Shown here piece by piece: positions 1 through 64,000 of a stretch of DNA of 64,000 nt (its first letter is position 1; each line of letters starts with the position of its first letter). The stretch lies in the NCBI GenBank assembly GCA_963793305.1, contig CAWBZV010000014.1:174932-238931 (forward strand), written 5' to 3'. The DNA comes from an uncultured Gemmatimonadales bacterium (GTDB taxonomy: Bacteria > Gemmatimonadota > Gemmatimonadetes > Gemmatimonadales > Gemmatimonadaceae). Both the position numbers and the translations under genes were made by a program. The notes beneath the pieces are model-generated. The model made no database searches, was not told the origin of the DNA, and worked only from the letters and a program-made list of their open reading frames with translations.

Positions 1-744
1 CGCTGAGCCGAGTGCGTACGTGGTGTAGCCGGTCGCCATCGCTGGTGTGTGATCGACCGGGTCGAATTGCGTATGCGTCATCCCGACCGGTGTGAAGATG
101 CGCTGGGCGAGGAACGCGCCGAACGGCTGGCCGCCGGCTTGCTCGACGACGCGACCGAGAATAAGAAAGTTCGTGTTGCTGTAGGACCAGCGCGTGCCCG
201 GGTCGAAGTCCAGTGGGCGCGTCGCGTACTCGTCGATGATCTGATCCGCGGTCGCGGGCTTTTGCATCTCGCGATCGACGAAATCGAGCGGATAGAAATC
301 GCGATAGCCCGAGACATGGTTGCCGAGGTCGAGCAGCGTGATGTCGCCGGCGCGGGTGAGCTTCGGGAAGTACTTGGCCACGGGATCCTGCAGCGTGAGC
401 TTCCCATCCTGGGCGAGGAGGAGCACGGCCGAGCAGGTGAACTGCTTCGTGACCGAGCCGACGGCGAACATCGTCTCGGCCGAGACCGAGTCGTGAGAAG
501 CGAGCGTCTTGAGGCCGTAGCCCTTGGCCAGAACGACTTTGCCGTCCTGCGCGACGGCGACCGAGAGTCCGACGAGGTGCTTGTCGGTCACGGTCGCGCG
601 GATCAAGCTGTCGATCTGTGCGACCGATACCGGCGCAACGGGCACCGTGCCGACAATGGCGTACGCACTCGTGGTGACCGTTGGGACGGGTTTGCTACAG
701 GCCGCGAGGAGACTGACGATCGCCACACTGAACGCTATTCGCAT
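1..744 (-). CDS. Serine hydrolase, beta-lactamase class C family lipoprotein (3' end outside window)
   Basis: Manual translation: MRIAFSVAIVSLLAAC lipobox, FAVGSVTKQF (SxxK), WSYSNTNF (YxN); runs off the left edge, so absent from the ORF track. Confidence 0.85.
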   Translation of the reverse strand, partial: MRIAFSVAIVSLLAACSKPVPTVTTSAYAIVGTVPVAPVSVAQIDSLIRATVTDKHLVGLSVAVAQDGKVVLAKGYGLKTLASHDSVSAETMFAVGSVTKQFTCSAVLLLAQDGKLTLQDPVAKYFPKLTRAGDITLLDLGNHVSGYRDFYPLDFVDREMQKPATADQIIDEYATRPLDFDPGTRWSYSNTNFLILGRVVEQAGGQPFGAFLAQRIFTPVGMTHTQFDPVDHTPAMATGYTTYALGSA

Positions 745-755
745 AGTACCCTGGT

Positions 756-1202
756 TTATGGAACGACCGCAATGCCTTCGATCTCGATCATGTATTCGTC
801 GCGAGCCAGAGCCACGGCGCCGGTGAGCGTGCTCGCCGGGAGATGATCGCGATCGAGAAATTTGTCGCGAACGTCGCGGAGCGCCAGCACTTTGTCGTGG
901 TCGAGGCCCACCACGAAGTAGTTCAGCTTCACGAGATTGGCGGTGGTGGCGCCCGCCGCGGACAATTCGGCGCGCAGGTTCTCAAACGCCTGAGTAGCCT
1001 GCGCGCGGAAGTCGCCGCGGCCGACAACGTCACCGTGCGCGTCAGCCGAGACCGCGCCCGAGAGATAAACAATCTTTCCGTGCTCGACGACGACCGCGTG
1101 GGAATATCCCGGCGGCGGCGCGAGGTTCGGCGCGGTGACGTAGTGCGCTTGGGCGCCGGCAAGCGCCGGGAATACCGCAATCAGGATCGCGAATGTTCTC
1201 AT
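756..1202 (-). CDS. RidA/YjgF family protein with signal peptide
   Basis: GYSHAV..GKIVYLSGAV, PASTL, IEIEGIAV motifs. Confidence 0.85.
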   Translation of the reverse strand: MRTFAILIAVFPALAGAQAHYVTAPNLAPPPGYSHAVVVEHGKIVYLSGAVSADAHGDVVGRGDFRAQATQAFENLRAELSAAGATTANLVKLNYFVVGLDHDKVLALRDVRDKFLDRDHLPASTLTGAVALARDEYMIEIEGIAVVP

Positions 1203-1291
1203 GGGCCAAACGTGACCAAGCTGGACCAGGGCTTGCAAGGGGGTAATCGTTTGTGCATGAGGAGCGCGGACTTGGGGGCCTAGCGCACGCG

Positions 1292-2782
1292 ATGAGCAGC
1301 GCAGACCGGCTGCTCCTCGACGGCGTGCTCGACTATGCCCTGTTTGCCCTCGATCCGCAGGGTTGCGTGCTCGTATGGAACGCGGGCGCCGAGCGCATGT
1401 ATGGGTACCGGGCCGACGATATCGCCGGGCAAGACTTCGTGATCTCGTACACGGAGGACGATGTCGCCGAAGGTCGACCGGCTCGAGAGCTCGAGATCGC
1501 GACGACGCGGGGCCGGGTGCAAAGCGAGGCCTGGCGTGTCCGCGAAGACGGCTCGCGGTTCTGGACGAGCACGATACTGACGGCGCTCCGTGATGACGCA
1601 GGGGCGCTGGTGGGATTCGCCGGCGTGACCCGCGACTTGAGCGATCGTCGACAGGCCGACATCGCGCTGCAGCAAAGCGAGCAGGGCTTCCGGCTTCTCG
1701 TTCAGAGCGTGCGGGACTACGCCATCTTCATGCTCGACCCGACGGGCCATATCGCCTCGTGGAACGCCGGCGCGGAGCGCATCAAGGGCTATACGGCCGA
1801 CGAGATCACGGGCCAGCATTTTTCGATCTTCTATCCGCCGGAGGATAAGGGGGACGGCAAGCCGGCCCGCGAGCTGGAGATCGCGATACGGACCGGGGTG
1901 TACGGGGAAGAGGGCTGGCGCCTGCGTAAAGACGGATCGCGCTTCTGGGCGAGCGTGGTCATTACGGCTCTCCGAAACGAGGACGGCAGTCTGGCGGGAT
2001 TCGCCAAGGTCACCCGCGATCTCACCGAGCGGCAGGCGGGGCAGCTCCGGGCATTGGAGGACGCGCGGCGCGTGACGGAAGCGGAGACGGCGAATCGCGT
2101 CAAGGGCGAGTTTCTCGCCGCAATGTCACACGAGCTCCGGACGCCGCTCAACGCGATCGCGGGCTATGCGGATCTGATGCTGATGGGCGTGAGCGGTCCA
2201 GTCACCGAGGAGCAGCGCTCCCACCTGCAGCGCATCGCCAAGAGCCAGCAGCACCTGCTCGGGATCATCAACGACCTGCTCAACTTCAGTCGACTCGAAG
2301 CCGGCCGTGTCGTATTCGATCTCGGATCGGTCGCGCTCCGGGACATCACCCACGGAATCGTGCCAATGATCGCGCCGCAGGCGAATGCGAAGCAGCTCTC
2401 GGTCACCGCCCTGTGCGCGTGCGATTGCCGGGCGCACGCGGATCGGTCGAAGGTCGAGCAGATTCTGCTCAATCTGCTTTCGAACGCCGTCAAGTTCACC
2501 GACACCGGCGGGTCGATCGAGGTGACGTGCGGCTCGGAGGGCGATCGAGTCTGGCTCAAGGTATGCGATACGGGAGCTGGCATCCCGGCGAGCGCGATCG
2601 AGCGCATCTTCTCGCCGTTCGTTCAGGTCGGACGGAGTCTCGCCAGTCCCAAGGAAGGCGCGGGCCTGGGTCTCTCGATCAGTCGCGAGCTCGCGCGGGC
2701 AATGGGCGGGGAGCTGACGGTGGAGAGTAGCGAAGGCGTCGGCTCGACCTTCACCCTCACGCTCCCGCAATTTTCGGCGTAG
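1292..2782 (+). CDS. PAS-PAS sensor histidine kinase
   Basis: Two PAS repeats (WNAGAER..GY), H-box MSHELRTPL, NLLSNAVKFT, DTGAG, GAGLGL. Confidence 0.93.
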   Translation: MSSADRLLLDGVLDYALFALDPQGCVLVWNAGAERMYGYRADDIAGQDFVISYTEDDVAEGRPARELEIATTRGRVQSEAWRVREDGSRFWTSTILTALRDDAGALVGFAGVTRDLSDRRQADIALQQSEQGFRLLVQSVRDYAIFMLDPTGHIASWNAGAERIKGYTADEITGQHFSIFYPPEDKGDGKPARELEIAIRTGVYGEEGWRLRKDGSRFWASVVITALRNEDGSLAGFAKVTRDLTERQAGQLRALEDARRVTEAETANRVKGEFLAAMSHELRTPLNAIAGYADLMLMGVSGPVTEEQRSHLQRIAKSQQHLLGIINDLLNFSRLEAGRVVFDLGSVALRDITHGIVPMIAPQANAKQLSVTALCACDCRAHADRSKVEQILLNLLSNAVKFTDTGGSIEVTCGSEGDRVWLKVCDTGAGIPASAIERIFSPFVQVGRSLASPKEGAGLGLSISRELARAMGGELTVESSEGVGSTFTLTLPQFSA

Positions 2783-2784
2783 GG

Positions 2785-3823
2785 CTAGCGCGCCCGATAG
2801 TCCTTCCAATCACGCTCAATGGCTTGGGCCATCGCCTTGGCCGCATGATGGAGCCATCGAGAGTGGCGCCGACGCACATCGGTCAGCGCCGCTTTCGCTT
2901 GAGCAGGGCTGCCGAGGTGCACGTTCGCGGTCTCGACGCCCATCGCGTGCACGAGCCGCGCCTCGTCCCGCTTGGCGGCCAACGTCGCGATCTCGATCGG
3001 GTTCGAGTCGGGTGCGAGGCGTTTGACGATCCATCGGCCCACGACGCGCTGAAACGGATCTGGTGATCGGATCGCGCGTGTCATCGCGCGCTCATAATAG
3101 CGCTTGGGCGGAATGAGCGCCTTGGCTTCGCGCGCGATCTCGGCGCCGTCGCACATGGCGATCATCGCGAATCGTGGCTGACCGAGGCTGCCAAGACCGG
3201 CTTCTCGTCGCACGATCGTTCGCTGCGTGATGGGGTGCGGCACCAGCGCTCCGAGTGCGTTGAGCGCCGATCGTGGCGCCTCGCGCACGATTGGCCACTC
3301 GCGCAACCGGTCCCAGAAGTGTCGGGGAGGCTTGACCTCCTCGAATGCCGAGCTTTTCCAGGTGCTCGTGGGATTCCGCCAGCACGAACGGAGATCCACC
3401 CTGGCGAAGCGTCGAGATGTATCCGTCGAGAATGGCCTCGCAGGCGTCGCGAGGCCGTATGTCGACGAGGCCGGCGTCGCGAGCGATCCTGGCGCTCGCC
3501 GCCAAACGGACCAGATCGTTCGTGTAGGGAAGGGGATGCGCGTCGTCGAAGTCGTCGACACCCCACGCCAAGCGACCTTCGGTGTCGCGCCAGGTGCCGA
3601 AGCTGTCCACATGCAGATCGCCGACGGCGAGGACGCGCGGGGCGCTGCGCGCATCGGCGACAACCGAAGGATAGAGCTGTGCCCACCGATAGTAGGTGCC
3701 GCGCAGAAAGGCGAAGAGGTCGTCTCGCATGCGGGCATGCTTGTCCCGCAGCGCTGATGCGACGATCGGCGTTTCTCGTCGCAGCCGGCGCTCGTACTCC
3801 CGTGTCGCCTGATGGATGTCCAC
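2785..3823 (-). CDS. DUF2252 family protein (frameshift near 3345)
   Basis: FAFLRGTYYRW, GDLHVDSFG, GVDDFDD in frame 3092..3823; AGLGSLG and ANVHLG in frame 2785..4041. Confidence 0.8.
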
Positions 3824-4333
3824 TTACCGCCGGCCTGACATCCCGGCGTCGGCGTCGCGGTTGATGGTCTGAATAGCCAGCGCGGTGAGTAGCTCGTCGG
3901 CCTGCTTCTCCTCGTCGAGCGTCTGCTGCAGCAGGCTCGCGTGTACCGAGTATCCGAGCTGTTCGGCCCAGGTCCGCGCGCTCCCGTAATTCGCCATCTC
4001 GTAGTGCTCGACGCTTTGGGCGCCGGACAGGAGGCCAACATCGAGGATGCCGGCTTCGGGATCTTCTTTCATGAGCTCGGCTCCTTCGTCGATGATCCCT
4101 TGAATGCCTCGACACATCTTGCCTTTCGGACTCTTCCCCAGCTCCTCGAAGATCTGGTCGAGGCGCTCGACGTGCGTCTCGGTCTGCAGCCGGTGCGTCT
4201 CGAACGCGTCGCGCAGCGCCTCATGCGTGGCGGCGTTCACCATCTTTGGCAGCGCCTTCAGGATCTGGTGCTCGGCGCTGTACAGATCCTTGAGCTTCTC
4301 GACGTACAGGTCCGTCATTGTGGTCGGGGCCAT
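3824..4333 (-). CDS. Ferritin-like DUF892 (YciF-like) protein
   Basis: LKDLYSAE, HRLQTETH, EHYEMANYG, TLDEEKQAD. Confidence 0.9.
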   Translation of the reverse strand: MAPTTMTDLYVEKLKDLYSAEHQILKALPKMVNAATHEALRDAFETHRLQTETHVERLDQIFEELGKSPKGKMCRGIQGIIDEGAELMKEDPEAGILDVGLLSGAQSVEHYEMANYGSARTWAEQLGYSVHASLLQQTLDEEKQADELLTALAIQTINRDADAGMSGRR

Positions 4334-4448
4334 CGGTCCTCCGAATAGGCGATGCGGGGTTGTGTGTGACAGCCTCTAATGCAATCGCCGGTCCGTGGCG
4401 TCGATCTTGCCAGATCGGCCGCATCGCTGTCTTCCCGGAGGTTGACCC

Positions 4449-5465
4449 ATGCGACCGATACTCTTGTCAGCACTGTTCTTCGTAGCCACCGCACGGGCCC
4501 AGCAAGTCGAGATCGGCCTGTATCCGACGGCGCGTCATTACACGCCGGATGTCGGATATGGTGGCCTCTGGGGTGGCGGGCTCACCGGTACGCTCGGTTA
4601 TCACTTCACATCGTTTCTCGCGCTCGAAGCGGGATACAGCGACACGTGGAATCCGGAGATCCCCACGCACTTGCGCGGGAATCCCCTGACGCAGCTGGCG
4701 ACGGGCTCGCTCGTGCTCGAAGTGCCGAGCCATGCGCCCGTCGTCCCGTACGTGTCCGGAGGCGCGGGATATAACTGGTTCCAATTTCATTTGCCCGACC
4801 CGGCGTACCCGGCACTGACCGACATCCGCACAAAGGGATTCTGGGTGTGGCATCCCGCCGCCGGCCTGAAGTTCAAGCTGAGCCACAATACCGCGCTGCG
4901 AGCGGAAGCGAACATGGATGTCCAAAACCATCGACGCGCGACCGCGGGAGGATTCCTCGGTATCTCGTTCTTCCCAGGAGCGAAGCGACCCGCGCCGCGC
5001 GTCGAGCGCATTATCACAACGCCACCTCCCATACACGACACCACCGTCGTGACCCGCGTCGACACGGTCCGCTTGACGGTGCCGCACGAAGTGCAGAGGA
5101 CCGTCGTCGACACGAGCGTCTTGCTCGTGTTGCAGGACGTGAACTTCGGGTTCGGCCGGTCCGATCTGCGGCCGCGAGCCAAGCCGGTGCTCGATCGAGG
5201 GGCGCAGCAACTCAACAGCATCGGCAACGTGCCGATTCAGATCATCGGCTACACCGATAGCGTCGGCTCCGACAGCTACAACAATCGACTCGGCCTCGCG
5301 CGCGCCACCGCCGTTCGAGACTACCTCGTGCAGGCTGGCGTAGACCCAAACCGGATCTCCGTGTCGAGTGGCGGGAAGGGCAACCCCGTCGCATCCAATC
5401 GCACGGCCGCGGGAAGGGCGCTCAACCGGCGCGTCGTGATTCGGAAGAATGTGGGCGGTACATAA
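4449..5465 (+). CDS. OmpA family outer-membrane protein
   Basis: Signal peptide, beta-barrel-like N-terminus, C-terminal GYTDSVG..NNRLGLARA..NRRV. Confidence 0.9.
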   Translation: MRPILLSALFFVATARAQQVEIGLYPTARHYTPDVGYGGLWGGGLTGTLGYHFTSFLALEAGYSDTWNPEIPTHLRGNPLTQLATGSLVLEVPSHAPVVPYVSGGAGYNWFQFHLPDPAYPALTDIRTKGFWVWHPAAGLKFKLSHNTALRAEANMDVQNHRRATAGGFLGISFFPGAKRPAPRVERIITTPPPIHDTTVVTRVDTVRLTVPHEVQRTVVDTSVLLVLQDVNFGFGRSDLRPRAKPVLDRGAQQLNSIGNVPIQIIGYTDSVGSDSYNNRLGLARATAVRDYLVQAGVDPNRISVSSGGKGNPVASNRTAAGRALNRRVVIRKNVGGT

Positions 5466-5486
5466 GTTCAGGGTTAAGATTTGCGC

Positions 5487-6365
5487 ATGAAATATCTCAT
5501 ATGCGCTTTCGTGCTGGCCGGCGCACTGCGGGCGCAACCGGTCAAGGTGTATATCTCGGTCGACATGGAGGGGGTCGCCGGTGTCGTCACCGCCGACCAA
5601 CTCCTGCCGACGGGATTCGAGTACGAGCGGTTCCGGACGTTTATGACCGCCGAGGCGGTCGCCGCGATCCAGGGAGCGCGCGATGCCGGCGCGACGGCGA
5701 TCGTCGTCAGCGACTCGCACGGCAATGGCGAGAACTTGCTCATCGAGCAGCTGCCGACCGACGTCACGCTGGTCCGCTCGTGGCCACGGCCGCTCACGAT
5801 GATGGAGGGGATCGACTCATCGTTCGCGGCCGCCGTGTTTATCGGCTATCACGCGTCGACGACGAATCCCGCCGGCGTCCGCGCCCACACATTCTCGAGC
5901 GCCACGTTCACGAGCGTGGAGCTCAACGGCGTCCCGATCCCCGAGGCGGGCCTCAATGCCGCGATCGCCGGCCGATTCGGCGTGCCCGTCGTGGCGATTT
6001 CAGGGGACGATATCGCCGTGCACGAAGCGCAGCAAATGATCGGCGGCCTCGAGGGTGCCGTCGTCAAGCGCGCGATCAGCTTTCACGCCGCGGCGACCAT
6101 GACGCCGGCCGCGGCGCAGGCCTTGATTCGCACCACGGTTCGTGCGGGCGTCCAGCGGCGAGCCAGCATCAAGCCGTACGTCCTGGCCACCCCCGTGCGC
6201 TTGGATCTCAGCTTCAAGAACTATCGGCCGGCCGAGCTGTTGACCTATCTCCCGGGTGTCCAGCGCGTCTCGTCACACACGATTCGCTTCGTGGGCCACG
6301 ACATCACCAACGTCTCGCGATTTATCGAGTTCGTGACGAACTATCAGCCCGATCTCTCGCCGTGA
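5487..6365 (+). CDS. M55 D-aminopeptidase (DppA family), secreted
   Basis: ISVDMEG, DSHG, GYHA, AHT, SGDD motifs. Confidence 0.92.
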   Translation: MKYLICAFVLAGALRAQPVKVYISVDMEGVAGVVTADQLLPTGFEYERFRTFMTAEAVAAIQGARDAGATAIVVSDSHGNGENLLIEQLPTDVTLVRSWPRPLTMMEGIDSSFAAAVFIGYHASTTNPAGVRAHTFSSATFTSVELNGVPIPEAGLNAAIAGRFGVPVVAISGDDIAVHEAQQMIGGLEGAVVKRAISFHAAATMTPAAAQALIRTTVRAGVQRRASIKPYVLATPVRLDLSFKNYRPAELLTYLPGVQRVSSHTIRFVGHDITNVSRFIEFVTNYQPDLSP

Positions 6366-7797
6366 GCGCCGCGCCTGCCACGCTTCTCGCGCGATGGGGC
6401 GCGTTGTCGAGCATTCGGATGTAGGCATCGTGGGCCTCGCGCGAGCGGCCGGCGGCCAGTAGCAGGTCGCCGTAGAGCTCGCGCGCCGGGAGCACCGGTC
6501 CCGGTGATATCGGCAGCGAGGGCTGTCGATCCTCGAGATCGGCCGCTGCCGACGCACGGGAGATCGCGCCGGCCGTATCGCCCGCGGCGAGTGCGAGCCA
6601 CGCCGATGCGGCCAGTCGCTGAATCTTGACCTCGGGAACTTTGTCCTCGATGGCGGCAAGCTCGTCTACGTCGACCCGCGCAGCGCTGGTGTCGCCACTC
6701 CGCGCCGCGCCGATCGCGCGAGCGAAGTGCGTGATCGCCTCGGTCTCGCGGGCGTCGGGCGCCGGGCGTATCGTGAGCACCGCGGCCTCCTTCCAGGCGC
6801 TGCGCTCGAGCGCATAGCGGGCCGGGATCGCCGCCAGCGCGTAGGCGTTGGTGTACGACCCGGCCGGATAGCTGACCGTGACGGCGTTGGCCTCGTCAAC
6901 GATCTTCTTCGCGTCGCTGTCGCGGTGCTTCTGCAGGTACGCGTAGACGAGATAGTCCATCGCGTGGCCGCGCTGATCCCAGAGCCCGTGCCAACCCTGT
7001 TGCACCTCATACTGCCGCGCGACGCCGGCTGACTTGACGTTCGCCGCAATGTCTTCGTCCCACAGCCCCATGCGCGTGAAGATGTGGGACGGCATGTGCA
7101 ACGCATGCGGCACGGCGGGCGCGATCTGGGCGTAGCGTCGCGCGGCATCGAGCGCGAGCGGCGCGAGCGGCGGCGAGTCGTTGGCGTGGATCACGTAGTG
7201 CGCCAGACCGGGATGCGTCGGGTCGGCGCGGAACAGCGGAAACAGGATCGAGTCCGCGCGTCGCGTCCGCGCGCCGGTCGTGTCGTACGCGGCGCCGTTG
7301 CCGAGGATCGCCAGCGCGTAGAAGATCGCCGCTTCGTGATCCTCGGGGTTCTGCCGGTACACTTTCTCCATCGCCTGCTCGTACGCGGCGATCCGTACAC
7401 GGTAGGACGGTGTGGGAAGCTCGCGATAGTACGTCGCGATCGCATCCGCGTAGTCGCGCTCGCGCGGCGTATGCGCGAGCGTCGTCGCGCGTTCGCTCAA
7501 GTCGTGCCCACGCTTCAAGTCGTCGGGTGACGGCGGCGCCCACATCGGGTGGAGCAGGCTCATCGCCTGACCCCAGTACGCCATCGCGCAGTCCGAGTCC
7601 GCGGCGCTCACCGCCGCGAATGTGCGGAACGACTCCTCGTACCAGAACGAGTGCAGCAGCGCGACGCCACGATCGAACTGGGGCTGCACGTCGCTCGCGC
7701 ACGACGTCGCGAAGTGCACGTGGCCGATCTCGTGCTCGTGCGCCTCCTGGGCGCCGAGGACGGTGGACATGGCCAGCAGCATCAGCGGAGCGCGCAT
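6322..7797 (-). CDS. Secreted TPR-repeat protein
   Basis: GVALLHSFWY, HPGLAHYVIHA, HALHMPSHIF typical of a conserved TPR family. Confidence 0.8.
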   Translation of the reverse strand: MRAPLMLLAMSTVLGAQEAHEHEIGHVHFATSCASDVQPQFDRGVALLHSFWYEESFRTFAAVSAADSDCAMAYWGQAMSLLHPMWAPPSPDDLKRGHDLSERATTLAHTPRERDYADAIATYYRELPTPSYRVRIAAYEQAMEKVYRQNPEDHEAAIFYALAILGNGAAYDTTGARTRRADSILFPLFRADPTHPGLAHYVIHANDSPPLAPLALDAARRYAQIAPAVPHALHMPSHIFTRMGLWDEDIAANVKSAGVARQYEVQQGWHGLWDQRGHAMDYLVYAYLQKHRDSDAKKIVDEANAVTVSYPAGSYTNAYALAAIPARYALERSAWKEAAVLTIRPAPDARETEAITHFARAIGAARSGDTSAARVDVDELAAIEDKVPEVKIQRLAASAWLALAAGDTAGAISRASAAADLEDRQPSLPISPGPVLPARELYGDLLLAAGRSREAHDAYIRMLDNAPHRARSVAGAALTARDRADSSSRTR

Positions 7798-7818
7798 AGC
7801 ACCTCTCGTCCGTCAATA

Positions 7819-8847
7819 CTACAGTCGCTCGCAGGCCGCGCTCAACAGTGCTTTAGCCTTGTCATAGTCGGCGGACTTGAGATCGAGCGTCACCATCACG
7901 TCGTGCCGCGTGGCGCCCAAGATGGAGCCATTGATGAGCGCGGCCGAGTCCCAGGGCCCGCGCAGCGTGGTGTCGGTCTTGAAGCTCGTCGTGACGGGAG
8001 CACCCGTAGCGGAGCCACCGACCATCTTCATGAGACCGCCCATCATCTTCTGCTGCGACGAGTCGAGCGTGGGCATCGAGACTTGGGGCGTGCCAAGGAC
8101 CCCGCTCCCCATGGGCATCGTGTGCTTCAGCCGGTCGAGCGCCTGGTATCCGCCGCGCCACGTGACGGCCAATGGATACGATCGGGGGTCGGCACCCCCC
8201 TTCACCTTATACGTGCACTCCGAGCCATCGGGGTCGGCGACCGGATTGCCGTCCAACGGCCCGAGGATCTGCACAACCCGCGCACGCGGTATCAGATCGC
8301 ACGCACTCGCCAGACGCGGATGCGGTTTCGGCGCGAGCGCGGCTGAGCGCGCGCCGTCATAGTCCAACGGATGGTTGAGCCGACCGACGATCTTCGTGGC
8401 GAGATCGATGGCGCCGGGTTTGCCGCCCTCTGACCCGCTGACGTCGACGATGATCTGGGCGTCGGACTTCCACACGGTCAGGCTACCCATTATCGACCAC
8501 ATCGATCGGTCCCATGGTCCGGGCGGACCGGCCAGGAGGCGTGCGCCGGGAGTCTGGCCGCCGGCGATGGTCTTTGGGGCGCCCGTGACGACCTGACCGA
8601 CCTGGGGGGCCCCGGCGCCGCGTGAGACCGTTACGACAACGCTTCGTCCGTCCCGCCCGCGATACATGCAGGCATCGCCGGTCGGACTCGGGGCGACGTC
8701 GCCGTCGTCGTAGCGGTAAGGAGGGTTAGCGAGGGGGCCGACGTAGGTCTCGGCCTCGCTCGAGGCGAGCCATCGGCACGAATCCGTTCCGTCCTGCGCT
8801 TGGCAGGCGGTGGCCGCGAACACGAAGATGATGAGAGAGAGTCGCAT
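7819..8847 (-). CDS. Hypothetical secreted protein with two Cys-containing repeats
   Basis: Signal-like MRLSLIIFVFAATAC; internal duplication (C..L...E/R..VGP, CxY, GPWD). Confidence 0.6.
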   Translation of the reverse strand: MRLSLIIFVFAATACQAQDGTDSCRWLASSEAETYVGPLANPPYRYDDGDVAPSPTGDACMYRGRDGRSVVVTVSRGAGAPQVGQVVTGAPKTIAGGQTPGARLLAGPPGPWDRSMWSIMGSLTVWKSDAQIIVDVSGSEGGKPGAIDLATKIVGRLNHPLDYDGARSAALAPKPHPRLASACDLIPRARVVQILGPLDGNPVADPDGSECTYKVKGGADPRSYPLAVTWRGGYQALDRLKHTMPMGSGVLGTPQVSMPTLDSSQQKMMGGLMKMVGGSATGAPVTTSFKTDTTLRGPWDSAALINGSILGATRHDVMVTLDLKSADYDKAKALLSAACERL

Positions 8848-8949
8848 GCGGCCATCGTAGCGCGGTCGCATCTCGCTGCCGTCTCTTGCGTGACAGACGG
8901 TCGCGAGACGGGTGGGACCTAGCGTGCCACCCTCCTCCTGCACGAGGTC

Positions 8950-10068
8950 ATGGTGCCCACGCTCCGACTCGCCGCGCTGATCGCGCTTCTTCCCACACTC
9001 TCCGTGTCCGCCCAGGGCCGCACCAGGACGTACTACATTGCTGCCGACCCGGTGTCCTGGGACTACCTACCCGGTGGCCGCGATGGGATCGTTGGTGCGC
9101 CGATGGCCGACACGGCGTTCTTCGCCAATGCCAAGCCCGGCCAGTGGCGACGACGTACCAGAAGGTGCTCTATCGGGCGTACACCGATAGCTCCTTTCGC
9201 ACACTGGAGGCTCGCCCTCCGGAGTGGCGGCACTTGGGATTTCTGGGTCCGCTCATTCGGGCCACAGTAGGCGACACCATTCGCGTCGTATTCCGCAACA
9301 ACGGCCAGCGGCCATACAGCGTCCACCCGCATGGTGTGTTCTACGAGAAGAGCTCCGAGGGGGCGCCGTACGACGATGGCACAACGGGTATCCACCGGAC
9401 GGGCAATGGCGTGCCGCCTGGCGGCACCCACGTCTATGTATGGCCCGTGCCCGATCGCGCCGGCCCCGGCCCGATGGACGGAAGCTCCGTCCTATGGATG
9501 TATCACTCGCACGTGGACGAAGTCCGCGACATCAACACCGGGCTCTTTGGTCCCATGATCGTGACGGCGCGCGGGAAAGCCCGACCGGATGGCTCGCCGA
9601 TCGATGTCGACCGCGAAATCATCGCCAGCTTCATGCAGGTCGAAGAAAACGACAGCTGGCTGCGGGACAAGAACGCCCTGTGGCGGGACTCGCTCGAGCA
9701 CCTGGGCCCGACGCCGAATCCCTCGAAAACGCAGGACGTTCTACCCGTGGTTCGTGAAGTTCACGATCAACGGCTTCGTGCACGGCAGCATGCCGCTCGA
9801 CGAGATCACGATGAAACAGAACGAGCGGGTGCGCTGGTATCTCATGGCGTCGACGAACGACTTCGACTTTCATGCCCCGCACTGGCATGGCAACACCGTC
9901 ATCGTGAACGGTATGCGGACGGACGTGACGCAACTGGCCATGATGCAGATGGCGATCGCCGACATGATCCCCGACAACGTCGGCACGTGGCTCTTCCACT
10001 GCCACGTCTCGTTTCACAACGAAGAGGGGATGGCCGTGCGCTACCGCGTTATCGCGGCAACGCCGTGA
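8950..10068 (+). CDS. Two-domain multicopper oxidase (frameshifts near 9138 and 9738)
   Basis: HPHG, MYHSH, HAPHWHG and HCHVSFHNEEGM copper motifs spread across three frames. Confidence 0.88.
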
Positions 10069-12565
10069 GCCGATGGAGCACGGGGTCGGTGTGGAGAAAG
10101 TAGGGCCACGCGCCACGGTCTCGCGACTCGCGCACGAGCGCGGCGCCGTCGTCCGGTCGGCCCAGGAGCACGGCAATGCGCGCGCGATAGAATGAGGACC
10201 CCCAGCTGCCGCGGTCCGCGGGCAGTGATGCCAGCCAGGCATCCGCTGCCCGCGCCGTTCCCGTGTCGCCGCTCGCGGCCGCCAATCCACCCAGTGTGCC
10301 ACGGAAGTCGACGTTCCCCGTATCCTCGGCCACGAGCGTGCGCGTGAGAGCGAGGGCGGGGGCGAGCGTTCCCCGCAATTCGTTCAACCACACCTTGAAC
10401 GTCCGGAACTCCTGCGAGTTGCGTGTTCCCGCAGGCTGGGCGTCGATCCACGCGATAGTGCTGGCAGCCGCCTCACGCGCCGCCGACGTGTCCCCATGCA
10501 CCATGAGCTCGCGTGACCCGTAGGTGCCGATCCAGGCCGGAGTGCCAGTGAGCTCCGTGCGGCCATAGGTATTGGGACCCAGACCGGAGCCAAGGCTGGG
10601 CTCGGGTGGCAGTGCGAAGGACGCATCGAGCTCGCGCAGCACTTCCGCGGGCCGGTGCAGGCCCGCCAACGCGCGGACGCGGTTAAAGATCTGGTCGAGG
10701 GTCTCGTGGGAGATCTGGTGGTTGGCGGCAACCAGCTCCGAGTCGTGCTGGCCCAAGAGGTGATAGGCCTCGCAGAGGTCCCCCCAATAGTCGATGTGGT
10801 CCGGGGTCGGCAGCCAGTCCAAATCTGTCTGCGGGTTCATCCGCAGCAGCGCCTCGATCGCCAGCGCCGGGCGATCGGCCCAGAGCGCCGCACCCGCGGT
10901 CGACACTTGCATCGGTGATGAGGGCGGGAGGGCGCGGCCTCGTTCGATCACGAGTCGCAGCTGCTCGTCGTTGCGGCCGTGACAGTGCGCCACCGCGATG
11001 CGGAGCGTGAACCCATCGACCGGTTCCAACGCGTGGCGATGGAGACGGGGCAGCGCGGCAATCGAGTCGACCGCCACGCAGTCACCCAGTCGCGCCGCGG
11101 CGGTGGCGAAGCCGATCGTCGACCCGTCGAACGTGGAGTCGACCGCCATCGACACCGCGTAGAGCGATTCGGCGCGGACGGGGTCGCCGAACCAGAACTG
11201 GTCGTGGCCCGCGATGTACGGACTGTACGCTTCGAATGGCGGAGGCGGGACGCTCGCGTTCCACGCGGCCGCGAAATGGGGATCCAGTATCGAGGCGACC
11301 GAGGCCAGGACACGCGAACGCGTGGCTTCAACGCCATCGGCCGGCCGCGCGAGGCTCGACGCCAGCGGCCCGACGCTGCGCAGGACGCGGGTCGATGCGA
11401 CATCGATGACCGACGCGATGAACAGGAGGCTGTCGCCAGAGCGATAGTAGCTGCCGGTGATGAGCGTACTGGCCCCGTTCCGGCGTGCCAGCGCAATCGG
11501 TTCGATGGGCTGCCCCGCCGATGCGTGGACGCGGGTGAACAGCACGCGTGGGTCGACGACCTCGATCAGCTTCGTTTGCAGGATGCTGCGAGTGATCCAG
11601 TCCACGACCATGTCGCCGACGGGGTCGAGGCGGGGGTCGCCGGTACGGTTTTCGAAGACCGAGACGATGAGACGAGGGTGCGGGTGGGCAGACGCCGACG
11701 GCGCCCGTGCCAGCACCCCGAGCATCGCGAGCGCGACCACGCCCGCCGCTCCCGCCATGGGCCACCAGCGGCGCCGCCTCCGCTGCGGCGGTATCGCTGT
11801 CGCCGCCTCGGCCGGCGTGATGTCCACCGGGGCGGCGCTCCGGGCGCGCAAGCGCTCGAACAGCGCTCGTGCCTCCGCACTCGGCTCGGCGTCGAGCTCC
11901 GCTTTCAATCGCTGCGTGAACGTCTCGTACAATCGCAGGGCTGCACTGCGGTCGCCGGCTGCATCGAGCGCCAGCGCTGCCTTTTGCAACCAACCCTCGT
12001 CGAACGGCGCGAGCTCACCCGCCCGCAACGCGGCGCGGGCGGCGTCGGCGTGACGCCCCTCGCGCATGGCGGTGTCGACCACGGCGCCGAGTGCGCGCAG
12101 CGCGAGCTCGCGGGCGCGTGCTCGCTCGCGAATGATCCAGTCCTCGAACGTCTCGCCGGCATTGCTGACGTGAAATCCGTCGAGCAGCTCGCCGCGGTAC
12201 AGCCCAGCGGCTTCGTCGTAGCGGTTGGCGGCGACGGCATCGCGCAGCGCGACGACATCACACCAGAGTTTCGCGCCATCGAGCTTGATCTCGTCGTCCC
12301 CACGACTCGCGAAGACGTTGTCGCCCAGCGCGAGACGCAGTTGATAGAGCGTGTTGCGAAGCGCGCGCCGCGCCGCGAACTGATCGAGCTCGGGCCAGAA
12401 CACCGCCAGCAGACTGTCGCGCCGGTGGTACACGTCGGCGCCGATGGCCAGGTACGCCAGCAATGCCAGCCGCTTCGGCTGTGCGAGGAGGGCGCTCGCA
12501 TCAGTGCCGTCGGCGCGCGAGATCTGAGGCGCGCCGAACAGCGCGAGGCGTATCACGGTAGCCAC
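10049..12565 (-). CDS. SARP/BTAD transcriptional activator with TM, TolB-N-like and TPR regions
   Basis: QPKRLALLAYL, LYRGELLDG, EDWI; TM at ~265-285; FENRTGD motif. Confidence 0.85.
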   Translation of the reverse strand: MATVIRLALFGAPQISRADGTDASALLAQPKRLALLAYLAIGADVYHRRDSLLAVFWPELDQFAARRALRNTLYQLRLALGDNVFASRGDDEIKLDGAKLWCDVVALRDAVAANRYDEAAGLYRGELLDGFHVSNAGETFEDWIIRERARARELALRALGAVVDTAMREGRHADAARAALRAGELAPFDEGWLQKAALALDAAGDRSAALRLYETFTQRLKAELDAEPSAEARALFERLRARSAAPVDITPAEAATAIPPQRRRRRWWPMAGAAGVVALAMLGVLARAPSASAHPHPRLIVSVFENRTGDPRLDPVGDMVVDWITRSILQTKLIEVVDPRVLFTRVHASAGQPIEPIALARRNGASTLITGSYYRSGDSLLFIASVIDVASTRVLRSVGPLASSLARPADGVEATRSRVLASVASILDPHFAAAWNASVPPPPFEAYSPYIAGHDQFWFGDPVRAESLYAVSMAVDSTFDGSTIGFATAAARLGDCVAVDSIAALPRLHRHALEPVDGFTLRIAVAHCHGRNDEQLRLVIERGRALPPSSPMQVSTAGAALWADRPALAIEALLRMNPQTDLDWLPTPDHIDYWGDLCEAYHLLGQHDSELVAANHQISHETLDQIFNRVRALAGLHRPAEVLRELDASFALPPEPSLGSGLGPNTYGRTELTGTPAWIGTYGSRELMVHGDTSAAREAAASTIAWIDAQPAGTRNSQEFRTFKVWLNELRGTLAPALALTRTLVAEDTGNVDFRGTLGGLAAASGDTGTARAADAWLASLPADRGSWGSSFYRARIAVLLGRPDDGAALVRESRDRGAWPYFLHTDPVLHRLTALPR

Positions 12566-12636
12566 TGTCTCCTAATAGTCTCCGACCTGCTCACCAGTGG
12601 CGACCCCGAAGATGTCGTACGGACCGTCCCTGGCCT

Positions 12637-13377
12637 CATTTGGGCAGACTATACAGCACCTTCCCGTTCTCGTCCAGAAACTCGAGCGTGGCGACGTTCG
12701 AGGAGTCCACCGCCATCCGAATGCGAGGCTTCCCCTTCGTGTCCATGAGGAGGACGGCCGCGTCGTCGTGCTTCGTGCGGCCGACGAACACGCGTTCCGT
12801 GAAGTGCCCCATTCTCGGTCCCGTGCTCCTTGAGCAGTGCTTGCATGGCGTCTTTCTTCGGTTGCCCGTCGCTCATCGTTTGCACCTTCACGAGCCCGCG
12901 GACAAGGTCGGCGGTGAGGGGGACGTTCGGCTGATCCCAGACCTCGAATGCGGATTCCTTGTAGTCGCCTTCCTGGCTATGGCTCATGCCAATCGCCTCG
13001 TTCTGCCGATAGTTGTCGAACCGGATCGTGCCGCCGGCGACCGGTTTGCCGTCGACCATCTTCCCGCTATACACGAGGCCGCCGTCCTCGTCGCCCTCGT
13101 CATTGAAGAAGATCATGCCGGCGCCATCGCGCTTGCCATCGCGGTAGGAGAGGTCCACGCCGGCGATCGTGCCGCCGGGCATCCGATCCGTGTTGGCGAT
13201 CGCCAGCCGCAAGTGGCCGTCCTTTTCACGGATATTGATTCGCTCGGCGTCGATCTCGGTGAATTTGGCGCTCCCTGGACCCTTGGCGGCGACGAAGATG
13301 AGAACGCCAAACGCCAACGCGGACGTATACGCGTACGCTTTCAGGAATCGCAGCTCCCGCTCGATCTTGCTGTCCAT
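12637..13377 (-). CDS. Hypothetical membrane-anchored protein (frameshift near 12795)
   Basis: FTEIDAERINIREKDG, GMIFFNDEGDEDGGL; C-terminus KGKPRIRMAVD..LEFLDENGKV in a shifted frame. Confidence 0.7.
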
Positions 13378-13426
13378 TTTGCGCGGCCTCCGCCTGGGAT
13401 TGGTAATTGTACGGACAAATAAGACT

Positions 13427-13916
13427 TCACTCCCGGGCGCGTGCTGTCCAGAGCCACATCCCGCTCATCGTGTCGATGGTGATGGGATGGCCGAGCAGGC
13501 GGGCCTGCACCACGATCTGTCCGCGATGGTGGCCGTCGTGGACCATGTAGTACGTGAGGAACTGTACGGGTTGGTGCGTGGACCGTCCGACGCGCCCGCC
13601 GCGTTCGAGCGCCGGCTCCAACACCTCCAGTACCGCTCGGCGCTTGGCCATGAGCGCGCGAACGGCGGCGGCCTGCGTCACCGTGTGCCGATCGAGCTCC
13701 GGCGGGACGGAGACTTTTGGCGCGGCCCGGCGCAAGTACACCAGCGCGCAGTTGTGCATGTGGGCCACGATCGCGGCGATCGTGCGCATCTTGGGCGCCG
13801 GCGGCTTCGCGCGCCAGAACGTCCGGGTCGAGTCGCTCGACGAGGTACGCGTTCACCCGCGCGCTCGCCGAGTAGGCGCCGAGTAGCTCGGCCGTAAGGT
13901 CAGGATTGGTGGGCAT
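13427..13916 (-). CDS. DinB family protein (frameshift near 13820)
   Basis: TIAAIVAHMHN, HDGHHRGQ. Confidence 0.82.
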
Positions 13917-13990
13917 GACCCGAATTTATGCGCTCTGGTTGTATGCGACTTGCGTAAGGCTGCTCCCGTTGACTCATCACGGGAGTGTCC

Positions 13991-15040
13991 ATGGTGTCCG
14001 CGGTTCCTCGTCGGTCTGCGTCGCTTACGGTGTTTGTCACGTGTACGATCGCCATAATAGCCGCTTGCTCCGATTCGGCGGCGCCACCAATGGCGTCATC
14101 GATCCGAGCGTCGGCCGCCGCGCTACCGGTCGTGAATGCGGTCGTGCGTGTGCTGCCTGGACTCGATGGAGCACATCCGCACGGGATCGACGAGTTCGAT
14201 GAGGTCGTTGGCAGCACCGCGGCGAATGTGCCGTTCTATTGGAGCCCGTCGCTCGGGTTGGTTCTGTTGCCTCACCCCGGGTTTGCGACGGGGCAAGCGG
14301 CGACGATCAACGACCATGGGGCGATGTCGGGTACTCTCGGCGGGAGTACGGCCATCGTCTGGATGCCGTTACACACTGGCCAGTTTCGCGTGTTCCAGTC
14401 ACCAGCGTCGCAAAATTGCTCGGCGTCGGTGCTGACGTGGGGTGGCGAGCTCGTTGGGACGTGCGTCGCGACGAATGGCACCGCGTATGGAACGATATTC
14501 AACTGGCACGGGGCGCCGACCCAGACCTCAGGGTACGAGTACAACGACCTCTCCGGCGACGGGTATCTCGTCGGGGCGCAAGACGACAATGGTGTGCTGA
14601 CGGCGCCGATTGTTGTCTTGCCGAGCGGCCAGGTGACGGTGTTGCATGGGGTCGATGGTGCGATACACAAATGGGCCGCTGTCAATGCGGTGGCCGAGGG
14701 TGGGTACCTCGCGGGCTACAGCACCGAGGCCGGGTGCACGCAAGCGGTCGTGTGGGGTTTGTTCACCTCGGGGCACGCGACATGGCCCGAACGTTACCTC
14801 GACGTATGCGGCGAGGCGAACGGCATTACGTCAGACGGGTATGTCGTCGGGACATCATTCTCCGGCTGGGCTTTCCTCTGGTATGAGGAGCCGGGGCCGG
14901 GCTTGCAGCGGCTTCCGGGGCTCGGGCAAGCCGGCGAGACCAGTACAGCCGTGGCGATCTCACTGCATCATGCGCTCGGCACGATCACATCGAATGGTGT
15001 GACGCACACGGTTATCTGGAATCTGCCAAACCGTACGTGA
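13991..15040 (+). CDS. Hypothetical lipoprotein with HAF-like extracellular beta repeats
   Basis: IAAC lipobox; repeated A..IND.G.VVG-type units. Confidence 0.65.
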   Translation: MVSAVPRRSASLTVFVTCTIAIIAACSDSAAPPMASSIRASAAALPVVNAVVRVLPGLDGAHPHGIDEFDEVVGSTAANVPFYWSPSLGLVLLPHPGFATGQAATINDHGAMSGTLGGSTAIVWMPLHTGQFRVFQSPASQNCSASVLTWGGELVGTCVATNGTAYGTIFNWHGAPTQTSGYEYNDLSGDGYLVGAQDDNGVLTAPIVVLPSGQVTVLHGVDGAIHKWAAVNAVAEGGYLAGYSTEAGCTQAVVWGLFTSGHATWPERYLDVCGEANGITSDGYVVGTSFSGWAFLWYEEPGPGLQRLPGLGQAGETSTAVAISLHHALGTITSNGVTHTVIWNLPNRT

Positions 15041-15884
15041 CGCCGTCGATGTACACACTCTTGTTGTCGGTGAACGGATAGAACGCGAGCACGCGTTGCA
15101 CGGCGCCGCCGTCGCCATCGAGCTCCAAGGTGTAGCCGGACACCTTGTACGCGCCGCCCAGGTTCGTGTTGCCGCGGCCACGCGAGGTGGTTGTCGTGGT
15201 GACCTGGCCGTTGCTGCCGGCGGATGCGCTGCCGCTTCCATGCTGATCCTGGTAGGAGCTCGCGCTTACCGCCGAATCCGCCGCCGGCTTGCACGGCTCC
15301 AGTGCCGGCGATCACGCCCGAGCTGCGGGCGAATCGCCCGTTCTGGGAGAATGTGATGGTGGCGGATGTGTTGTACGAGCCCATGCCGCCGAACCTCGTC
15401 GAATTGCGGTGAATCAAGTTGATCTGCAGCGATGCGCCCGCTGGCAGCGGGCGCACGCGGTCGGCCTCGAGTTTGGTCCACTGACTCGACCCATTCTGGA
15501 TCAGGATATCGCTTCCCGATTGCTTCCAACGATGCCACTTGGCCGGCTCTCGTTGTTTGGAGGCGACTTCATCGAGTTGCTCGGGCGGTACCGTGAGGCC
15601 CAGATAGGCCCAGCCATCGGGCAGCAGGAGATCGGCCGACTCGACGTAGGCGTAGCCCGTGGCCGTGGTCTGGCCGCGGCCTTCGTGCAAGATCACGAAA
15701 CTCGAATTGCGACTCGGTGCACGCGGCGCGGCAGCCGTGCCACCGACGATCCTGCCGGCGGTCCGGACGTAATCCACGGCGGTCGCCGCGGGCAGGTTCG
15801 TCACGACGGCGCAGGGATGGGTTGTCCGCGGACCGAGGCGAGTGGCAGCGCGAACAGCAGAAAGAGGGCGTTTGGCGATCGCAT
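15012..15884 (-). CDS. Hypothetical secreted protein (two apparent frameshifts)
   Basis: Signal MRSPNALFLLFALPLAS, core LLLPDGWAY, C-terminus GAYKVSGYTLEL in a third frame. Confidence 0.55.
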
Positions 15885-15939
15885 AGGCTTCTTGGCTACA
15901 TAACGACCGCCTCGGTCGGATCATTATTTCGTCACGATT

Positions 15940-16722
15940 CTAGTAAGATGGCCCCAGCTTCTCCATGAGCTGCGCCCGGCGATTCCGGCTGACAGCGAGC
16001 GTGGTGCCGTCGAGGAGCACCACGGTCAGACCTCCGATCGGGTGGCGAAGCACCTCACGCACGCGGCGGAGGTTGATAATCGCCGAGCGGTGAATGCGCG
16101 TGAAGGCGGCGCAGTCGAGCTGTGCCTCGAGCAATGCCAGCGTCGCCCGCATGATGTGACGCCGTCCGTTGACGTGCAGCACCGCGCAATAATCGTCGGC
16201 TTCGATCCAGTCGACCTCGCTGGCAGGGATAACGATGTCTTTCCGTCCCACCCGCACCAGGAGTTGGTTGGTCGTCGGGGCGGTAGCGGTCGCGTGGTCG
16301 TCGAGCAGCGCGCGGAGTCGTCGCTCGAGGTCCGTGTCCCGCGTGCGCGTCAGCGCGTCGCGCGCCCGGTCGAGTGCCTGCGCGAAGCGATCGGCGGCGA
16401 CGGGCTTGAGCAGATAGTCGATCGCCCGTACGTCGAACGCGCGCACGGCGAAAGCATCGTACGCGGTCACGAAGATTACCGCCGGCATCGCCGCCGGACC
16501 GACCGCGCGCAGCACGCCGAAGCCGTCGACCTCGGGCATCTGTACGTCGAGGAACACGAGATCGGGTCGCCCACCGCGAATCAGTCGAATGGCGGCGTGA
16601 CCGCCGAGGGCTTCGCCGGCGATCTCGACGTCATCGTGCTCGCTGAGCAGCGCGCGCAGGGAAGCGTTCCCGAGGGGCTCGTCATCGACGAGGAGCACGC
16701 GAATCGGCCGGCGCCGACTCAT
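15940..16722 (-). CDS. LytTR family response regulator
   Basis: VDDEPL, FLDVQMP, FVTAYD, DYLLKP, RIHRSAIINL. Confidence 0.93.
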   Translation of the reverse strand: MSRRRPIRVLLVDDEPLGNASLRALLSEHDDVEIAGEALGGHAAIRLIRGGRPDLVFLDVQMPEVDGFGVLRAVGPAAMPAVIFVTAYDAFAVRAFDVRAIDYLLKPVAADRFAQALDRARDALTRTRDTDLERRLRALLDDHATATAPTTNQLLVRVGRKDIVIPASEVDWIEADDYCAVLHVNGRRHIMRATLALLEAQLDCAAFTRIHRSAIINLRRVREVLRHPIGGLTVVLLDGTTLAVSRNRRAQLMEKLGPSY

Positions 16723-17750
16723 GTGGATTGGCGGAGCGGGATCATGATGTCCGCCTGCACGCCGCCCCCGGCGGCGCGCCCGAGATCGAGGCATCCGTCC
16801 GTGCCGTAGAGCGCCGCGAGACGCGCACGAGTGTTCTTGAGACCGACGCCCGTCGCGCCGTCCAATGTCCAGCCGATCGGCAGCCCGGGTCCGTCGTCGG
16901 TCACGCGCAAGTGCAGCCGCTTGGACTCCGCGAAGGCTTCGATGCGCACATGGACCGGGGCTTCACGTCGGGCGACACCATGCCGAACGGCATTCTCGAC
17001 CAACGGTTGCAGGACCATGCTCGGGACGAGGGCGTTGCCGACGCCGTCCACGGCGCCGACCGAGATCGTCAAGCGCTCACCGAATCGCGCGCGCTCGATC
17101 GCCAGGTAGCGGTCGAGCAACGCCAACTCGTCGCGCAACGGAATCTCCTGGCTCGCGGTGTCCTGCAGCAGGTGTCGCAGGAGCTCGCTCAGGTGCGTCA
17201 GGACTCGCACGCCCTCTTCGGGCTCGCGTGCTCGGACGAGGCCTACCGCGGCGTTGAGGGCGTTGAACAGAAAGTGCGGATGCAACTGCGCGCGCAGGGC
17301 ACTGAGCTGCGCTTGGGCCAGCTCGGCTGACAACGTCGATGCGCGGCGCAGGTTCTCGACCGCATACCCCGCGACGAGGATCGTCACGTACAGGATCAAC
17401 GAAAACGGGAACCAGTCGGCGAGGAGTGGGCCGAAGTCCTGCTGTCCGCCCCACGTCGCGGCGATGACCGCAACGTGGATCGTGATGGCCATCGCACACG
17501 CAACCACGTGCACGAGAATCGCCACCGGACGCACGGGGCGCCGCAGGGGGAATCGCTGGGCGAGCCACAGGATCGCTGGCGTCAGGAGCACCCACACGAA
17601 CCATCCTGGCGCGTGGTGCAGAACCACACGCCAGAGTGGCGTCGGCGTGCCTTTGAGCCGATCCCTCACGTACGTGCCCGAGACCTCGGCGAGCGCGGCG
17701 ACCGACCACACGGCGGTGATCGTCAGCATGGAGAGTCGGCGTGCGCGCAT
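16719..17750 (-). CDS. LytS/YehU-type membrane sensor histidine kinase
   Basis: TM helices, AQLHPHFLFNALN, LQPLVENAVRHG, GVGLKN. Confidence 0.92.
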   Translation of the reverse strand: MRARRLSMLTITAVWSVAALAEVSGTYVRDRLKGTPTPLWRVVLHHAPGWFVWVLLTPAILWLAQRFPLRRPVRPVAILVHVVACAMAITIHVAVIAATWGGQQDFGPLLADWFPFSLILYVTILVAGYAVENLRRASTLSAELAQAQLSALRAQLHPHFLFNALNAAVGLVRAREPEEGVRVLTHLSELLRHLLQDTASQEIPLRDELALLDRYLAIERARFGERLTISVGAVDGVGNALVPSMVLQPLVENAVRHGVARREAPVHVRIEAFAESKRLHLRVTDDGPGLPIGWTLDGATGVGLKNTRARLAALYGTDGCLDLGRAAGGGVQADIMIPLRQST

Positions 17751-17890
17751 CGTGCCGAACAATGGCATGAAGGCCCGGGGCGCGCTACGCAAATGCAGCG
17801 AGTGACACTGGCCGTGCCGTCGGCGGTGCGGTGTGGGCGACTCGCTGCAGGGCCGGACTGGAGCGCGATAGCGCTCCGTACGTTGCCGCC

Positions 17891-20236
17891 ATGCTGCTTC
17901 TCCTCATCGCCGTGTTGGATAGCATTGCTCCCGCACGTGTGTACGATGGCCGCGCGAGAGCGATCACGGTCGGAGTGCCCCGTCTCGATACCGCCGTCAC
18001 CGTCGACGGCACGCTGTCCGCACCGGTCTGGCGGCAGGCCGCGCTGCTCACCGGATTCTCCGAGTACAAACCCGTCGATGGCGTGCCGGCCGAAGACTCC
18101 ACGCAGGTCCTCGTGTGGTACTCCAAGGACGCCGTCTACTTCGGCATTCGGGCGTACGAGCGACACGGACCGCCGCACGCGACGCACGCCAACCGCGACA
18201 AGATCGACGGTGACGACAACGTGCAGCTCATCTTGAGCCCGTTCATCCATTCACACCAAGCGCTGGTGTTCGCCGTCAATCCGTACGGCGTCCAGGAAGA
18301 CGGCACGATCACCGAAGGCGTGGCGACGACGATCGGAAGCACGGGGATCCCCAACGCGACGGGGCCCGATTCGGTCGACGTGAGCCCGGATTTCGTGTAC
18401 GACTCCAAGGGACAGCTCACGCCGTTCGGGTATCAGGTCGAGGTCCGGATCCCGTTTCGGAGCATCAAGTTCCCGGCGCGATCGCCCCAGGACTGGGGCA
18501 TCAACATCCTGCGCAAGATCCAGCACTCGGGCCACAGCGACACCTGGTACCCCACGAAGCTGGCGGCCGCGTCGTACCTCGATCAGGCCGGTGCGCTCGC
18601 CGGCCTGCACGACCTCGACGCGGGGCTGGTGTTGGATCTCAATCCTATCGTCACCCAGAAGGTCATCGGCAATCCCACCTCAGGTCCGCCTTCGGGCTGG
18701 GGCTACGACGCGGCACGTCCGCAATTTGGAGGGAACGTGCGCTGGGGGATCACGTCGAACCTCCTGCTCAACGGCACGTATCGGCCGGATTTCGCGGAGG
18801 TCGAGTCGGACGCCACGCAGCTCATCCTCGATCCCCGGATCGGCGTGCAGTACCCGGAGAAGCGCCCGTTCTTCCTCGACGGATTGGAGCAGTTCAATAC
18901 GCCGAACAATCTCATTTATACGCGCCAGATCGAATCCCCGATCGCGGCATCCAAACTGACCGGCAAGGTCGGCAACGTCTCGCTCGCCTACCTCGGCGCG
19001 ATTGACGAGGAGGACCAGGGCGGCCTCGATGGCGGGCACCCGGCCATCAACGTGCTCCGTGTTCGCGACGACTTCGCGCAGGGCTCACAGATCGGCGCCG
19101 TACTCACCGACAAAGAGGCCGGCGGGAGCTTCAACCGCCTCGTCGGCGCCGATTCCCGCATCACGTTCGGCCAACTGTATACGGTCAACCTGCAGGCCGC
19201 CACGAGCCTCACGCGCGATGCGGGGTCGAGTACCGCGGGTCCGCTGTGGGAGGCCGACTTCACCCGCACCGGACGCGCGTTCTACCTGAAGTACCGTCTC
19301 AAGGGCGTCGATCCGGAGTTTGACGCCGCCAGCGGCTTCATTTCGCGCGGCAATGTCGTGGAGGCGATATTCGACCAACGATACACGTTCTACCCGAAGC
19401 ACTCGTTCCTGGACACGTTCGGCGTCGGTTTCTACTCTTACGACAACTGGGGCTACCGGAACTTCACCTCGTTCCATGCGCCCTTGGAACGAGGATATCA
19501 GCCGTACGTGATGGCCACACTCCACGGCGGCTGGCAGATCCTGTACCAGTTCGACGAGGGGTTCTACGGCTACGACCCATCGATCTACCGCAATTATTAC
19601 CTGGGCCACATCGGCGCCCACGACACGACTTACACACACTTCCCCGGCGGATCTTCGCTCTGGAACATCGATCACATGCTCCAGGTCACGACGCCGACGT
19701 TCGCGCACGTCGATCTGTCGATGCTCCAGCTCTATGGCAACGACTTCAATTTCTTCGAATGGGCGCCGGCCTATTTCTGGTGGACGTCGCTGACCCTGAA
19801 TTACCGGCCAACCGCCAACGTGCGCGCGCAGCTCATGTACAACGCGCAGATCTACTGGCGGCGCGACGATAACTCGATCGCCGGCAAGACCCTCATCCCG
19901 CGGCTCGACATCGAGTACCAACTCTCGCGACCCATTTTCTTCCGGGTCGTCGGACAGTACGACGCGGCGTATCAGAATACGCTGCGCGACGACTCGCGCA
20001 CCGGCTTGCCGATTTTTCTCTTGAACCCGGCGACCGGGACCTATTCGCGGGCCACGGCGTTTCAGAGCAACCAGCTCCAACTCTCGGCGCTGTTCGCGTA
20101 CCAGCCGATTCCCGGAACCGTCGCCTTCGTCGGCTACGGCAACACGTTGACCGAGCCGAATGGATTCCAGTTCAACCCATTGCGGCGGGTCGCCGATAAT
20201 ATCTTCGTCAAGTTCAGCTATCTGTTCCGGATGTGA
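17891..20236 (+). CDS. CBM9-like/DUF5916 outer-membrane protein
   Basis: VDGTLSAPVW, FAVNPYGVQ, PDFAEVESD, PEKRPFFLDG, C-terminal FVKFSYLFR. Confidence 0.82.
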   Translation: MLLLLIAVLDSIAPARVYDGRARAITVGVPRLDTAVTVDGTLSAPVWRQAALLTGFSEYKPVDGVPAEDSTQVLVWYSKDAVYFGIRAYERHGPPHATHANRDKIDGDDNVQLILSPFIHSHQALVFAVNPYGVQEDGTITEGVATTIGSTGIPNATGPDSVDVSPDFVYDSKGQLTPFGYQVEVRIPFRSIKFPARSPQDWGINILRKIQHSGHSDTWYPTKLAAASYLDQAGALAGLHDLDAGLVLDLNPIVTQKVIGNPTSGPPSGWGYDAARPQFGGNVRWGITSNLLLNGTYRPDFAEVESDATQLILDPRIGVQYPEKRPFFLDGLEQFNTPNNLIYTRQIESPIAASKLTGKVGNVSLAYLGAIDEEDQGGLDGGHPAINVLRVRDDFAQGSQIGAVLTDKEAGGSFNRLVGADSRITFGQLYTVNLQAATSLTRDAGSSTAGPLWEADFTRTGRAFYLKYRLKGVDPEFDAASGFISRGNVVEAIFDQRYTFYPKHSFLDTFGVGFYSYDNWGYRNFTSFHAPLERGYQPYVMATLHGGWQILYQFDEGFYGYDPSIYRNYYLGHIGAHDTTYTHFPGGSSLWNIDHMLQVTTPTFAHVDLSMLQLYGNDFNFFEWAPAYFWWTSLTLNYRPTANVRAQLMYNAQIYWRRDDNSIAGKTLIPRLDIEYQLSRPIFFRVVGQYDAAYQNTLRDDSRTGLPIFLLNPATGTYSRATAFQSNQLQLSALFAYQPIPGTVAFVGYGNTLTEPNGFQFNPLRRVADNIFVKFSYLFRM

Positions 20237-21444
20237 TGCGGCGCAAAGGCGAGCAGCCAATGCACGAGCAGCGCGGGCATCGCGATGAGCAGCACGGCGA
20301 TGGCGTACTCGGTGCGCGAGACGCCGACGCCGAACGGGAACCATATCCCGGGAATATGCAGGAGCGAGATCTCGGTCGGGAAAAGCGACATCGCCACCAA
20401 CACCACGGCGGGTACGGCGAGCCACGCCTCGCGGCCCTGTTGCCGTACGCCAACAACGGTGATGGCGATCAAGAGCGCGGCCAACGCGAGCCGCACGACC
20501 TGCGCGAACGTCGCGGCGTGCGCGTACTGCGCGATCATCAAGAGCGCGGTGAGTACGCCGATCGCCGCCGGGGTCCACGCGGGGCGGCGCACGCCGAACC
20601 ACCCACGCCAAGCCATCACCCACGCGCCAGTCATGAGTGGAATCAGCAGGGTGACCGTGACGATATCGAACACCGGCCGACTCTCGTACGGGAGCCAGAA
20701 GAAGACCGCCTGGTTCTCGCGGCGCGCGCCGATGAGGAGCAGCGCCACGATGAGCCACCAGTCGCCTCTATCGGCGGTATCGAACTGCATCAGGATCAAC
20801 ACCACGAGCGCGACGGGGATGAACCCGAGGCCCTCGACGCAGTCGACGATGTACCCGTTGAACTTCTCCAACCACTGCAGATCATACTGCGCCCTCACCG
20901 CGGCCGCCCGGCCCAAAGCGGGCGCGATGCGGATGCCGCCGCCGGACGGATCGCCGATCAACGCACGCGGTCTGGCCCATGCGCGAATGGCAATGACCAC
21001 GGTGTCGGACGCATGTGAGAGCGCGAACAGGTGCGGCTTGGTGTTGTACATGGTCGGCGGCGTGGTCGAGAAGTCGCCCGCGCCGCCGGCGAGGCGCCCA
21101 TCGATGAAGAGCTGATACGCGTCGTCCACCTGCAGGGGACCGAGTACGGCGAGCGTGTCGGTCAGCGGCGCGGTGAGCACGACGCGCGTGCGATACCACG
21201 CGAACCCCGTATACCCCGCGTGTCCCCGCGCGCCCCAGCCGTTGACCCAGCCCTTGAGTCCTACGTCGCCATCGTGCGCGTCGGGCGATGGCGGTGTGAG
21301 GTCGACGGCCTCCCACGCGGCGTCGTCGAAATGCGGATCGGCCCACGCCGCGTCGTCACCCGTATGGAATTTCCACTCGGTGAGCGTGACAATGGCGTGT
21401 CCGAGCGTAACCGATCCAGCGAGGACCAGCGACAAGGCGAGCAT
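20218..21444 (-). CDS. Galactose-binding-like (GH2 N-terminal) domain plus ~7 TM helices
   Basis: WKFHTGDD..WA...FDD..W, GFAWYR, VDDAYQLFIDG, then hydrophobic helices. Confidence 0.72.
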   Translation of the reverse strand: MLALSLVLAGSVTLGHAIVTLTEWKFHTGDDAAWADPHFDDAAWEAVDLTPPSPDAHDGDVGLKGWVNGWGARGHAGYTGFAWYRTRVVLTAPLTDTLAVLGPLQVDDAYQLFIDGRLAGGAGDFSTTPPTMYNTKPHLFALSHASDTVVIAIRAWARPRALIGDPSGGGIRIAPALGRAAAVRAQYDLQWLEKFNGYIVDCVEGLGFIPVALVVLILMQFDTADRGDWWLIVALLLIGARRENQAVFFWLPYESRPVFDIVTVTLLIPLMTGAWVMAWRGWFGVRRPAWTPAAIGVLTALLMIAQYAHAATFAQVVRLALAALLIAITVVGVRQQGREAWLAVPAVVLVAMSLFPTEISLLHIPGIWFPFGVGVSRTEYAIAVLLIAMPALLVHWLLAFAPHHIRNR

Positions 21445-21491
21445 GGCGCCAGTATATCGCGGTCGGCTCGCTCCTAGCTAGATTGGGGGCC

Positions 21492-22274
21492 ATGGAAGAG
21501 ACCTTACTGAGCCGCTTCATGCAGGCGCTGGTGACGGGTGCGATCCGGGTCGTCGATCTGAGCCAGCCGCTCGATCCGACCACCCCTGTCATCCAATTGC
21601 CGCCGGACTTCGGCCCCTCCTGGCCGTTCCGCTTGGAGGAGATCTCCCACTATGACAGCCGCGGACCGGCGTGGTACTGGAACAACTTTTCCTGCGGCGA
21701 GCACACGGGGACGCATTTCGATGCGCCGGTGCACTGGGTGACCGGCAAGGACTACCCGAAGAACGCCACGGACAGCATCCCGGCCGAGAAGCTCGTGGCG
21801 CCGGCGTGCGTCATTGACGTCTCACGCGAAGCGGCCGCCGATAGCGACTTCTTGCTGACCCCTGCGCACGTCGAGGCATGGGAAAAGAAGCACGGGCGCA
21901 TCGAGGCGGGATCCTGGGTGCTCATGCGGACCGACTGGTCCAAGCGACGCGCCCCCGCGGCGTTCTTGAACATGACCGATACGGGCGCCCACGTTCCGGG
22001 GCCTGACCCATCCCTGGTTCCGTTCCTGGCGAAGGAGCGCAATGTGATCGGCTGGGGGTCCGAGGGCGTCGGCACCGACGCCGGCCAGGCGTTTCGGTTC
22101 GACCCTCCGTTCCCGTGCCACAGCATCATGCACGGCAGCAACAAATTCGGACTGGCCAGCCTGACCAACCTCGATCAGCTCCCGCCCAAAGGCGCGATCC
22201 TGATCACGCCTCCGCTCAAGATCGTCAACGGCTCCGGAAGCCCTTGCCGCGTGCTCGCGTTGGTGACGGCATGA
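21492..22274 (+). CDS. Cyclase family amidohydrolase, isatin hydrolase-like
   Basis: EHTGTHFDAPVHW motif; GPAWYWNN, GTDAGQ, GSGSPCRV. Confidence 0.9.
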   Translation: MEETLLSRFMQALVTGAIRVVDLSQPLDPTTPVIQLPPDFGPSWPFRLEEISHYDSRGPAWYWNNFSCGEHTGTHFDAPVHWVTGKDYPKNATDSIPAEKLVAPACVIDVSREAAADSDFLLTPAHVEAWEKKHGRIEAGSWVLMRTDWSKRRAPAAFLNMTDTGAHVPGPDPSLVPFLAKERNVIGWGSEGVGTDAGQAFRFDPPFPCHSIMHGSNKFGLASLTNLDQLPPKGAILITPPLKIVNGSGSPCRVLALVTA

Positions 22275-22286
22275 TACATTAGGAGT

Positions 22287-24419
22287 ATGGCGGAACGGAG
22301 TTTCGCGAAGGAGGTCCGCAAGCTCAGCCTGGGCGCCGGCGAGGAATTTCGCGGCGAAGGCATCCTCGCCGTCACCAAAGCTCTCCTGCAGTCCGGCGTC
22401 TCGTACGTCGCGGGATATCAAGGGGCGCCGATCTCCCACTTGATGGACGTGCTCACCGACGCCAACGCGATCCTCGAGTCGCTCGGCGTCCACTTCGAGC
22501 ACAGCGCGTCCGAGGCGACCGCCGCCGCGACCCTCGCCGCGTCCGTCAACTATCCGCTCCGTGGCGCCGTCACGTTCAAGTCGACGGTCGGAACGAATGT
22601 CGCGTCCGACGCCCTGGCGAATCTGGCATCGGGCGGTGTCTGCGGCGGCGCACTGATCATCGTCGGCGAGGACTATGGCGACGGCTCCAGCATCATGCAG
22701 GAGCGGTCGCACGCGTTCGCGATGAAATCGCAGATGTGGCTCCTCGATCCGCGGCCCAATCTGCCATTGATCGTGCGCGCGGTCGAGCAAGGGTTCGCGC
22801 TGTCCGAGGCGAGCCATACGCCCGTGATGCTGGAGCTGCGCATCCGGGCGTGTCACGTGCACGGGCGGTTTATCGCCAAAGACAACGTTCGGCCCTCCTT
22901 CACGCTGAAAGACGCGATGGAGCGGCCCGTGCGCGACACCAGTCGCATCGTGCTCCCGCCGTCGAGTTTTCTCCACGAGCAAGAGAAGATTCGCACCCGG
23001 TGGCCCGCGGCACAGCAGTTCATCGTCGAGCAAGGGCTCAACGAAATCTTCGCCGCGGACGCCCAGGACATTGGGATAATCCTGCAGGGCGGCATGTACA
23101 ACACCACCGTGCGGTCGCTCGAGCTGCTGGGCCTCGCCGACGCGTTTGGCGACAGCAAGATCCCGCTCTATGTCCTCAACGTCACGTATCCGCTCGTCAA
23201 TGACGAAGTGCGGCAATTCTGCGCCGGGAAACGGGCTGTCCTGATCATCGAAGAAGGCCAGCCCGATTTCATCGAGCAAGCGTTGAATGCCATGCTGCGC
23301 AAATCCGGCAGCACGACGCGGGTGGACGGGAAGGATGTCCTGCCGATGGCGGGCGAGTATACGGCGGCCGTCGTCATGTCCGGCGTTCGTGCATTCATCG
23401 AGCGCCATGCACCAAGCCTGCTGCAACCGCGCGCGAGGCCAGTTGCGGCGAGCGCGAAGCGCGAGCTGCCCGTTCATTCCCGGCCACCGTCGTTTTGTAC
23501 GGGTTGTCCCGAACGCCCGATCTTCACCGCCATGAAGCTGGTGGAGCGCGAGCTCGGCCAGCATCACGTGAGCTGCGACATTGGCTGTCACTTGTTCTCG
23601 ATCCTGCCGCCGTTCAACATTGGCGCCACGACGATGGGCTATGGCCTCGGCTGGGCCGGGGCGGCGGCGTTCAACACCAAGGAGACGGACAAGCGCACGG
23701 TCTCCTTCATGGGCGACGGCGGTTTCTGGCACAATGGCCTGACGAGCGGCGTCGGCAACGCCGTGTTCAATCAGAGCGACAGTGTACTGATCGTCGTCGA
23801 CAACAGCTATACCGCGGCAACCGGTGGACAGGATATCCTGTCGTCCAAGGCCGACAACCCGATCCGCCGGACCAAGCTGTCGATTGCCGACGCGGTTCGG
23901 GGTGTGGGCGTCAAGTGGGTTCGGACGGTGACGCGAACGTATGACGTCGCCCACATGCGCGACGTCCTCCGGGATGCGCTCACCACGAAGGAAAAGGGGC
24001 CAAAGGTCATCGTGGCCCAGAGCGAGTGCACGCTGAACAAGCAGCGGCGCGTCAAACCGCTGATGCTACAGCGCGCGAAGGAGGGGCATCGGGTCGTGCG
24101 CGAGAAATTCGGCGTCGATTCTGATACCTGTACGGGCGACCATTCGTGCATCCGCCTCTCCGGGTGTCCGTCGCTCACCGTGGCCGACAACCCCGATCCA
24201 TTGCGCCCGGATCCGGTGGCGACGGTGCTCGACAGCTGCGTCGGGTGTGGCCTGTGCGGCGAAGTCGCCCACGCGGCAAAATTGTGCCCGTCGTTCTATC
24301 GAGCCGACGTCGTCTCGAATCCCGGCCGGTGGGAGCGCATGACCGCTCGCGTGCGGGCCATGCTGATCGGCGTCCTGCAACGGCGACTCGACCGGCGCCT
24401 CGCCGGCATCTACGGATGA
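22287..24419 (+). CDS. iorA: Indolepyruvate:ferredoxin oxidoreductase alpha-like subunit
   Basis: GYQGAP, FCTGCPER, DIGCH, TPP motif GDGGFWHNG, ferredoxin CVGCGLC. Confidence 0.92.
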   Translation: MAERSFAKEVRKLSLGAGEEFRGEGILAVTKALLQSGVSYVAGYQGAPISHLMDVLTDANAILESLGVHFEHSASEATAAATLAASVNYPLRGAVTFKSTVGTNVASDALANLASGGVCGGALIIVGEDYGDGSSIMQERSHAFAMKSQMWLLDPRPNLPLIVRAVEQGFALSEASHTPVMLELRIRACHVHGRFIAKDNVRPSFTLKDAMERPVRDTSRIVLPPSSFLHEQEKIRTRWPAAQQFIVEQGLNEIFAADAQDIGIILQGGMYNTTVRSLELLGLADAFGDSKIPLYVLNVTYPLVNDEVRQFCAGKRAVLIIEEGQPDFIEQALNAMLRKSGSTTRVDGKDVLPMAGEYTAAVVMSGVRAFIERHAPSLLQPRARPVAASAKRELPVHSRPPSFCTGCPERPIFTAMKLVERELGQHHVSCDIGCHLFSILPPFNIGATTMGYGLGWAGAAAFNTKETDKRTVSFMGDGGFWHNGLTSGVGNAVFNQSDSVLIVVDNSYTAATGGQDILSSKADNPIRRTKLSIADAVRGVGVKWVRTVTRTYDVAHMRDVLRDALTTKEKGPKVIVAQSECTLNKQRRVKPLMLQRAKEGHRVVREKFGVDSDTCTGDHSCIRLSGCPSLTVADNPDPLRPDPVATVLDSCVGCGLCGEVAHAAKLCPSFYRADVVSNPGRWERMTARVRAMLIGVLQRRLDRRLAGIYG

Positions 24420-25838
24420 GAGCGACGAGCATCGCCATCCTGGCGATGGGCGGCGAGGGCGGTGGTGTCCTCGCCGACTGGATCGTCGACGTCGCCGAGC
24501 ACGCGGGGTATCGGGCGCAGACGACATCGGTCCCGGGCGTGGCGCAGCGGACCGGCGCGACGATCTACTACGTGGAGATCTTCCCGGCGTCGGACCGCGA
24601 GCCGGTGCTGGCGCTCATGCCGGTGCCCGGCGAAGTCGACGTCGTGATCGCGTCTGAGCTCATGGAGGCTGGGCGCGCGGTGCAGCGTGGATTGGTCACG
24701 AGCGACCGGACGACGCTCATCATGTCGACGCACCGGGTCTATTCGATGACCGAGCGCACGGCATCAGCGGACGGGCGCGTCGACTCCGCCACGCTGCTCG
24801 AGGGGGCGAAGCAGGCGGCGCGCCTGTGCGTGAGCCGCGACTTCTCCAGAATCGCCGAGGACAACAAGAGCGTCATCAGCGCGGCCTTGCTCGGCGCGCT
24901 CGCGGCAACACACGCGCTGCCGTTCGAGCGCCGGCAGTTCGAAGAGGCCATCGACCGGGGTGGCGTTGGCGTGGCATCGAGTCGCGCCGCATTTGCCGCG
25001 GGCCTCGCTGCCGCAAAAAATGGCGACCGGCCGACCGCGGCCCCCGCCCCTGCGACGTTCGAGCGTAGGACCACGACTCGCCGCTCTAGCTACCCGGGTC
25101 CGCCAGTCGTATCCGGCTGTATCCCATGAGATCTTGATCGCCGGGATCCAGCGGCTTGCCGACTACCAGGACGAACGATATGCGGCCGAGTACCTGGATC
25201 GGCTGGAGCCGATTCGCGACGTCGATTCGGGGGATTGTCTCGTACTCAAAGAGACCGCGCGCTATCTGGCGCTCTGGATGTCGTACGAGGACGCCATCCG
25301 CGTCGCCGACCTCAAGATTCGCGGCGGTCGTTTCGCGCGCGTCGTGCGCGAGTCGCGAGCCACCGACGGGCAGGTCGTGCACATCAACGAGTTCCTGCAC
25401 CCGCAGATCGGCGAGCTGGCCGACATCGCGCCGGGATGGCTTGGCCGATGGATGCTGAATAGCTCGGCCGTCCGATGGGTCATCGGAGCACTCACCAAGA
25501 AAGGGACCGTTCTCCAGACGACGTCCCTCTACGGGTTCGCGCGCCTCTATTTCCTGGCGTCGCTGCGGCCAATGCGGCGCGGCTCGCTTCGTTTCGCACG
25601 CGAGCATGCGAAGATCGTCGAGTGGCTCAACCAGATTCCCGCGTTGGCGAAAACAAACTACCCGCTCGCGCTGGAAGTCGCGCAGGTCCCGCGCCTCGTG
25701 AAGGGGTACGGCGAGACACACGAACACGGGAGTCGCCGATTCGACGACGTCATGCGCGCCGTGCCCGAGCTCAGCGCGCGAGACGATGCGGCGCCGCGAC
25801 TCCGCGCGCTGCGCGAGGCGGCGCTGGCCGAGGTATGA
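24416..25838 (+). CDS. iorB: Indolepyruvate oxidoreductase beta-like subunit with C-terminal extension (frameshift near 25065)
   Basis: [39 protein letters not shown] overlap with iorA. Confidence 0.88.
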
Positions 25839-28110
25839 GAATCGCGTGCCTGGGAGGCGGGCCGGCTGGACTCTACTTCTCGATTCTCGCGAAGAAGGCC
25901 AATCCATCCTGGGACATCACGGTCGTCGAGCGCAACCGGGCCGACGACACGTTCGGCTGGGGCGTGGTCTTCTCCGACAAGACGATGGACGGATTCAGGA
26001 CCGATCGACCCCGAGACGCACGACGCGATCGTCCGAGCGTTCCGCCATTGGGATGACATTGACGTCCACTTCAAAGGCCGAGTGGTGACCTCCGGTGGTC
26101 ACGGGTTTTGCGGTATCGCGCGGATAACCCTGTTGCAGATCCTGCAGCAGACGGGCCCGCGAGCTCGGTGTCGATCTTCGGTTTCAGACCGAGGTGAGTG
26201 ACCCCACCGGCTACGCGCGCGACTTCGATCTCGTGGTCGCATTGGATGGCGCCAACTCCGTCACGAGGCGTACGTTCGAGCCGATCTTCCGGCCGAACAT
26301 CGATGTCCGGCGGAATCGCTTTATCTGGCTCGGCAGCCGCGCCAAGCTCGACGCCTTCACGTTCGACTTCCGCGAGACCGAGTGGGGCTGGTTCAACCTC
26401 CACGCGTATCGGTTCGCCGAGGACTGGTCGACGTTCATCGTCGAGACCCCGGAGCAGAACTGGCGGGCGGCCGGCATAGACCGGATGCCGCTGGCCGAGT
26501 CGATCCACTTGTGCGAAGCGCTGTTCGCCGACCGGCTGCAGGGTCAGCCGCTCATCTCCAACGCGCACCACAAGCAGGGCGCCGACGCCTGGCTCACGTT
26601 CCAGCGCATTCTCTGTGAGCGCTGGTACCACGAGAACATCGTGCTGATCGGCGACGCGGCGCACACGGCGCATTTCAGCATCGGCTCCGGCACCAAGCTG
26701 GCGATGGAGGATGCGATCGCCCTCGCGCGCGTGCTCTCGGCCGGCGGCGCGCTGGCGCAGTACCAGAGCGAGCGCGAGGTCGAGGCGCTCAAGCTGCAGA
26801 GCGCCGCCCGCAATCGGATGGAGTGGTTCGAGCAGATCGAGCGCTACGTGCACCTGGAGCCGGAACAGTTCGCCTACAGCCTGCTCACGGGGAGCCAGCG
26901 GATCGGCCACGAGAATCTGAAGGTGCGGGACAAGCAGTACGTGGCCAGCGTGGAGCGATGGTTCGGCGAGCGGTGCGGCGTGACCGATGTCCGTCCGCCC
27001 ATGTTCACGCCGTTCACCGTCCGCGGCGTATCCCTCAAGAATCGCGTGCTGGTCTCGCCAATGGCGACGTACCGCGCGATCGACGGGATGCCGAACGACT
27101 TTCATCTCGTGCATTTCGGCGCCCGGGCGATGGGTGGCGCTGCCATGGTCTTCACCGAGATGACCTGCGTGTCGCCGGAAGGCCGGATCACGCCCGGGTG
27201 CTTGGGTCTTTGGACGGATGCGCAGCGCGATGAGTGGACGCGCATCGTCCACTACGTCCACGCCGAGACCGACGCGAAGATCGCGCTGCAACTCGGGCAC
27301 TCGGGGCGCAAAGGGTCTACGCGTCGCGGATGGGAAGGCATTGACCAACCGCTCGACAGTGACAACTGGCCGCTCGTCTCGGCATCGGCCATCCCGTACA
27401 TCGAGGGCGTCTCGGACACCCCGCGCGAGGCAACACACGCCGACCTGGCGTGCATCCGCGAGCAGTTTGTCGCCGCGGCGCGACGGGGCGCGATCGCGGG
27501 GTTCGACTGGCTCGAGCTGCACTGTGCCCACGGGTATTTTCTGTCGAGCTTTATCTCCCCACTGACCAATCATCGGTCCGATCAGTACGGCGGTTCGCTC
27601 GCCAATCGCTGCCGCTATCCGCTGGAAGTGTTCCGGGCCATGCGTGATGTCTGGCCGGACGATCGGCCGGTGAGCGTCCGCATCTCGGCCCATGACTGGG
27701 TGCCGGGCGGACTGACGCCCGATGACGCGATCGAGGTCGCTCGCTTGTTCAAGGACGCCGGCGCCGACGTGATCGACTGCTCATCGGGGCAGGTCAGCAA
27801 GGCCGAGCGGCCGGTGTACGGCCGGATGTTCCAGGTGCCGTTCGCCGACCGGATTCGGAACGAGGTCGGCATACCGACGATCGCGGTCGGCAATATTTTC
27901 GAGGGCGACCACGTGAACACGATCATCGCGGCCGGCCGCGCCGATCTCTGCGCGGTCGCCCGCCCGCACCTCGCCGACCCGGCGTGGACGCTGCACGAAG
28001 CCGCGAAGCAGGGGTACGCGGATCTCTGGTGGCCCGATCCCTATCTCAACGGAAAACAGCAATTGGAACGCAACCTGGCGCGCGCCGCGCTCCTCGCATT
28101 GCAGGTATGA
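25835..28110 (+). CDS. Bifunctional 2-aminobenzoyl-CoA monooxygenase/reductase (salicylyl-CoA 5-hydroxylase family; frameshifts near 26000 and 26150)
   Basis: [36 protein letters not shown], then an OYE domain ([15 protein letters not shown]). Confidence 0.92.
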
Positions 28111-28808
28111 CACTGACTGGGAAGCACGCCGTCGTGACCGGCGGCAATCGCGGCATCGGCGCCGCGATCGTCCGCGCATTGCAGGAGCACGGCGCGCGAG
28201 TCACCGTCGTCCACCGGGCGACCGTGGATGTGGCTGATGGCGACGCGGTGGCCCGAGCCTTTGCCGGAATGGGTCGGGTCGACATTCTGGTCAACAACGC
28301 TGGCCAGGCGGGCTCGGCGCCCTTCGCCAAAACGGACCACGAGCTGTGGCGCCGGATGATGAGCGTCAACCTCGATGGCACCTACTATTGCATGCAGGCC
28401 GTGCTGCCGGGCATGCGCGAGGCAGGGTGGGGGCGGATCGTCAACATCGCCAGCACCGCGGGCTTGGTTGGATACCGGTACGTCTCGGCCTACTGCGCCG
28501 CGAAGCACGCCGTGATCGGTCTCACGCGCGCGGTGGCGCTGGAAGTCGCGACCGTAGGAATTACCGTCAATGCCGTGTGCCCGGGATACACGGAGACCGA
28601 TATGGCCAGCGACGCCATCGCGAAGATCGCCGAGCGCACGAAGCGCACGCGCGAGGAGGCGCGCTCCGAGCTCGAGGCGCACAACCCACAACACCGACTC
28701 GTACGGCCCGAGGAGGTCGCGAATGCCGTCGCCTGGCTCTGCCTGCCGGGCAGCGAGGCCATCACGGGGCAGACGATCGCCGTCGCCGGCGGTGAGGTCA
28801 TGACATAA
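28107..28808 (+). CDS. Short-chain dehydrogenase/reductase
   Basis: [17 protein letters not shown]. Confidence 0.92.
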
Positions 28809-29594
28809 TGGACATTGAGTACGTCACCACCCAGGGCGTCGCGACGATTACGCTCAATCGGCCCGAGCGCAAGAATCCCCTCACGTTCGAGATGTACGCC
28901 GAGCTGCGGGATCATTTTCGTGGGCTCAACACAAGCGGAGATGTCAAAGCCGTTGTCGTCACCGGCGCCGGTGAGAATTTCTGCTCCGGGGGAGACGTCC
29001 ACGAGATCATCGGACCGCTGACCAAGCGCGATATGCCGGGTCTGTTGGAGTTCACCCGACTCACCGGCGACCTGGTCAAAGGCCATGCGCGCGTGCCCAC
29101 AGCCCATCGTCTCGGCTATCGACGGGATCTGTGTCGGCGCGGGCGCGATCATCGCGCTGGCGTCCGATTTTCGGTACGGAACGGCGCGGAGCAAGACCGC
29201 GTTCCTGTTCACGCGTGTAGGCCTCGCCGGGTGCGACATGGGCGCGTGCGCTATGTTGCCGCGCGTGATCGGTCAGGGTCGTGCGGCCGAGCTCTTGTAC
29301 ACTGGGCGCAGCATGGGTGGCGAGGAGGCCGAGCGCTGGGGGTTCTTCAACCGCCTGTGCGAGCCGGGGAATGTCCTCGGCGAAGCGACAACCTTGGCGG
29401 CCGAGCTGGCAGCGGGGCCGACTTTCGCGCACGGCATGACGAAGAAGATGCTTCAGCAAGAATGGAACATGGGCGTCGATGAGGCGATCGAGGCCGAGGC
29501 GCAGGCGCAGGCGATCTGTATGGCGACGAAGGATTTTGATCGTGCGTATCGCGCGTTCGTCGCGAAAACGAAACCCGTGTTCGAGGGCAACTGA
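28808..29594 (+). CDS. Enoyl-CoA hydratase family (frameshift near 29080)
   Basis: [28 protein letters not shown]. Confidence 0.9.
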
Positions 29595-29597
29595 CGG

Positions 29598-30728
29598 ATG
29601 GCCGATCGCGCTTTCCTCGATTGGCCATTCTTCGAGGCTCGTCATCGCGCTCTTGCGGGCGAGATAGACGCGTGGGCCACTGAGCACGTCGGCGCGGCCG
29701 ACGCGGATGTCGATGCGCAATGCCGCGCGCTGGTGAAAGCGCTCGGACAGGCCGGGTGGCTCAAGTACGCGATCGGCGACATCGATACCCGCGCGGTGTG
29801 TCTCATTCGCGAAACGCTCGCCCGGCACGAGGGCTTGGCGGATTTCGCCTTCGCCATGCAGGGTCTGGGATCGGGCCCGATTTCATTGTTCGGCAATGCC
29901 GACCAGAAAGAGCGATATGTCTCCCGCGCGGGCGACGGCTCGAGCATCGCCGCTTTTGCGCTCTCTGAGCCCGGCACCGGATCCGATGCGGCCGCGCTGA
30001 CCTGTGCCGCGCGGCGCGATGGGGATAGTTATGTGCTGGACGGCGAGAAGACGTGGATCTCGAATGGCGGGATAGCCGACTTCTACGTCGTCTTCGCCCG
30101 TACCGGCGAAGCGCCCGGAGCCAAGGGTATCACGGCGTTCGTGGTCGAGCCGGACACACCGGGCTTCGACTGCTCCGAGCGCATCGAGGTGATCGCGCCG
30201 CACCCACTCGCGCGTCTCACGTTCGCGAGCTGCCGCGTGCCGGTCGCCCAGGTGATCGGCGAAGCAGGGCAGGGCTTCAAGATCGCGATGGCGACGCTCG
30301 ACGTCTTCCGGACGTCGGTCGCCGCGGCAGCGCTCGGGTTTGCCCGGCGGGCGCTCGACGAAGCCTTGCGCCACGCGACGACGCGATCGATGTTCGGCCA
30401 GATGCTGGCCGACTTTCAGTTGACGCAAGCCAAGATCGCGACGATGGCGACGGGCATCGATACCGCCGCCCTGCTCACGTACCGCGCCGCGTGGCTTCGC
30501 GATCGCGGCCAGCGCGTGACGGTCGAGGCGGCGATGGCGAAGATGGTCGCCACCGAGACCGCGCAACACGTGATCGATAGCGCCGTGCAGCTCCTCGGCG
30601 CGCTCGGCGTCGTGCAAGGGCATCCCGTTGAACAGCTCTATCGCGAGATTCGACCCTTGCGTATCTATGAAGGCGCGACCGAGGTGCAACAGTTGATCAT
30701 TGCGCGCGGGATCATGAAAGGTGCCTGA
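29598..30728 (+). CDS. Acyl-CoA dehydrogenase
   Basis: [30 protein letters not shown]. Confidence 0.93.
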
Positions 30729-31140
30729 CGTTTATCGCTCGGATATTCTCATCCGGTTCAGGCATTGCGATCCCGCCGGAATCGTGTTCTTCCCGCGCTA
30801 TATGGAGATGTTCAACGATCTCGTCGAGGACTGGTGCCGCGAGGCGCTGGGCTTCGACTTCAACGAGATCCACCTCCAGCGGGGCTGGGGCTTACCCACC
30901 GTGCATCTCGACGTCGATTTTCGCGCTCCGAGTGTGCTGGGCGACCGGTTGTCGGCGACGCTTCGGGTGAATCACATCGGATCGAGCTCGATCGGCGTGG
31001 ATATCACGCTCTGCGGACCAGATGGCGCCGAGCGGGTGCGAGGAAAGTCGGTGCTGGTGTTCACGAGCGCCGTGTCCAAGCGCGCCGCGCCGATTCCGGA
31101 CGAGTTACGCGCTCGTATCACCCAATTTTATGCCGGTTGA
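30721..31140 (+). CDS. 4HBT-type acyl-CoA thioesterase
   Basis: [12 protein letters not shown] hot-dog motif. Confidence 0.9.
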
Positions 31141-31513
31141 CCTGTTGCAGCCCGAGGGCTGGGAACGGCCGCGAGGCTACGCCTACGGAGTCGCGGCACG
31201 TGGCCGTATCGTGTGCGTGAGCGGCATGATCGGCTCGGGTCCCGACTTCGTGAGCCAGGTGCGCGATGCACTGGGCCGTATCGTGAGAGTCCTGGCCGAA
31301 GCGCACGCGAAGCCGGAACATATAGTCCGGATGACTTGGTACGTGGTGGACAAGGCCGAGTACGTCGGCGCGTCCAAGGCGACGGGAGACGTGTACCGCG
31401 AGGTCATGGGCCGGCACTACCCCGCCATGACGGCGGTCGAGGTGTCCGGCTTGATCGAGCCGCACGCTCGCGTGGAGATCGAGGTTACGGCGGTAGTGCC
31501 CGACGACGCTTGA
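31130..31513 (+). CDS. RidA family protein
   Basis: PRGYAYG, HYPAMT, VEIEVTA. Confidence 0.88.
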   Translation: MPVDLLQPEGWERPRGYAYGVAARGRIVCVSGMIGSGPDFVSQVRDALGRIVRVLAEAHAKPEHIVRMTWYVVDKAEYVGASKATGDVYREVMGRHYPAMTAVEVSGLIEPHARVEIEVTAVVPDDA

Positions 31514-32867
31514 CGATGAAGTACACGATCGTCAGGGCGCCGAGCCATGGCAGCCCCGCGATCAGTGTGATGCGCATCCCCTCGACCCACCACGTGGTCA
31601 CGAGAATCGCGACCATCGCCACGGCGCCTAGGATCGAGGTGTATGGATAGCCGATCAGGCGCGCGGGCAGCGGCCGTCCACCCGCTGCCTCCCACCGCGG
31701 CCGGAACCGGATGTGCGTGACGAAGATCATGAGCCACACGAACAGGATGCCGAACAGCGAGACGCCGTACAGGTAGACGAACGCGCTGTTGGGATAGATC
31801 ACGGCGACGGCCAGCGCGATCGCCAGCCCCAACGTCGAGGCGAGGAGCGCGGGGACCGGCACGCCCCGTTTGGACAGGCGGCCGAACGCCGCCGGCGCGT
31901 ACCCGCCCCGCGAGAGCGAGAACATCATGCGGCTCACGAGATAGAAATTGCAGTTCATGCTCGACGCGGCCGCGCTGATCACGACGAAGTTGACGATGAT
32001 AGCCGCCGCCGGCACGTCCATCAGCTCGAAGACCCTCACGAACGGACTCGTCGTGACCGTCGACCCGGGCTGGATCTGATTCCACGGGACGAGGCCGACC
32101 AGTACCGTGATCGCGCCCAAGTAGAACACGAGCAGGCGGCCGACGGTCTGCTTCAGCGCGCGGGGGATGGCGACGTTGGGGTCCTTGGCCTCGCCCGCCG
32201 TGACGGCGGCGACTTCGGTCCCGGTGTAGCTCAGGATCACGATCACCATCGCCATCCAGACGGCGGATAGCCCGTGAGGGAAGAACCCGCCGTGGCTCGT
32301 GTAGTTCGTGAGGCCGATGGGTGTTCCACCGAAACCGAAGATGGCGCCGGCGCCGAGGACGATGAAGAGGACGATCGCGATCAACTTGATCATCGAGAAC
32401 CAGTACTCGATCCATCCGAAGCTGCCGACGCTGCGGGCATTGACCGCGATCAACGCGACCGAGAACGCCAGGACCCACAGCCAGCGCGACGTATGGGGGA
32501 ACCACCACTGACAGTAGATGGCGATGGCGATCGCCTCGTTGCCGATCGCGATGCACTGGCACGCCCAGTACGTATAGCGGACCGTGAACCCGGCCCACGG
32601 GTTGACGTATCGCTCGGCGTAGACGCCGAATGATCCGGCGGTCGGCATCGCGACCGCCATCTCGGACAGCGCGCCCATGAAAATCAGCGTGATCGCGGCC
32701 CCGAGGACGTAGCTCAGGATGACGGCGGGGCCGGCGATGTGAACCGAGAGCGAGCTCCCGAGGAACAGCCCGGTGCCGATCGCGCCGCCGAGCGCGATCA
32801 TGCTCAGCTGACCGACGCCCAGCTCGCGCGACAGCTCCTCGCCCGTCGGCTCGGCGGGGGAGGTCAC
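31485..32867 (-). CDS. Amino acid permease (APC, AAT family)
   Basis: MIALGGAIGTGLFLGS, 12 TM. Confidence 0.93.
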   Translation of the reverse strand: MTSPAEPTGEELSRELGVGQLSMIALGGAIGTGLFLGSSLSVHIAGPAVILSYVLGAAITLIFMGALSEMAVAMPTAGSFGVYAERYVNPWAGFTVRYTYWACQCIAIGNEAIAIAIYCQWWFPHTSRWLWVLAFSVALIAVNARSVGSFGWIEYWFSMIKLIAIVLFIVLGAGAIFGFGGTPIGLTNYTSHGGFFPHGLSAVWMAMVIVILSYTGTEVAAVTAGEAKDPNVAIPRALKQTVGRLLVFYLGAITVLVGLVPWNQIQPGSTVTTSPFVRVFELMDVPAAAIIVNFVVISAAASSMNCNFYLVSRMMFSLSRGGYAPAAFGRLSKRGVPVPALLASTLGLAIALAVAVIYPNSAFVYLYGVSLFGILFVWLMIFVTHIRFRPRWEAAGGRPLPARLIGYPYTSILGAVAMVAILVTTWWVEGMRITLIAGLPWLGALTIVYFIVKRRRALPP

Positions 32868-34019
32868 GCGCGCGCGAGCAAGTCTCGATTATCCTCCAGT
32901 ACCGTCAGTGCGGCGTCGACGTCGTCGAGCGTGTTGTAGACGTGGAAGCCGAAGCGAATACCATCTTTGCGTGACGAGACCGCCACGCCGCGCGCGGTCA
33001 GCTTCGCGACTGCGGCCTGGGCGTCACGCGCACGCACCACGACCAAGGGGCCGACGCTCGACACCGGTGTCTTCGTGGCGACGCCGAGGTCGCGGAGTCC
33101 GCTCAGGAACGCGCGGGCCAGCTTCTCGACCTGCGCCGCGACGTTATCCAATCCCACCCGAGCTAAGAGCTCCAACGCCGGCCGGACGAGATAGACGCTG
33201 GGCATGGGCGGCGACCCGCCCTCATAGCGCCGGGCATCGGGCGCGGGGTCCAAGATGCGGGTCTCGAACGCGAACGCATTGCGCTGCGCGAGCCAGCTGG
33301 TCATGGTCGGGTTCATCGCCTCGATCAGTCCGCGCCGGATATACAGGAAGGCGATGCCCGGGGGCCCAAGGAGATACTTGAGGGTGCCGGTGACGAAGAA
33401 GTCGACGCCGAGCGCTTTGACATTCGATCGGGCGCGTCCCGCAGTCCTGATAGCCATCGAGGAAGAGCAGCGCGCCGTTGTCGTGGGCAATGCGCGTGAT
33501 CGCGGGGATGTCCGATCGCGAGCCGTTGACGAACGAGACCGCGGTCAACGGCACGATCTTCGTGCGCTTGTCGACTGCCTTGGTGTATGCCTCGGTCGGG
33601 ACCTGATTGTCGGTGCCGTCGAGGAACCGGATCTTCGCTCCCCGTGGCTGCTGCGCCAGCCAGATCTGGCCCATTGTCGGAAACTCGAACTCGCTCATGA
33701 CGACGGTATCGCGCCCATCGTGGCCATTGAACGCGAGCGCATTGGCGATGGGGTTGATCGCCGCCGACACGCTGGTCGTGATGGCGACCTCGTCGGGCTC
33801 GGCGTTGATCAACTTGGCAAACTGGCGGCGGAGCCCCTCGTAGCACTCCATCCACGTGTCCCACGGGGTGACGGACGTCCGCCAACTCTCTATGTAGGCC
33901 CGCATCCCGGCCTCGCTCGCATCGGAGATCGCGCCCTGCGAGCAGTTGTAGAGATAGGTTTTTTCGCTGAGGATCGGGAAGTGTGATCGCAGTTCGGCGA
34001 CCTGGTCGTCAGTGAGCAT
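32864..34019 (-). CDS. PLP-dependent class V enzyme (kynureninase/cysteine desulfurase-like; frameshift near 33425)
   Basis: YLYNCSQG, EFPT, DGYQ, GTLKYLLGPPG. Confidence 0.85.
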
Positions 34020-34062
34020 GCCCAAATCTGGCGTACGGACGACCACGGTTCTAGTATGCACC

Positions 34063-34800
34063 ATGGACCGGAAACACTTTTATGCGACGATGAACGGGGA
34101 GGGAACGCTCGATTACGAGCGGTATCTCAATACGAAAGCGCTCCTCTCGTGCCAAAAGGATTTCGCGGACTTTTGCAACGGCGACGAGCTCCAGTTCCAG
34201 ATCGTGCACCAGGTGGAGGAACTGTGGATGAAGCTCATCGGGTACACGTTGCTGGATATCGACGACTATTTGCAGCAGGAGAACACCAACCGCGTCGTCA
34301 CGCTGTTCGGCCGGACGCACACGGCGCTCCGCCTCATGATTAGCCAGCTGGCGCTCCTCGAGACCATGTCGCCCCGCGAATATCAGGAGATTCGCCTCCG
34401 ATTGGGCAACGGCAGCGGGCAGGAGTCGCCGGGCTATCGGACGCTGCTCAAGATGCCCGCGCACATCTGGCAGTCGTTTCAAACGTATTATCTCGACAAT
34501 CACGGTCTGACCGTCGAGAAGATCTACAATACCGAGTATGCCCACGGCAATGCCTATGTCGTGGCCGAGGCGATGGCGGAATTCGACGAGCTATTTCAAC
34601 GATTCCGGTATTGCCACGTGCAGCTCATCCAGCGCACGATCGGGCTCGGCTCCAAGTCCCTCAAGGGTCGCCCGGTCGACCGGCTCATCGAAGGGGCACA
34701 CGCCACGTTCTTCCCCGAGCTGTGGGACATCAGGAGCCAGATGACGGACGGGTGGGGCAGTCAGTACGGCGTGGTGCGCGACTCCCTTTCCGCACACTAG
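34063..34800 (+). CDS. Tryptophan 2,3-dioxygenase family protein
   Basis: YERYL, DELQFQIVHQVEELWMK, GSGQESPG, FFPELW. Confidence 0.88.
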   Translation: MDRKHFYATMNGEGTLDYERYLNTKALLSCQKDFADFCNGDELQFQIVHQVEELWMKLIGYTLLDIDDYLQQENTNRVVTLFGRTHTALRLMISQLALLETMSPREYQEIRLRLGNGSGQESPGYRTLLKMPAHIWQSFQTYYLDNHGLTVEKIYNTEYAHGNAYVVAEAMAEFDELFQRFRYCHVQLIQRTIGLGSKSLKGRPVDRLIEGAHATFFPELWDIRSQMTDGWGSQYGVVRDSLSAH

Positions 34801-34814
34801 CGCCGCCCCTGCTC

Positions 34815-36032
34815 ATGTGCCGTGCGTGGGTAGACGGCGCGGCGCCCGGCGCGACGACGGATTCGAGCGGGCACTATCGGATCAACGCGGTTCCCGCGGG
34901 ATCGCACCACCTGATCGTCCGCCACCCGGCGCTCGATTCTCGCGCGCTCGCGATCCGATCGGTCACGTTCGACTTACCGCCGAATGGTACGGTCTCCGTT
35001 GCACTGGCGACGCCGTCGGTCGCGACTATGCTCAGGCTGTTCTGCTCGGATGTCACTCCGGCCGCGCTCATCTTCGGTCGCGTCTCTCGTGTCGACAGCG
35101 ACGATCCGGTGTCGGGCGCCACGGTCACCGCCGCTTGGGTGGAGTCCCGTCCGGTGGGTCGTACGGCGAGCACCGACTCGACTGGGCGGTACCACGTGTG
35201 TGTCGCGCCGGACCACGCGATCATGTTGCGAGCACGACTGGAGACCGACGCCATGAGCTATGTGCCGTCGCCAGCCACGGACACCGTATTGTTCGCCGAC
35301 GTGCGGCTGCCAGCGCCAGGTGAGCGCACGGGGGCCACGCTCTCGGGGCAAGTCGTGAACGAGGTCGGAGGAACGGTCAGTGGAGCGTCGATCACAGTCC
35401 TCGAGACGCCCGGCGCAAACGCCACGACCGGTTCCGACGGACGGTTCCGTCTCGCGGATCTGCCCCCGGGTTCCCGCGTGCTGATCGTGCGTACCGTGGG
35501 CCTCGATGCGAGCATCCTGCCCGTTGACCTTTCGGCTCGAGCGCCACGCACCGTGAACGTGTCGATGCGTCGCCCTCCGCCAACGTTGGCGACGGTCAAT
35601 GTCACCGCCGAGCGGGCCGAGCTGGACGAGGCGTACCGGCGGCTCGGTTTCACTGAGCGACAGCGCATCGGCATCGGGCGGTTCATCACCGAAGATCAGA
35701 TCCGGAACCACGGCGCGCTCACGACCGGCGATGTGCTGACGCAAATCCAGGGCATTAAGGTGGGCGACAATGGCGACCATGGTGTCGACGCCGAGGCCAT
35801 CGATGGCAGGGCCTCGCAGTTCGACCCCACTACCAACGCCTGCACGTTGTACGTTCTCGACGGCCAGTTCGTGGGTCAGGACGATTACGCGCGACGGCTC
35901 CCCCCACCGGCGCAGGTGATCGGCATCGAGATTTACAGGGCAGGCGAGCCGGCGCCGGTCGCGCCGCCGGCCGGCACCTCGGGGTGCGCCATGGTCATCG
36001 TCTGGACGCGGGCCATGCTCTCTCAAAAGTGA
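34815..36032 (+). CDS. Carboxypeptidase-regulatory-like repeats plus TonB-plug-like domain; apparently 5' truncated
   Basis: Three TDSxGxY/F repeats; GRFITEDQI, YVLDG, GIEIY, GCAMVIVWT; no signal peptide. Confidence 0.7.
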   Translation: MCRAWVDGAAPGATTDSSGHYRINAVPAGSHHLIVRHPALDSRALAIRSVTFDLPPNGTVSVALATPSVATMLRLFCSDVTPAALIFGRVSRVDSDDPVSGATVTAAWVESRPVGRTASTDSTGRYHVCVAPDHAIMLRARLETDAMSYVPSPATDTVLFADVRLPAPGERTGATLSGQVVNEVGGTVSGASITVLETPGANATTGSDGRFRLADLPPGSRVLIVRTVGLDASILPVDLSARAPRTVNVSMRRPPPTLATVNVTAERAELDEAYRRLGFTERQRIGIGRFITEDQIRNHGALTTGDVLTQIQGIKVGDNGDHGVDAEAIDGRASQFDPTTNACTLYVLDGQFVGQDDYARRLPPPAQVIGIEIYRAGEPAPVAPPAGTSGCAMVIVWTRAMLSQK

Positions 36033-36036
36033 GTGT

Positions 36037-36944
36037 GCGGGTACTCCGAAGCCGCGCCCGGGCGAATCGCCCGTCGCGTCATACAAAGTCGTCATGCCCG
36101 GGTATTTCGGCGTCATGGGCATCCGATTGCTCGCGGGCCGCGACGTTGCACCGAGCGACCGGGCTGGCGCGCCTGGTGTCGTGGTCGTGAATGAGTATCT
36201 CGCGAAACAGTACTGGCCTCAGGAGAGCGCGATCGGAAAGCGGTTGACGTTGAACAGCGATTCGACGGGCCAGCCCATCTGGCTCACCGTCGTCGGCGTC
36301 GTCCACAATACGATTCACGACCAGTGGGCGGCGCCGCCCGAAGAGGAAGTCTTCGTGCCGTTCGCGCAGCAACCCGACTACCTCGGCAACCCGAAATCGC
36401 AGTTCGCCTACCTGTCGTTCGTCGTCCGCGTGGCGGCGGGGGCGGGGGACCTGATCCCGAGTATCCGCGCCACGATTCGGTCGCTCGATCCCGCCGTCGC
36501 GGTCGCGGAGGTACAGACCATGACACGCATCGTCGAGTCCGCGACCGCGCGCCAGCGCTTCTACCTCCTGTTGCTCGGTGCGTTCGCGGCGATCGCGCTC
36601 GTCCTCGCCGCCGTGGGATCTATGGTGTCATGAGCTACGCCGTCTCGAGCCGCACGCACGAGATCGGCCTGCGGATGGCGCTCGGCGCCCAGCCGAACCA
36701 ACTCCTCTCGCGGGTGATCGGCGACGGGATGATCGCGGTCGCGATCGGCGCAGTCGCCGGGATGCTCGGCGCGCTAGCGCTCTCACAGGTGATCGCGACC
36801 ATGCTCTACGGCGTGCGCCCGACCGACCTCCCGACGTTCGTGAGCGTCGCGATCGGGCTCGGTCTCGTCGCGCTCGCCGGCTGCTACATTCCCGCCCGTC
36901 GCGCGGCCACGGTCGACCCGCTCGTCGCGCTGCGGACGGACTAG
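36037..36944 (+). pseudogene. C-terminal fragment of an ADOP/MacB-FtsX ABC permease (frameshift near 36617)
   Basis: PGYFGVMGI, GIYGVMSYAVSSRTHEIGLRMALGA, PARRAATVDP; only ~300 codons of a family usually ~800 aa long. Confidence 0.75.
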
Positions 36945-37921
36945 AGATTGAAGAGTCGCGCCGCGTTCAGCCCCAAAATCTTCGCGCGGTCTGCCTCCGG
37001 GATCGGCAGCCCGCGCAGCGATTCCAGCATCGACGGAATGCTTCCGATCTGGTGGGGGTAGTCACTGCCGGCCAGAATGTGATCGACGCCCGCGAATGCG
37101 ATCGCCAGCTGCAGCGCGTCGCGGTCGAAGTTCACCGTGTCGTAGTAAAATCGTTTTAGATAGTCGCTCGGCGGTCGATTGATGTTCACGCGGCACTCGC
37201 GAAACGCATGATATCCGCGGTCCAGTCGCTCGGCCAGATAGGGAATCGCCCCGCCGAGATGACCCAACACCCAGCGAATCCGCGGAAATCGCTCGGGGAC
37301 GCCGGCGAACACCAGGTGTGCCGCCGCGAGCGTCGTGTCCATCAAGAATCCGACGAGTGGCATCAACCAATAATCGGTCATCGCCTCCACGCCCACTGGA
37401 TCGGTCGGGTCGATGTGCAGCACCACTCCGAGCGCATCCGCCGCTTCATACAGCGGCCAGAACCTCGCGTCCGCGAGGGCCACTCCATTGACGTTGCTGA
37501 AGAGCATCGCGCCGTGCAACCCCAGCTGGCCGCACGCGCGCTCGAGCTCGCGCACCGACGCTGCGGGATCATTCAGCGGCAAGGTCGCATAGGCCGCAAA
37601 TCGACCCTTCTTGTCGCTCACCACGCGCGCGAACGCATCGTTCACGAGGCTGGCCAGCCGCGCCGCCGTCGCCGTCGATTCCACGTGCGTGCCCGGCGTC
37701 GTCAGCGACATCACTTGCGTGTCCACGCCGAGCTGCTTCAGCACGCCTTCGCGATAATCGATATCGCGATGCCCGCGCACCGCGATGTTGTAATCGCCGG
37801 GATAGTGGAGCCACGGATTCCCGTCGGCGTCGATGGTCACCTTCACGTTGCTCGGTCCGGTTTGCAACGCGTTGATGTAGGCCGGCGGATAGTAGTGGTT
37901 GTGAACGTCGATGATGCTCAC
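36941..37921 (-). CDS. Amidohydrolase family 2 (ACMSD/decarboxylase-like)
   Basis: IDVHNH, HLGGAIPY, YYDT, GSDYPH. Confidence 0.88.
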   Translation of the reverse strand: MSIIDVHNHYYPPAYINALQTGPSNVKVTIDADGNPWLHYPGDYNIAVRGHRDIDYREGVLKQLGVDTQVMSLTTPGTHVESTATAARLASLVNDAFARVVSDKKGRFAAYATLPLNDPAASVRELERACGQLGLHGAMLFSNVNGVALADARFWPLYEAADALGVVLHIDPTDPVGVEAMTDYWLMPLVGFLMDTTLAAAHLVFAGVPERFPRIRWVLGHLGGAIPYLAERLDRGYHAFRECRVNINRPPSDYLKRFYYDTVNFDRDALQLAIAFAGVDHILAGSDYPHQIGSIPSMLESLRGLPIPEADRAKILGLNAARLFNL

Positions 37922-39235
37922 GTGCGAGTCCTTTTATAGAATGGCCAGCCGGCAACCACGAAGAGCAAACCGACCGCGCTCTCGCGCGGCGCGGCCACGA
38001 TCTGATTGCACACAATCACCGTGCAGGCAGCGACAAACAGCGCTGGAACGACTGGATAGCCCCAGACTTTATAAGCGGGCGCATAACTTGGACGCCGTCG
38101 CAGCCGAAAAATGCCAATCACCATCAGCGCGAAGAATATCCACTCGGTGAACACCACGCGCGTAAACAATGCCCGATACGTTCCCGTTGCGACGAGCACG
38201 CTCGACCACATGGCCTGTGCCACGATTGCGACGTAGGGGGTGCGAAATCGCGAATGGATCGCGCCGAACCACTTGAATGCCAGTCCGTCTTCCGCCATCG
38301 CGAAGTACACGCGCGGCCCGCTCAGTATGACGCCGTTCACCGCGCTCGCGCCCGAGAGAATCACCAGCGCCGAGACAATGCCACCACCCCACGTTCCCGC
38401 GAGCGCATTCGCGGCATTGGCCGCTACGCGCTGCGACGTAATCATTTGTTGGAGGGGCAGCACGCGAAGGTAGGCGGCATTCAAGCCGAGATAGCAGGCC
38501 GTCACGACGAGTGTGCCGATGAGCAGCGCGCGGGGGATCGTGCGGTCGGCGGCGCGGGTCTCGCCGGCCGTGTACGTCACCATGTGCCATTCCGCCGAAC
38601 GCGAACAGGCCCGCGATCATGGCGAGTAGAAACGCTCGGGGCCCGGGCAAGGGTTCGTGTGTCGCGGTCACTGGCGCAATATGAGCGCGGCCAGCGATCA
38701 CGAACACAAACACGAAGATCAGCGCCAGTGCCAGCACCTTGGCTGACGTGAGCGCCGTCTGCACCGCGCTGCCTTGTCTCACGCCAAAGTAGTTCACGCC
38801 CGACAGCACGAGGATGACTCCGATGGCGACGGCCTGCACTCCTCGGTCGCCGAGCGGTACGAAATAGCCCACATACCGCGCGACGATCACGGCGATCGCC
38901 GCGATAATTCCGGAGTGCATAATCCAGAACATCGCCCAGCCCCACAAGAAGCCCGCCAGCGGCGAGATGCCTTCGCGCAGGAACACATAGACGCCGCCCG
39001 TCTTCGGAAACGCCGACGCAAGCTCCGCGCACGCCATCGCGCCGCACAACGTCAACAGGCCCGCGAACAGCCACACCGCCATCATGGCGGGGACGTTGGG
39101 CACGAGCCGGCTGATTTCCGACGGCTGAACGAAAATCGATGTGCCGAGAATGATGCCCGCGACAATCGCCGACGTGGCCAACACTCCCATGGTTCGCTTC
39201 AGGCCGGCGTCGGGGGCTTTCTCGGATTCTGCCAC
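37918..39235 (-). CDS. APC family amino acid permease (frameshift near 38590)
   Basis: GIILGTSIF, ELASAFPKTGGVY, GPRVYFAMAEDG. Confidence 0.88.
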
Positions 39236-39293
39236 GCTCAAAGCTGCTATCGGCCGTCTTGTGCTGCAACTTGTATACGAACAGTATACAGCC

Positions 39294-41844
39294 ATGATAT
39301 CACTCGGCCGTTTGCTGCGCGCCCTGTATCCGCTCATCGCGATCCCCACGCTCCTGGTGGGACAAGCGCCGACGACCCTCAGCGTCGCTGATCGTCGGCG
39401 CATCGATGCGGTGTTCAAGGACTACGACAAGCCGCACGTCCCGGGATGTGCTTTAGGCGTTCTCCGCAACGGCCACATTGCCTACGGTCGCGGGTACGGC
39501 TGGGCCGATCTCGAGCACAACGTGCCGATCACGACGGCGAGTCTGTTCGATATCGGCTCGACGTCCAAGCAGTTCGCCGCCGCCAGCATCGCGCTACTGG
39601 CCGAGGACCACAAGCTCGCGTTCACCGACGATGTGCGGAAGTACGTCCCGGAGCTGCCCGATTACGGCACGACGATCACCATCGACAATCTCATGCGGCA
39701 CACGAGCGGGTTGCGCGACTACAACGGCCTCCTCGTGCTCGCCGGTCACTCCTTCGAGGAAGTGACGACGGATTCGCAGGCGCTCGCGCTCATCGTGCGT
39801 CAGCGCCAGCTCAATTTTCCGCCCGGCTCGCGCTACGAATATTCGAACACCGGCTTTTTCCTGCTCTCGGTCATTGTGCACCGCGTGAGCGGCCAGACGC
39901 TGGCCGATTTCGCGCGCGAGCGAATATTTCTACCTCTCGGCATGACGTATACCCTGTATCGGAATCATGCCTCGATGCTGATTCCCAATGGGGCGATGGG
40001 CTATGCGCCGACCGACAGTGGGTTCAAGAACAGCATGTCCAACTGGGAGCAGACCGGCGACGGCGCCGTGCAACTGTCCATCGACGATGCGCTCCGGTGG
40101 GACGAGAACTTCTACCACCCCAAGGTTGGCGGCCAATGGATGGTGGATCAGCTGCAAGCGCGCGGCACGCTGGCGAATGGCGACTCGATCAATTACGCTC
40201 GCGGTCTCTTCGTCCATCCGTATCGGGGATTGCGGCGGATCGAGCATGGCGGTGACTGGATCGGGTATCACGCCGCGTACGCACGATTCCCCGACCAGCA
40301 CACGTCGATCGTGGTCCTCTGCAATTCCGACGGCATCTCGCCGGATGGCTTGAGCGACCAGGTCGCCGACATCGTACTGGCAAAGGACTTTCCCGCGAAG
40401 GCCCTGGCGGCGACAGCGGCCAGTCACGCCAAGCCGAGCACAATGCCGGCCGTCGCGACGAGCCGGTTGGTGGGGAGCTACTTCGACAGCACGACCGACG
40501 AGGTGTATGGCGTCGTCGACACGGGCGGCGGAACACCGGCTCTCAAATTCGCCGGCCGGACATTTCCGTTGCGGGCGACAGGTCTGTCGACATTCGCGGT
40601 TCCTGGACTACCGGTGTCCGTCACGTTCAGCGTGGGTGATACTGGGCCGGCCCGGTCACTCCGTCTCGAGGTCGCATCGGAGGATCGTCCGGAAGCCACG
40701 CGTTTCACTCCGGCCACGCCAGCTCCGGACTCACTACGTGCCTACGCCGGACGCTACGATAGTCCCGAGCTCGGCGTCTCGTGGTCGGTTGCCGTCGACA
40801 AAGACCATCTCGTGCTGGCCGGTCCGATACCGGTTGTCGAGATTGCCGGCTCACTCGAGCCCGCGATGGCGGATGGATTCACCGCGCCGGGTGCTTTTAT
40901 TCGATTCACGGGCGATGGCTTCGAGCTCAGCGCGAGCCGCATGAAGGGCATTCGGTTCGACCGGGGCCCGGCGCCGTCTGGGTTGTCGCGACAGCCCGCC
41001 GACGCTCCCGCCGCGTGGAAGTCGTTGATCGGTGACTACGGAGCGCCGACCGATTCCAACCCGGTGACCGTCTTCGAGCGCGCTGGCCAGTTGCTCGAGG
41101 CCAAGAAGGGCGAGGCGCCGAGTGGCCTGACGCCGGACTCCGCTCGCCAGATCTCGCTCCCTCGCCGCGATTATGTGTCAGCGACCGGCAACTTCTACGT
41201 CCATCCGGTTCGACCCGTTGACGAGCTGAGACGGGAGGCGCTGCGGGCCAAGCCTCCCGCGGAAGCGGGACCGTTTCGGACGCCGGACCTGGTGGACATC
41301 ACCACGCTCGATCCGGCGATCCATTCTCGACATCCGGTACGCGTCGACGACCAATTTCCTGCGAACGCCAGTCTACACCGAGGCCCGGGCTTTTCTCCAA
41401 CGACCCGCGGCCGACGCGTTGATCCGCATCCTCAATAAGCTCAAACCGCTCGGCTACGGCCTCTTGATCCACGATGCGTATCGCCCCTGGTTCGTGACGA
41501 AGATCTTCTGGGATGCCACGCCGCCGGAAGGAAAGATCTTCGTCGCGGATCCCTCGCAGGGCTCGCGCCACAACCGGGGATGCGCCGTCGACCTGACGCT
41601 CTACGATCTCGCGACGGGCCAGCCTATCGTGATGCCCGGGACCTACGACGAAATGTCGCAGCGATCGTTCGCGGCGTATCTTGGGGGTACATCGCTCGAA
41701 CGTTGGCATCGCGATCTGCTGCGCGCGGCCATGGAATCGGAGGGATTCAGCGTGTACGACCCCGAGTGGTGGCACTTCGATTACAAGGATTGGAAGCAGT
41801 ATCCCATACTCAATACTCCGTTCGAGAAGCTGGAGCAACGATGA
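39294..41844 (+). CDS. Serine hydrolase (beta-lactamase family) fused to M15/VanX D-Ala-D-Ala dipeptidase (frameshift near 41325)
   Basis: GSTSKQF, YSN, HGG; then LDIRYA..NF, DAYRPW, SRHNRGCAVD, EWWHFD. Confidence 0.85.
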
Positions 41845-43529
41845 CCGTCACACGTCTTCTGTCTATCGCGGCGGTTGGGTCGCTCGCCGCTTGCGCTGGA
41901 CACCAGAGCGGCGCCGCCGGCGGCGCACCCGCTCCGGCCGCGACCGGCATCTCGGCCACTGATCTCCACCGTTGGCTCTTCGCTTTCTCCGACGACTCGA
42001 TGTTGGGGCGCGGCTCGGGCACCGAGGGCAACGTCAAAGGGACGCGCTACATCGCGGCCGAAGTCGCCCGTCTCGGTCTCAAGCCTGCTGGCGAGAATGG
42101 CACTTATTTCGTGAACGTGCCGCTTAAGATGCGGCGCCTGGACAGCGCCAGCTCTCTCGCGGTCGGCGGTACGCCGCTCACGCTCATGACCGACTACGTG
42201 GCCGTCGCGTCGTTCCCCGGGTTCCCGCGGATGGGTACGACGCTGGATGCGCAGCATGGCCTGGCCGTGATCAACGGCGGCCGGATCGCCGACACCAGCG
42301 TGACGCTCTCGCCGTCGCAGATCGCCGGCAAGATCGTGGTCGTCGATCTCCCGTTGACCGGCGATGGGCGGCCCGACCCGCGCTTCTGGACCCATGGGGG
42401 ACTGGACCGGTATCAAGGCGCCGCCGCTATCGCGGTCGTCGCGATGAGCACACTGCCGCCGCAAGCCTTGAGGTTCTTTGCTAGCGAACGGTTGCGGTTG
42501 GCTGATCCCGCGACGGAGCAGGGCATGCCGACAGGTGGTCCGGCGGGCCTGCTCATCACGCGGGCAACGGCCGACAAGATGATGGCTGCCGGCGCGACGG
42601 TCGTGGGTAAGATCCAATTCATCGATCGCCCATCCGCGTTTCCCGCGCGCGACGTCGTCGCGATCCTCCCAGGCAGCGATCCATCGCTCGCCGGTGAGTA
42701 CGTCGCGCTCGGCGGCCACAACGATCACCTGGGCGTCGACCACGGCGCCGCGGTCGATCTCGACTCGCTCCACGCGTTCAACACGGCTGTCTGGCAGCTG
42801 CGCGGACTCTCGCCGGACGGCCCGCGGCCCACGCCGGAGCAGCTCGCCACGATCCACGTCAACGTGGACTCCCTCCGCCGTCTACATCCGGTGCGCCGCG
42901 ATTCGGTGTACAAGGGCGCGGATGACGATGGTTCGGGCTCGGTCTCGGTGCTGGCGATCGCACAGGCGTTCGCGCGATCGCATACCCGCCCGAAGCGCTC
43001 GATCCTCTTCGTCTGGCACACGGGCGAAGAGTTGGGCCTGTTCGGCTCGGAGTATTTCACGGATCACCCGACCGTACCGCGCGACTCGATCGTCGCGCAG
43101 CTGAACATGGACATGGTGGGTCGCGGCGATGCGGGGGACATCAAAGGCGGCGGGCCGACGTACGTGGAGCTGGTCGGCTCGCGCCGGCTGTCGACGGAGT
43201 TGGGTGACATCGTCGAGGCCGTGAACAAGACGGAGCCACTCCCGCTCACGTTCGACTATACGTTCGACGCCAACGGACACCCCGAGAACATCTACTGCCG
43301 GAGCGATCACTACGAGTATGCGCGCTACGGCATCCCGATCGTGTTCTTCACGACGGGGTTGCACCAGGACTACCACCAGCTGAGTGACGAGCCGCAGTAC
43401 ATCGACTACGAGCACATGGCGCGGGTGGACCACTTGGTGTACGACATCGCGGTCCGCGTGGCCGACCTCGATCACCGCGTCGTCGTCGACAAGCCGAAGC
43501 CGGACCCGCACGGGCGCTGCCAGCAGTAG
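41841..43529 (+). CDS. M28 family metallopeptidase lipoprotein
   Basis: LAAC lipobox, GHNDHLG, GADDDGSG, GEELGL, NMDMVG, RSDH, YHQLSD. Confidence 0.92.
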   Translation: MTVTRLLSIAAVGSLAACAGHQSGAAGGAPAPAATGISATDLHRWLFAFSDDSMLGRGSGTEGNVKGTRYIAAEVARLGLKPAGENGTYFVNVPLKMRRLDSASSLAVGGTPLTLMTDYVAVASFPGFPRMGTTLDAQHGLAVINGGRIADTSVTLSPSQIAGKIVVVDLPLTGDGRPDPRFWTHGGLDRYQGAAAIAVVAMSTLPPQALRFFASERLRLADPATEQGMPTGGPAGLLITRATADKMMAAGATVVGKIQFIDRPSAFPARDVVAILPGSDPSLAGEYVALGGHNDHLGVDHGAAVDLDSLHAFNTAVWQLRGLSPDGPRPTPEQLATIHVNVDSLRRLHPVRRDSVYKGADDDGSGSVSVLAIAQAFARSHTRPKRSILFVWHTGEELGLFGSEYFTDHPTVPRDSIVAQLNMDMVGRGDAGDIKGGGPTYVELVGSRRLSTELGDIVEAVNKTEPLPLTFDYTFDANGHPENIYCRSDHYEYARYGIPIVFFTTGLHQDYHQLSDEPQYIDYEHMARVDHLVYDIAVRVADLDHRVVVDKPKPDPHGRCQQ

Positions 43530-43727
43530 CTCCAACAGAGCCTTCGGGGACCGGTGCCGACTCGTTGGGCTGATAGACCTCGACGGCGATGAGCGCATTG
43601 CCGGTCGCTCCGGCCGACCGTGAAAAGGTGGCCCATACGAACGCCGAGCGCTTGCTACGCCTCTCAACGTGACGACGCACTGAAGGCGAGTTGCTACGGC
43701 ATTGCGAATGCCATACGTTCTCGCTCC

Positions 43728-45008
43728 GTGATTCGTCCCGCGTGCGGCGCGCTGATCATTCTTTTCGCCATGTGTGCGGCCCCAGTGGCCGCTCAACGCG
43801 GTGACACTACCGCCGCGGCGGCCGCCATCTACCGGCGCTACGCCGCCCAAGTGGTTCGTATCGAGGTCGTAGAACAGAGCTCCGCGGCCAAGTCTGGTGT
43901 GGGCTCCGGCTTCTTCGTGACGGCCGCCGGCCACATTGTCACGAATTATCACGTCATCGCCTCGCTGGTCACCGACCCGGATCGCTACCGGGCTCAGATC
44001 ACCAGTTCGGGCAAGCAACCGTCGCCGCTGCATCTCGTCGCGATCGATGTGGTGCACGACCTGGCTGTCCTGACTTCCTCCGTCCATCCGCCCGCGTTCA
44101 TCACGCCGGCGCCCGTGACCATCTCCAACGGCACGCGGCTCTACTCCCTCGGTCACCCGTTGGATCTGGGATTGAGTGTCGTGGAGGGCACATACAATGG
44201 ACTGGTCGATAGCACCTTATATCCCAAGATCCATTTCACGGGCGCCATCAACCCCGGCATGAGCGGCGGCCCAGTGCTCACGGCCTCCGGCGCGCTCGTG
44301 GGAATCAACGTCTCCACGGAAGACGACGAAGTCGGATTCCTCGTGCCCGCGGACCGCGCCAGCGCGCTCCTGACGACGGTACTCGCCCCGGACTATCGCG
44401 CGCCGACGGCGTTCCTCCCAGTGGTGTCGCGGCAACTGCGCGACTATCAGGACACGTACCTGCCGCAACTCTTCTCGGATTCCACGCCTTCGATCACGCT
44501 CGGACCATACGCCGTCCCCACCAGGCCGGGGTCGTTCTTCCGCTGCTGGGCCGACGCGACCGATGGTCGCACCACGAAGTTTCGCCGCACGGACCATTGG
44601 TGCTCCACGGAGGATGCCGTGTTCATCTCCGATGAGCAGTCATCGGGTCTCATCGCGATGCACCACGAGTTGTTGGCCAGCGCCACGCTGGGTCGCGTCC
44701 GGTTCACCAACCTCGTCGCCGCGCACCTCGGGGAACGAGGGAACGCGACGGGCGGGCTCGAGGACGATGTGACCTCCTATCGGTGCGAGACGCGCAACGT
44801 GCGGTCGAACGGCATCACGTTCCGCGCGACGCTCTGCATCCGCGCCTACCGAAAGCTCGATGGCTTCTACGATGCCCGCTTCGTCGCGGTCACGCTGGGT
44901 GGCGCGAGCACGGCGCTCATTTCGAGTCTCAATCTCACCGGCGTCACCTTCGACAACGTCGAACGGACGACGCGCGGGTTCTTGCGGCGCATTCGATGGG
45001 CCCGGTGA
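43728..45008 (+). CDS. Secreted trypsin-like (S1) serine protease with Cys-containing C-terminal domain
   Basis: GSGF, TNYHV, DLAVL, GMSGGP. Confidence 0.88.
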   Translation: MIRPACGALIILFAMCAAPVAAQRGDTTAAAAAIYRRYAAQVVRIEVVEQSSAAKSGVGSGFFVTAAGHIVTNYHVIASLVTDPDRYRAQITSSGKQPSPLHLVAIDVVHDLAVLTSSVHPPAFITPAPVTISNGTRLYSLGHPLDLGLSVVEGTYNGLVDSTLYPKIHFTGAINPGMSGGPVLTASGALVGINVSTEDDEVGFLVPADRASALLTTVLAPDYRAPTAFLPVVSRQLRDYQDTYLPQLFSDSTPSITLGPYAVPTRPGSFFRCWADATDGRTTKFRRTDHWCSTEDAVFISDEQSSGLIAMHHELLASATLGRVRFTNLVAAHLGERGNATGGLEDDVTSYRCETRNVRSNGITFRATLCIRAYRKLDGFYDARFVAVTLGGASTALISSLNLTGVTFDNVERTTRGFLRRIRWAR

Positions 45009-45964
45009 TCGTCGAAGTGCTCGACGCTCGCGGCGCCGTCCGCCATCGCGTCGATGTCATCGCCTTGCCGGCCACGATCGGCCGTGCCTATGACAGTGCG
45101 GTCGTGTTGGACGACCCGTACGTCGATCCGGTCCATGCGCGGATCGTCGCGTCGGACGGCTGGCTGGCTATCGAAGATGCGGGCAGCATGAACGGCATCC
45201 GCGCCAGTCGCGGCGAGGCGGTCGCCCGCGTCGATCTGGCCTCGGGCGACACCGTGCGTGTCGGTCGGACGGTCCTCCGATTCGTCGATCCATCGCGGCC
45301 ACTCGCACCCACGCTCGCGGATCGGCAACGCGCGACGACGGCGGGCGCCAGTTGGGCGACGCGACCGATGGTCGCCTGGAGCGTGTTGATCGCAACGATG
45401 GTCCTCATCGTCGTCGGTGAGCTCTTTGCGGCCGACAACCGGCCAGTCACCAGCACCGTCCTGAGCCTGCTCCTCGGTTGGATCCTGCTAGTCGGCGTGT
45501 GGGCAGGGATCTGGGCGGTCATCAATCGCATCGTCGTGCATCGGTTCCGGTTCCTGGCACACATGGCCATCGGGTCGCTCGCGGGCGACATTGCCATCGT
45601 GTTCGGCCAGACGGAGGCGTTCGTGCAGTTCCTCTTTCCCGCGAGCGTGTTGGCCACGATCTTGGGCACAGCTGGAGAAGTGACGGCGATCGGGGTCCCG
45701 ATTGCGTTGCATCTCGCCCTCGTGTCGACATTGTCGCGGGCCAAGCGCTGGGCCATCGGATTGGCTTTTGGTGCGGCCATCGCCACCATGACCATCGCCA
45801 GCCAGGTGATCGATCACCGCAAGTTTTCCGCGACACCCACGGTTGCAGCCAGACTCGAACCCCTGCCGGCGTCGTGGATTCCCGCGCAGGCGCCGGACAA
45901 TTTCTTCACCGAAGTCCGGCGACTTCGCACACGCGTCGACGCCATGGCCGCCGAGCGCCCTTAA
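44996..45964 (+). CDS. FHA-domain membrane protein
   Basis: IGRAYD, DPVHARI, DAGSMNG, then ~5 TM. Confidence 0.85.
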   Translation: MGPVIVEVLDARGAVRHRVDVIALPATIGRAYDSAVVLDDPYVDPVHARIVASDGWLAIEDAGSMNGIRASRGEAVARVDLASGDTVRVGRTVLRFVDPSRPLAPTLADRQRATTAGASWATRPMVAWSVLIATMVLIVVGELFAADNRPVTSTVLSLLLGWILLVGVWAGIWAVINRIVVHRFRFLAHMAIGSLAGDIAIVFGQTEAFVQFLFPASVLATILGTAGEVTAIGVPIALHLALVSTLSRAKRWAIGLAFGAAIATMTIASQVIDHRKFSATPTVAARLEPLPASWIPAQAPDNFFTEVRRLRTRVDAMAAERP

Positions 45965-45965
45965 G

Positions 45966-46320
45966 ATGCGCCGGTACCATCACATCGGCATTCCCACGAC
46001 CGAAGCGAAGCCTGGCGAGACGCACGTGAAGCACCTGAAACTCTTCATCGTCAGCCACGACAAAAGCGAATTTGGCGTGGAGTGGATGCGTTTCGAGCCG
46101 GACGCCGCGGTCCCTGATCTCGTCCGTCACGTCCCCCACGTCGCATTCGAAGTAACCGATCTCGCCTCCGAGCTCGCCGGCCGCGAGATCCTGATTCCTC
46201 CCAACAGTCCATTCCGCCGGGGTCCGCGTCGCGTTCATAGTCGAAAACGGTGCGCCGATCGAACTACTCGAATTCACCGACCCGAACCATCCTGCCCGTC
46301 GCCAGCACGAGTGGCCGTGA
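45966..46320 (+). CDS. VOC/glyoxalase-like small protein (frameshift near 46211)
   Basis: YHHIGIPT, PHVAFEV, VAFIVENGAPIELLEF. Confidence 0.7.
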
Positions 46321-47520
46321 TGCCGGCTGAGTTGCAAGAGTTCCTGCTCTCATGAAACGACGCTCCACCGTCCAGTACAGCAGTGTAGAGAGACACACCG
46401 CCGCCACTCCCGCTGCGCCCATCAACGACCAGTACTCGATTGGAGAGAGGGTCTTGATCGGCACCCATCGATTGACGAGATGAGTAACGGTGAAGAGCAC
46501 GATTCCGTGGGTGATGTAAAAACTGTAACTGGCGGTGCCGAGGAAGAAGACGGCCTTCGAAGACAGGAGCCCGAAGAAATCGTTGCCCGCGACGACAAAG
46601 ACGAACACGACTGCCAATAGCCAAAACTCGGCGGGAGAGTACGGGCCCACGTTGAACAGGACGGGCGCGGCGAGACAGAACAGCGGGATCGGTGTCAGGC
46701 GGCGTTGTTTCAATATCTGCCACCAACGCTTCGGCCATTGCGCATAGGAGACGGCGACCAGCATGCCGATCCCAAATCCGAACCCAAACACTGAATTCAC
46801 CGCAAAGGCAATGAACGGCAAGAGCCCACCACGAACCAGAGCGGGAGTAAACGCGACAATGCCATGTCGCGCCAGCACCCAACTGACAACGCCCGCCAGC
46901 GCCATATAGATGATGATTCGATAGCCCTTGAAGAGAAAAAAGATGAGTGGTAAGAGCAGATAAAAGATCACCTCGAACATCAAGGTCCAGACGACGCTGG
47001 CGTTGATCAGATTGGCCCGGGGAAGGCCATTGACTTCGCGCGTGGGAACAAAGATCAACCAGCGGCCAACCTCGCCCAGAACAGTCCCGGGGGATTCGGC
47101 GAGCGTGAAATCCTTGATCGCAAAGACGATGAGCATGACAATGGCGACCGACACATAATAGGCCGGTAACAACCGGCGCGCGCGTCCCGCCAGAAACTTG
47201 CCGTATCCTCCTACTCCGTCGTGGGCGAGACACTTGGACCAGAAGAGAAAACCGCTGAGGAAGAAGAACAGCACGACGGGTCCCGGACCGAGAAAAGCAT
47301 AAAACGGACTGGGCGGGATGGTCCAAATGCCGGTGTGAAAATCAAAGTAGGTCACGACCGCGTGAGAAAAGAAGACGCTCATCGCGAGCAGGCCGCGTAG
47401 CGACTCCAAGGGAACGTGCAGTTTGTCCCGATGCTGCGGAAGAAAATGCGCGAGGATCCCTGCCACGCCGATCAGGCAAGGAGCGAGCACAAAATAGGGC
47501 AGGGGACTGGTCACGGACAT
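46264..47520 (-). CDS. Acyltransferase 3 (OafA-like) membrane protein
   Basis: LESLRGL, FFFLSGF, RARRLLP, WTLMFE, SYSFYITH. Confidence 0.9.
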   Translation of the reverse strand: MSVTSPLPYFVLAPCLIGVAGILAHFLPQHRDKLHVPLESLRGLLAMSVFFSHAVVTYFDFHTGIWTIPPSPFYAFLGPGPVVLFFFLSGFLFWSKCLAHDGVGGYGKFLAGRARRLLPAYYVSVAIVMLIVFAIKDFTLAESPGTVLGEVGRWLIFVPTREVNGLPRANLINASVVWTLMFEVIFYLLLPLIFFLFKGYRIIIYMALAGVVSWVLARHGIVAFTPALVRGGLLPFIAFAVNSVFGFGFGIGMLVAVSYAQWPKRWWQILKQRRLTPIPLFCLAAPVLFNVGPYSPAEFWLLAVVFVFVVAGNDFFGLLSSKAVFFLGTASYSFYITHGIVLFTVTHLVNRWVPIKTLSPIEYWSLMGAAGVAAVCLSTLLYWTVERRFMRAGTLATQPASRPLVLATGRMVRVGEFE

Positions 47521-47621
47521 CCGAGGCGATTCGCGGGGCTCCACAGTGGAAATGCGACTCGCCCGACAAATATTCCCGGTTGGCAATATCTTTGACCGTC
47601 GCCTGAACAATGAGGAGCGCC

Positions 47622-48161
47622 ATGGGAAAGCTCGTCTTCGGCATGATGCTATCGCTCGATGGCTACATCGCAGACCCCACCGGGGCGCTCTTGCCGCCAC
47701 CCGGCGCCCAACTTGGTCGCTATTTCAGCGACCAAGTCCGTGGTCTCGCCGGCATTGTCTACGGCCGGCGCATGTACGAGGTGATGCGTTACTGGGATGA
47801 CGATCAGCCCGATTGGGACGCCGGCGATTTCGATTTCGCGGCAACGTGGCGCGCGAAGCCGAAATGGGTCGCATCGCGCACACTCAAGTCGGTCGGCCCC
47901 AACGCGACGCTGATCCGCGACGACGTCGTCGGGTTCGTGCGCAAACTGAAAGGCGATATCAATGGAGAAATCGACGTCGCCGGCCCCGAGCTCGCCGGGC
48001 TGCTGACTGCCAACGCCTTGATCGACGAGTATCGCCTCTACTTCCGCCCGTTCGTACTCGGCGGTGGCAAACCCTATTTCGCCGGGCCTCGGCCGCCACT
48101 CCACCTCGTTGGTACGGAATCCGTCGGTGAAGACGCGGTGCGGCTGACCTACATCATCTAA
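47622..48161 (+). CDS. RibD C-terminal/DHFR-like protein
   Basis: SLDGYI, YGRRMYE, IDEYRL, GGGKPYF. Confidence 0.9.
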   Translation: MGKLVFGMMLSLDGYIADPTGALLPPPGAQLGRYFSDQVRGLAGIVYGRRMYEVMRYWDDDQPDWDAGDFDFAATWRAKPKWVASRTLKSVGPNATLIRDDVVGFVRKLKGDINGEIDVAGPELAGLLTANALIDEYRLYFRPFVLGGGKPYFAGPRPPLHLVGTESVGEDAVRLTYII

Positions 48162-48411
48162 GCCGCTGGCGCATCCGCTCGGCCGCCTGCTTGATCGCAT
48201 CCGCCCGCGTCTCTCCGGCGGCGACGCGTTCTTTGATGAACTCAATGTAGTCGCCCGGACTCGGTTGATCGGATATGCGGACCCCCGCCAGACAGGGCCC
48301 ACACAACTCTTCCACGCTCTCGTCGCGCGTCGGCCCCACACCGGTCAGATTCACCGCCGTCTTGTGGATCCGCTCAGTTGCCTCACGCTGCCCGCATCGC
48401 TGGCAGATCAC
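48154..48411 (-). CDS. Small zinc-binding protein resembling the McsA N-terminus
   Basis: CQRCGQREAT...LCGPC; GTG start with a GAGG RBS. Confidence 0.55.
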   Translation of the reverse strand: MICQRCGQREATERIHKTAVNLTGVGPTRDESVEELCGPCLAGVRISDQPSPGDYIEFIKERVAAGETRADAIKQAAERMRQRLR

Positions 48412-48429
48412 ATCATCCTCCGGCGTCCT

Positions 48430-48813
48430 CTAGGTCCAATCGTCACTGCTGTTGGAGGTCGAGCCGAACACACTCTCCTCCATTATTTGGGTGAAACTGA
48501 TCCGGACTTGCTCCTGCTCGTACGTCGACGGCGCTGTCGCGTGCTTCGGACTTTGCGTCGCCGCGCGCTGAAGGTCGAGCCCGATGATGCGCGCGTTGCT
48601 CAATACCACGGAGTTGCCCGAGGGATCCGTGAGCTTCAGGGTCGGAAGGGACCGTTTCCCGAGCGCCGTGAACTTTGACCACAGCGCGTCGCGTTGCCGC
48701 GAAAGCGTCAACTGGTTGGGCCGAATCTTGTCTTGCTTCACGACACCGACCAAATGCCAATCGGGTCCAGCGCTTTCGAGTACCACGCGACCGCGAATGG
48801 TCAAGAGCGCCAC
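48430..48813 (-). CDS. Divergent Hcp/TssD-like tube protein (orphan)
   Basis: AGGAGGAGG RBS before GTG; LSNARI..., EQEQVRISFTQI..., C-terminal SSDDW. Confidence 0.55.
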   Translation of the reverse strand: MALLTIRGRVVLESAGPDWHLVGVVKQDKIRPNQLTLSRQRDALWSKFTALGKRSLPTLKLTDPSGNSVVLSNARIIGLDLQRAATQSPKHATAPSTYEQEQVRISFTQIMEESVFGSTSNSSDDWT

Positions 48814-49066
48814 ACGACCTCCTCCTGTTGGGGCAATCCTCGACTCGTTCCCGCAATACTCACCCCGAGTGGTGGCAGAGGCAATAAAGATGTCCCAAGA
48901 GAGCGGGTTTTCGGGCAGGGCGCGGATCGCCCAAGTGTCGTGCGCAGCACTACTTGGATGGGCGACCGAGGGCAGATTCGATTCGCAGCCATGCGGAGCT
49001 CGGCCAGCTGTCGGCCTGCGCAGTGCATCGACGCAAACCGACGTGGACGGCAATGTATTGTTCGAG

Positions 49067-49432
49067 ATGATTTTCCGCAAAGTGTATCGCGTCACCACGT
49101 TTGTACCGCCGGATCGAGTCGACGCGTTGCTCGACGGCATCGTGCGCGAAGTGCCGTTGGAATACGGGCGCTACGATCGCTCCGCGTGGTGGTCCGCGGT
49201 CGGTGTCGAGCAGTTTCGTCCGCTACCGGGCGCTCAACCGACCTTTGGCGAAATCGGACGCACCGAGCGCGTGCCGACGGTGCGCATCGAGTTCGTGATT
49301 CCCCGCGATCGCGACCTCCTCGACCGATGCCTCACGCGGGGATTGATCCCGAATCATCCCTGGCAAGAGCCGGCAATTTTCATCGACGAGTCTGAGGTCA
49401 CCGTTTCGCATCCGGCCGAACCCGAACGCTGA
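49067..49432 (+). CDS. NIF3-insert/YqfO-like (PII-like fold) protein
   Basis: YGRYD, GVEQFRPLPGAQP, HPWQEP. Confidence 0.72.
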   Translation: MIFRKVYRVTTFVPPDRVDALLDGIVREVPLEYGRYDRSAWWSAVGVEQFRPLPGAQPTFGEIGRTERVPTVRIEFVIPRDRDLLDRCLTRGLIPNHPWQEPAIFIDESEVTVSHPAEPER

Positions 49433-49816
49433 CGTCCCGCCACTGCCCGGAAGCGGCCCCAGGCCCGTTGTCGACGCGGCGCGTGCCGAGCCCGGCTCTG
49501 GGGCGGCCGATACTGCTAGTCGACGGCAACGTCTTGCGACCGGTTGTTGAGGTTCGCCTCCCGTTAGAAATGCCGGGACCCGCACGGGAGCACCGGCGGA
49601 GCGAAGCACCCCGCGGATTCGCACAAGGCCCAGGACGCCGACGACGGCCAGGCCGAGCCAACTAACGAGGTTCGAATGTTGGCCGATCCACGTGCGCAAA
49701 TGGTCCATCGCCCCCCATTCTGCTCTGGGTCGCATTCGTGAGTCCGATCCGTTGCGACAATATAGTTAACCCGACAACGTGGCCTAGGACCTGAACCGAA
49801 GGTACCGCCTGATAAC

Positions 49817-49866
49817 TTGACTCCGGGAACGGTATGCGCATAGATTCAATCGAACTATGCGCATAC
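49817..49866 (+). promoter_or_regulatory. TA promoter with two TATGCGCATA palindromic operators
   Basis: TTGACT 49817-22, TAGATT 49841-46; TATGCGCATA at 49833-42 and 49856-65. Confidence 0.65.
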
Positions 49867-49876
49867 GGGAGATCTC

Positions 49877-50135
49877 ATGAGCAAAGTGGCGAAGAATCTA
49901 TCGCTCGAGCCAGAATGCGGTGAAACGAGGAGAGCGGTATGGTCGGTTGCACGGGACGAATCTGTCCCGTCTCGTCTCGGACTTCTTGCGCGCGTTGCCT
50001 CTCGAGCCGCCTGACGAACAGGCGTTATCGCCAGTCGTCCGGCGTCTTCGCGGTGTCGCCGCGGGCGGAACGGTCGACGAGACGCACTATCATGAGCACC
50101 TCTATCGGAAGTATGGAGGCCGGTCTCGCAAGTGA
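49877..50135 (+). CDS. RHH-type antitoxin (DUF6364-like; frameshift near 49915)
   Basis: MSKVAKNLSLE..., NLSRLVSDFL, LSPVVRRLRG, YHEHLYRKY; overlaps the toxin start. Confidence 0.75.
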
Positions 50136-50581
50136 CGGTGTCTGCGCCGCGGCGGCCAACCCTGCTAGTGGATACCAACATCGTTCTCAACGTCGTCCTG
50201 GAGCGCGCGCTGTGGGTCGCCGACGCCACGGCACTATTCGACGTGGTGGCGCGCGGCCAAACACCAGCGTTCATTGCTGGTCACACGGTGACTACAGTGC
50301 ACTACATCGTCGAACGGGAACGTGATCGTCGCACCGCGACCACTGCGATCGGCGATCTCTTGACGCTCTTTCCTGTCGTCCCGCTCGACACTGCCGATTT
50401 TCAGCGTGCGCTTGCCTTACGCCTCCGTGACTATGAGGACGCCGTTCAGGCCGTAGCTTGTCTGCGCATAGGCGCCGATTTTCTTGTCACACGGAACCCG
50501 AAGGATTTTCGGGGTTCGCCAGTAACGCCACGCGCGCCGGGCGAGGTACTGGCACTGATATCGAGTACTGATGCCGGCTAA
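50132..50581 (+). CDS. PIN domain toxin
   Basis: LVDTNIV, DYEDAVQ, LVTRNPKDF. Confidence 0.9.
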   Translation: MTVSAPRRPTLLVDTNIVLNVVLERALWVADATALFDVVARGQTPAFIAGHTVTTVHYIVERERDRRTATTAIGDLLTLFPVVPLDTADFQRALALRLRDYEDAVQAVACLRIGADFLVTRNPKDFRGSPVTPRAPGEVLALISSTDAG

Positions 50582-50657
50582 TGTGCCCAAGAATGTCCCC
50601 GATGGCGGGTTGTCGGGCAGGGCGCGAATCGTCTAACTTTGTTCCGCAGTACGAGTT

Positions 50658-50697
50658 GGATGGGTGGCCGAGTGGTTGAAGGCACCGGTCTCGAAAA
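50658..50697 (+). tRNA. 5' half of tRNA-Ser(CGA), truncated at the anticodon loop (non-functional fragment)
   Basis: GGATGGG-TG-GCCGAGTGGTTGAAGGC-A-CCGGT-CTCGAAA; no variable arm, T-arm or 3' acceptor strand follows. Confidence 0.88.
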
Positions 50698-50750
50698 TCG
50701 ATTTGATCCTTTGCACTGAGCTGCACGCCTTTGCAAATCGTTGCCAATTC

Positions 50751-50784
50751 CGGCGCTGACCTGATCGACTGTCGGCGCCGTTTT
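50751..50784 (+). terminator. GC-rich hairpin plus T run, putative intrinsic terminator
   Basis: CGGCGCTGAC / GTCGGCGCCG stem followed by TTTT. Confidence 0.5.
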
Positions 50785-50956
50785 GCATCCTGTTGCGTTG
50801 TCTTGCGGGGAAATGTGCCCAAGAATGTGCCCATCGGGCCGCGGGGCGTGGGTGAAGCGCTGGCGTATATCCGCTCCCTGGCCTCTCCCACCGGTGGTAT
50901 TGCAACCGGTGTGATATACACCCTATATTGTAGTTTCATACACACGGGACTATGCT

Positions 50957-51182
50957 ATGGCGAAGACCGGACGGCCGCGGCGCGCGGCCAGTCGCCAGCG
51001 GAAGCAGATCGTGATCGATGTGGCGCTACTCAAGAGGGCCATGGCGGTCACTGGAGGGAATCAGTCGACGACCGTGAATGAGGCGCTGGCACGCATGACG
51101 GAGAACGCAGCCATCATCGAGGGGTTCGAGCAGAATGCGCGGTGCCTTCCCCGATCATCCAGACCACACGGCGACACGCTAG
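50957..51182 (+). CDS. VapB-like antitoxin (frameshift near 51133)
   Basis: RKQIVIDVALLKRAMAVTG..STTVNEAL; corrected end QMRGAFPDHPDHTATR*. Confidence 0.75.
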
Positions 51183-51192
51183 CCTGCGGTCG

Positions 51193-51639
51193 ATGCCACG
51201 ATATGTGCTGGACACTCAGCATTTCATTGACGTTTTGCGGGATCGTCCGGCCGCGGCACAGGTATTGGAGTTCTTGCGTACGTTCGTAGCTGCCGTCGAT
51301 TTTCACTCGATCGTCGGGGCCGAGCTCCTCTTTGGCGCTCATGGACGAAACGAGGCAGCGGCGATACGGCGGCGATTCATTGATCGATTCCAGCCCCATC
51401 GCGTAATCGTGCCCGACGCGTCTGACATCCTCGCGTCTGGCGACGTGATCCGCAGGATTGCGGAGAAGGTGGGACCCCACCCGGAACTCGCTCAACGCAA
51501 CTTCTGGAATGACGTGCTGATCGCGGTTTCGTGTCGCCGCCGCGGTGTCCATCTGTTGTCGATCGATCCCGATCATGCACGGATTGCGCCGTTTGTGGGG
51601 CATTCGTTCAGCGCCGACTTTCCAACCATCGAGCGTTAG
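51193..51639 (+). CDS. VapC-like PIN toxin
   Basis: YVLDT, AELLFGA, NDVLIAVS, SIDPDH. Confidence 0.85.
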   Translation: MPRYVLDTQHFIDVLRDRPAAAQVLEFLRTFVAAVDFHSIVGAELLFGAHGRNEAAAIRRRFIDRFQPHRVIVPDASDILASGDVIRRIAEKVGPHPELAQRNFWNDVLIAVSCRRRGVHLLSIDPDHARIAPFVGHSFSADFPTIER

Positions 51640-51684
51640 CGCCACGTTGCATCGCCGACACTGGGTCCGAGGGGAAAGCCGCGC

Positions 51685-51805
51685 TCATGCCTTGTCGACG
51701 GCGATGACAGCCTGGGCAAAGGCCTCTGGCGCGCTCGGCGGCAGGTTGTGCCCTATGCCGCCGGTGATGTCGCGATACTCGTATCTGCCGACGTACTTCT
51801 TGGCA
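51685..51805 (-). pseudogene. C-terminal remnant of an alpha/beta hydrolase
   Basis: Reads AKKYVGRYEYRDITGGIGHNLPPSAPEAFAQAVIAVDKA*; no matching upstream sequence. Confidence 0.6.
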
Positions 51806-52091
51806 CGAGAATGAGAAGGATTTCGAGCGCCTTAGGCGCGTCGTGCCGTTCGATTTCGTGCGGCCTTGACCTACCCCGCATCGGAGGTCTCTCCCCTCCG
51901 ACAACCAACCAATGTCCGACTCACGACCGCGAGCGAGGTCCTCGGCGTCGCCCTGACGAACCGCGCGGGGTCGGCGTCCTGGACAGAGAGCTCTCCGCGC
52001 ATGTTGCGCTGCGGTCTCCCGACGATTAAGGTAGCACTCCCTTTGAATTGCTCGACGAAAGTGATGCGGCGGGTGCAGGTCTGGAGGCGTG

Positions 52092-55000
52092 ATGAGTCCC
52101 CGGCTGCGCAGGTCCGCGATAACATCGTGTGCGGCACTGGCTATCGTCGCCTGCACGTCACACAACGGGACCGGGCCACAAGGCCCTCCCGGTAGCCAAG
52201 CATTCGCCCCGTCTCACGATACGTCGCTCGCTGGGACAATTCAGTTCAAGTCGGTGACGATTCCCGCCGGCGTCACCGTCACGGCCACTGGGCCGCTGAC
52301 GCTCGAAGTATCGGGGGCCACTCAGATTGCCGGAACACTTGCGGCACCGTGTTACCCGCTCTCGTTGCTGGACAGCGGGACCGTGACCGTGAGTGGCACC
52401 GTCAACAACGCGTGCAACGGCCAGACGCCTGCGACATCGCCCGACCTCCGGATCTTCGGGCAAGGCGGCCTGGATTTCAACAACGCGACGTTCAAGAGTG
52501 CCGGCGCGCAGTTGTACACGAACGACACCACGCTAACCGATGTGTCGTTCGCCACCGCGGCGGCACCCAGCTCGGCGTCGCACGTCGACCAAACGACCAG
52601 CACCGGGTCGTGCAATGTAAGCGGCACGTCGTTCGTTGCCGATCAGGGAGCCAACGGGGCCGACGGCTCCCCGGTCGGCAAACCGGGTCAAGACGGCGAT
52701 CCATGGGCGCTCCAGTGTACGGGCACGCTCAATGTGAGCGCCGTGTCGGTGACGGGACAGAACGGCGGCAACGGCGGCAAGGGCACGTCGACCTCCGCGA
52801 CCACGGCCCAGGGTGGCCAGGGAGGAAAGGGCGGCACGCTCCGCGTGCGCGCCGCGGGCGACATCGTGTTCGCGGGCCAGAACACCCTTGCGGGTGGCAA
52901 CGGTGGCAATGGAGGCGCGGCGATCGGAGCCCCGACCGCACCGAGCGCGAACGCGAACGCCATCGGCGGAGCTGGTGGCGACGGCAGCAGTGGGTCGGGC
53001 AACAATGGTCCGGTCTCCGTGCAGGCCAAGGGCAATATCACGATCACCGGCCCGCTCGCCATTATCGTCGGCCACGGCGGAGCGGGAGGTGCGGCAACGG
53101 CTACAGCGACCAAGGGCGCCGATGGCAACCCAGGGCAGCCCGGGGGCGCAGCGAACGCGACCGGCGGCAAGGGAGGCAATACGCTGCCGTACACGTTGTC
53201 AGGGACCAATGCGTCCGGTCTCGCAAGCGTCATGGTCACCGGCGGTAATGCGGGCGTGGGTGGCAATGCGATCGCGAAAGGTGGGAACGGCGGGAACGGC
53301 ACCCAGGCCGCGGCGCCTGGCGGAAAGGGTGGCGACATGAAAGGCACAGGCGGCGCCGGTGGCAACGCGCAGGTCAAGGATCAGAATGGGGCCTTGATCG
53401 GCACGGGCGGGAATGCGGGCACTTTGGAGATCGATCTGGGGAATGGCGGCAACGGGTTCAGTGACTGCGTCGCCAATATGCCGACAGCGGCAGGCGGCAA
53501 TGGCGGCGCGGGGGGGAACGCCTCAGGTACGTTCGGAACGGCCGGTACGGGGCGGGCGGCCGGCGCGCCGGGCACGACCGCGGTCAACACGGCTGGCAAC
53601 GGAGGCACGGGCGGCAACGGCGTCGGTCCGGGTCAGGGAGGTCCGCCGGGATCGAACACGGCGGCCGGACCAGCGGGAGGCAATGGCCCTTCATTCGCGC
53701 GCGGCGCGAATGGCGCGACCTGTCCGGCGGTCGGACCACGGACGTTCACGGTCACGAACGGGGACGCGACGAACCAGCCGTGGCTCCTGGTGGCCGTTTC
53801 GATCAACGGCGCACCGTTCATCCAAATCACGCCGAGCGGACTGACGTGGCTGATGGATCTCAACGCGACGACCGACGGCACCGAGGTCGCTCTTGCCATT
53901 GTGCGCGCAACGTCCACCGGAACCACGATTGATGTGATCGACCGGCCCGCCTCATTCTTCCTGCAAAATGCCGCGACGGTCTACACGACCGGCATCGGCG
54001 GTCAAGCGACGGGCTCAGTGACGGCTACCGCGACGGCGACCACCGGTCAGACAGAGAAGATCGCGACGGGCCTGTCGAGCGCCATCGCGACGCCGCCGAG
54101 CACCGCGGTGACGTTGAGTCGCGCGTTACTGGGCAACTTCAGTGTCCGTTCGTGGATCAACTCGTCGTCTGGGCTTCCGCTCTCGTGGTCGTTCGATGTC
54201 GCGAACGTGACGAACGGCGAAGACATCTCTTCGTTGCTGCAGCCGCAACACTCGTATGCGTCCGTGACCGCAAACTCGTCGCTGGGGAGTCAGCGCTATT
54301 TCGTGGGCTACTCGGAGATCGGATCGGCGCTGGACGATGAATGCGATGATGGTGCGAGCGAGCCGTTTGGTCCGAAAGCAGGGTACGTGTTCTTCGAGCC
54401 AGGCAGCGGACCGAGCGGGTACAACCTGCCGGTCGCGGCCCTCGGCGACCTCCCCACGGGCGCGCTGCAGAACGTCAACATCAGGCTAGCGCCGACGCAA
54501 TCGTCATTCTCCCGGACTCGGTTGTTCTTCCGCATGCCGACCGCCCTCAACCTCACTCAGGCGCCATCGTACGCGATGCCGACCATCACCTCGGTGGCGG
54601 GCCCGATCCAAGCCTTCAACATCCAGGGACAGATTCAGTCGCCGTACCAGTATGCAGATTTCACGTACCGGACGACGTCCGGCGGCAAGAACTTTACGCT
54701 CCGCATGCATCTGGGCTACGAGCTGAGCGCGCTCAACGCAACGACGCCGACGGATGCGATGTTCAATCAGTACGGGCCTCCGACCAGCACGCCCGGGATC
54801 GGCACGTTCAAGGGATATAGCGCCGATCCGTACGTCATACCTACTGATGGTGCGCAGGTGTTCGAGGCGGGCTTCAGCTTCTACCGTGGCTCGTACGCGG
54901 CGCCGAGCTACACGCTCGCGGTCACGCCGAACCCCGTCAACGTCCCACAGGGCGGCACCGCACCGGTGCAACTCCAGATCACTCGCACGAACTTCACCGG

Positions 55001-55976
55001 CCAGGTGTACGTCGGGTCCTTCAGCGCCGGTGGCGTGTCCGTCGCGGGCACGGTGATCCCGGCGGGCCAAACCACCGGATCGGCGGTCATCGCCGCCGGA
55101 CCGTCGGCTGCCGCGGGTCAGCATACGGTGTCGATCGCCGCGGACGCGGTCGCGGGTGGTGTCGAATTGCCGTTCACAGACAATATCGCTGCCAACGTCA
55201 CGGCCGCGGCGCCGCAACTCGCGATCACACTCACGCCGTCGCCCGACACGATCCGGCTCGGCACCGGTGCCCAGTTCCAGAATTTCCGGATCGGCGTCCA
55301 CGTGACGCGGACGAACTTCACGGGACCCGTCAACGTCGACTTGGCCGGGTTCCCGGCAAATGCAGCCGGCGGAGCGTCGCTGTCGTACATGTCGCCGACT
55401 TCGTTCACGATCCCGGACGGGCAAAGCGATTCCGCGTTCGTGCTGTATGCCGGAGCTAATGCTCTACCGGCAACCCTTGTCTCGCCGGTCACCGCGATTG
55501 CCGCCCCGAATGGCACCACGCTTGAGGCCACGGCCTCCAGCACCGTCACGCTCCTCCCGTGGCCCGGCGCAACATTTAACGTCGCGGTCACGTCGAAGTT
55601 CGCCGCCGACAGCGTCTTGGACAAACTGTTCCAGATGGAGCAAGTCAAGCAGATCACGCTCAGTCCGCACCCCGACAGCATCGGGTACGGCATTTATGTC
55701 GTGTCGAGTCCGCAATCGCCGCCGTGGGCCACGTTGTCGGGAGGGATCGGCTTCAGCGATTCGTTGAGCTTCGGATTCAATGGGAGCATCCTGACCACAT
55801 TCCAAGGACAGCCGGTCAGTTACGAGCTGTCGGGCAACACCAATAGGGGCGTGATGAGCTTCGTGTTGGGGATCGTCTATCCATACCCGGGCAACGGGTC
55901 CGGCATCACGTACCTCGTGAATGGCACGCAATCCTCCGCCGGCGCACGAGTCAGCGCGCGGCCGCGCGCCCGATAA
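52092..55976 (+). CDS. Large surface lipoprotein with PGRS-like Gly-rich region and Ig-like repeats
   Basis: GGAGG RBS, LAIVAC lipobox, GGNGG/GGAGG repeats ~aa 190-545, two TRTNFTG repeats. Confidence 0.8.
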   Translation: MSPRLRRSAITSCAALAIVACTSHNGTGPQGPPGSQAFAPSHDTSLAGTIQFKSVTIPAGVTVTATGPLTLEVSGATQIAGTLAAPCYPLSLLDSGTVTVSGTVNNACNGQTPATSPDLRIFGQGGLDFNNATFKSAGAQLYTNDTTLTDVSFATAAAPSSASHVDQTTSTGSCNVSGTSFVADQGANGADGSPVGKPGQDGDPWALQCTGTLNVSAVSVTGQNGGNGGKGTSTSATTAQGGQGGKGGTLRVRAAGDIVFAGQNTLAGGNGGNGGAAIGAPTAPSANANAIGGAGGDGSSGSGNNGPVSVQAKGNITITGPLAIIVGHGGAGGAATATATKGADGNPGQPGGAANATGGKGGNTLPYTLSGTNASGLASVMVTGGNAGVGGNAIAKGGNGGNGTQAAAPGGKGGDMKGTGGAGGNAQVKDQNGALIGTGGNAGTLEIDLGNGGNGFSDCVANMPTAAGGNGGAGGNASGTFGTAGTGRAAGAPGTTAVNTAGNGGTGGNGVGPGQGGPPGSNTAAGPAGGNGPSFARGANGATCPAVGPRTFTVTNGDATNQPWLLVAVSINGAPFIQITPSGLTWLMDLNATTDGTEVALAIVRATSTGTTIDVIDRPASFFLQNAATVYTTGIGGQATGSVTATATATTGQTEKIATGLSSAIATPPSTAVTLSRALLGNFSVRSWINSSSGLPLSWSFDVANVTNGEDISSLLQPQHSYASVTANSSLGSQRYFVGYSEIGSALDDECDDGASEPFGPKAGYVFFEPGSGPSGYNLPVAALGDLPTGALQNVNIRLAPTQSSFSRTRLFFRMPTALNLTQAPSYAMPTITSVAGPIQAFNIQGQIQSPYQYADFTYRTTSGGKNFTLRMHLGYELSALNATTPTDAMFNQYGPPTSTPGIGTFKGYSADPYVIPTDGAQVFEAGFSFYRGSYAAPSYTLAVTPNPVNVPQGGTAPVQLQITRTNFTGQVYVGSFSAGGVSVAGTVIPAGQTTGSAVIAAGPSAAAGQHTVSIAADAVAGGVELPFTDNIAANVTAAAPQLAITLTPSPDTIRLGTGAQFQNFRIGVHVTRTNFTGPVNVDLAGFPANAAGGASLSYMSPTSFTIPDGQSDSAFVLYAGANALPATLVSPVTAIAAPNGTTLEATASSTVTLLPWPGATFNVAVTSKFAADSVLDKLFQMEQVKQITLSPHPDSIGYGIYVVSSPQSPPWATLSGGIGFSDSLSFGFNGSILTTFQGQPVSYELSGNTNRGVMSFVLGIVYPYPGNGSGITYLVNGTQSSAGARVSARPRAR

Positions 55977-56100
55977 CCTGGCGCACATCATCACGGATGC
56001 CATGGTTTCGCGCAGATCTACTGCTCGCGCGCCTGGCTGCGCAGTAGCCGGGTTGTGGGGCAGGCCACGGATCGTCTAAGTTTTGTGCACAGTACTACTT

Positions 56101-56140
56101 GGATGGGTGGCCGAGTGGTTGAAGGCACCGGTCTCGAAAA
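56101..56140 (+). tRNA. 5' half of tRNA-Ser(CGA), second copy (non-functional fragment)
   Basis: Identical to 50658-50697. Confidence 0.88.
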
Positions 56141-56191
56141 TCGATTCTGCCGTTTGCACTGATCTGCATGGCCCTGTAAGTCGTTGCAATT

Positions 56192-56226
56192 GCGGCGCCG
56201 ATGTGATCCAGCATCGGCGCCGCTTT
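56192..56226 (+). terminator. GC-rich hairpin, putative terminator
   Basis: GCGGCGCCGATG / CATCGGCGCCGC perfect 12-bp stem followed by TTT. Confidence 0.5.
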
Positions 56227-56279
56227 GCATCTGTCTGCGCGGTTTAGGCGGGTTATGTCCCCAAGGATGTCCCCACGTT

Positions 56280-57098
56280 CTAGGCTGCAGTCGGTGACTG
56301 CGGGGGGTTCTCGCCGCCGGCGGGCAGTTGGCTCAAGTCGATTCCCCAGGCGTATGCAGGATCGATTTGGACTCCCAACGCCTCGTGCACCATGGCGCAG
56401 AAAAAGAGCCCGGTCCTCGCCAAGTACTCGACGGTGTTCTCGCACTCGGGAACAGGCGGAGGTACGGGCTCACCGCCGTGCACTATGGCCTGACGCAGCT
56501 TATCAAGCTGCTCAAGCCGCTCCCTATCATACTGGTAATTGCCAACCGGCGCGAAACCCTTTGGGGGTTGGCAAATCTCGAACAGCCTGTCGGCCCGGGC
56601 GAGCAGGGGCTCACGGTCCAGACCCCGCACGTAAGTATCAAGTCGACCCGCGAGCAACGATTGCGCATCCTGCGCGCGAAGCTCTTCGAACGTCACTGTT
56701 CGTCTTTCTACGTATTTCTCCCAGCGGGTGGGGGCGAGTAAAAGAGTAACGCGACACAAATCGGATAGCGCTGCGTCAACAGCGGCATGCATGAATTCCA
56801 ATGATGCACCGTCCACTACCCGCCAAAATCCGTTGACTCGTCGCGCTGTGAATCCCTGGGCAACCTCTTTGATGCCACCGAGGAACGCGACCGCGGCCTT
56901 GGGGTCGGAGAAGATTTTAGAGTACGCGCCGTTCTCGATATCCTTCGCGAGGCGATAGTTCTCTGCCGACAACTTTAACATGGCAGCCGGGAAGCCCTGC
57001 GTTATGAGTTGACGGAAGCTCGAGATTTCCCCCTGTCGTTCAATGAGATTCGTGAACACGCGGCTATAGAGGCGCACCGCCTCGTCTTGCGTCGCCAT
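56280..57098 (-). CDS. Putative HEPN domain protein
   Basis: Helical protein with LRQAIVHGG (Rx4H) near the C-terminus. Confidence 0.6.
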   Translation of the reverse strand: MATQDEAVRLYSRVFTNLIERQGEISSFRQLITQGFPAAMLKLSAENYRLAKDIENGAYSKIFSDPKAAVAFLGGIKEVAQGFTARRVNGFWRVVDGASLEFMHAAVDAALSDLCRVTLLLAPTRWEKYVERRTVTFEELRAQDAQSLLAGRLDTYVRGLDREPLLARADRLFEICQPPKGFAPVGNYQYDRERLEQLDKLRQAIVHGGEPVPPPVPECENTVEYLARTGLFFCAMVHEALGVQIDPAYAWGIDLSQLPAGGENPPQSPTAA

Positions 57099-57451
57099 TT
57101 GTCGGCAAGTCCTCATGGCATCGGTTTGCGTGAGCGCTCGGGCCCGAATCTATGAACCTAGTGGTATGGATTGGGACAGGCTCGCTCGCCGGTTACCTGC
57201 TTCGAGGGCCGATCACCGATGGACATTTCGAACGAGATTGCGGTATCGCAACCGTGGATGTTCCGACCTCGGTCTCTATCTGCGGCCGAGGGAGTACACG
57301 CGGCTCACTCGGTAGGGCGACATCTCGCAGAAATAGCGTTACTATCAACCCTGTTAGCTACGAACCTCGTGGCGCGATAAAACGGTCTCTGTCCGCCCAC
57401 ACGATGGTTCGCACAGTTCGGGTATCCAGGCTTCACGTTGAAGGAACCGAG

Positions 57452-57634
57452 ATGGCGACTGCTCCAAGATCGTTCGTTGTCATGGACACTAACGTCTACA
57501 GACGACTTGGTCACGGCAAGACCGTCGAACAGGCGAGGCGTAAAGGCGAAGGTCTTGCGACTCACAACGCACGACTCGGTATTCAAGCCCTGGCGCACCC
57601 GTCGGCAAGCTTGAGGCGGATCGTCCGGAACTAG
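57452..57634 (+). pseudogene. Truncated PIN-like ORF
   Basis: FVVMDTNVYR start motif but only 60 codons; abuts the next gene. Confidence 0.45.
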
Positions 57635-58548
57635 TGCCGGACGTCAGAGGTGGGTCACACTTCGTTCTGGCATCGGACTACAGCGGCCAACATGCTGGCG
57701 CGACTCATAAGACATATTCATTCTTACTGGCGAGCGTGGATCAGTCGCAGAGCTGGGAGGTCGCGCGCGCAAGATTTCGGGAGCGTCTCGGAGATCAGAG
57801 ACGAATCAGCTATAAGGATCTTCGCGATCAACGTAAGTGGAGAGCCCTTCCAGAATTCTTGGCCGCTGCGGATCAGATTGTCGGTGTACTGGCGACTTTT
57901 ATAGTCGATCGGCGTTTCGATACGCTGTTACCACCTACGATCAACGATCAGATCGGCTCTTTGTTGCCTCAAACGTTGCCGGTGCCCAGTTCAGCGATCC
58001 TCGAAGACATGGTGAGGACAGCTCATTTTATCGTGTTGTTGATAGCCGGGCTCCTTCGCGACGATCAGGGCGTTCAATGGATTACGGACGAAGATGCGAT
58101 CGTGCAGAATGAGATACGGCAGACACAGATGCGGTCTGTTTTGAGCACGGTCAGTAAAGCGCATCACAAGGAAGTGCCGTACTTGAAGTTTTTCAACATG
58201 GGCCTGACCAGCAGCCCCGACCCAAGTCGTATTATTGAGGACTTCGCTAGCATCCCCGATCTCGCGGCTGGTGCGGTTGCTAGCTACTTCGAGGAACGAC
58301 CAGAGTTGTTGTCGCAGGCAGAGCGTGGAAGGCTCGACCCGCCACCCAAGAACATGCAGGCGAAGACCTATCAAATACTCGACTGGATCGGGTCGAAGAA
58401 CGTGCCGTTGAAGCGTTGGACATTCTTGCTCACGCCCACATCACCGCCGGCTCATAGTGTGTGGGCATCGCTTCTGCGGGTGGTCGGCCCTGGCCACACG
58501 CCGAGGGGACTGCCTGTCACGTTCGCGCGAACGCGCCGCTCGAGTTGA
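57634..58548 (+). CDS. DUF3800-like (RNase H fold) hypothetical protein
   Basis: LASDYSG, ISYKDL, WITDED, IPDLAAGA acidic pattern. Confidence 0.55.
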   Translation: MPDVRGGSHFVLASDYSGQHAGATHKTYSFLLASVDQSQSWEVARARFRERLGDQRRISYKDLRDQRKWRALPEFLAAADQIVGVLATFIVDRRFDTLLPPTINDQIGSLLPQTLPVPSSAILEDMVRTAHFIVLLIAGLLRDDQGVQWITDEDAIVQNEIRQTQMRSVLSTVSKAHHKEVPYLKFFNMGLTSSPDPSRIIEDFASIPDLAAGAVASYFEERPELLSQAERGRLDPPPKNMQAKTYQILDWIGSKNVPLKRWTFLLTPTSPPAHSVWASLLRVVGPGHTPRGLPVTFARTRRSS

Positions 58549-58600
58549 CCTGTTCCCTCGCGCTGGCAGCTGCCTTGATCGACGGCTTCGTCGTTATCAC

Positions 58601-60022
58601 TCAATACCTCGTGTCGATGTACACTGCGTGACGGCCGGGACATGGGTACCCACTCTTGTCACGATGAGGCCGCAGGGTGGAACTTCTGGTCTTGTGGTAA
58701 AAGCGCTTGCCGCAATAGCTGCACTCGTACACGTAGGTCGGACCGCTGCCAGTCCGGTGTTGACGTGACGACGGGCGTGGTCGCATGCGGTTCACTGTAC
58801 CGCGACCGGATTGACGTCCAGCTACCGGCTTGAGATGCACTGGTCCTTCTGGGGTCAGCTCCACCTCATATCGCGGCTCGAACGTCTGATTCGTAATGCG
58901 CGCGCCGGTGATGCGATCAACGCGGTAACTCCGGTGTTCACCTCGGGTGACGCTGAATGTGTGGAGTAGGACGTTGCCATCGGCAGTTCGGCGGAGTGAG
59001 TATGGTTCGATTCGTCGCGTGGAATTCTGATAGTCCAGATCCACACAGAGACGGTTTGAACCCGCGAACCTGATGATTTCGAGAAACGACTGCGACTGCA
59101 TTGGCAAGTGCAGGCGTAGTTGTCGACTGCGAAGCACGGTCTCGCCTGATCCCACCACATACGCAGCAGGAACCACTGGTGCCGCGCCACCCTCTAACCA
59201 TTCAAAGAACGCGGGCAAGACGTTCCAGAACGACTCAAGCGGCGGCAAAGCTGGTAGTTGATGCGCGAGCATGGTCGTCCAGCCGCCATCTAAGTCGCTT
59301 CTATGCGGGAGGAGATCTACAAACTTGGGCACGGAGATCCCCTTGAAGGCGCACTTCTGCTTCAGTACGTCGAGTAAGACTGAAGCGGAAGGCCGCGCAT
59401 GTTCGTTGCGAAACAGGTTGATCACGTCATACAAGTCGCGCGGCCGTGTTCGTTCGGCTAGGGCTCGTATTTTTTCGCCGAACGCCTCTTCGTACGCATA
59501 CGCAAGGATTTGAATTCCATCCGTGGGCGCATCGCTATAAGGATGGAAGATCGGAACCCTTGCAGGTGGCAGGACAACTCTCTCGTCGGCTGTGAGATCC
59601 AGCTTAATGCGGGGCAGTCCTCCAGAGACAGGAGACACAGGCCCACGGTAGCTGAGCTTCGCCTGACACGACCGCTGGCCACGCGGGTTGTCGTAAATGT
59701 CAAAATCTTGCTTGTCGACGGGCAGCTCGAACCCCGCTTGCTCGTAGACCCATTCACTGATTTCGCCGAACACCCGCTTCAAGAAGGTCTGATCGATATG
59801 AGACGCATCGGTCAGCGTGAAGTCCAGATCCTCAGAAAAGCGGTAGGTCTCGAAGAAGCATTTCTTGAGACACGTCCCTCCTTTGAAGATCCAGGTCTCC
59901 GCCAAAGCAGAATGCGCATTGATGCCAGCGAGCACCCATCCCAGTACAACGTCTTTTTCGATAACGTGCGGGTTGAGGCCCGTCGCCGTCGCAGCGTCGA
60001 TAATCTCGCGGCGATCAATCAC
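58601..60022 (-). CDS. AbiEii-type nucleotidyltransferase toxin fused to WYL and C-terminal Zn finger
   Basis: IEKD, FKGGTCLKK, RFSEDLDF, EKIRAL, RPRDLYD; RRIEPYSL..RSYRVDRI; CSYC..H..C. Confidence 0.88.
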   Translation of the reverse strand: MIDRREIIDAATATGLNPHVIEKDVVLGWVLAGINAHSALAETWIFKGGTCLKKCFFETYRFSEDLDFTLTDASHIDQTFLKRVFGEISEWVYEQAGFELPVDKQDFDIYDNPRGQRSCQAKLSYRGPVSPVSGGLPRIKLDLTADERVVLPPARVPIFHPYSDAPTDGIQILAYAYEEAFGEKIRALAERTRPRDLYDVINLFRNEHARPSASVLLDVLKQKCAFKGISVPKFVDLLPHRSDLDGGWTTMLAHQLPALPPLESFWNVLPAFFEWLEGGAAPVVPAAYVVGSGETVLRSRQLRLHLPMQSQSFLEIIRFAGSNRLCVDLDYQNSTRRIEPYSLRRTADGNVLLHTFSVTRGEHRSYRVDRITGARITNQTFEPRYEVELTPEGPVHLKPVAGRQSGRGTVNRMRPRPSSRQHRTGSGPTYVYECSYCGKRFYHKTRSSTLRPHRDKSGYPCPGRHAVYIDTRY

Positions 60023-60822
60023 GATGCTCTCGTTGCGCCCACGTATTGGGAATCCAGAGGCGCCACCGTGTGACTAGTCGTTGCGCTGGAAGGGCCGGAT
60101 CGAGCGCCGTGGTGCCCTTGGTGATGCGTTTCTCGCACGATGCCACAAGCGATTCCGTTCCGGGCTCTCGTTCGGCGAGAAACCCGAGTCGCTTGAAAAC
60201 CGCGCCATTGCGTAAGTGCGTGGCGTACTCGATCAGTCGCGTATCGTTTCGATCGGGCCGTCGGAGGTACGCGTGAAAGCAATCGGAGACGAATTGAATC
60301 CCACTACCAAGCGCCGGATCGTCCAGCATGTCGATGATGGTGCGGTGAACGTCCGAGACCATGACTTTCGTCTGCCGCCGCCAAACGGTCTTCGTACCGA
60401 AGACCTTGTCCTTTTGGATATGCGTCAGCGTGAATTCGGCCCCGTGGCGAAGCTGTCGCTTTTGGCGAACGATTTGAGTAGTGAGCACAACGATATCCCT
60501 GAACAGCTGCTCGGTGAGGTCCCAGTGGTGTGCTGCGGTGCGGCCACCGATATAGCCAGGTGCAAAGAGACTCGGGACCAGAATCCAAGGATCGTCTAGT
60601 ACATGCTCGCTCGCCAAAGACTCGAGCTGCACCGGCACGTAGGTGCCGCTGCCGACTCTTCGCAGCCATCCTTGGCTGGCCCACCGCGAGAGGAGTTTCG
60701 CGGCATCGACGCGTGAGACACCGAGCGTGCTCGCCGTGTGCTCGATGTCCACGAACGTCGCCCGCAGAGCGGACAACGTCCGCCAATCGGGCTCGGCCGC
60801 GAGGGAGTTCGGGTGTGGGCAT
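60015..60822 (-). CDS. AbiEi-type (type IV TA) antitoxin (frameshift near 60765)
   Basis: wHTH LSRWASQGWLRRVGSGTY, YIGGRTAAHHWDLTEQ, SDVHRTIIDML, KRLGFL; overlaps the toxin start. Confidence 0.85.
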
Positions 60823-61393
60823 CCGCTCTTTCATATACCGTTATTCGCGAAAAATGGGAAATACAGCACATGCAATGTACTACAGTCCAATGGGGATGGA
60901 CTACACAGTGCGCGAAAATCTCATAAATCGCGAAATATTGCAGTTGTGTAGTAGTGGCGCCGACCAACCTCTCGGCGCACGCTGGAAGTGCCATTGCGGT
61001 TAGGCCCAGGTGGGCCTAACATTGCCTCCAGCGCCTGGCCAATTGGGGCCGGCGAAAAATAGGGGGAGAGTATGACCCGTTTCCGACGCGGGTGAGGATA
61101 CCGCGTTCGGGCACCTCAGCAGCGCGCGCAGATCGCTGCTGAGCATCCGGACGCTGACGCTGGAAGGCGTCGTCTTCTCGTCGCGTGACGTGCTCTCGTT
61201 GTTGGATCGTGCCCTCGCGCGCCTTTGGGCGGCGGAGGCCCGCATCGCGGCCGAGCGCATGACGATCTCCAGTGGTTCCGATTGGAACCGGGAGAGCGCA
61301 TGACAGTGATCACAGCCCTCGACGCGCGTTCGTTTGCTCGAAGCGGCTACACTCTCCCCGGCCGCGACGCGCGGCGCGTGGTGGTGGAGAGAG

Positions 61394-61615
61394 ATGCCGG
61401 ACAAGATGGACCCCGAGATGGCCGCGCGCATCAAGTTGCTTCAGCGCGCAATAGAGTTGAGTGGTATGAGCGCTCGACAGTTCGCGACTCAGGTGCTGAT
61501 TCGCGACGAGAGAACCGTGCGCAAATGGCTGCACGGGGACAGCGAAGTGCCCGACGTCGTGCGCGATTTTCTGATCGGTTACATCCACGACACAGAGAAG
61601 GGGAAGAACACGTAG
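61394..61615 (+). CDS. Small XRE/Cro-like HTH protein
   Basis: SGMSARQFA..RDERTVRKWLHG. Confidence 0.65.
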   Translation: MPDKMDPEMAARIKLLQRAIELSGMSARQFATQVLIRDERTVRKWLHGDSEVPDVVRDFLIGYIHDTEKGKNT

Positions 61616-61652
61616 CTCGCGAGCGCGGTGAACTGCGGGCCGGGAGGCAGGC

Positions 61653-61946
61653 ATGAGCGCGCGTCATGTTAGGCTCGCGGCCTTCGCGCAGGTGGTCCGT
61701 TCATATCGAAAAGCCACCGGCTTCTCGCAAGAACGTTTCGCCTACGAGGCGGACCTTGACCGCGCTGGATATGGCCGACTGGAGCGCGGCAAAGGCAACC
61801 TCACTTACCTAAACCTTCGCCAGCTGCTCATCGGCCTCGGTGTCACGTGGCGCGATTTCGGCGCCTCGTTGCACGAGATTGATGCTCTGCCGACGCTCAA
61901 TCGATCCAACTCGCCTTACTGGACTCGGAGGAGCGACGATGTCTGA
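61653..61946 (+). CDS. XRE family HTH regulator
   Basis: GFSQERFAYEADLDRAGYGRLERGKGNLT. Confidence 0.85.
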   Translation: MSARHVRLAAFAQVVRSYRKATGFSQERFAYEADLDRAGYGRLERGKGNLTYLNLRQLLIGLGVTWRDFGASLHEIDALPTLNRSNSPYWTRRSDDV

Positions 61947-62394
61947 GACCGTCAAACCGATCGTCGCGACCAATGAATCCGCGTTGATCGATCAACTTCG
62001 CGAAGCAGTTGATCGCCAGAGCAACGCGATTAGAAATCTCGGCCGGGCTCTTGTTGACCGTCTCGTCGCCGACGAGCAGTTCGCGACGCTCGCCGTCAAA
62101 GAGGCACTTCAAATTCTGCCGTGCGCCTTGACTCGTCGCTTGGAACGGTTTGCTCGGGGCGATCACTGGCCCGGCCTGCGCGCCAAAGTTGCTGCTGACC
62201 GTCGCCTAGTACAGCTCCTGTCGAAATCGCGCGTCTTCCGAGAAGCCGCCGTAAGCGATGCGATCATCGCGCAACGGATGGCCGAGTGTAGCTCCGCGAG
62301 AGCTGCCGCGAATGAAGCCGGCAAAAGGTTTCGATTGTCGAAGCGCGGGGCTCAGGTGATCGTGTGGTGCGCCAGTTGCCCAGAGCGCCATTGA
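61939..62394 (+). CDS. Hypothetical protein
   Basis: GGAG RBS; overlaps the previous stop; C-terminal CASC. Confidence 0.5.
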   Translation: MSETVKPIVATNESALIDQLREAVDRQSNAIRNLGRALVDRLVADEQFATLAVKEALQILPCALTRRLERFARGDHWPGLRAKVAADRRLVQLLSKSRVFREAAVSDAIIAQRMAECSSARAAANEAGKRFRLSKRGAQVIVWCASCPERH

Positions 62395-62433
62395 CAGGGG
62401 AGGGCAGGCGATGTCGCCCAATCCTGAACGTAA

Positions 62434-62482
62434 GTGGGCAACTGAGGGCAAAACTGAGGCAGAAAGTGAGGGCAAAATTGAG
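62434..62482. repeat. 12-bp-period direct repeats TGAGGGCAAAAN
   Basis: TGAGGGCAAAAC / TGAGGCAGAAAG / TGAGGGCAAAAT / TGAG at 62443, 62455, 62467, 62479. Confidence 0.75.
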
Positions 62483-62612
62483 ACCCCCTCCTCGGCGCGC
62501 CTCCCCCGGCGCCCCCCTTGCCCCCCCAATCTAATCGTACCGAGATCACGCGCGGGTTCCTCCCGGGTCTTGCCGATGCGGTTTAATGGGCGGTGGCGGC
62601 AAGGTGCCCCGA

Positions 62613-64000
62613 CTACTTCTTCGGCGAGTCCACCCGTCCCGTCGACAGCACTGCGATCGCGCGATCGAGTCCCGGATCCCTGCCCGCGGCGAGATCCGCC
62701 GTCCTTAGCGTCGGAACGGGGATCGTCGGTGGGATCCCGGAGACGTCGAAGCTTGTACCGCGCTCGGTGAGATAGAGCTCGTTGGGGAGGCCAAAGATCC
62801 ACCCGTTCGGCAGGTGACGGTTCGGGACACCAGAGAACACTCCATTCGTGTGCTCTCCGATTCGATCGACCGCCGGACGGCGGCCCATGAGCGCCTGCGT
62901 GAATGTCTCGACGGCGCTTACGCTGTAGCGGCTTGTGAGCTCGACCACCGGCCCATGCCATCCCGGCCGCGCGCTTGGCACGACCATGGCGAGCTGCGGA
63001 ACGGTCATGAGCGTCGGGTCATTTGGATCGCGACGCGCAACTATGGCATAAGCCGTGTAAGGCGCCGTCGCCAGCCGGCTGGCGATCGCCAAGCCGAGTG
63101 GACTGGCACCACCGTGACTGAGCCGCATGTCGATGACGAGCCCTCGCCATCCAGCGGAGGACGCGAAGATCGTGTCGAGCGCGGCGTCCAGCGCACGCAG
63201 ATCGGCCGCGAACCTATCCTCTCCCTGCCGCTCGTAGCTTCTGTCCGGATAGTACGCCCCGAACCTCATCAGCCGCAGATATCCGATGGAGTCGCGCAGC
63301 ATGCCGAACGACACCTGGCCGTTGGCCAACGAACGGAGAGGAACGACGAGGAAACGATTCTGTATGATCTCGAGCGCCCGCGCACGACCGGCGTCACCGA
63401 TCGGATCGGGATCGGGGCGCTCACCGCCATAGTCGAGCAATGTGTCCGTGGTCGAGTAGATGTAGGTGTGGTGATCGTGAAGCGGCTCGATCATCGCGCG
63501 GAGCACACCGAAGAGCTCACGGGGCGACGCATGGATGACGCGAGGGCGAAAGTGATCACGCGTGGCTTGCCAGTCCACGTGGTGGAGATGAAAAAACGGA
63601 TACTGCTCTCGATACGTTTCCCAGAACACGTCGAAGTTGGTGATAGAGTTATCGGCCGTGGTCCGGTCACAGACCGCGGGGAATGAGTCCACGCGATGCA
63701 AAATCATGTCCGATTCGGCGTTAGTATAGCGTCAGGCGGCCTTGATCGGCCGCTCCCGTGGCACCGACGAATACGAGCCTCGACGAGTCGTCCACTCGCT
63801 GGAAAACGACGCGCGATCCGTCCTGCTCGACCTGACGCGCCTGGAAACTCGGGATACAGCTCAGATCAGTCACCTCGAACGCCTTGAGCAAGTCACCGAC
63901 CACCTGTATGACGTATCCGTAGCCCTCAGTTCGCCAAAGCCAAAGCCCCGATAACTCCGCCGGCGCCTGCGTCAACGCACGCTTCGGCGGCTGGAGCCGA
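62613..64000 (-). CDS. S41 family peptidase with Tricorn C1 domain (frameshift near 63715; 5' end outside window)
   Basis: NFDVFW..YPFF, LHDHHT, IGYLRL, IDMRLSHGG, SVSAVETF, GEHTNG. Confidence 0.85.

Follow-up and report, generated by a model that had tools for sequence, protein, structure and literature searches.

The window, a stretch of 64,000 nucleotides from contig C14 of an uncultured Gemmatimonadaceae genome (G000), carries two related repeats of about 225 bp on the plus strand, designated copies 1 and 2. They lie 5443 bp apart and are 80% identical over 229 nt, and every part ascribed to them in the first-pass annotation was located. Copy 1 opens with a pair of arm-type sites, ATGTSCCC-N4-ATGTSCCC (50581..50600), which abuts the stop codon of a PIN-domain gene (50132..50581) and has no integrase in front of it. 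It continues with an element-type tRNA promoter (TTGTCG, 18 bp, TAACTT; 50610..50639), a tRNA-Ser(CGA) 5' half (50658..50696) ending in the anticodon loop CTCGAAA (50690-50696), an IHF-like box (50734..50743), a conserved hairpin (50751..50780) and a downstream arm pair (50813..50832). Copy 2 has no upstream arm pair and otherwise repeats this order, with the promoter (TTGTGG, 18 bp, TAAGTT) at 56053..56082, the 5' half at 56101..56139, its loop at 56133-56139, the IHF-like box at 56177-56186, the hairpin at 56192-56223 and the downstream arm pair at 56255..56274. The 12-pair hairpin is an addition to the first description, and the IHF-like boxes resemble the IHF consensus. A 48-nt exact stretch from 50656 is common to both copies. 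The arm pair occurs three times in the window (50581, 50813 and 56255), including the pair already described upstream of copy 1, and in none of 100 shuffles; the whole 5.7-Mb genome holds four, the last of which precedes an intact tRNA gene on contig C6. ARAGORN called no tRNA in the window, and no Rfam match was obtained in 45000-64000 at E up to 1.

A third, decayed junction on the same strand, copy 0 (48890..48970), has one arm repeat, altered promoter hexamers including the -10, and a tRNA 5' half cut in the D arm. The unit from copy 1 to copy 2 carries a small gene with a PIN-domain gene as toxin-antitoxin-like cargo (50957..51639, plus strand) and a 1295-aa glycine-rich ORF (52089..55976, plus strand) with zero Pfam or Atlas matches. 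No integrase was found between copies 0, 1 and 2. Beyond copy 2, plus-strand positions 56140..64000 form the left 7.9 kb of a 10.2-kb tRNA-proximal element, which includes an AbiEii/AbiEi pair (58601-60776), an HTH gene and an S41 peptidase.

The sole tRNA-Ser(CGA) gene of the genome is intact and lies 2.3 kb beyond the window, on the same strand, at 101598-101510 of C6. Directly before it are a tyrosine integrase gene (C6 102872-101693), the same arm pair (C6 101674) and the same promoter. The downstream tRNA and the integrase linked to ATGTSCCC sites that were expected from the repeats are thus both present, the integrase with two internal TGA stops as assembled. C14 and C6 abut without a gap when aligned to the same-genus genome G001; the join is inferred from this alignment, and the assignment of an island running from copy 2 to the tRNA, 10,176 bp loop to loop, depends on it. 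Another member of the genus, G005, has an identical layout with an intact integrase, P0001, that is 82% identical to that of G000, and with a junction 17 kb upstream. P0001 matches PF00589 at 87.7 bits, and the G000 integrase is assigned to this family through P0001, the protein covered by the Pfam scan. A homologue of the PIN-domain gene at 50132..50581 sits before the G005 junction. Copy 2 forms the left junction (attL) of the 10.2-kb element, and its loop would be the left crossover. Copy 1 is an older tandem junction; its upstream arm pair would be the right end of an older unit, since the same pair follows the integrase both on C6 and in G005.

The integrase group uses both 5' and 3' polarity, and four att geometries were found in it; its tree is poorly resolved, with 7 of 28 inner branches starred. 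The tRNA-Leu locus behind a related integrase in G247 was tried as a further 5'-type case and rejected, a second 5' half being absent. HTH_17 and DUF3631 genes lie beside the G005 integrase. As a check for a prophage or phage satellite, the scanned G000 and G005 ORFs gave no structural Pfam matches, and viral contigs held neither a relative of the integrase nor an exact copy of the 5' half.

The same architecture was found in G001, G003, G005, G022 and four metagenome loci. G001 has five stacked junctions, mostly 1.6-2.9 kb apart and several of them around single genes, and G003 has three junction remnants; in G000 itself, copy 0 is a further upstream 5' half of the kind that had been anticipated. 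In metagenome loci L052, L053 and L054 the 3' end of an integrase is followed by an arm, the promoter, the half and the downstream arm, the order predicted if copy 1 is of a type formed between two elements. The tRNA match runs through CTCGAAA in all 12 halves and the very next base differs in five, although the 12 do not count as independent cases, since L053, L054 and one G001 copy have almost the same sequence. Over these junctions the hairpin is retained in 12, the downstream arm pair in 10 and the upstream arm pair in four, a count that holds with two mismatches allowed. The 2-kb proximal unit of G001 is a 98%/90% identical sub-segment of the G000 10.2-kb element, with one end 13 nt behind one arm pair and the other end inside the other. 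No intact cognate integrase was found in the five relatives searched (G001, G002, G003, G022 and G680), of which G003 is one closed contig. The proposal of an ordered array built by successive insertion is supported by these arrays, but the units between copies 0, 1 and 2 have neither an integrase nor a complete end pair and are for this reason best interpreted as remnants in decay and not as live elements.

Conserved core genes lie directly upstream of the tRNA in 19 of the 30 loci compared; in G000 these genes are 71 kb away. Relatives with an unoccupied site exist. The element-type promoter precedes the tRNA in four loci, all of one genus and G000 included, with scores of 36-52 of 52, and the other 26 loci score 20 or less. 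Among 17 promoter copies TTGT is kept in 13 and TAA(G/C)TT in 14, the 18-bp spacing is fixed and the spacer is variable; in the oldest copies either the -10 or the half is gone. The sigma70-like promoters proposed for copies 1 and 2, which are presumably active, fit the pattern TTGNNN-16/18-TANNTT that precedes 11 of the 62 ARAGORN calls in the genome, but a generic sigma-70 scan does not list them. The genome also encodes tRNA-Ser(UGA), which can read UCG by standard wobble rules, and selection on the element-type promoter is therefore not guaranteed. A native-type promoter plus half, which would mark the oldest insertion, is absent from G000, and the upstream 50 kb therefore cannot be assigned to the tRNA-Ser(CGA) site; in the interval from the core genes to copy 0 an att profile detected no remnant, the best E being 3-5.

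The hairpin covaries and also stands behind tRNA-Cys halves in G680, G701 and G242. Sixteen hairpins read on the tRNA-sense strand have 15 G-U against two A-C mispairs. When copies 1 and 2 are folded, the opening bases of the tRNA form pairs with those immediately past the hairpin; whole-transcript folding gave z -2.17 for copy 2 and an unremarkable z -0.54 for copy 1. A canonical intrinsic terminator (GC-rich stem plus at least five T) was rejected: the stem is present, the T tail is 1-4 long and the terminator scan lists none of the hairpins. A tRNA-like cloverleaf was likewise rejected as the fold of the junction RNA, its support ending at a 5-bp closing stem. The hairpin most likely serves to stop or cap the transcript of an orphan promoter.

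These results are best explained, with a probability of about 0.85, if the repeats are att-site junctions of a family of small islands whose tyrosine integrases recombine in the tRNA-Ser(CGA) anticodon loop with reversed polarity and which have stacked serially. The circular element would carry, in order, the integrase, an arm pair, the promoter, the tRNA 5' half, the loop, the IHF-like box, the hairpin, an arm pair and the cargo. Crossover in the 7-bp loop, opposite to the usual polarity, would restore the tRNA by joining the promoter and 5' half brought by the element to the host 3' half, while the resident promoter and 5' half would be shoved upstream and fused to the newcomer's left end. 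With repeated insertion the units would pile up in order, the oldest lying at the greatest distance from the tRNA. Later deletions may then take integrases and upstream arms, the promoter being spared as long as its unit adjoins the tRNA, and the predicted end state is a set of integrase-less units with the host tRNA permanently under an element-type promoter. Read evidence on excision was ambiguous, and neither an excised circle nor an empty site was demonstrated for G000: loose ends into the tRNA 3' half look like the resident tRNA, and both the loose end of this kind at 56140 in the X2 run and a contig joint from 50712 to 56156 in the X3 run (at depth 4.7 and with 43 letters on its shorter side) are too weak to show it.

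That the repeats arose as an assembly artefact, or by chance duplication of the tRNA region, is extremely improbable and, within the reach of the tools, already refuted. About 20% of sites differ between the copies, and three X1 contigs (46348-50685, 50674-56121 and 56117-63090), which break inside the shared halves, pass both junction sides at a flat depth of 10.0-10.7; the X1 run may be the source sample and hence is not an independent check. Several single-base indels between the window and the X1 contigs mean that the assembly either contains errors or represents another strain, but the recurrence of the architecture in four relatives and four metagenome loci is not explained by misassembly. 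The locus could instead be an integron-like platform, its integrase-less units being non-autonomous cassettes that an integrase working in trans continues to excise, reorder and insert. This is unlikely, even though the close spacing of the G001 junctions around single genes, the perfect arm pair directly behind the PIN gene of copy 1, a 75%-identical counterpart of that PIN-plus-junction segment in G005, a cargo 98% identical between genomes with about 91% identical flanks and, weakly, the X3 contig linking copy 1 to copy 2 while skipping 5443 bp are all consistent with it. The X3 joint falls on the downstream side of the loop and was obtained at 90% likeness, the upstream arm pair is scarce, the G001 junctions are damaged (an integrase fragment fused into a promoter spacer in one, internal deletions in others), and the cognate integrase is broken in G000 and missing in intact form from the relatives searched. 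On this evidence the older units that lack an integrase resemble leftovers of deletion, not parts of an active integron.

The junctions could also be small-RNA genes, each promoter making a stable RNA of the 5' tRNA half plus hairpin, about 125-140 nt, with a job of its own as decoy or regulator. The presence of the hairpin behind all 12 Ser halves and also at Cys halves, the excess of G-U mispairs and the pairing of the tRNA's first bases behind it point this way, but membership of the element end can by itself account for the hairpin, the copy 1 fold is unremarkable, Rfam is silent, and among the oldest copies the -10 or the half has disappeared. The small-RNA reading, which would in any case supplement an integration origin and not replace it, is quite unlikely. 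A composite is possible though doubtful, in which the junctions keep a working promoter and an RNA-selected hairpin, the stack is a multi-copy source of the half-plus-hairpin RNA, and visiting integrases can still take up units or change their order between junctions. If it were true, the tRNA-Ser locus would be an integron-like platform, and a promoter captured from an element would be the only one from which the host tRNA is transcribed. The flips of polarity and tRNA target within one integrase group would then offer a natural series for the origin of polarity switches.

The preferred reading, serial island insertion, overturns no established view. It gives a clean, fully traced example of a rare 5'-restoring island type with an intact integrase (P0001) in a relative, and it explains the roughly 71 kb between tRNA-Ser(CGA) and its usual upstream neighbours, at least for the last 17 kb. 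In G001 and G003 the host tRNA genes stand under an element-type promoter after integrase loss, and the left-end hairpin may solve the orphaned-promoter problem.

Recombination at the 5' part of tRNA genes is reportedly considerably less frequent than the 3' type; the present case has a stack of three to five junctions and a Gemmatimonadaceae host. An integron cassette array is an ordered series of small gene-bearing units with the newest beside one fixed site. The stack shares this order and its newest unit at a fixed site, but its sites look lambda-type (arm pairs, IHF-like box, tRNA loop) and not like attC, the integrase travels inside the element, and most units are without one end. Where an integron keeps an intact resident integrase at the insertion site, the gene in G000 is broken and none of five relatives supplied one. 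Tycheposons of Prochlorococcus are small integrase elements at tRNA genes, with neighbours parted only by partial tRNAs; newcomers displace older elements, and remnants take the form of integrase fragments and dispersed partial tRNAs (Hackl et al., bioRxiv 10.1101/2020.12.28.424599). The accretion from a tRNA, the partial tRNAs between units and the remnants resemble the stacked junctions, in a different phylum, and the portion of the tycheposon text available to us mentions promoters 0 times.

The closest match is Islander, in which 159 of 3919 islands have a 5' fragment, so that the 5'-half polarity first presented as a departure from the usual 3' duplication is indeed rare but already catalogued (Hudson et al. 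2015, PMC4383910). A literature search on element-borne tRNA promoters, 5' fragments with terminators and tandem arrays returned nothing relevant beyond Islander, subscription papers being mostly outside its reach. The copy 2-to-tRNA element shares with these islands a PF00589 tyrosine integrase, an intact tRNA at one end with a co-oriented 5' fragment upstream, a length (10,176 bp) within the 2-200 kb range, and an anticodon-centred (A-type) att in which identity ends at the anticodon loop; it differs in that the G000 integrase gene is broken as assembled. Islander lists 125 tandems of two or more and four of three or more (PMC4383910), each member having its own fragment and its own integrase, a definition that leaves out the units between copies 0, 1 and 2. 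The element-borne promoter and the hairpin are undiscussed in the Islander text consulted. On the preferred reading the locus is a rare, already catalogued mirror image of normal island insertion, to which the present analysis adds the integrase and a conserved RNA-like hairpin.

The pair of related repeats reported in the first-pass annotation at 50607-50832 and 56050-56274 (copies 1 and 2) was found as described. The copies are offset by 5443 bp, are 80% identical across 229 nt and have an exact stretch of 48 bases in common. A third, decayed copy (copy 0) lies at 48890-48970. The arm pair ATGTSCCC-N4-ATGTSCCC occurs three times in the window (0/100 shuffles) and four times in the whole source genome, G000. 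Each complete junction carries the 5' half of tRNA-Ser(CGA) ending at the anticodon loop CTCGAAA. Contigs from a sequencing run that is possibly the source sample (X1) break within the common halves at flat depth (10.0-10.7), so a false duplication is unlikely. Single-base indels distinguish the X1 contigs from the window at 48913, 48965, 49710, 49914, 51134, 60754, 62521 and 63732; several fall within apparently frameshifted ORFs, and the window assembly may contain indel errors. At 46304-46348, 43 bases are exchanged in X1 for ~4 kb of other sequence, and this region is polymorphic between strains. The altered -10 (CAAGTG) is identical in the decayed copies of G000 (48930-48939) and of a relative genome (near 499254 of G003:C1), which suggests that both derive from one ancient insertion or represent an earlier variant.

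The sole tRNA-Ser(CGA) of G000 is on the abutting contig (C6:101598-101510). Both the tRNA and the tyrosine integrase that had been predicted downstream are there, with the same promoter and the fourth arm pair directly 5' of the tRNA; the integrase gene has TGA at codons 237 and 378. The window stops where contig C14 stops, and a gapless G001 alignment spans the ends of C14 and C6, which places the tRNA 2.3 kb beyond the window and gives the proximal element, bounded by copy 2 and the tRNA, a length of 10,176 bp. Its cargo includes an HTH gene, an S41 peptidase and an AbiEi/AbiEii pair (58601-60776; the C-terminal part of AbiEii is WYL-like). Certain toxins of the AbiEii family target tRNA 3' ends. 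At 62422-62470, just 5' of a segment 98% identical to G001, TGAGGGCA(A/G)AA recurs as three near-direct repeats ahead of a C-rich tract. This tandem pattern has only two matches in the genome and possibly represents the arm sites of an unrelated integrase. Among the older units, a glycine-rich 1295-aa ORF (52089-55976) had no match in Pfam or Atlas searches; a sequence closely related to its 3' part occurs at metagenomic locus L054, where a different gene and a further junction come next. A RibD-like gene, its neighbor and the ORF 3' of copy 0 (47610-49461) are permuted in G001 (L033:17780-19120), and no att remnant was found between the permuted genes.

The same layout is found in relatives. 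In G005, an intact integrase (P0001; 82% identical to that of G000; PF00589, 87.7 bits) is followed by the arm pair, promoter and tRNA, and a junction lies 17 kb upstream. Ahead of its tRNA, G001 carries four complete halves plus a junction with an internal deletion; G003 has three remnants and G022 has one half. At metagenomic loci L052, L053 and L054, a promoter, a half and a downstream arm come after the integrase 3' end; this arrangement is the tandem junction that the first-pass annotation had anticipated. All 12 halves examined match the tRNA through CTCGAAA and 5/12 diverge at the next base, which, given how tyrosine integrases are established to act, places the probable crossover within the anticodon loop.

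The 52 bases 5' of tRNA-Ser(CGA) were scored against C6 at 30 loci taken from 61 genomes. Four loci (G000, G001, G003 and G005) scored 36-52, and the other 26, including same-genus G002, scored ≤20. Most native loci have TTGAC-17-TA..TT, as judged by eye. The same upstream core genes, which we take from their translation to be clpB and tadA, are present at 19 of the 30 loci; in G000, they end 71 kb from the tRNA. Seventeen copies of the predicted element-type promoter, chosen by the start of the half (two promoter-less junctions lie outside that pattern), keep TTGT in 13 and TAA(G/C)TT in 14 cases by visual count, with an 18-bp spacer of variable sequence. This promoter fits TTGNNN-16/18-TANNTT, present 5' of 11/62 ARAGORN calls in G000; counting against it, a generic promoter scan did not list the element-type promoters.

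Among the 12 halves, the hairpin is kept in 12, the downstream arm pair in 10 and the upstream pair in four, counted with a loose pattern (two mismatches allowed for the upstream pair) in copies that are not independent. In G001 and G003 the tRNA sits under an element-type promoter, and no intact cognate integrase was found in either genome. The 2-kb proximal unit of G001 is a sub-segment of the G000 element (98% identity across 1440 bp and 90% across 418 bp); it starts 13 nt past one arm pair and ends within the other. The simplest reading is that full elements were deleted as far as the promoter but not into it.

The hairpin is a 12-pair stem ~55 nt 3' of the anticodon loop. Across 10 aligned copies, 97.5% of cells are paired; this value with the covariation score was reached by 2/500 shuffles and two pair-type measures by 172/500 and 416/500, statistics inflated by the relatedness of the copies. 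Sixteen copies, picked by a pattern already assuming the stem core, give 192 cells on the tRNA-sense strand (169 Watson-Crick, 15 G-U, 2 A-C and 6 other), and these pair types are more consistent with a putative RNA structure than with a DNA palindrome. The best 45-nt window folds of the 16 hairpins (-19 to -33.5 kcal/mol) overlap those of the long arms of four 3'-type relatives (-16 to -22 kcal/mol). In both G680 and G242 this end module lies 3' of tRNA-Cys halves; G701 carries it upstream of tRNA-Cys with no half present. A comparably clean stem was not seen by eye at the 5'-type junctions of G251 and G279. A terminator scan misses the hairpin, and its T tail is short. We infer that it may stop or cap the transcript from the orphaned promoter.

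Relatives of P0001 (E < 1e-40) occupy 22 places in 21/401 genomes of the class. The integrase is followed 3' by an intact same-strand tRNA at six, a same-strand 3' fragment at four, a reversed intact tRNA at five, a reversed 5' half at one, a protein gene start at one and nothing recognizable at five. Displaced 5' halves were confirmed in G282 and G242 (Cys), G251 and G279 (Ser-GCT) and, on a separate contig, G340 (Ser-TGA); none was found for G247. In the integrase tree, where only 7/28 inner branches are strong, one 5'-type Cys integrase pairs with one of the 3' type as its sister (96/96), and the Ser(CGA) integrases form a single clade (98/91). These sequence comparisons suggest that polarity may have switched repeatedly within the group. 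The integrase at L058 (G177:C60), with 54-56% identity, is a retargeted member: behind it lie arms and the beginning of a presumably glmS-like gene instead of a tRNA. Related 5'-type tRNA-Cys elements at L110 and L112 have defense-like cargo (DrmE and helicase genes; cytosine methylase, Vsr, GIY-YIG and HD genes). Ordinary 3' tRNA fragments are numerous on G000 contigs C2, C3, C4, C5 and C10, with as many as four of them following tRNA-Gln(CTG) on C4, and C3 has three tRNA-Ala(CGC) calls with long variable arms resembling Leu/Ser tRNAs.

We assign a probability of roughly 85% to serial integration at tRNA-Ser(CGA): islands that restore the tRNA 5' end would have inserted one after another and afterwards decayed. 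The original observation was real and its interpretation correct. An active cassette platform is unlikely but draws some support from copy 1, which retains a perfect upstream pair without an integrase, and from the cargo common to G001 and G000, which is 98% alike against ~91% in the flanks; an integron requires a resident intact integrase, which the locus lacks. That the junction RNAs have a function of their own, a proposal compatible with serial integration, is quite doubtful. An assembly artefact is highly improbable given where the X1 contigs break and their even depth. Three features deserve further study: the hairpin, the permanent hand-over of the promoter and the integrase group of mixed polarity.

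Islander recorded a 5' fragment in 159/3919 islands, and tandems of two or more in 125 cases and of three or more in four (PMC4383910). The proximal element falls within the Islander definition, and the older units fall outside its tandem rule. A passage in one review, citing Zhao & Williams 2002, describes 5' recombination as considerably less frequent than the 3' type (PMC6563490), and the reference list of PMC1635311 also includes that work. A preprint on tycheposons describes this kind of accretion too, with tRNAs that are partial and integrases that are fragmented. The locus belongs to a known but uncommon kind of island.

Follow-up and report, generated by a model that had tools for sequence, protein, structure and literature searches.

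The 64 000-nt window analysed here, a stretch of one contig from an uncultured Gemmatimonadales bacterium, carries an AbiE toxin-antitoxin pair whose toxin continues past its enzyme into a WYL domain, a basic linker and a zinc finger. The question that this locus raises is what the extra domains do. An earlier note, made from the sequence alone, saw in them a sensor-effector fusion in which phage nucleic acid may gate the toxin directly. The same note spoke of a type IV system, a label that is likely outdated, AbiE having since been reclassified as type VII (10.64898/2026.01.19.700257).

The toxin gene occupies 58601..60022 on the minus strand and opens with GTG; it is one continuous frame of 473 aa with no internal stop, just as the note had described it, and is hit by the PADLOC model PDLC02317 (E 6e-203), which covers the enzyme plus the WYL domain. 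The DUF1814 nucleotidyltransferase domain (aa 1-278, 59189..60022, minus strand) is recognized by its fold, which is that of MenT3, and by its conserved motifs K47-G-G-T50, R61-x-S63-x-D65-x-D67, K184 and R195-D196-xx-D199. The catalytic motif residues are found in all 196 aligned relatives, apart from R61, found in 195. Two residues ahead of the DxD motif lies S63 (codon 59834..59836, minus strand), a serine in 196/196 sequences and the predicted autophosphorylation acceptor, which we equate by motif spacing rather than by residue-level superposition with S78 of MenT3 (PMC11375011) and T65 of AbiEii. The WYL (Sm-like) domain follows at aa 305-386 (58865..59110, minus strand), supported by Pfam, by the structural model and by a dN/dS of 0.10, and has no WCX domain after it. 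Next come a linker at aa 391-427 (58742..58852, minus strand) that is predicted to be disordered (pLDDT <50) and holds seven K/R and no D/E between aa 400 and 427, and a zinc finger of predicted metal-binding capacity at aa 428-473 (58604..58741, minus strand; pLDDT ~90). The finger motif is C434-x2-C437-x15-H453-x7-C461, of CCHC type, with all four ligands conserved across the aligned relatives; the note had seen the motif correctly and miscounted its middle spacing as x17.

Pfam assigns aa 30-268 to AbiEii (E 2e-37) and aa 314-375 to WYL (25 bits against a cut-off of 21.8); on this protein its zinc ribbon match was weak, and there was neither a WCX match nor an N-terminal wHTH. The AlphaFold2 model (mean pLDDT 77, pTM 0.58) agrees with this layout of AbiEii region, WYL-like domain and basic linker, which the note had proposed. 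The model has three folded units (enzyme, WYL and zinc finger), with the linker between enzyme and WYL disordered and the tail in no fixed docking. The enzyme unit superposes on MenT3 (Z 20.2, rmsd 3.4, 258 aa); MenT3 and MenT4 are the best structural matches overall (Z 19-21, ~250-260 aa), yet they share only 11-19% identity with the window toxin and have no WYL domain. The C-terminal region does model as WYL, the point on which the earlier reading depended: it matches PafBC (Z 11.5), ssDNA-bound CapW (Z 10.7, rmsd 1.6, 78 aa), BrxR and DriD, and also resembles Sm-fold RNA binders such as Hfq (Z ~6). A sequence search of solved structures with the WYL domain alone gave no match.

The antitoxin gene abiEi (60015..60822, minus strand; PADLOC PDLC02271, E 4e-119) encodes a wHTH and a C-terminal domain. 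It lies upstream of the toxin gene, with its ATG at 60822 and an 8-nt overlap with the toxin start, so the toxin is indeed directly downstream of AbiEi. In the window assembly, however, abiEi is frameshifted near codon 23 by one surplus base at 60754. Contigs from two of four read runs cover that position, and both are without one base there (the runs belong to one study, and one of them may be the source of the assembly). Because both covering runs lack the base, we read the break as most likely an assembly error and the gene as intact; on the same contigs we reject a genuine antitoxin pseudogene. The loop T106-E107-Q108 of the product, which corresponds by motif to D85-E86-I87 of AbiEi, is kept in 77/78, 78/78 and 78/78 sequences, respectively.

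These features invite comparison with the AbiE system of Streptococcus agalactiae, in which AbiEi is reported to induce autophosphorylation of AbiEii T65 (10.64898/2026.01.19.700257). There too a DUF1814 toxin lies downstream of a wHTH antitoxin, and both the Ser/Thr acceptor and the antitoxin loop are kept in the window pair. The differences are that the window toxin is ~190 residues longer, through its WYL domain, linker and zinc finger, and that the antitoxin has ~268 aa. According to the same study, phosphorylation does not extend to MenT4, a relative whose antitoxin is of the same kind, and the trigger that activates AbiE/MenT toxins on infection is elusive.

The fusion itself has been catalogued before. 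Makarova et al. 2014 (PMC4012209) list a WYL domain fused to an AbiGII-like nucleotidyltransferase, with a table entry 'DUF1814+WYL+zf-C2H2' of five members of 333-486 aa, two of them labelled with a zinc finger, and propose that ligand binding by WYL regulates AbiG-type systems. The domain order of their 'AbiGII-like-nucleotidyltransferase+WYL+C2H2' is that of the window toxin, whereas the finger is labelled C2H2 there and is CCHC here; the entries on this fusion in PMC4012209 carry neither an experiment nor a remark on the presence of an antitoxin. That paper was alone in our literature search on 'DUF1814' with 'WYL', and the search, whose scope ended short of subscription journals and bioRxiv supplements, found no experimental study of a DUF1814-WYL fusion. 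The architecture is not new, and the window locus is a further member of the type catalogued in 2014.

What the WYL domain might bind can be approached through its structural relatives. DriD, PafBC, CapW and BrxR share the fold (Z 9-11.5, rmsd 1.6-3.2), and most of their ssDNA-contact positions have putative equivalents in the window toxin, but they are HTH-WYL-WCX transcription factors, whereas the WYL domain here comes after an enzyme and is accompanied by neither WCX nor HTH. The contacts to ssDNA were taken from PMC9186387 for DriD and from PMC11662680 for CapW, in both of which the WCX domain contributes to the pocket (PMC9122601 is a further source on WYL domains). Mapping by motifs and by the end of the alignment (model residue 384 = DriD 224) gives the putative equivalents Y331 for Y168, R336 for R178, R364 for R204, Y366 for W206 and R367 for R207, kept in 196, 191, 187, 193 and 184 of the 196 sequences. 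DriD Y192 and K202 are not kept in the clade of the window toxin, the Y192 position being I/V/L, and the loop of S172/R176 is short. Several residues outside the DriD contact set are invariant (E315, R318, F319, Y341, S342 and L343), and R344 is found in 192/196. On this comparison it is quite probable that the WYL domain binds ssDNA or RNA, and its mode of binding probably differs from that of the regulators.

Relatives of the window toxin, which we call clade A, are close and widely scattered: the 119 best matches listed have 63-76% identity over 94-100% of the length, and 426 of 477 pattern matches in GTDB genomes encode a relative. The best 80 loci come from at least seven phyla, and abiEi lies upstream of the toxin gene at every one of them. 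Fusion and sensing idea alike had been published in 2014 (PMC4012209). Members occur on plasmids too; a phage collection yielded none of the family. Within the 196 aligned sequences identity is 68% for WYL vs 71% for the enzyme, and over 25 non-overlapping clade-A pairs the dN/dS is 0.08 for the enzyme, 0.10 for WYL and 0.12 for the zinc finger. At 16 of the 39 clade-A loci scanned (132/137 ORFs) there are PADLOC matches no further than 2.5 kb away; the count has no background control, and several of the matches are generic helicases. Enzyme-WYL covariation by mutual information gave noise. An Atlas search for other effectors joined to the same tail returned WYL-only clusters, and a search for stand-alone WYL-ZnF genes gave 490 shorter matches, many of them on short contigs.

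The tail is not always present in clade A. Of 150 cluster representatives, the enzyme domain is whole in 71: 14 of these carry both WYL and finger, 27 carry WYL without the finger, 29 lack both and one has the finger only (genomic context is missing here, and some may be fragments). In a quick tree of 94 rows, which omits seven long-tailed rows with neither domain and the finger-only row, the tail forms interleave, with at least ten forced changes for the form with neither. From these sequences the tail appears to have been lost repeatedly in clade A and to be dispensable there. The finger is present in 59/75 long ORFs of clade A vs 76/77 of clade B (described below), both sets favouring full-length matches; of the 16 finger-less clade-A ORFs, two are frameshifts and seven come from one phylum. 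Seven loci of Thermodesulfobacteriota/Dadabacteria (L033, L035, L039, L041, L068, L071 and L079) are without the zinc finger and keep abiEi, and in most of them the arginine motif of the WYL domain has decayed.

A plasmid search brought up a sister clade, clade B, as full-length matches of ~27% identity with no annotated antitoxin. It is a large family that accounts for 467 of 596 metagenome pattern matches (the best 80 kept) and includes Sinorhizobium mexicanum WP_180941829.1 and one provirus member; none was found among 401 genomes of one class, and 301 genomes of another phylum held two matches, both of clade A (one genome, G003, holds L036). Clade B has the same three domains as clade A, and profile matches show its WYL (E 2e-13) and its finger (E 2e-21) to be homologous to those of clade A. 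The enzyme tree and the WYL tree both set clade B apart across a branch with support 100. In 190 clade-B sequences there is little or no variation at K47, G48, G49, R61, D65, D67, K183, D195, D198 or the four zinc ligands, and position 63 is Ser in 189/190 and Thr in 1/190. The putative Y168, R178, Y192 and R204 (as K) positions of DriD are kept and R207 is not; the alignment ends did not support equating clade-B Y388 with DriD Y240. Over 22 clade-B pairs the dN/dS is 0.085 for WYL vs 0.064 for the enzyme.

In a further departure from the S. agalactiae system, clade B has no antitoxin beside the toxin. A profile search for AbiEi hit 0/83 clade-B loci (best E 0.59) vs 80/80 clade-A loci; of the 83, at least 1.2 kb of upstream DNA is available at 60 and as much on both sides at 41, and they fall into 61 groups at 90% identity, 43 of them with enough upstream DNA. 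AbiEi was absent from two whole clade-B plasmids (436 and 425 kb) and from a 50-kb provirus, both control plasmids being positive, and likewise from locus L172. Counting ORFs of at least 30 aa within 1.5 kb, we found no conserved partner gene either, the top neighbour family, an integrase, being common to 4/61 groups. One Streptomyces member has neither finger nor AbiEi. At 15 of the 43 clade-B loci scanned there are defence-type genes within 2.5 kb, again a count with no background control, and the neighbours include restriction, CBASS, Shedu, Argonaute and SIR2 genes. At L104 (2316-4734) the clade-B gene adjoins a Piwi-domain gene and a Shedu gene, and another nucleotidyltransferase gene, with a different annotation, is found near the clade-B gene at L083 (6733-7698) and at L172 (2529-3653). 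As far as the literature searched goes, this antitoxin-free clade is a previously undescribed variant.

The structural model of a clade-B protein matches MenT4 (Z 20.9) and DriD (Z 10.2), with a pTM of 0.78 and an ordered linker. When enzyme and tail were modelled as two separate chains, the pair scored 0.57 vs 0.00 for the best control, with no interface given; in a benchmark of this score at ≤0.60, 18/157 solved and 2/215 mismatched pairs passed. At least 87% of contacts are shared between runs, and the partner pLDDT is at least 73. Docking of the clade-B WYL tail on the enzyme is thus weakly predicted.

The surroundings of the window pair bear on how it came to be there. An exact 40-nt copy of the 5' half of tRNA-Ser(CGA) lies at 56101..56140 (plus strand), 2.5 kb from the pair, and is likely an att scar at the border of the element in which the pair resides; a second exact 40-nt copy lies at 50658..50697 (plus strand), and a third, decayed copy near 48940-48970. 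Two such matches were reached in 0/100 shuffles. The scars span the 5' half plus ~40 nt upstream (50617-50697, 56060-56140 and the decayed 48940-48970); att scars usually copy the 3' half of a tRNA. The tRNA-Ser att array of the note consists of these copies, and there is no intact tRNA gene anywhere in the 64-kb window; Rfam gave no match over 48-64 kb. An intact tRNA-Ser is found near the end of contig C6, with a split tyrosine integrase just 5' of it (L081 11511-12873), and no overlap was found between the ends of that contig and of C14. We infer that scars, intact tRNA and integrase make up one tandem array of integrated elements. The DNA around the pair has 58% GC vs 65% for the genome, and 1/60 related genomes has a match; the pair likely sits on a mobile island.

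Other ORFs share this region. The att copy at 50658 is flanked by toxin-antitoxin-like pairs at 49920-50581 (plus strand; DUF6364 and PIN) and 50957-51639 (plus strand; weak VapB-like and PIN), and most of the space between the two att copies is filled by a glycine-rich, lipoprotein-like ORF of 1295 aa (52089-55976, plus strand) with no Pfam match. Beside the toxin lie low-GC ORFs of 278 aa (56280-57116, minus strand) and 304 aa (57634-58548, plus strand), without a convincing Pfam, PADLOC or NCBIfam match, which are possible defence cargo. Upstream of abiEi and on the opposite strand, 61334-62394 (plus strand) holds an unknown ORF and two small HTH genes, likely mobile-element regulators.

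The note had found the tRNA-Ser location notable, MenT-family toxins being said to favour tRNA-Ser. MenT3 does prefer tRNA-Ser (PMC11541572), but at 11-19% identity its preference is not transferable to the window toxin. Within 6 kb, 10/80 clade-A loci have a tRNA or tmRNA gene, with tRNA-Ser at L056 only, inside a five-tRNA cluster, and a tRNA lies near 4/83 clade-B loci; nearby tRNA fragments are of many kinds. With tRNA-Ser at 1/80 clade-A and 0/83 clade-B loci, a link between tRNA-Ser targeting and the insertion site is not supported, and the location of the window pair looks like coincidence.

Our proposal for the function of the pair starts from the gene order, domains, conserved residues, purifying selection and patchy spread found for the locus and its family. 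The toxin would, very probably, add nucleotides to tRNA 3' ends, and this tailing would block protein synthesis. AbiEi would hold the toxin off by phospho-control, inducing autophosphorylation of Ser63, a step that by analogy is fairly probable. Single-stranded nucleic acid bound by the WYL domain would then be a second, built-in input beside AbiEi, the ligand tipping the toxin to activity during infection or DNA damage. Clade B has an intact DUF1814 active site and no antitoxin, and it must therefore have another brake or low toxicity; of the possible brakes, a tail that is weakly predicted to dock on the enzyme is the simplest. There the WYL-zinc-finger tail, docked until a ligand releases it, would act as the sole brake, and the chances that nucleic acid gates the enzyme in this way seem evenly balanced. 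With no antitoxin gene next to the clade-B toxin, the fused domain is likely a built-in switch. For the window protein, gating by ligand binding is plausible on the comparative evidence, with a chance slightly short of even, which antitoxin-free clade B raises and does not prove. Against it stand the looser tail in the model of this protein, the missing WCX domain, the apparent dispensability of the tail in clade A, the S. agalactiae AbiE that gave no phage protection and the unphosphorylated MenT4. The full reading, in which the nucleotidyltransferase-WYL-zinc-finger protein is a self-contained sensor-effector immune toxin, clade B a single-gene defence, devoid of any antitoxin, whose tail keeps a tRNA-tailing enzyme shut off until single-stranded nucleic acid from phage or damage releases it, and the window lineage one that keeps both locks, is one that we hold tentatively, as possible rather than probable.

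A different view of the tail, somewhat unlikely in our judgement, is that WYL, basic linker and zinc finger form an arm that holds tRNA or another RNA as substrate and raises efficiency or selectivity, AbiEi being the sole control and nothing being sensed. The Sm-fold is common to RNA binders such as Hfq, the window toxin has neither WCX nor HTH as a signal relay, the tail seems repeatedly dispensable in clade A, and a WYL domain that binds ssDNA stimulates the Pif1 helicase (PMC6789036), all of which suit such an arm; it leaves unexplained how clade B can keep an intact active site and no antitoxin. The tail might instead sense something other than nucleic acid, such as a phage protein, a nucleotide messenger or redox/zinc status. 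A WYL factor that senses c-di-GMP has been reported, several invariant WYL residues fall outside the DriD contact set, and clades A and B keep different subsets of that set; but the basic and aromatic positions that contact ssDNA are largely kept and the nearest folds include ssDNA-bound WYL proteins, and we consider this very unlikely.

It is also conceivable, if quite unlikely, that the pair has no part in phage defence and serves as an addiction or maintenance module of the mobile element, clade B being a nucleotidyltransferase too mild to be toxic and in no need of an antitoxin. The GC contrast of the island, the match in 1/60 related genomes and the plasmid members fit, as does the finding that AbiE of S. 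agalactiae gave E. coli no protection against 32 phages (10.64898/2026.01.19.700257). Yet a gene without an antitoxin cannot addict, and the clade-B loci lie amid defence genes of the kinds listed above. Clade B may, finally, be controlled by an antitoxin supplied in trans from the chromosome, by an unrelated type of antitoxin or by constitutive self-phosphorylation, in place of the docked tail of the reading that we prefer.

Taken alone, the window locus is of low novelty, its architecture having been catalogued in 2014. The antitoxin-free members would probably escape detection by rules, such as those of the PADLOC type, that require both AbiE genes. Nearly all WYL domains studied so far act, to our knowledge, through transcription factors. 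Here a WYL domain is wired to an enzyme predicted to block translation, in lineages with and without an antitoxin, which makes the questions of what triggers the toxin and what the WYL domain does directly testable. If the window lineage does keep both locks, a ligand acting on the WYL domain would be the trigger that accounts of AbiE activation have lacked.
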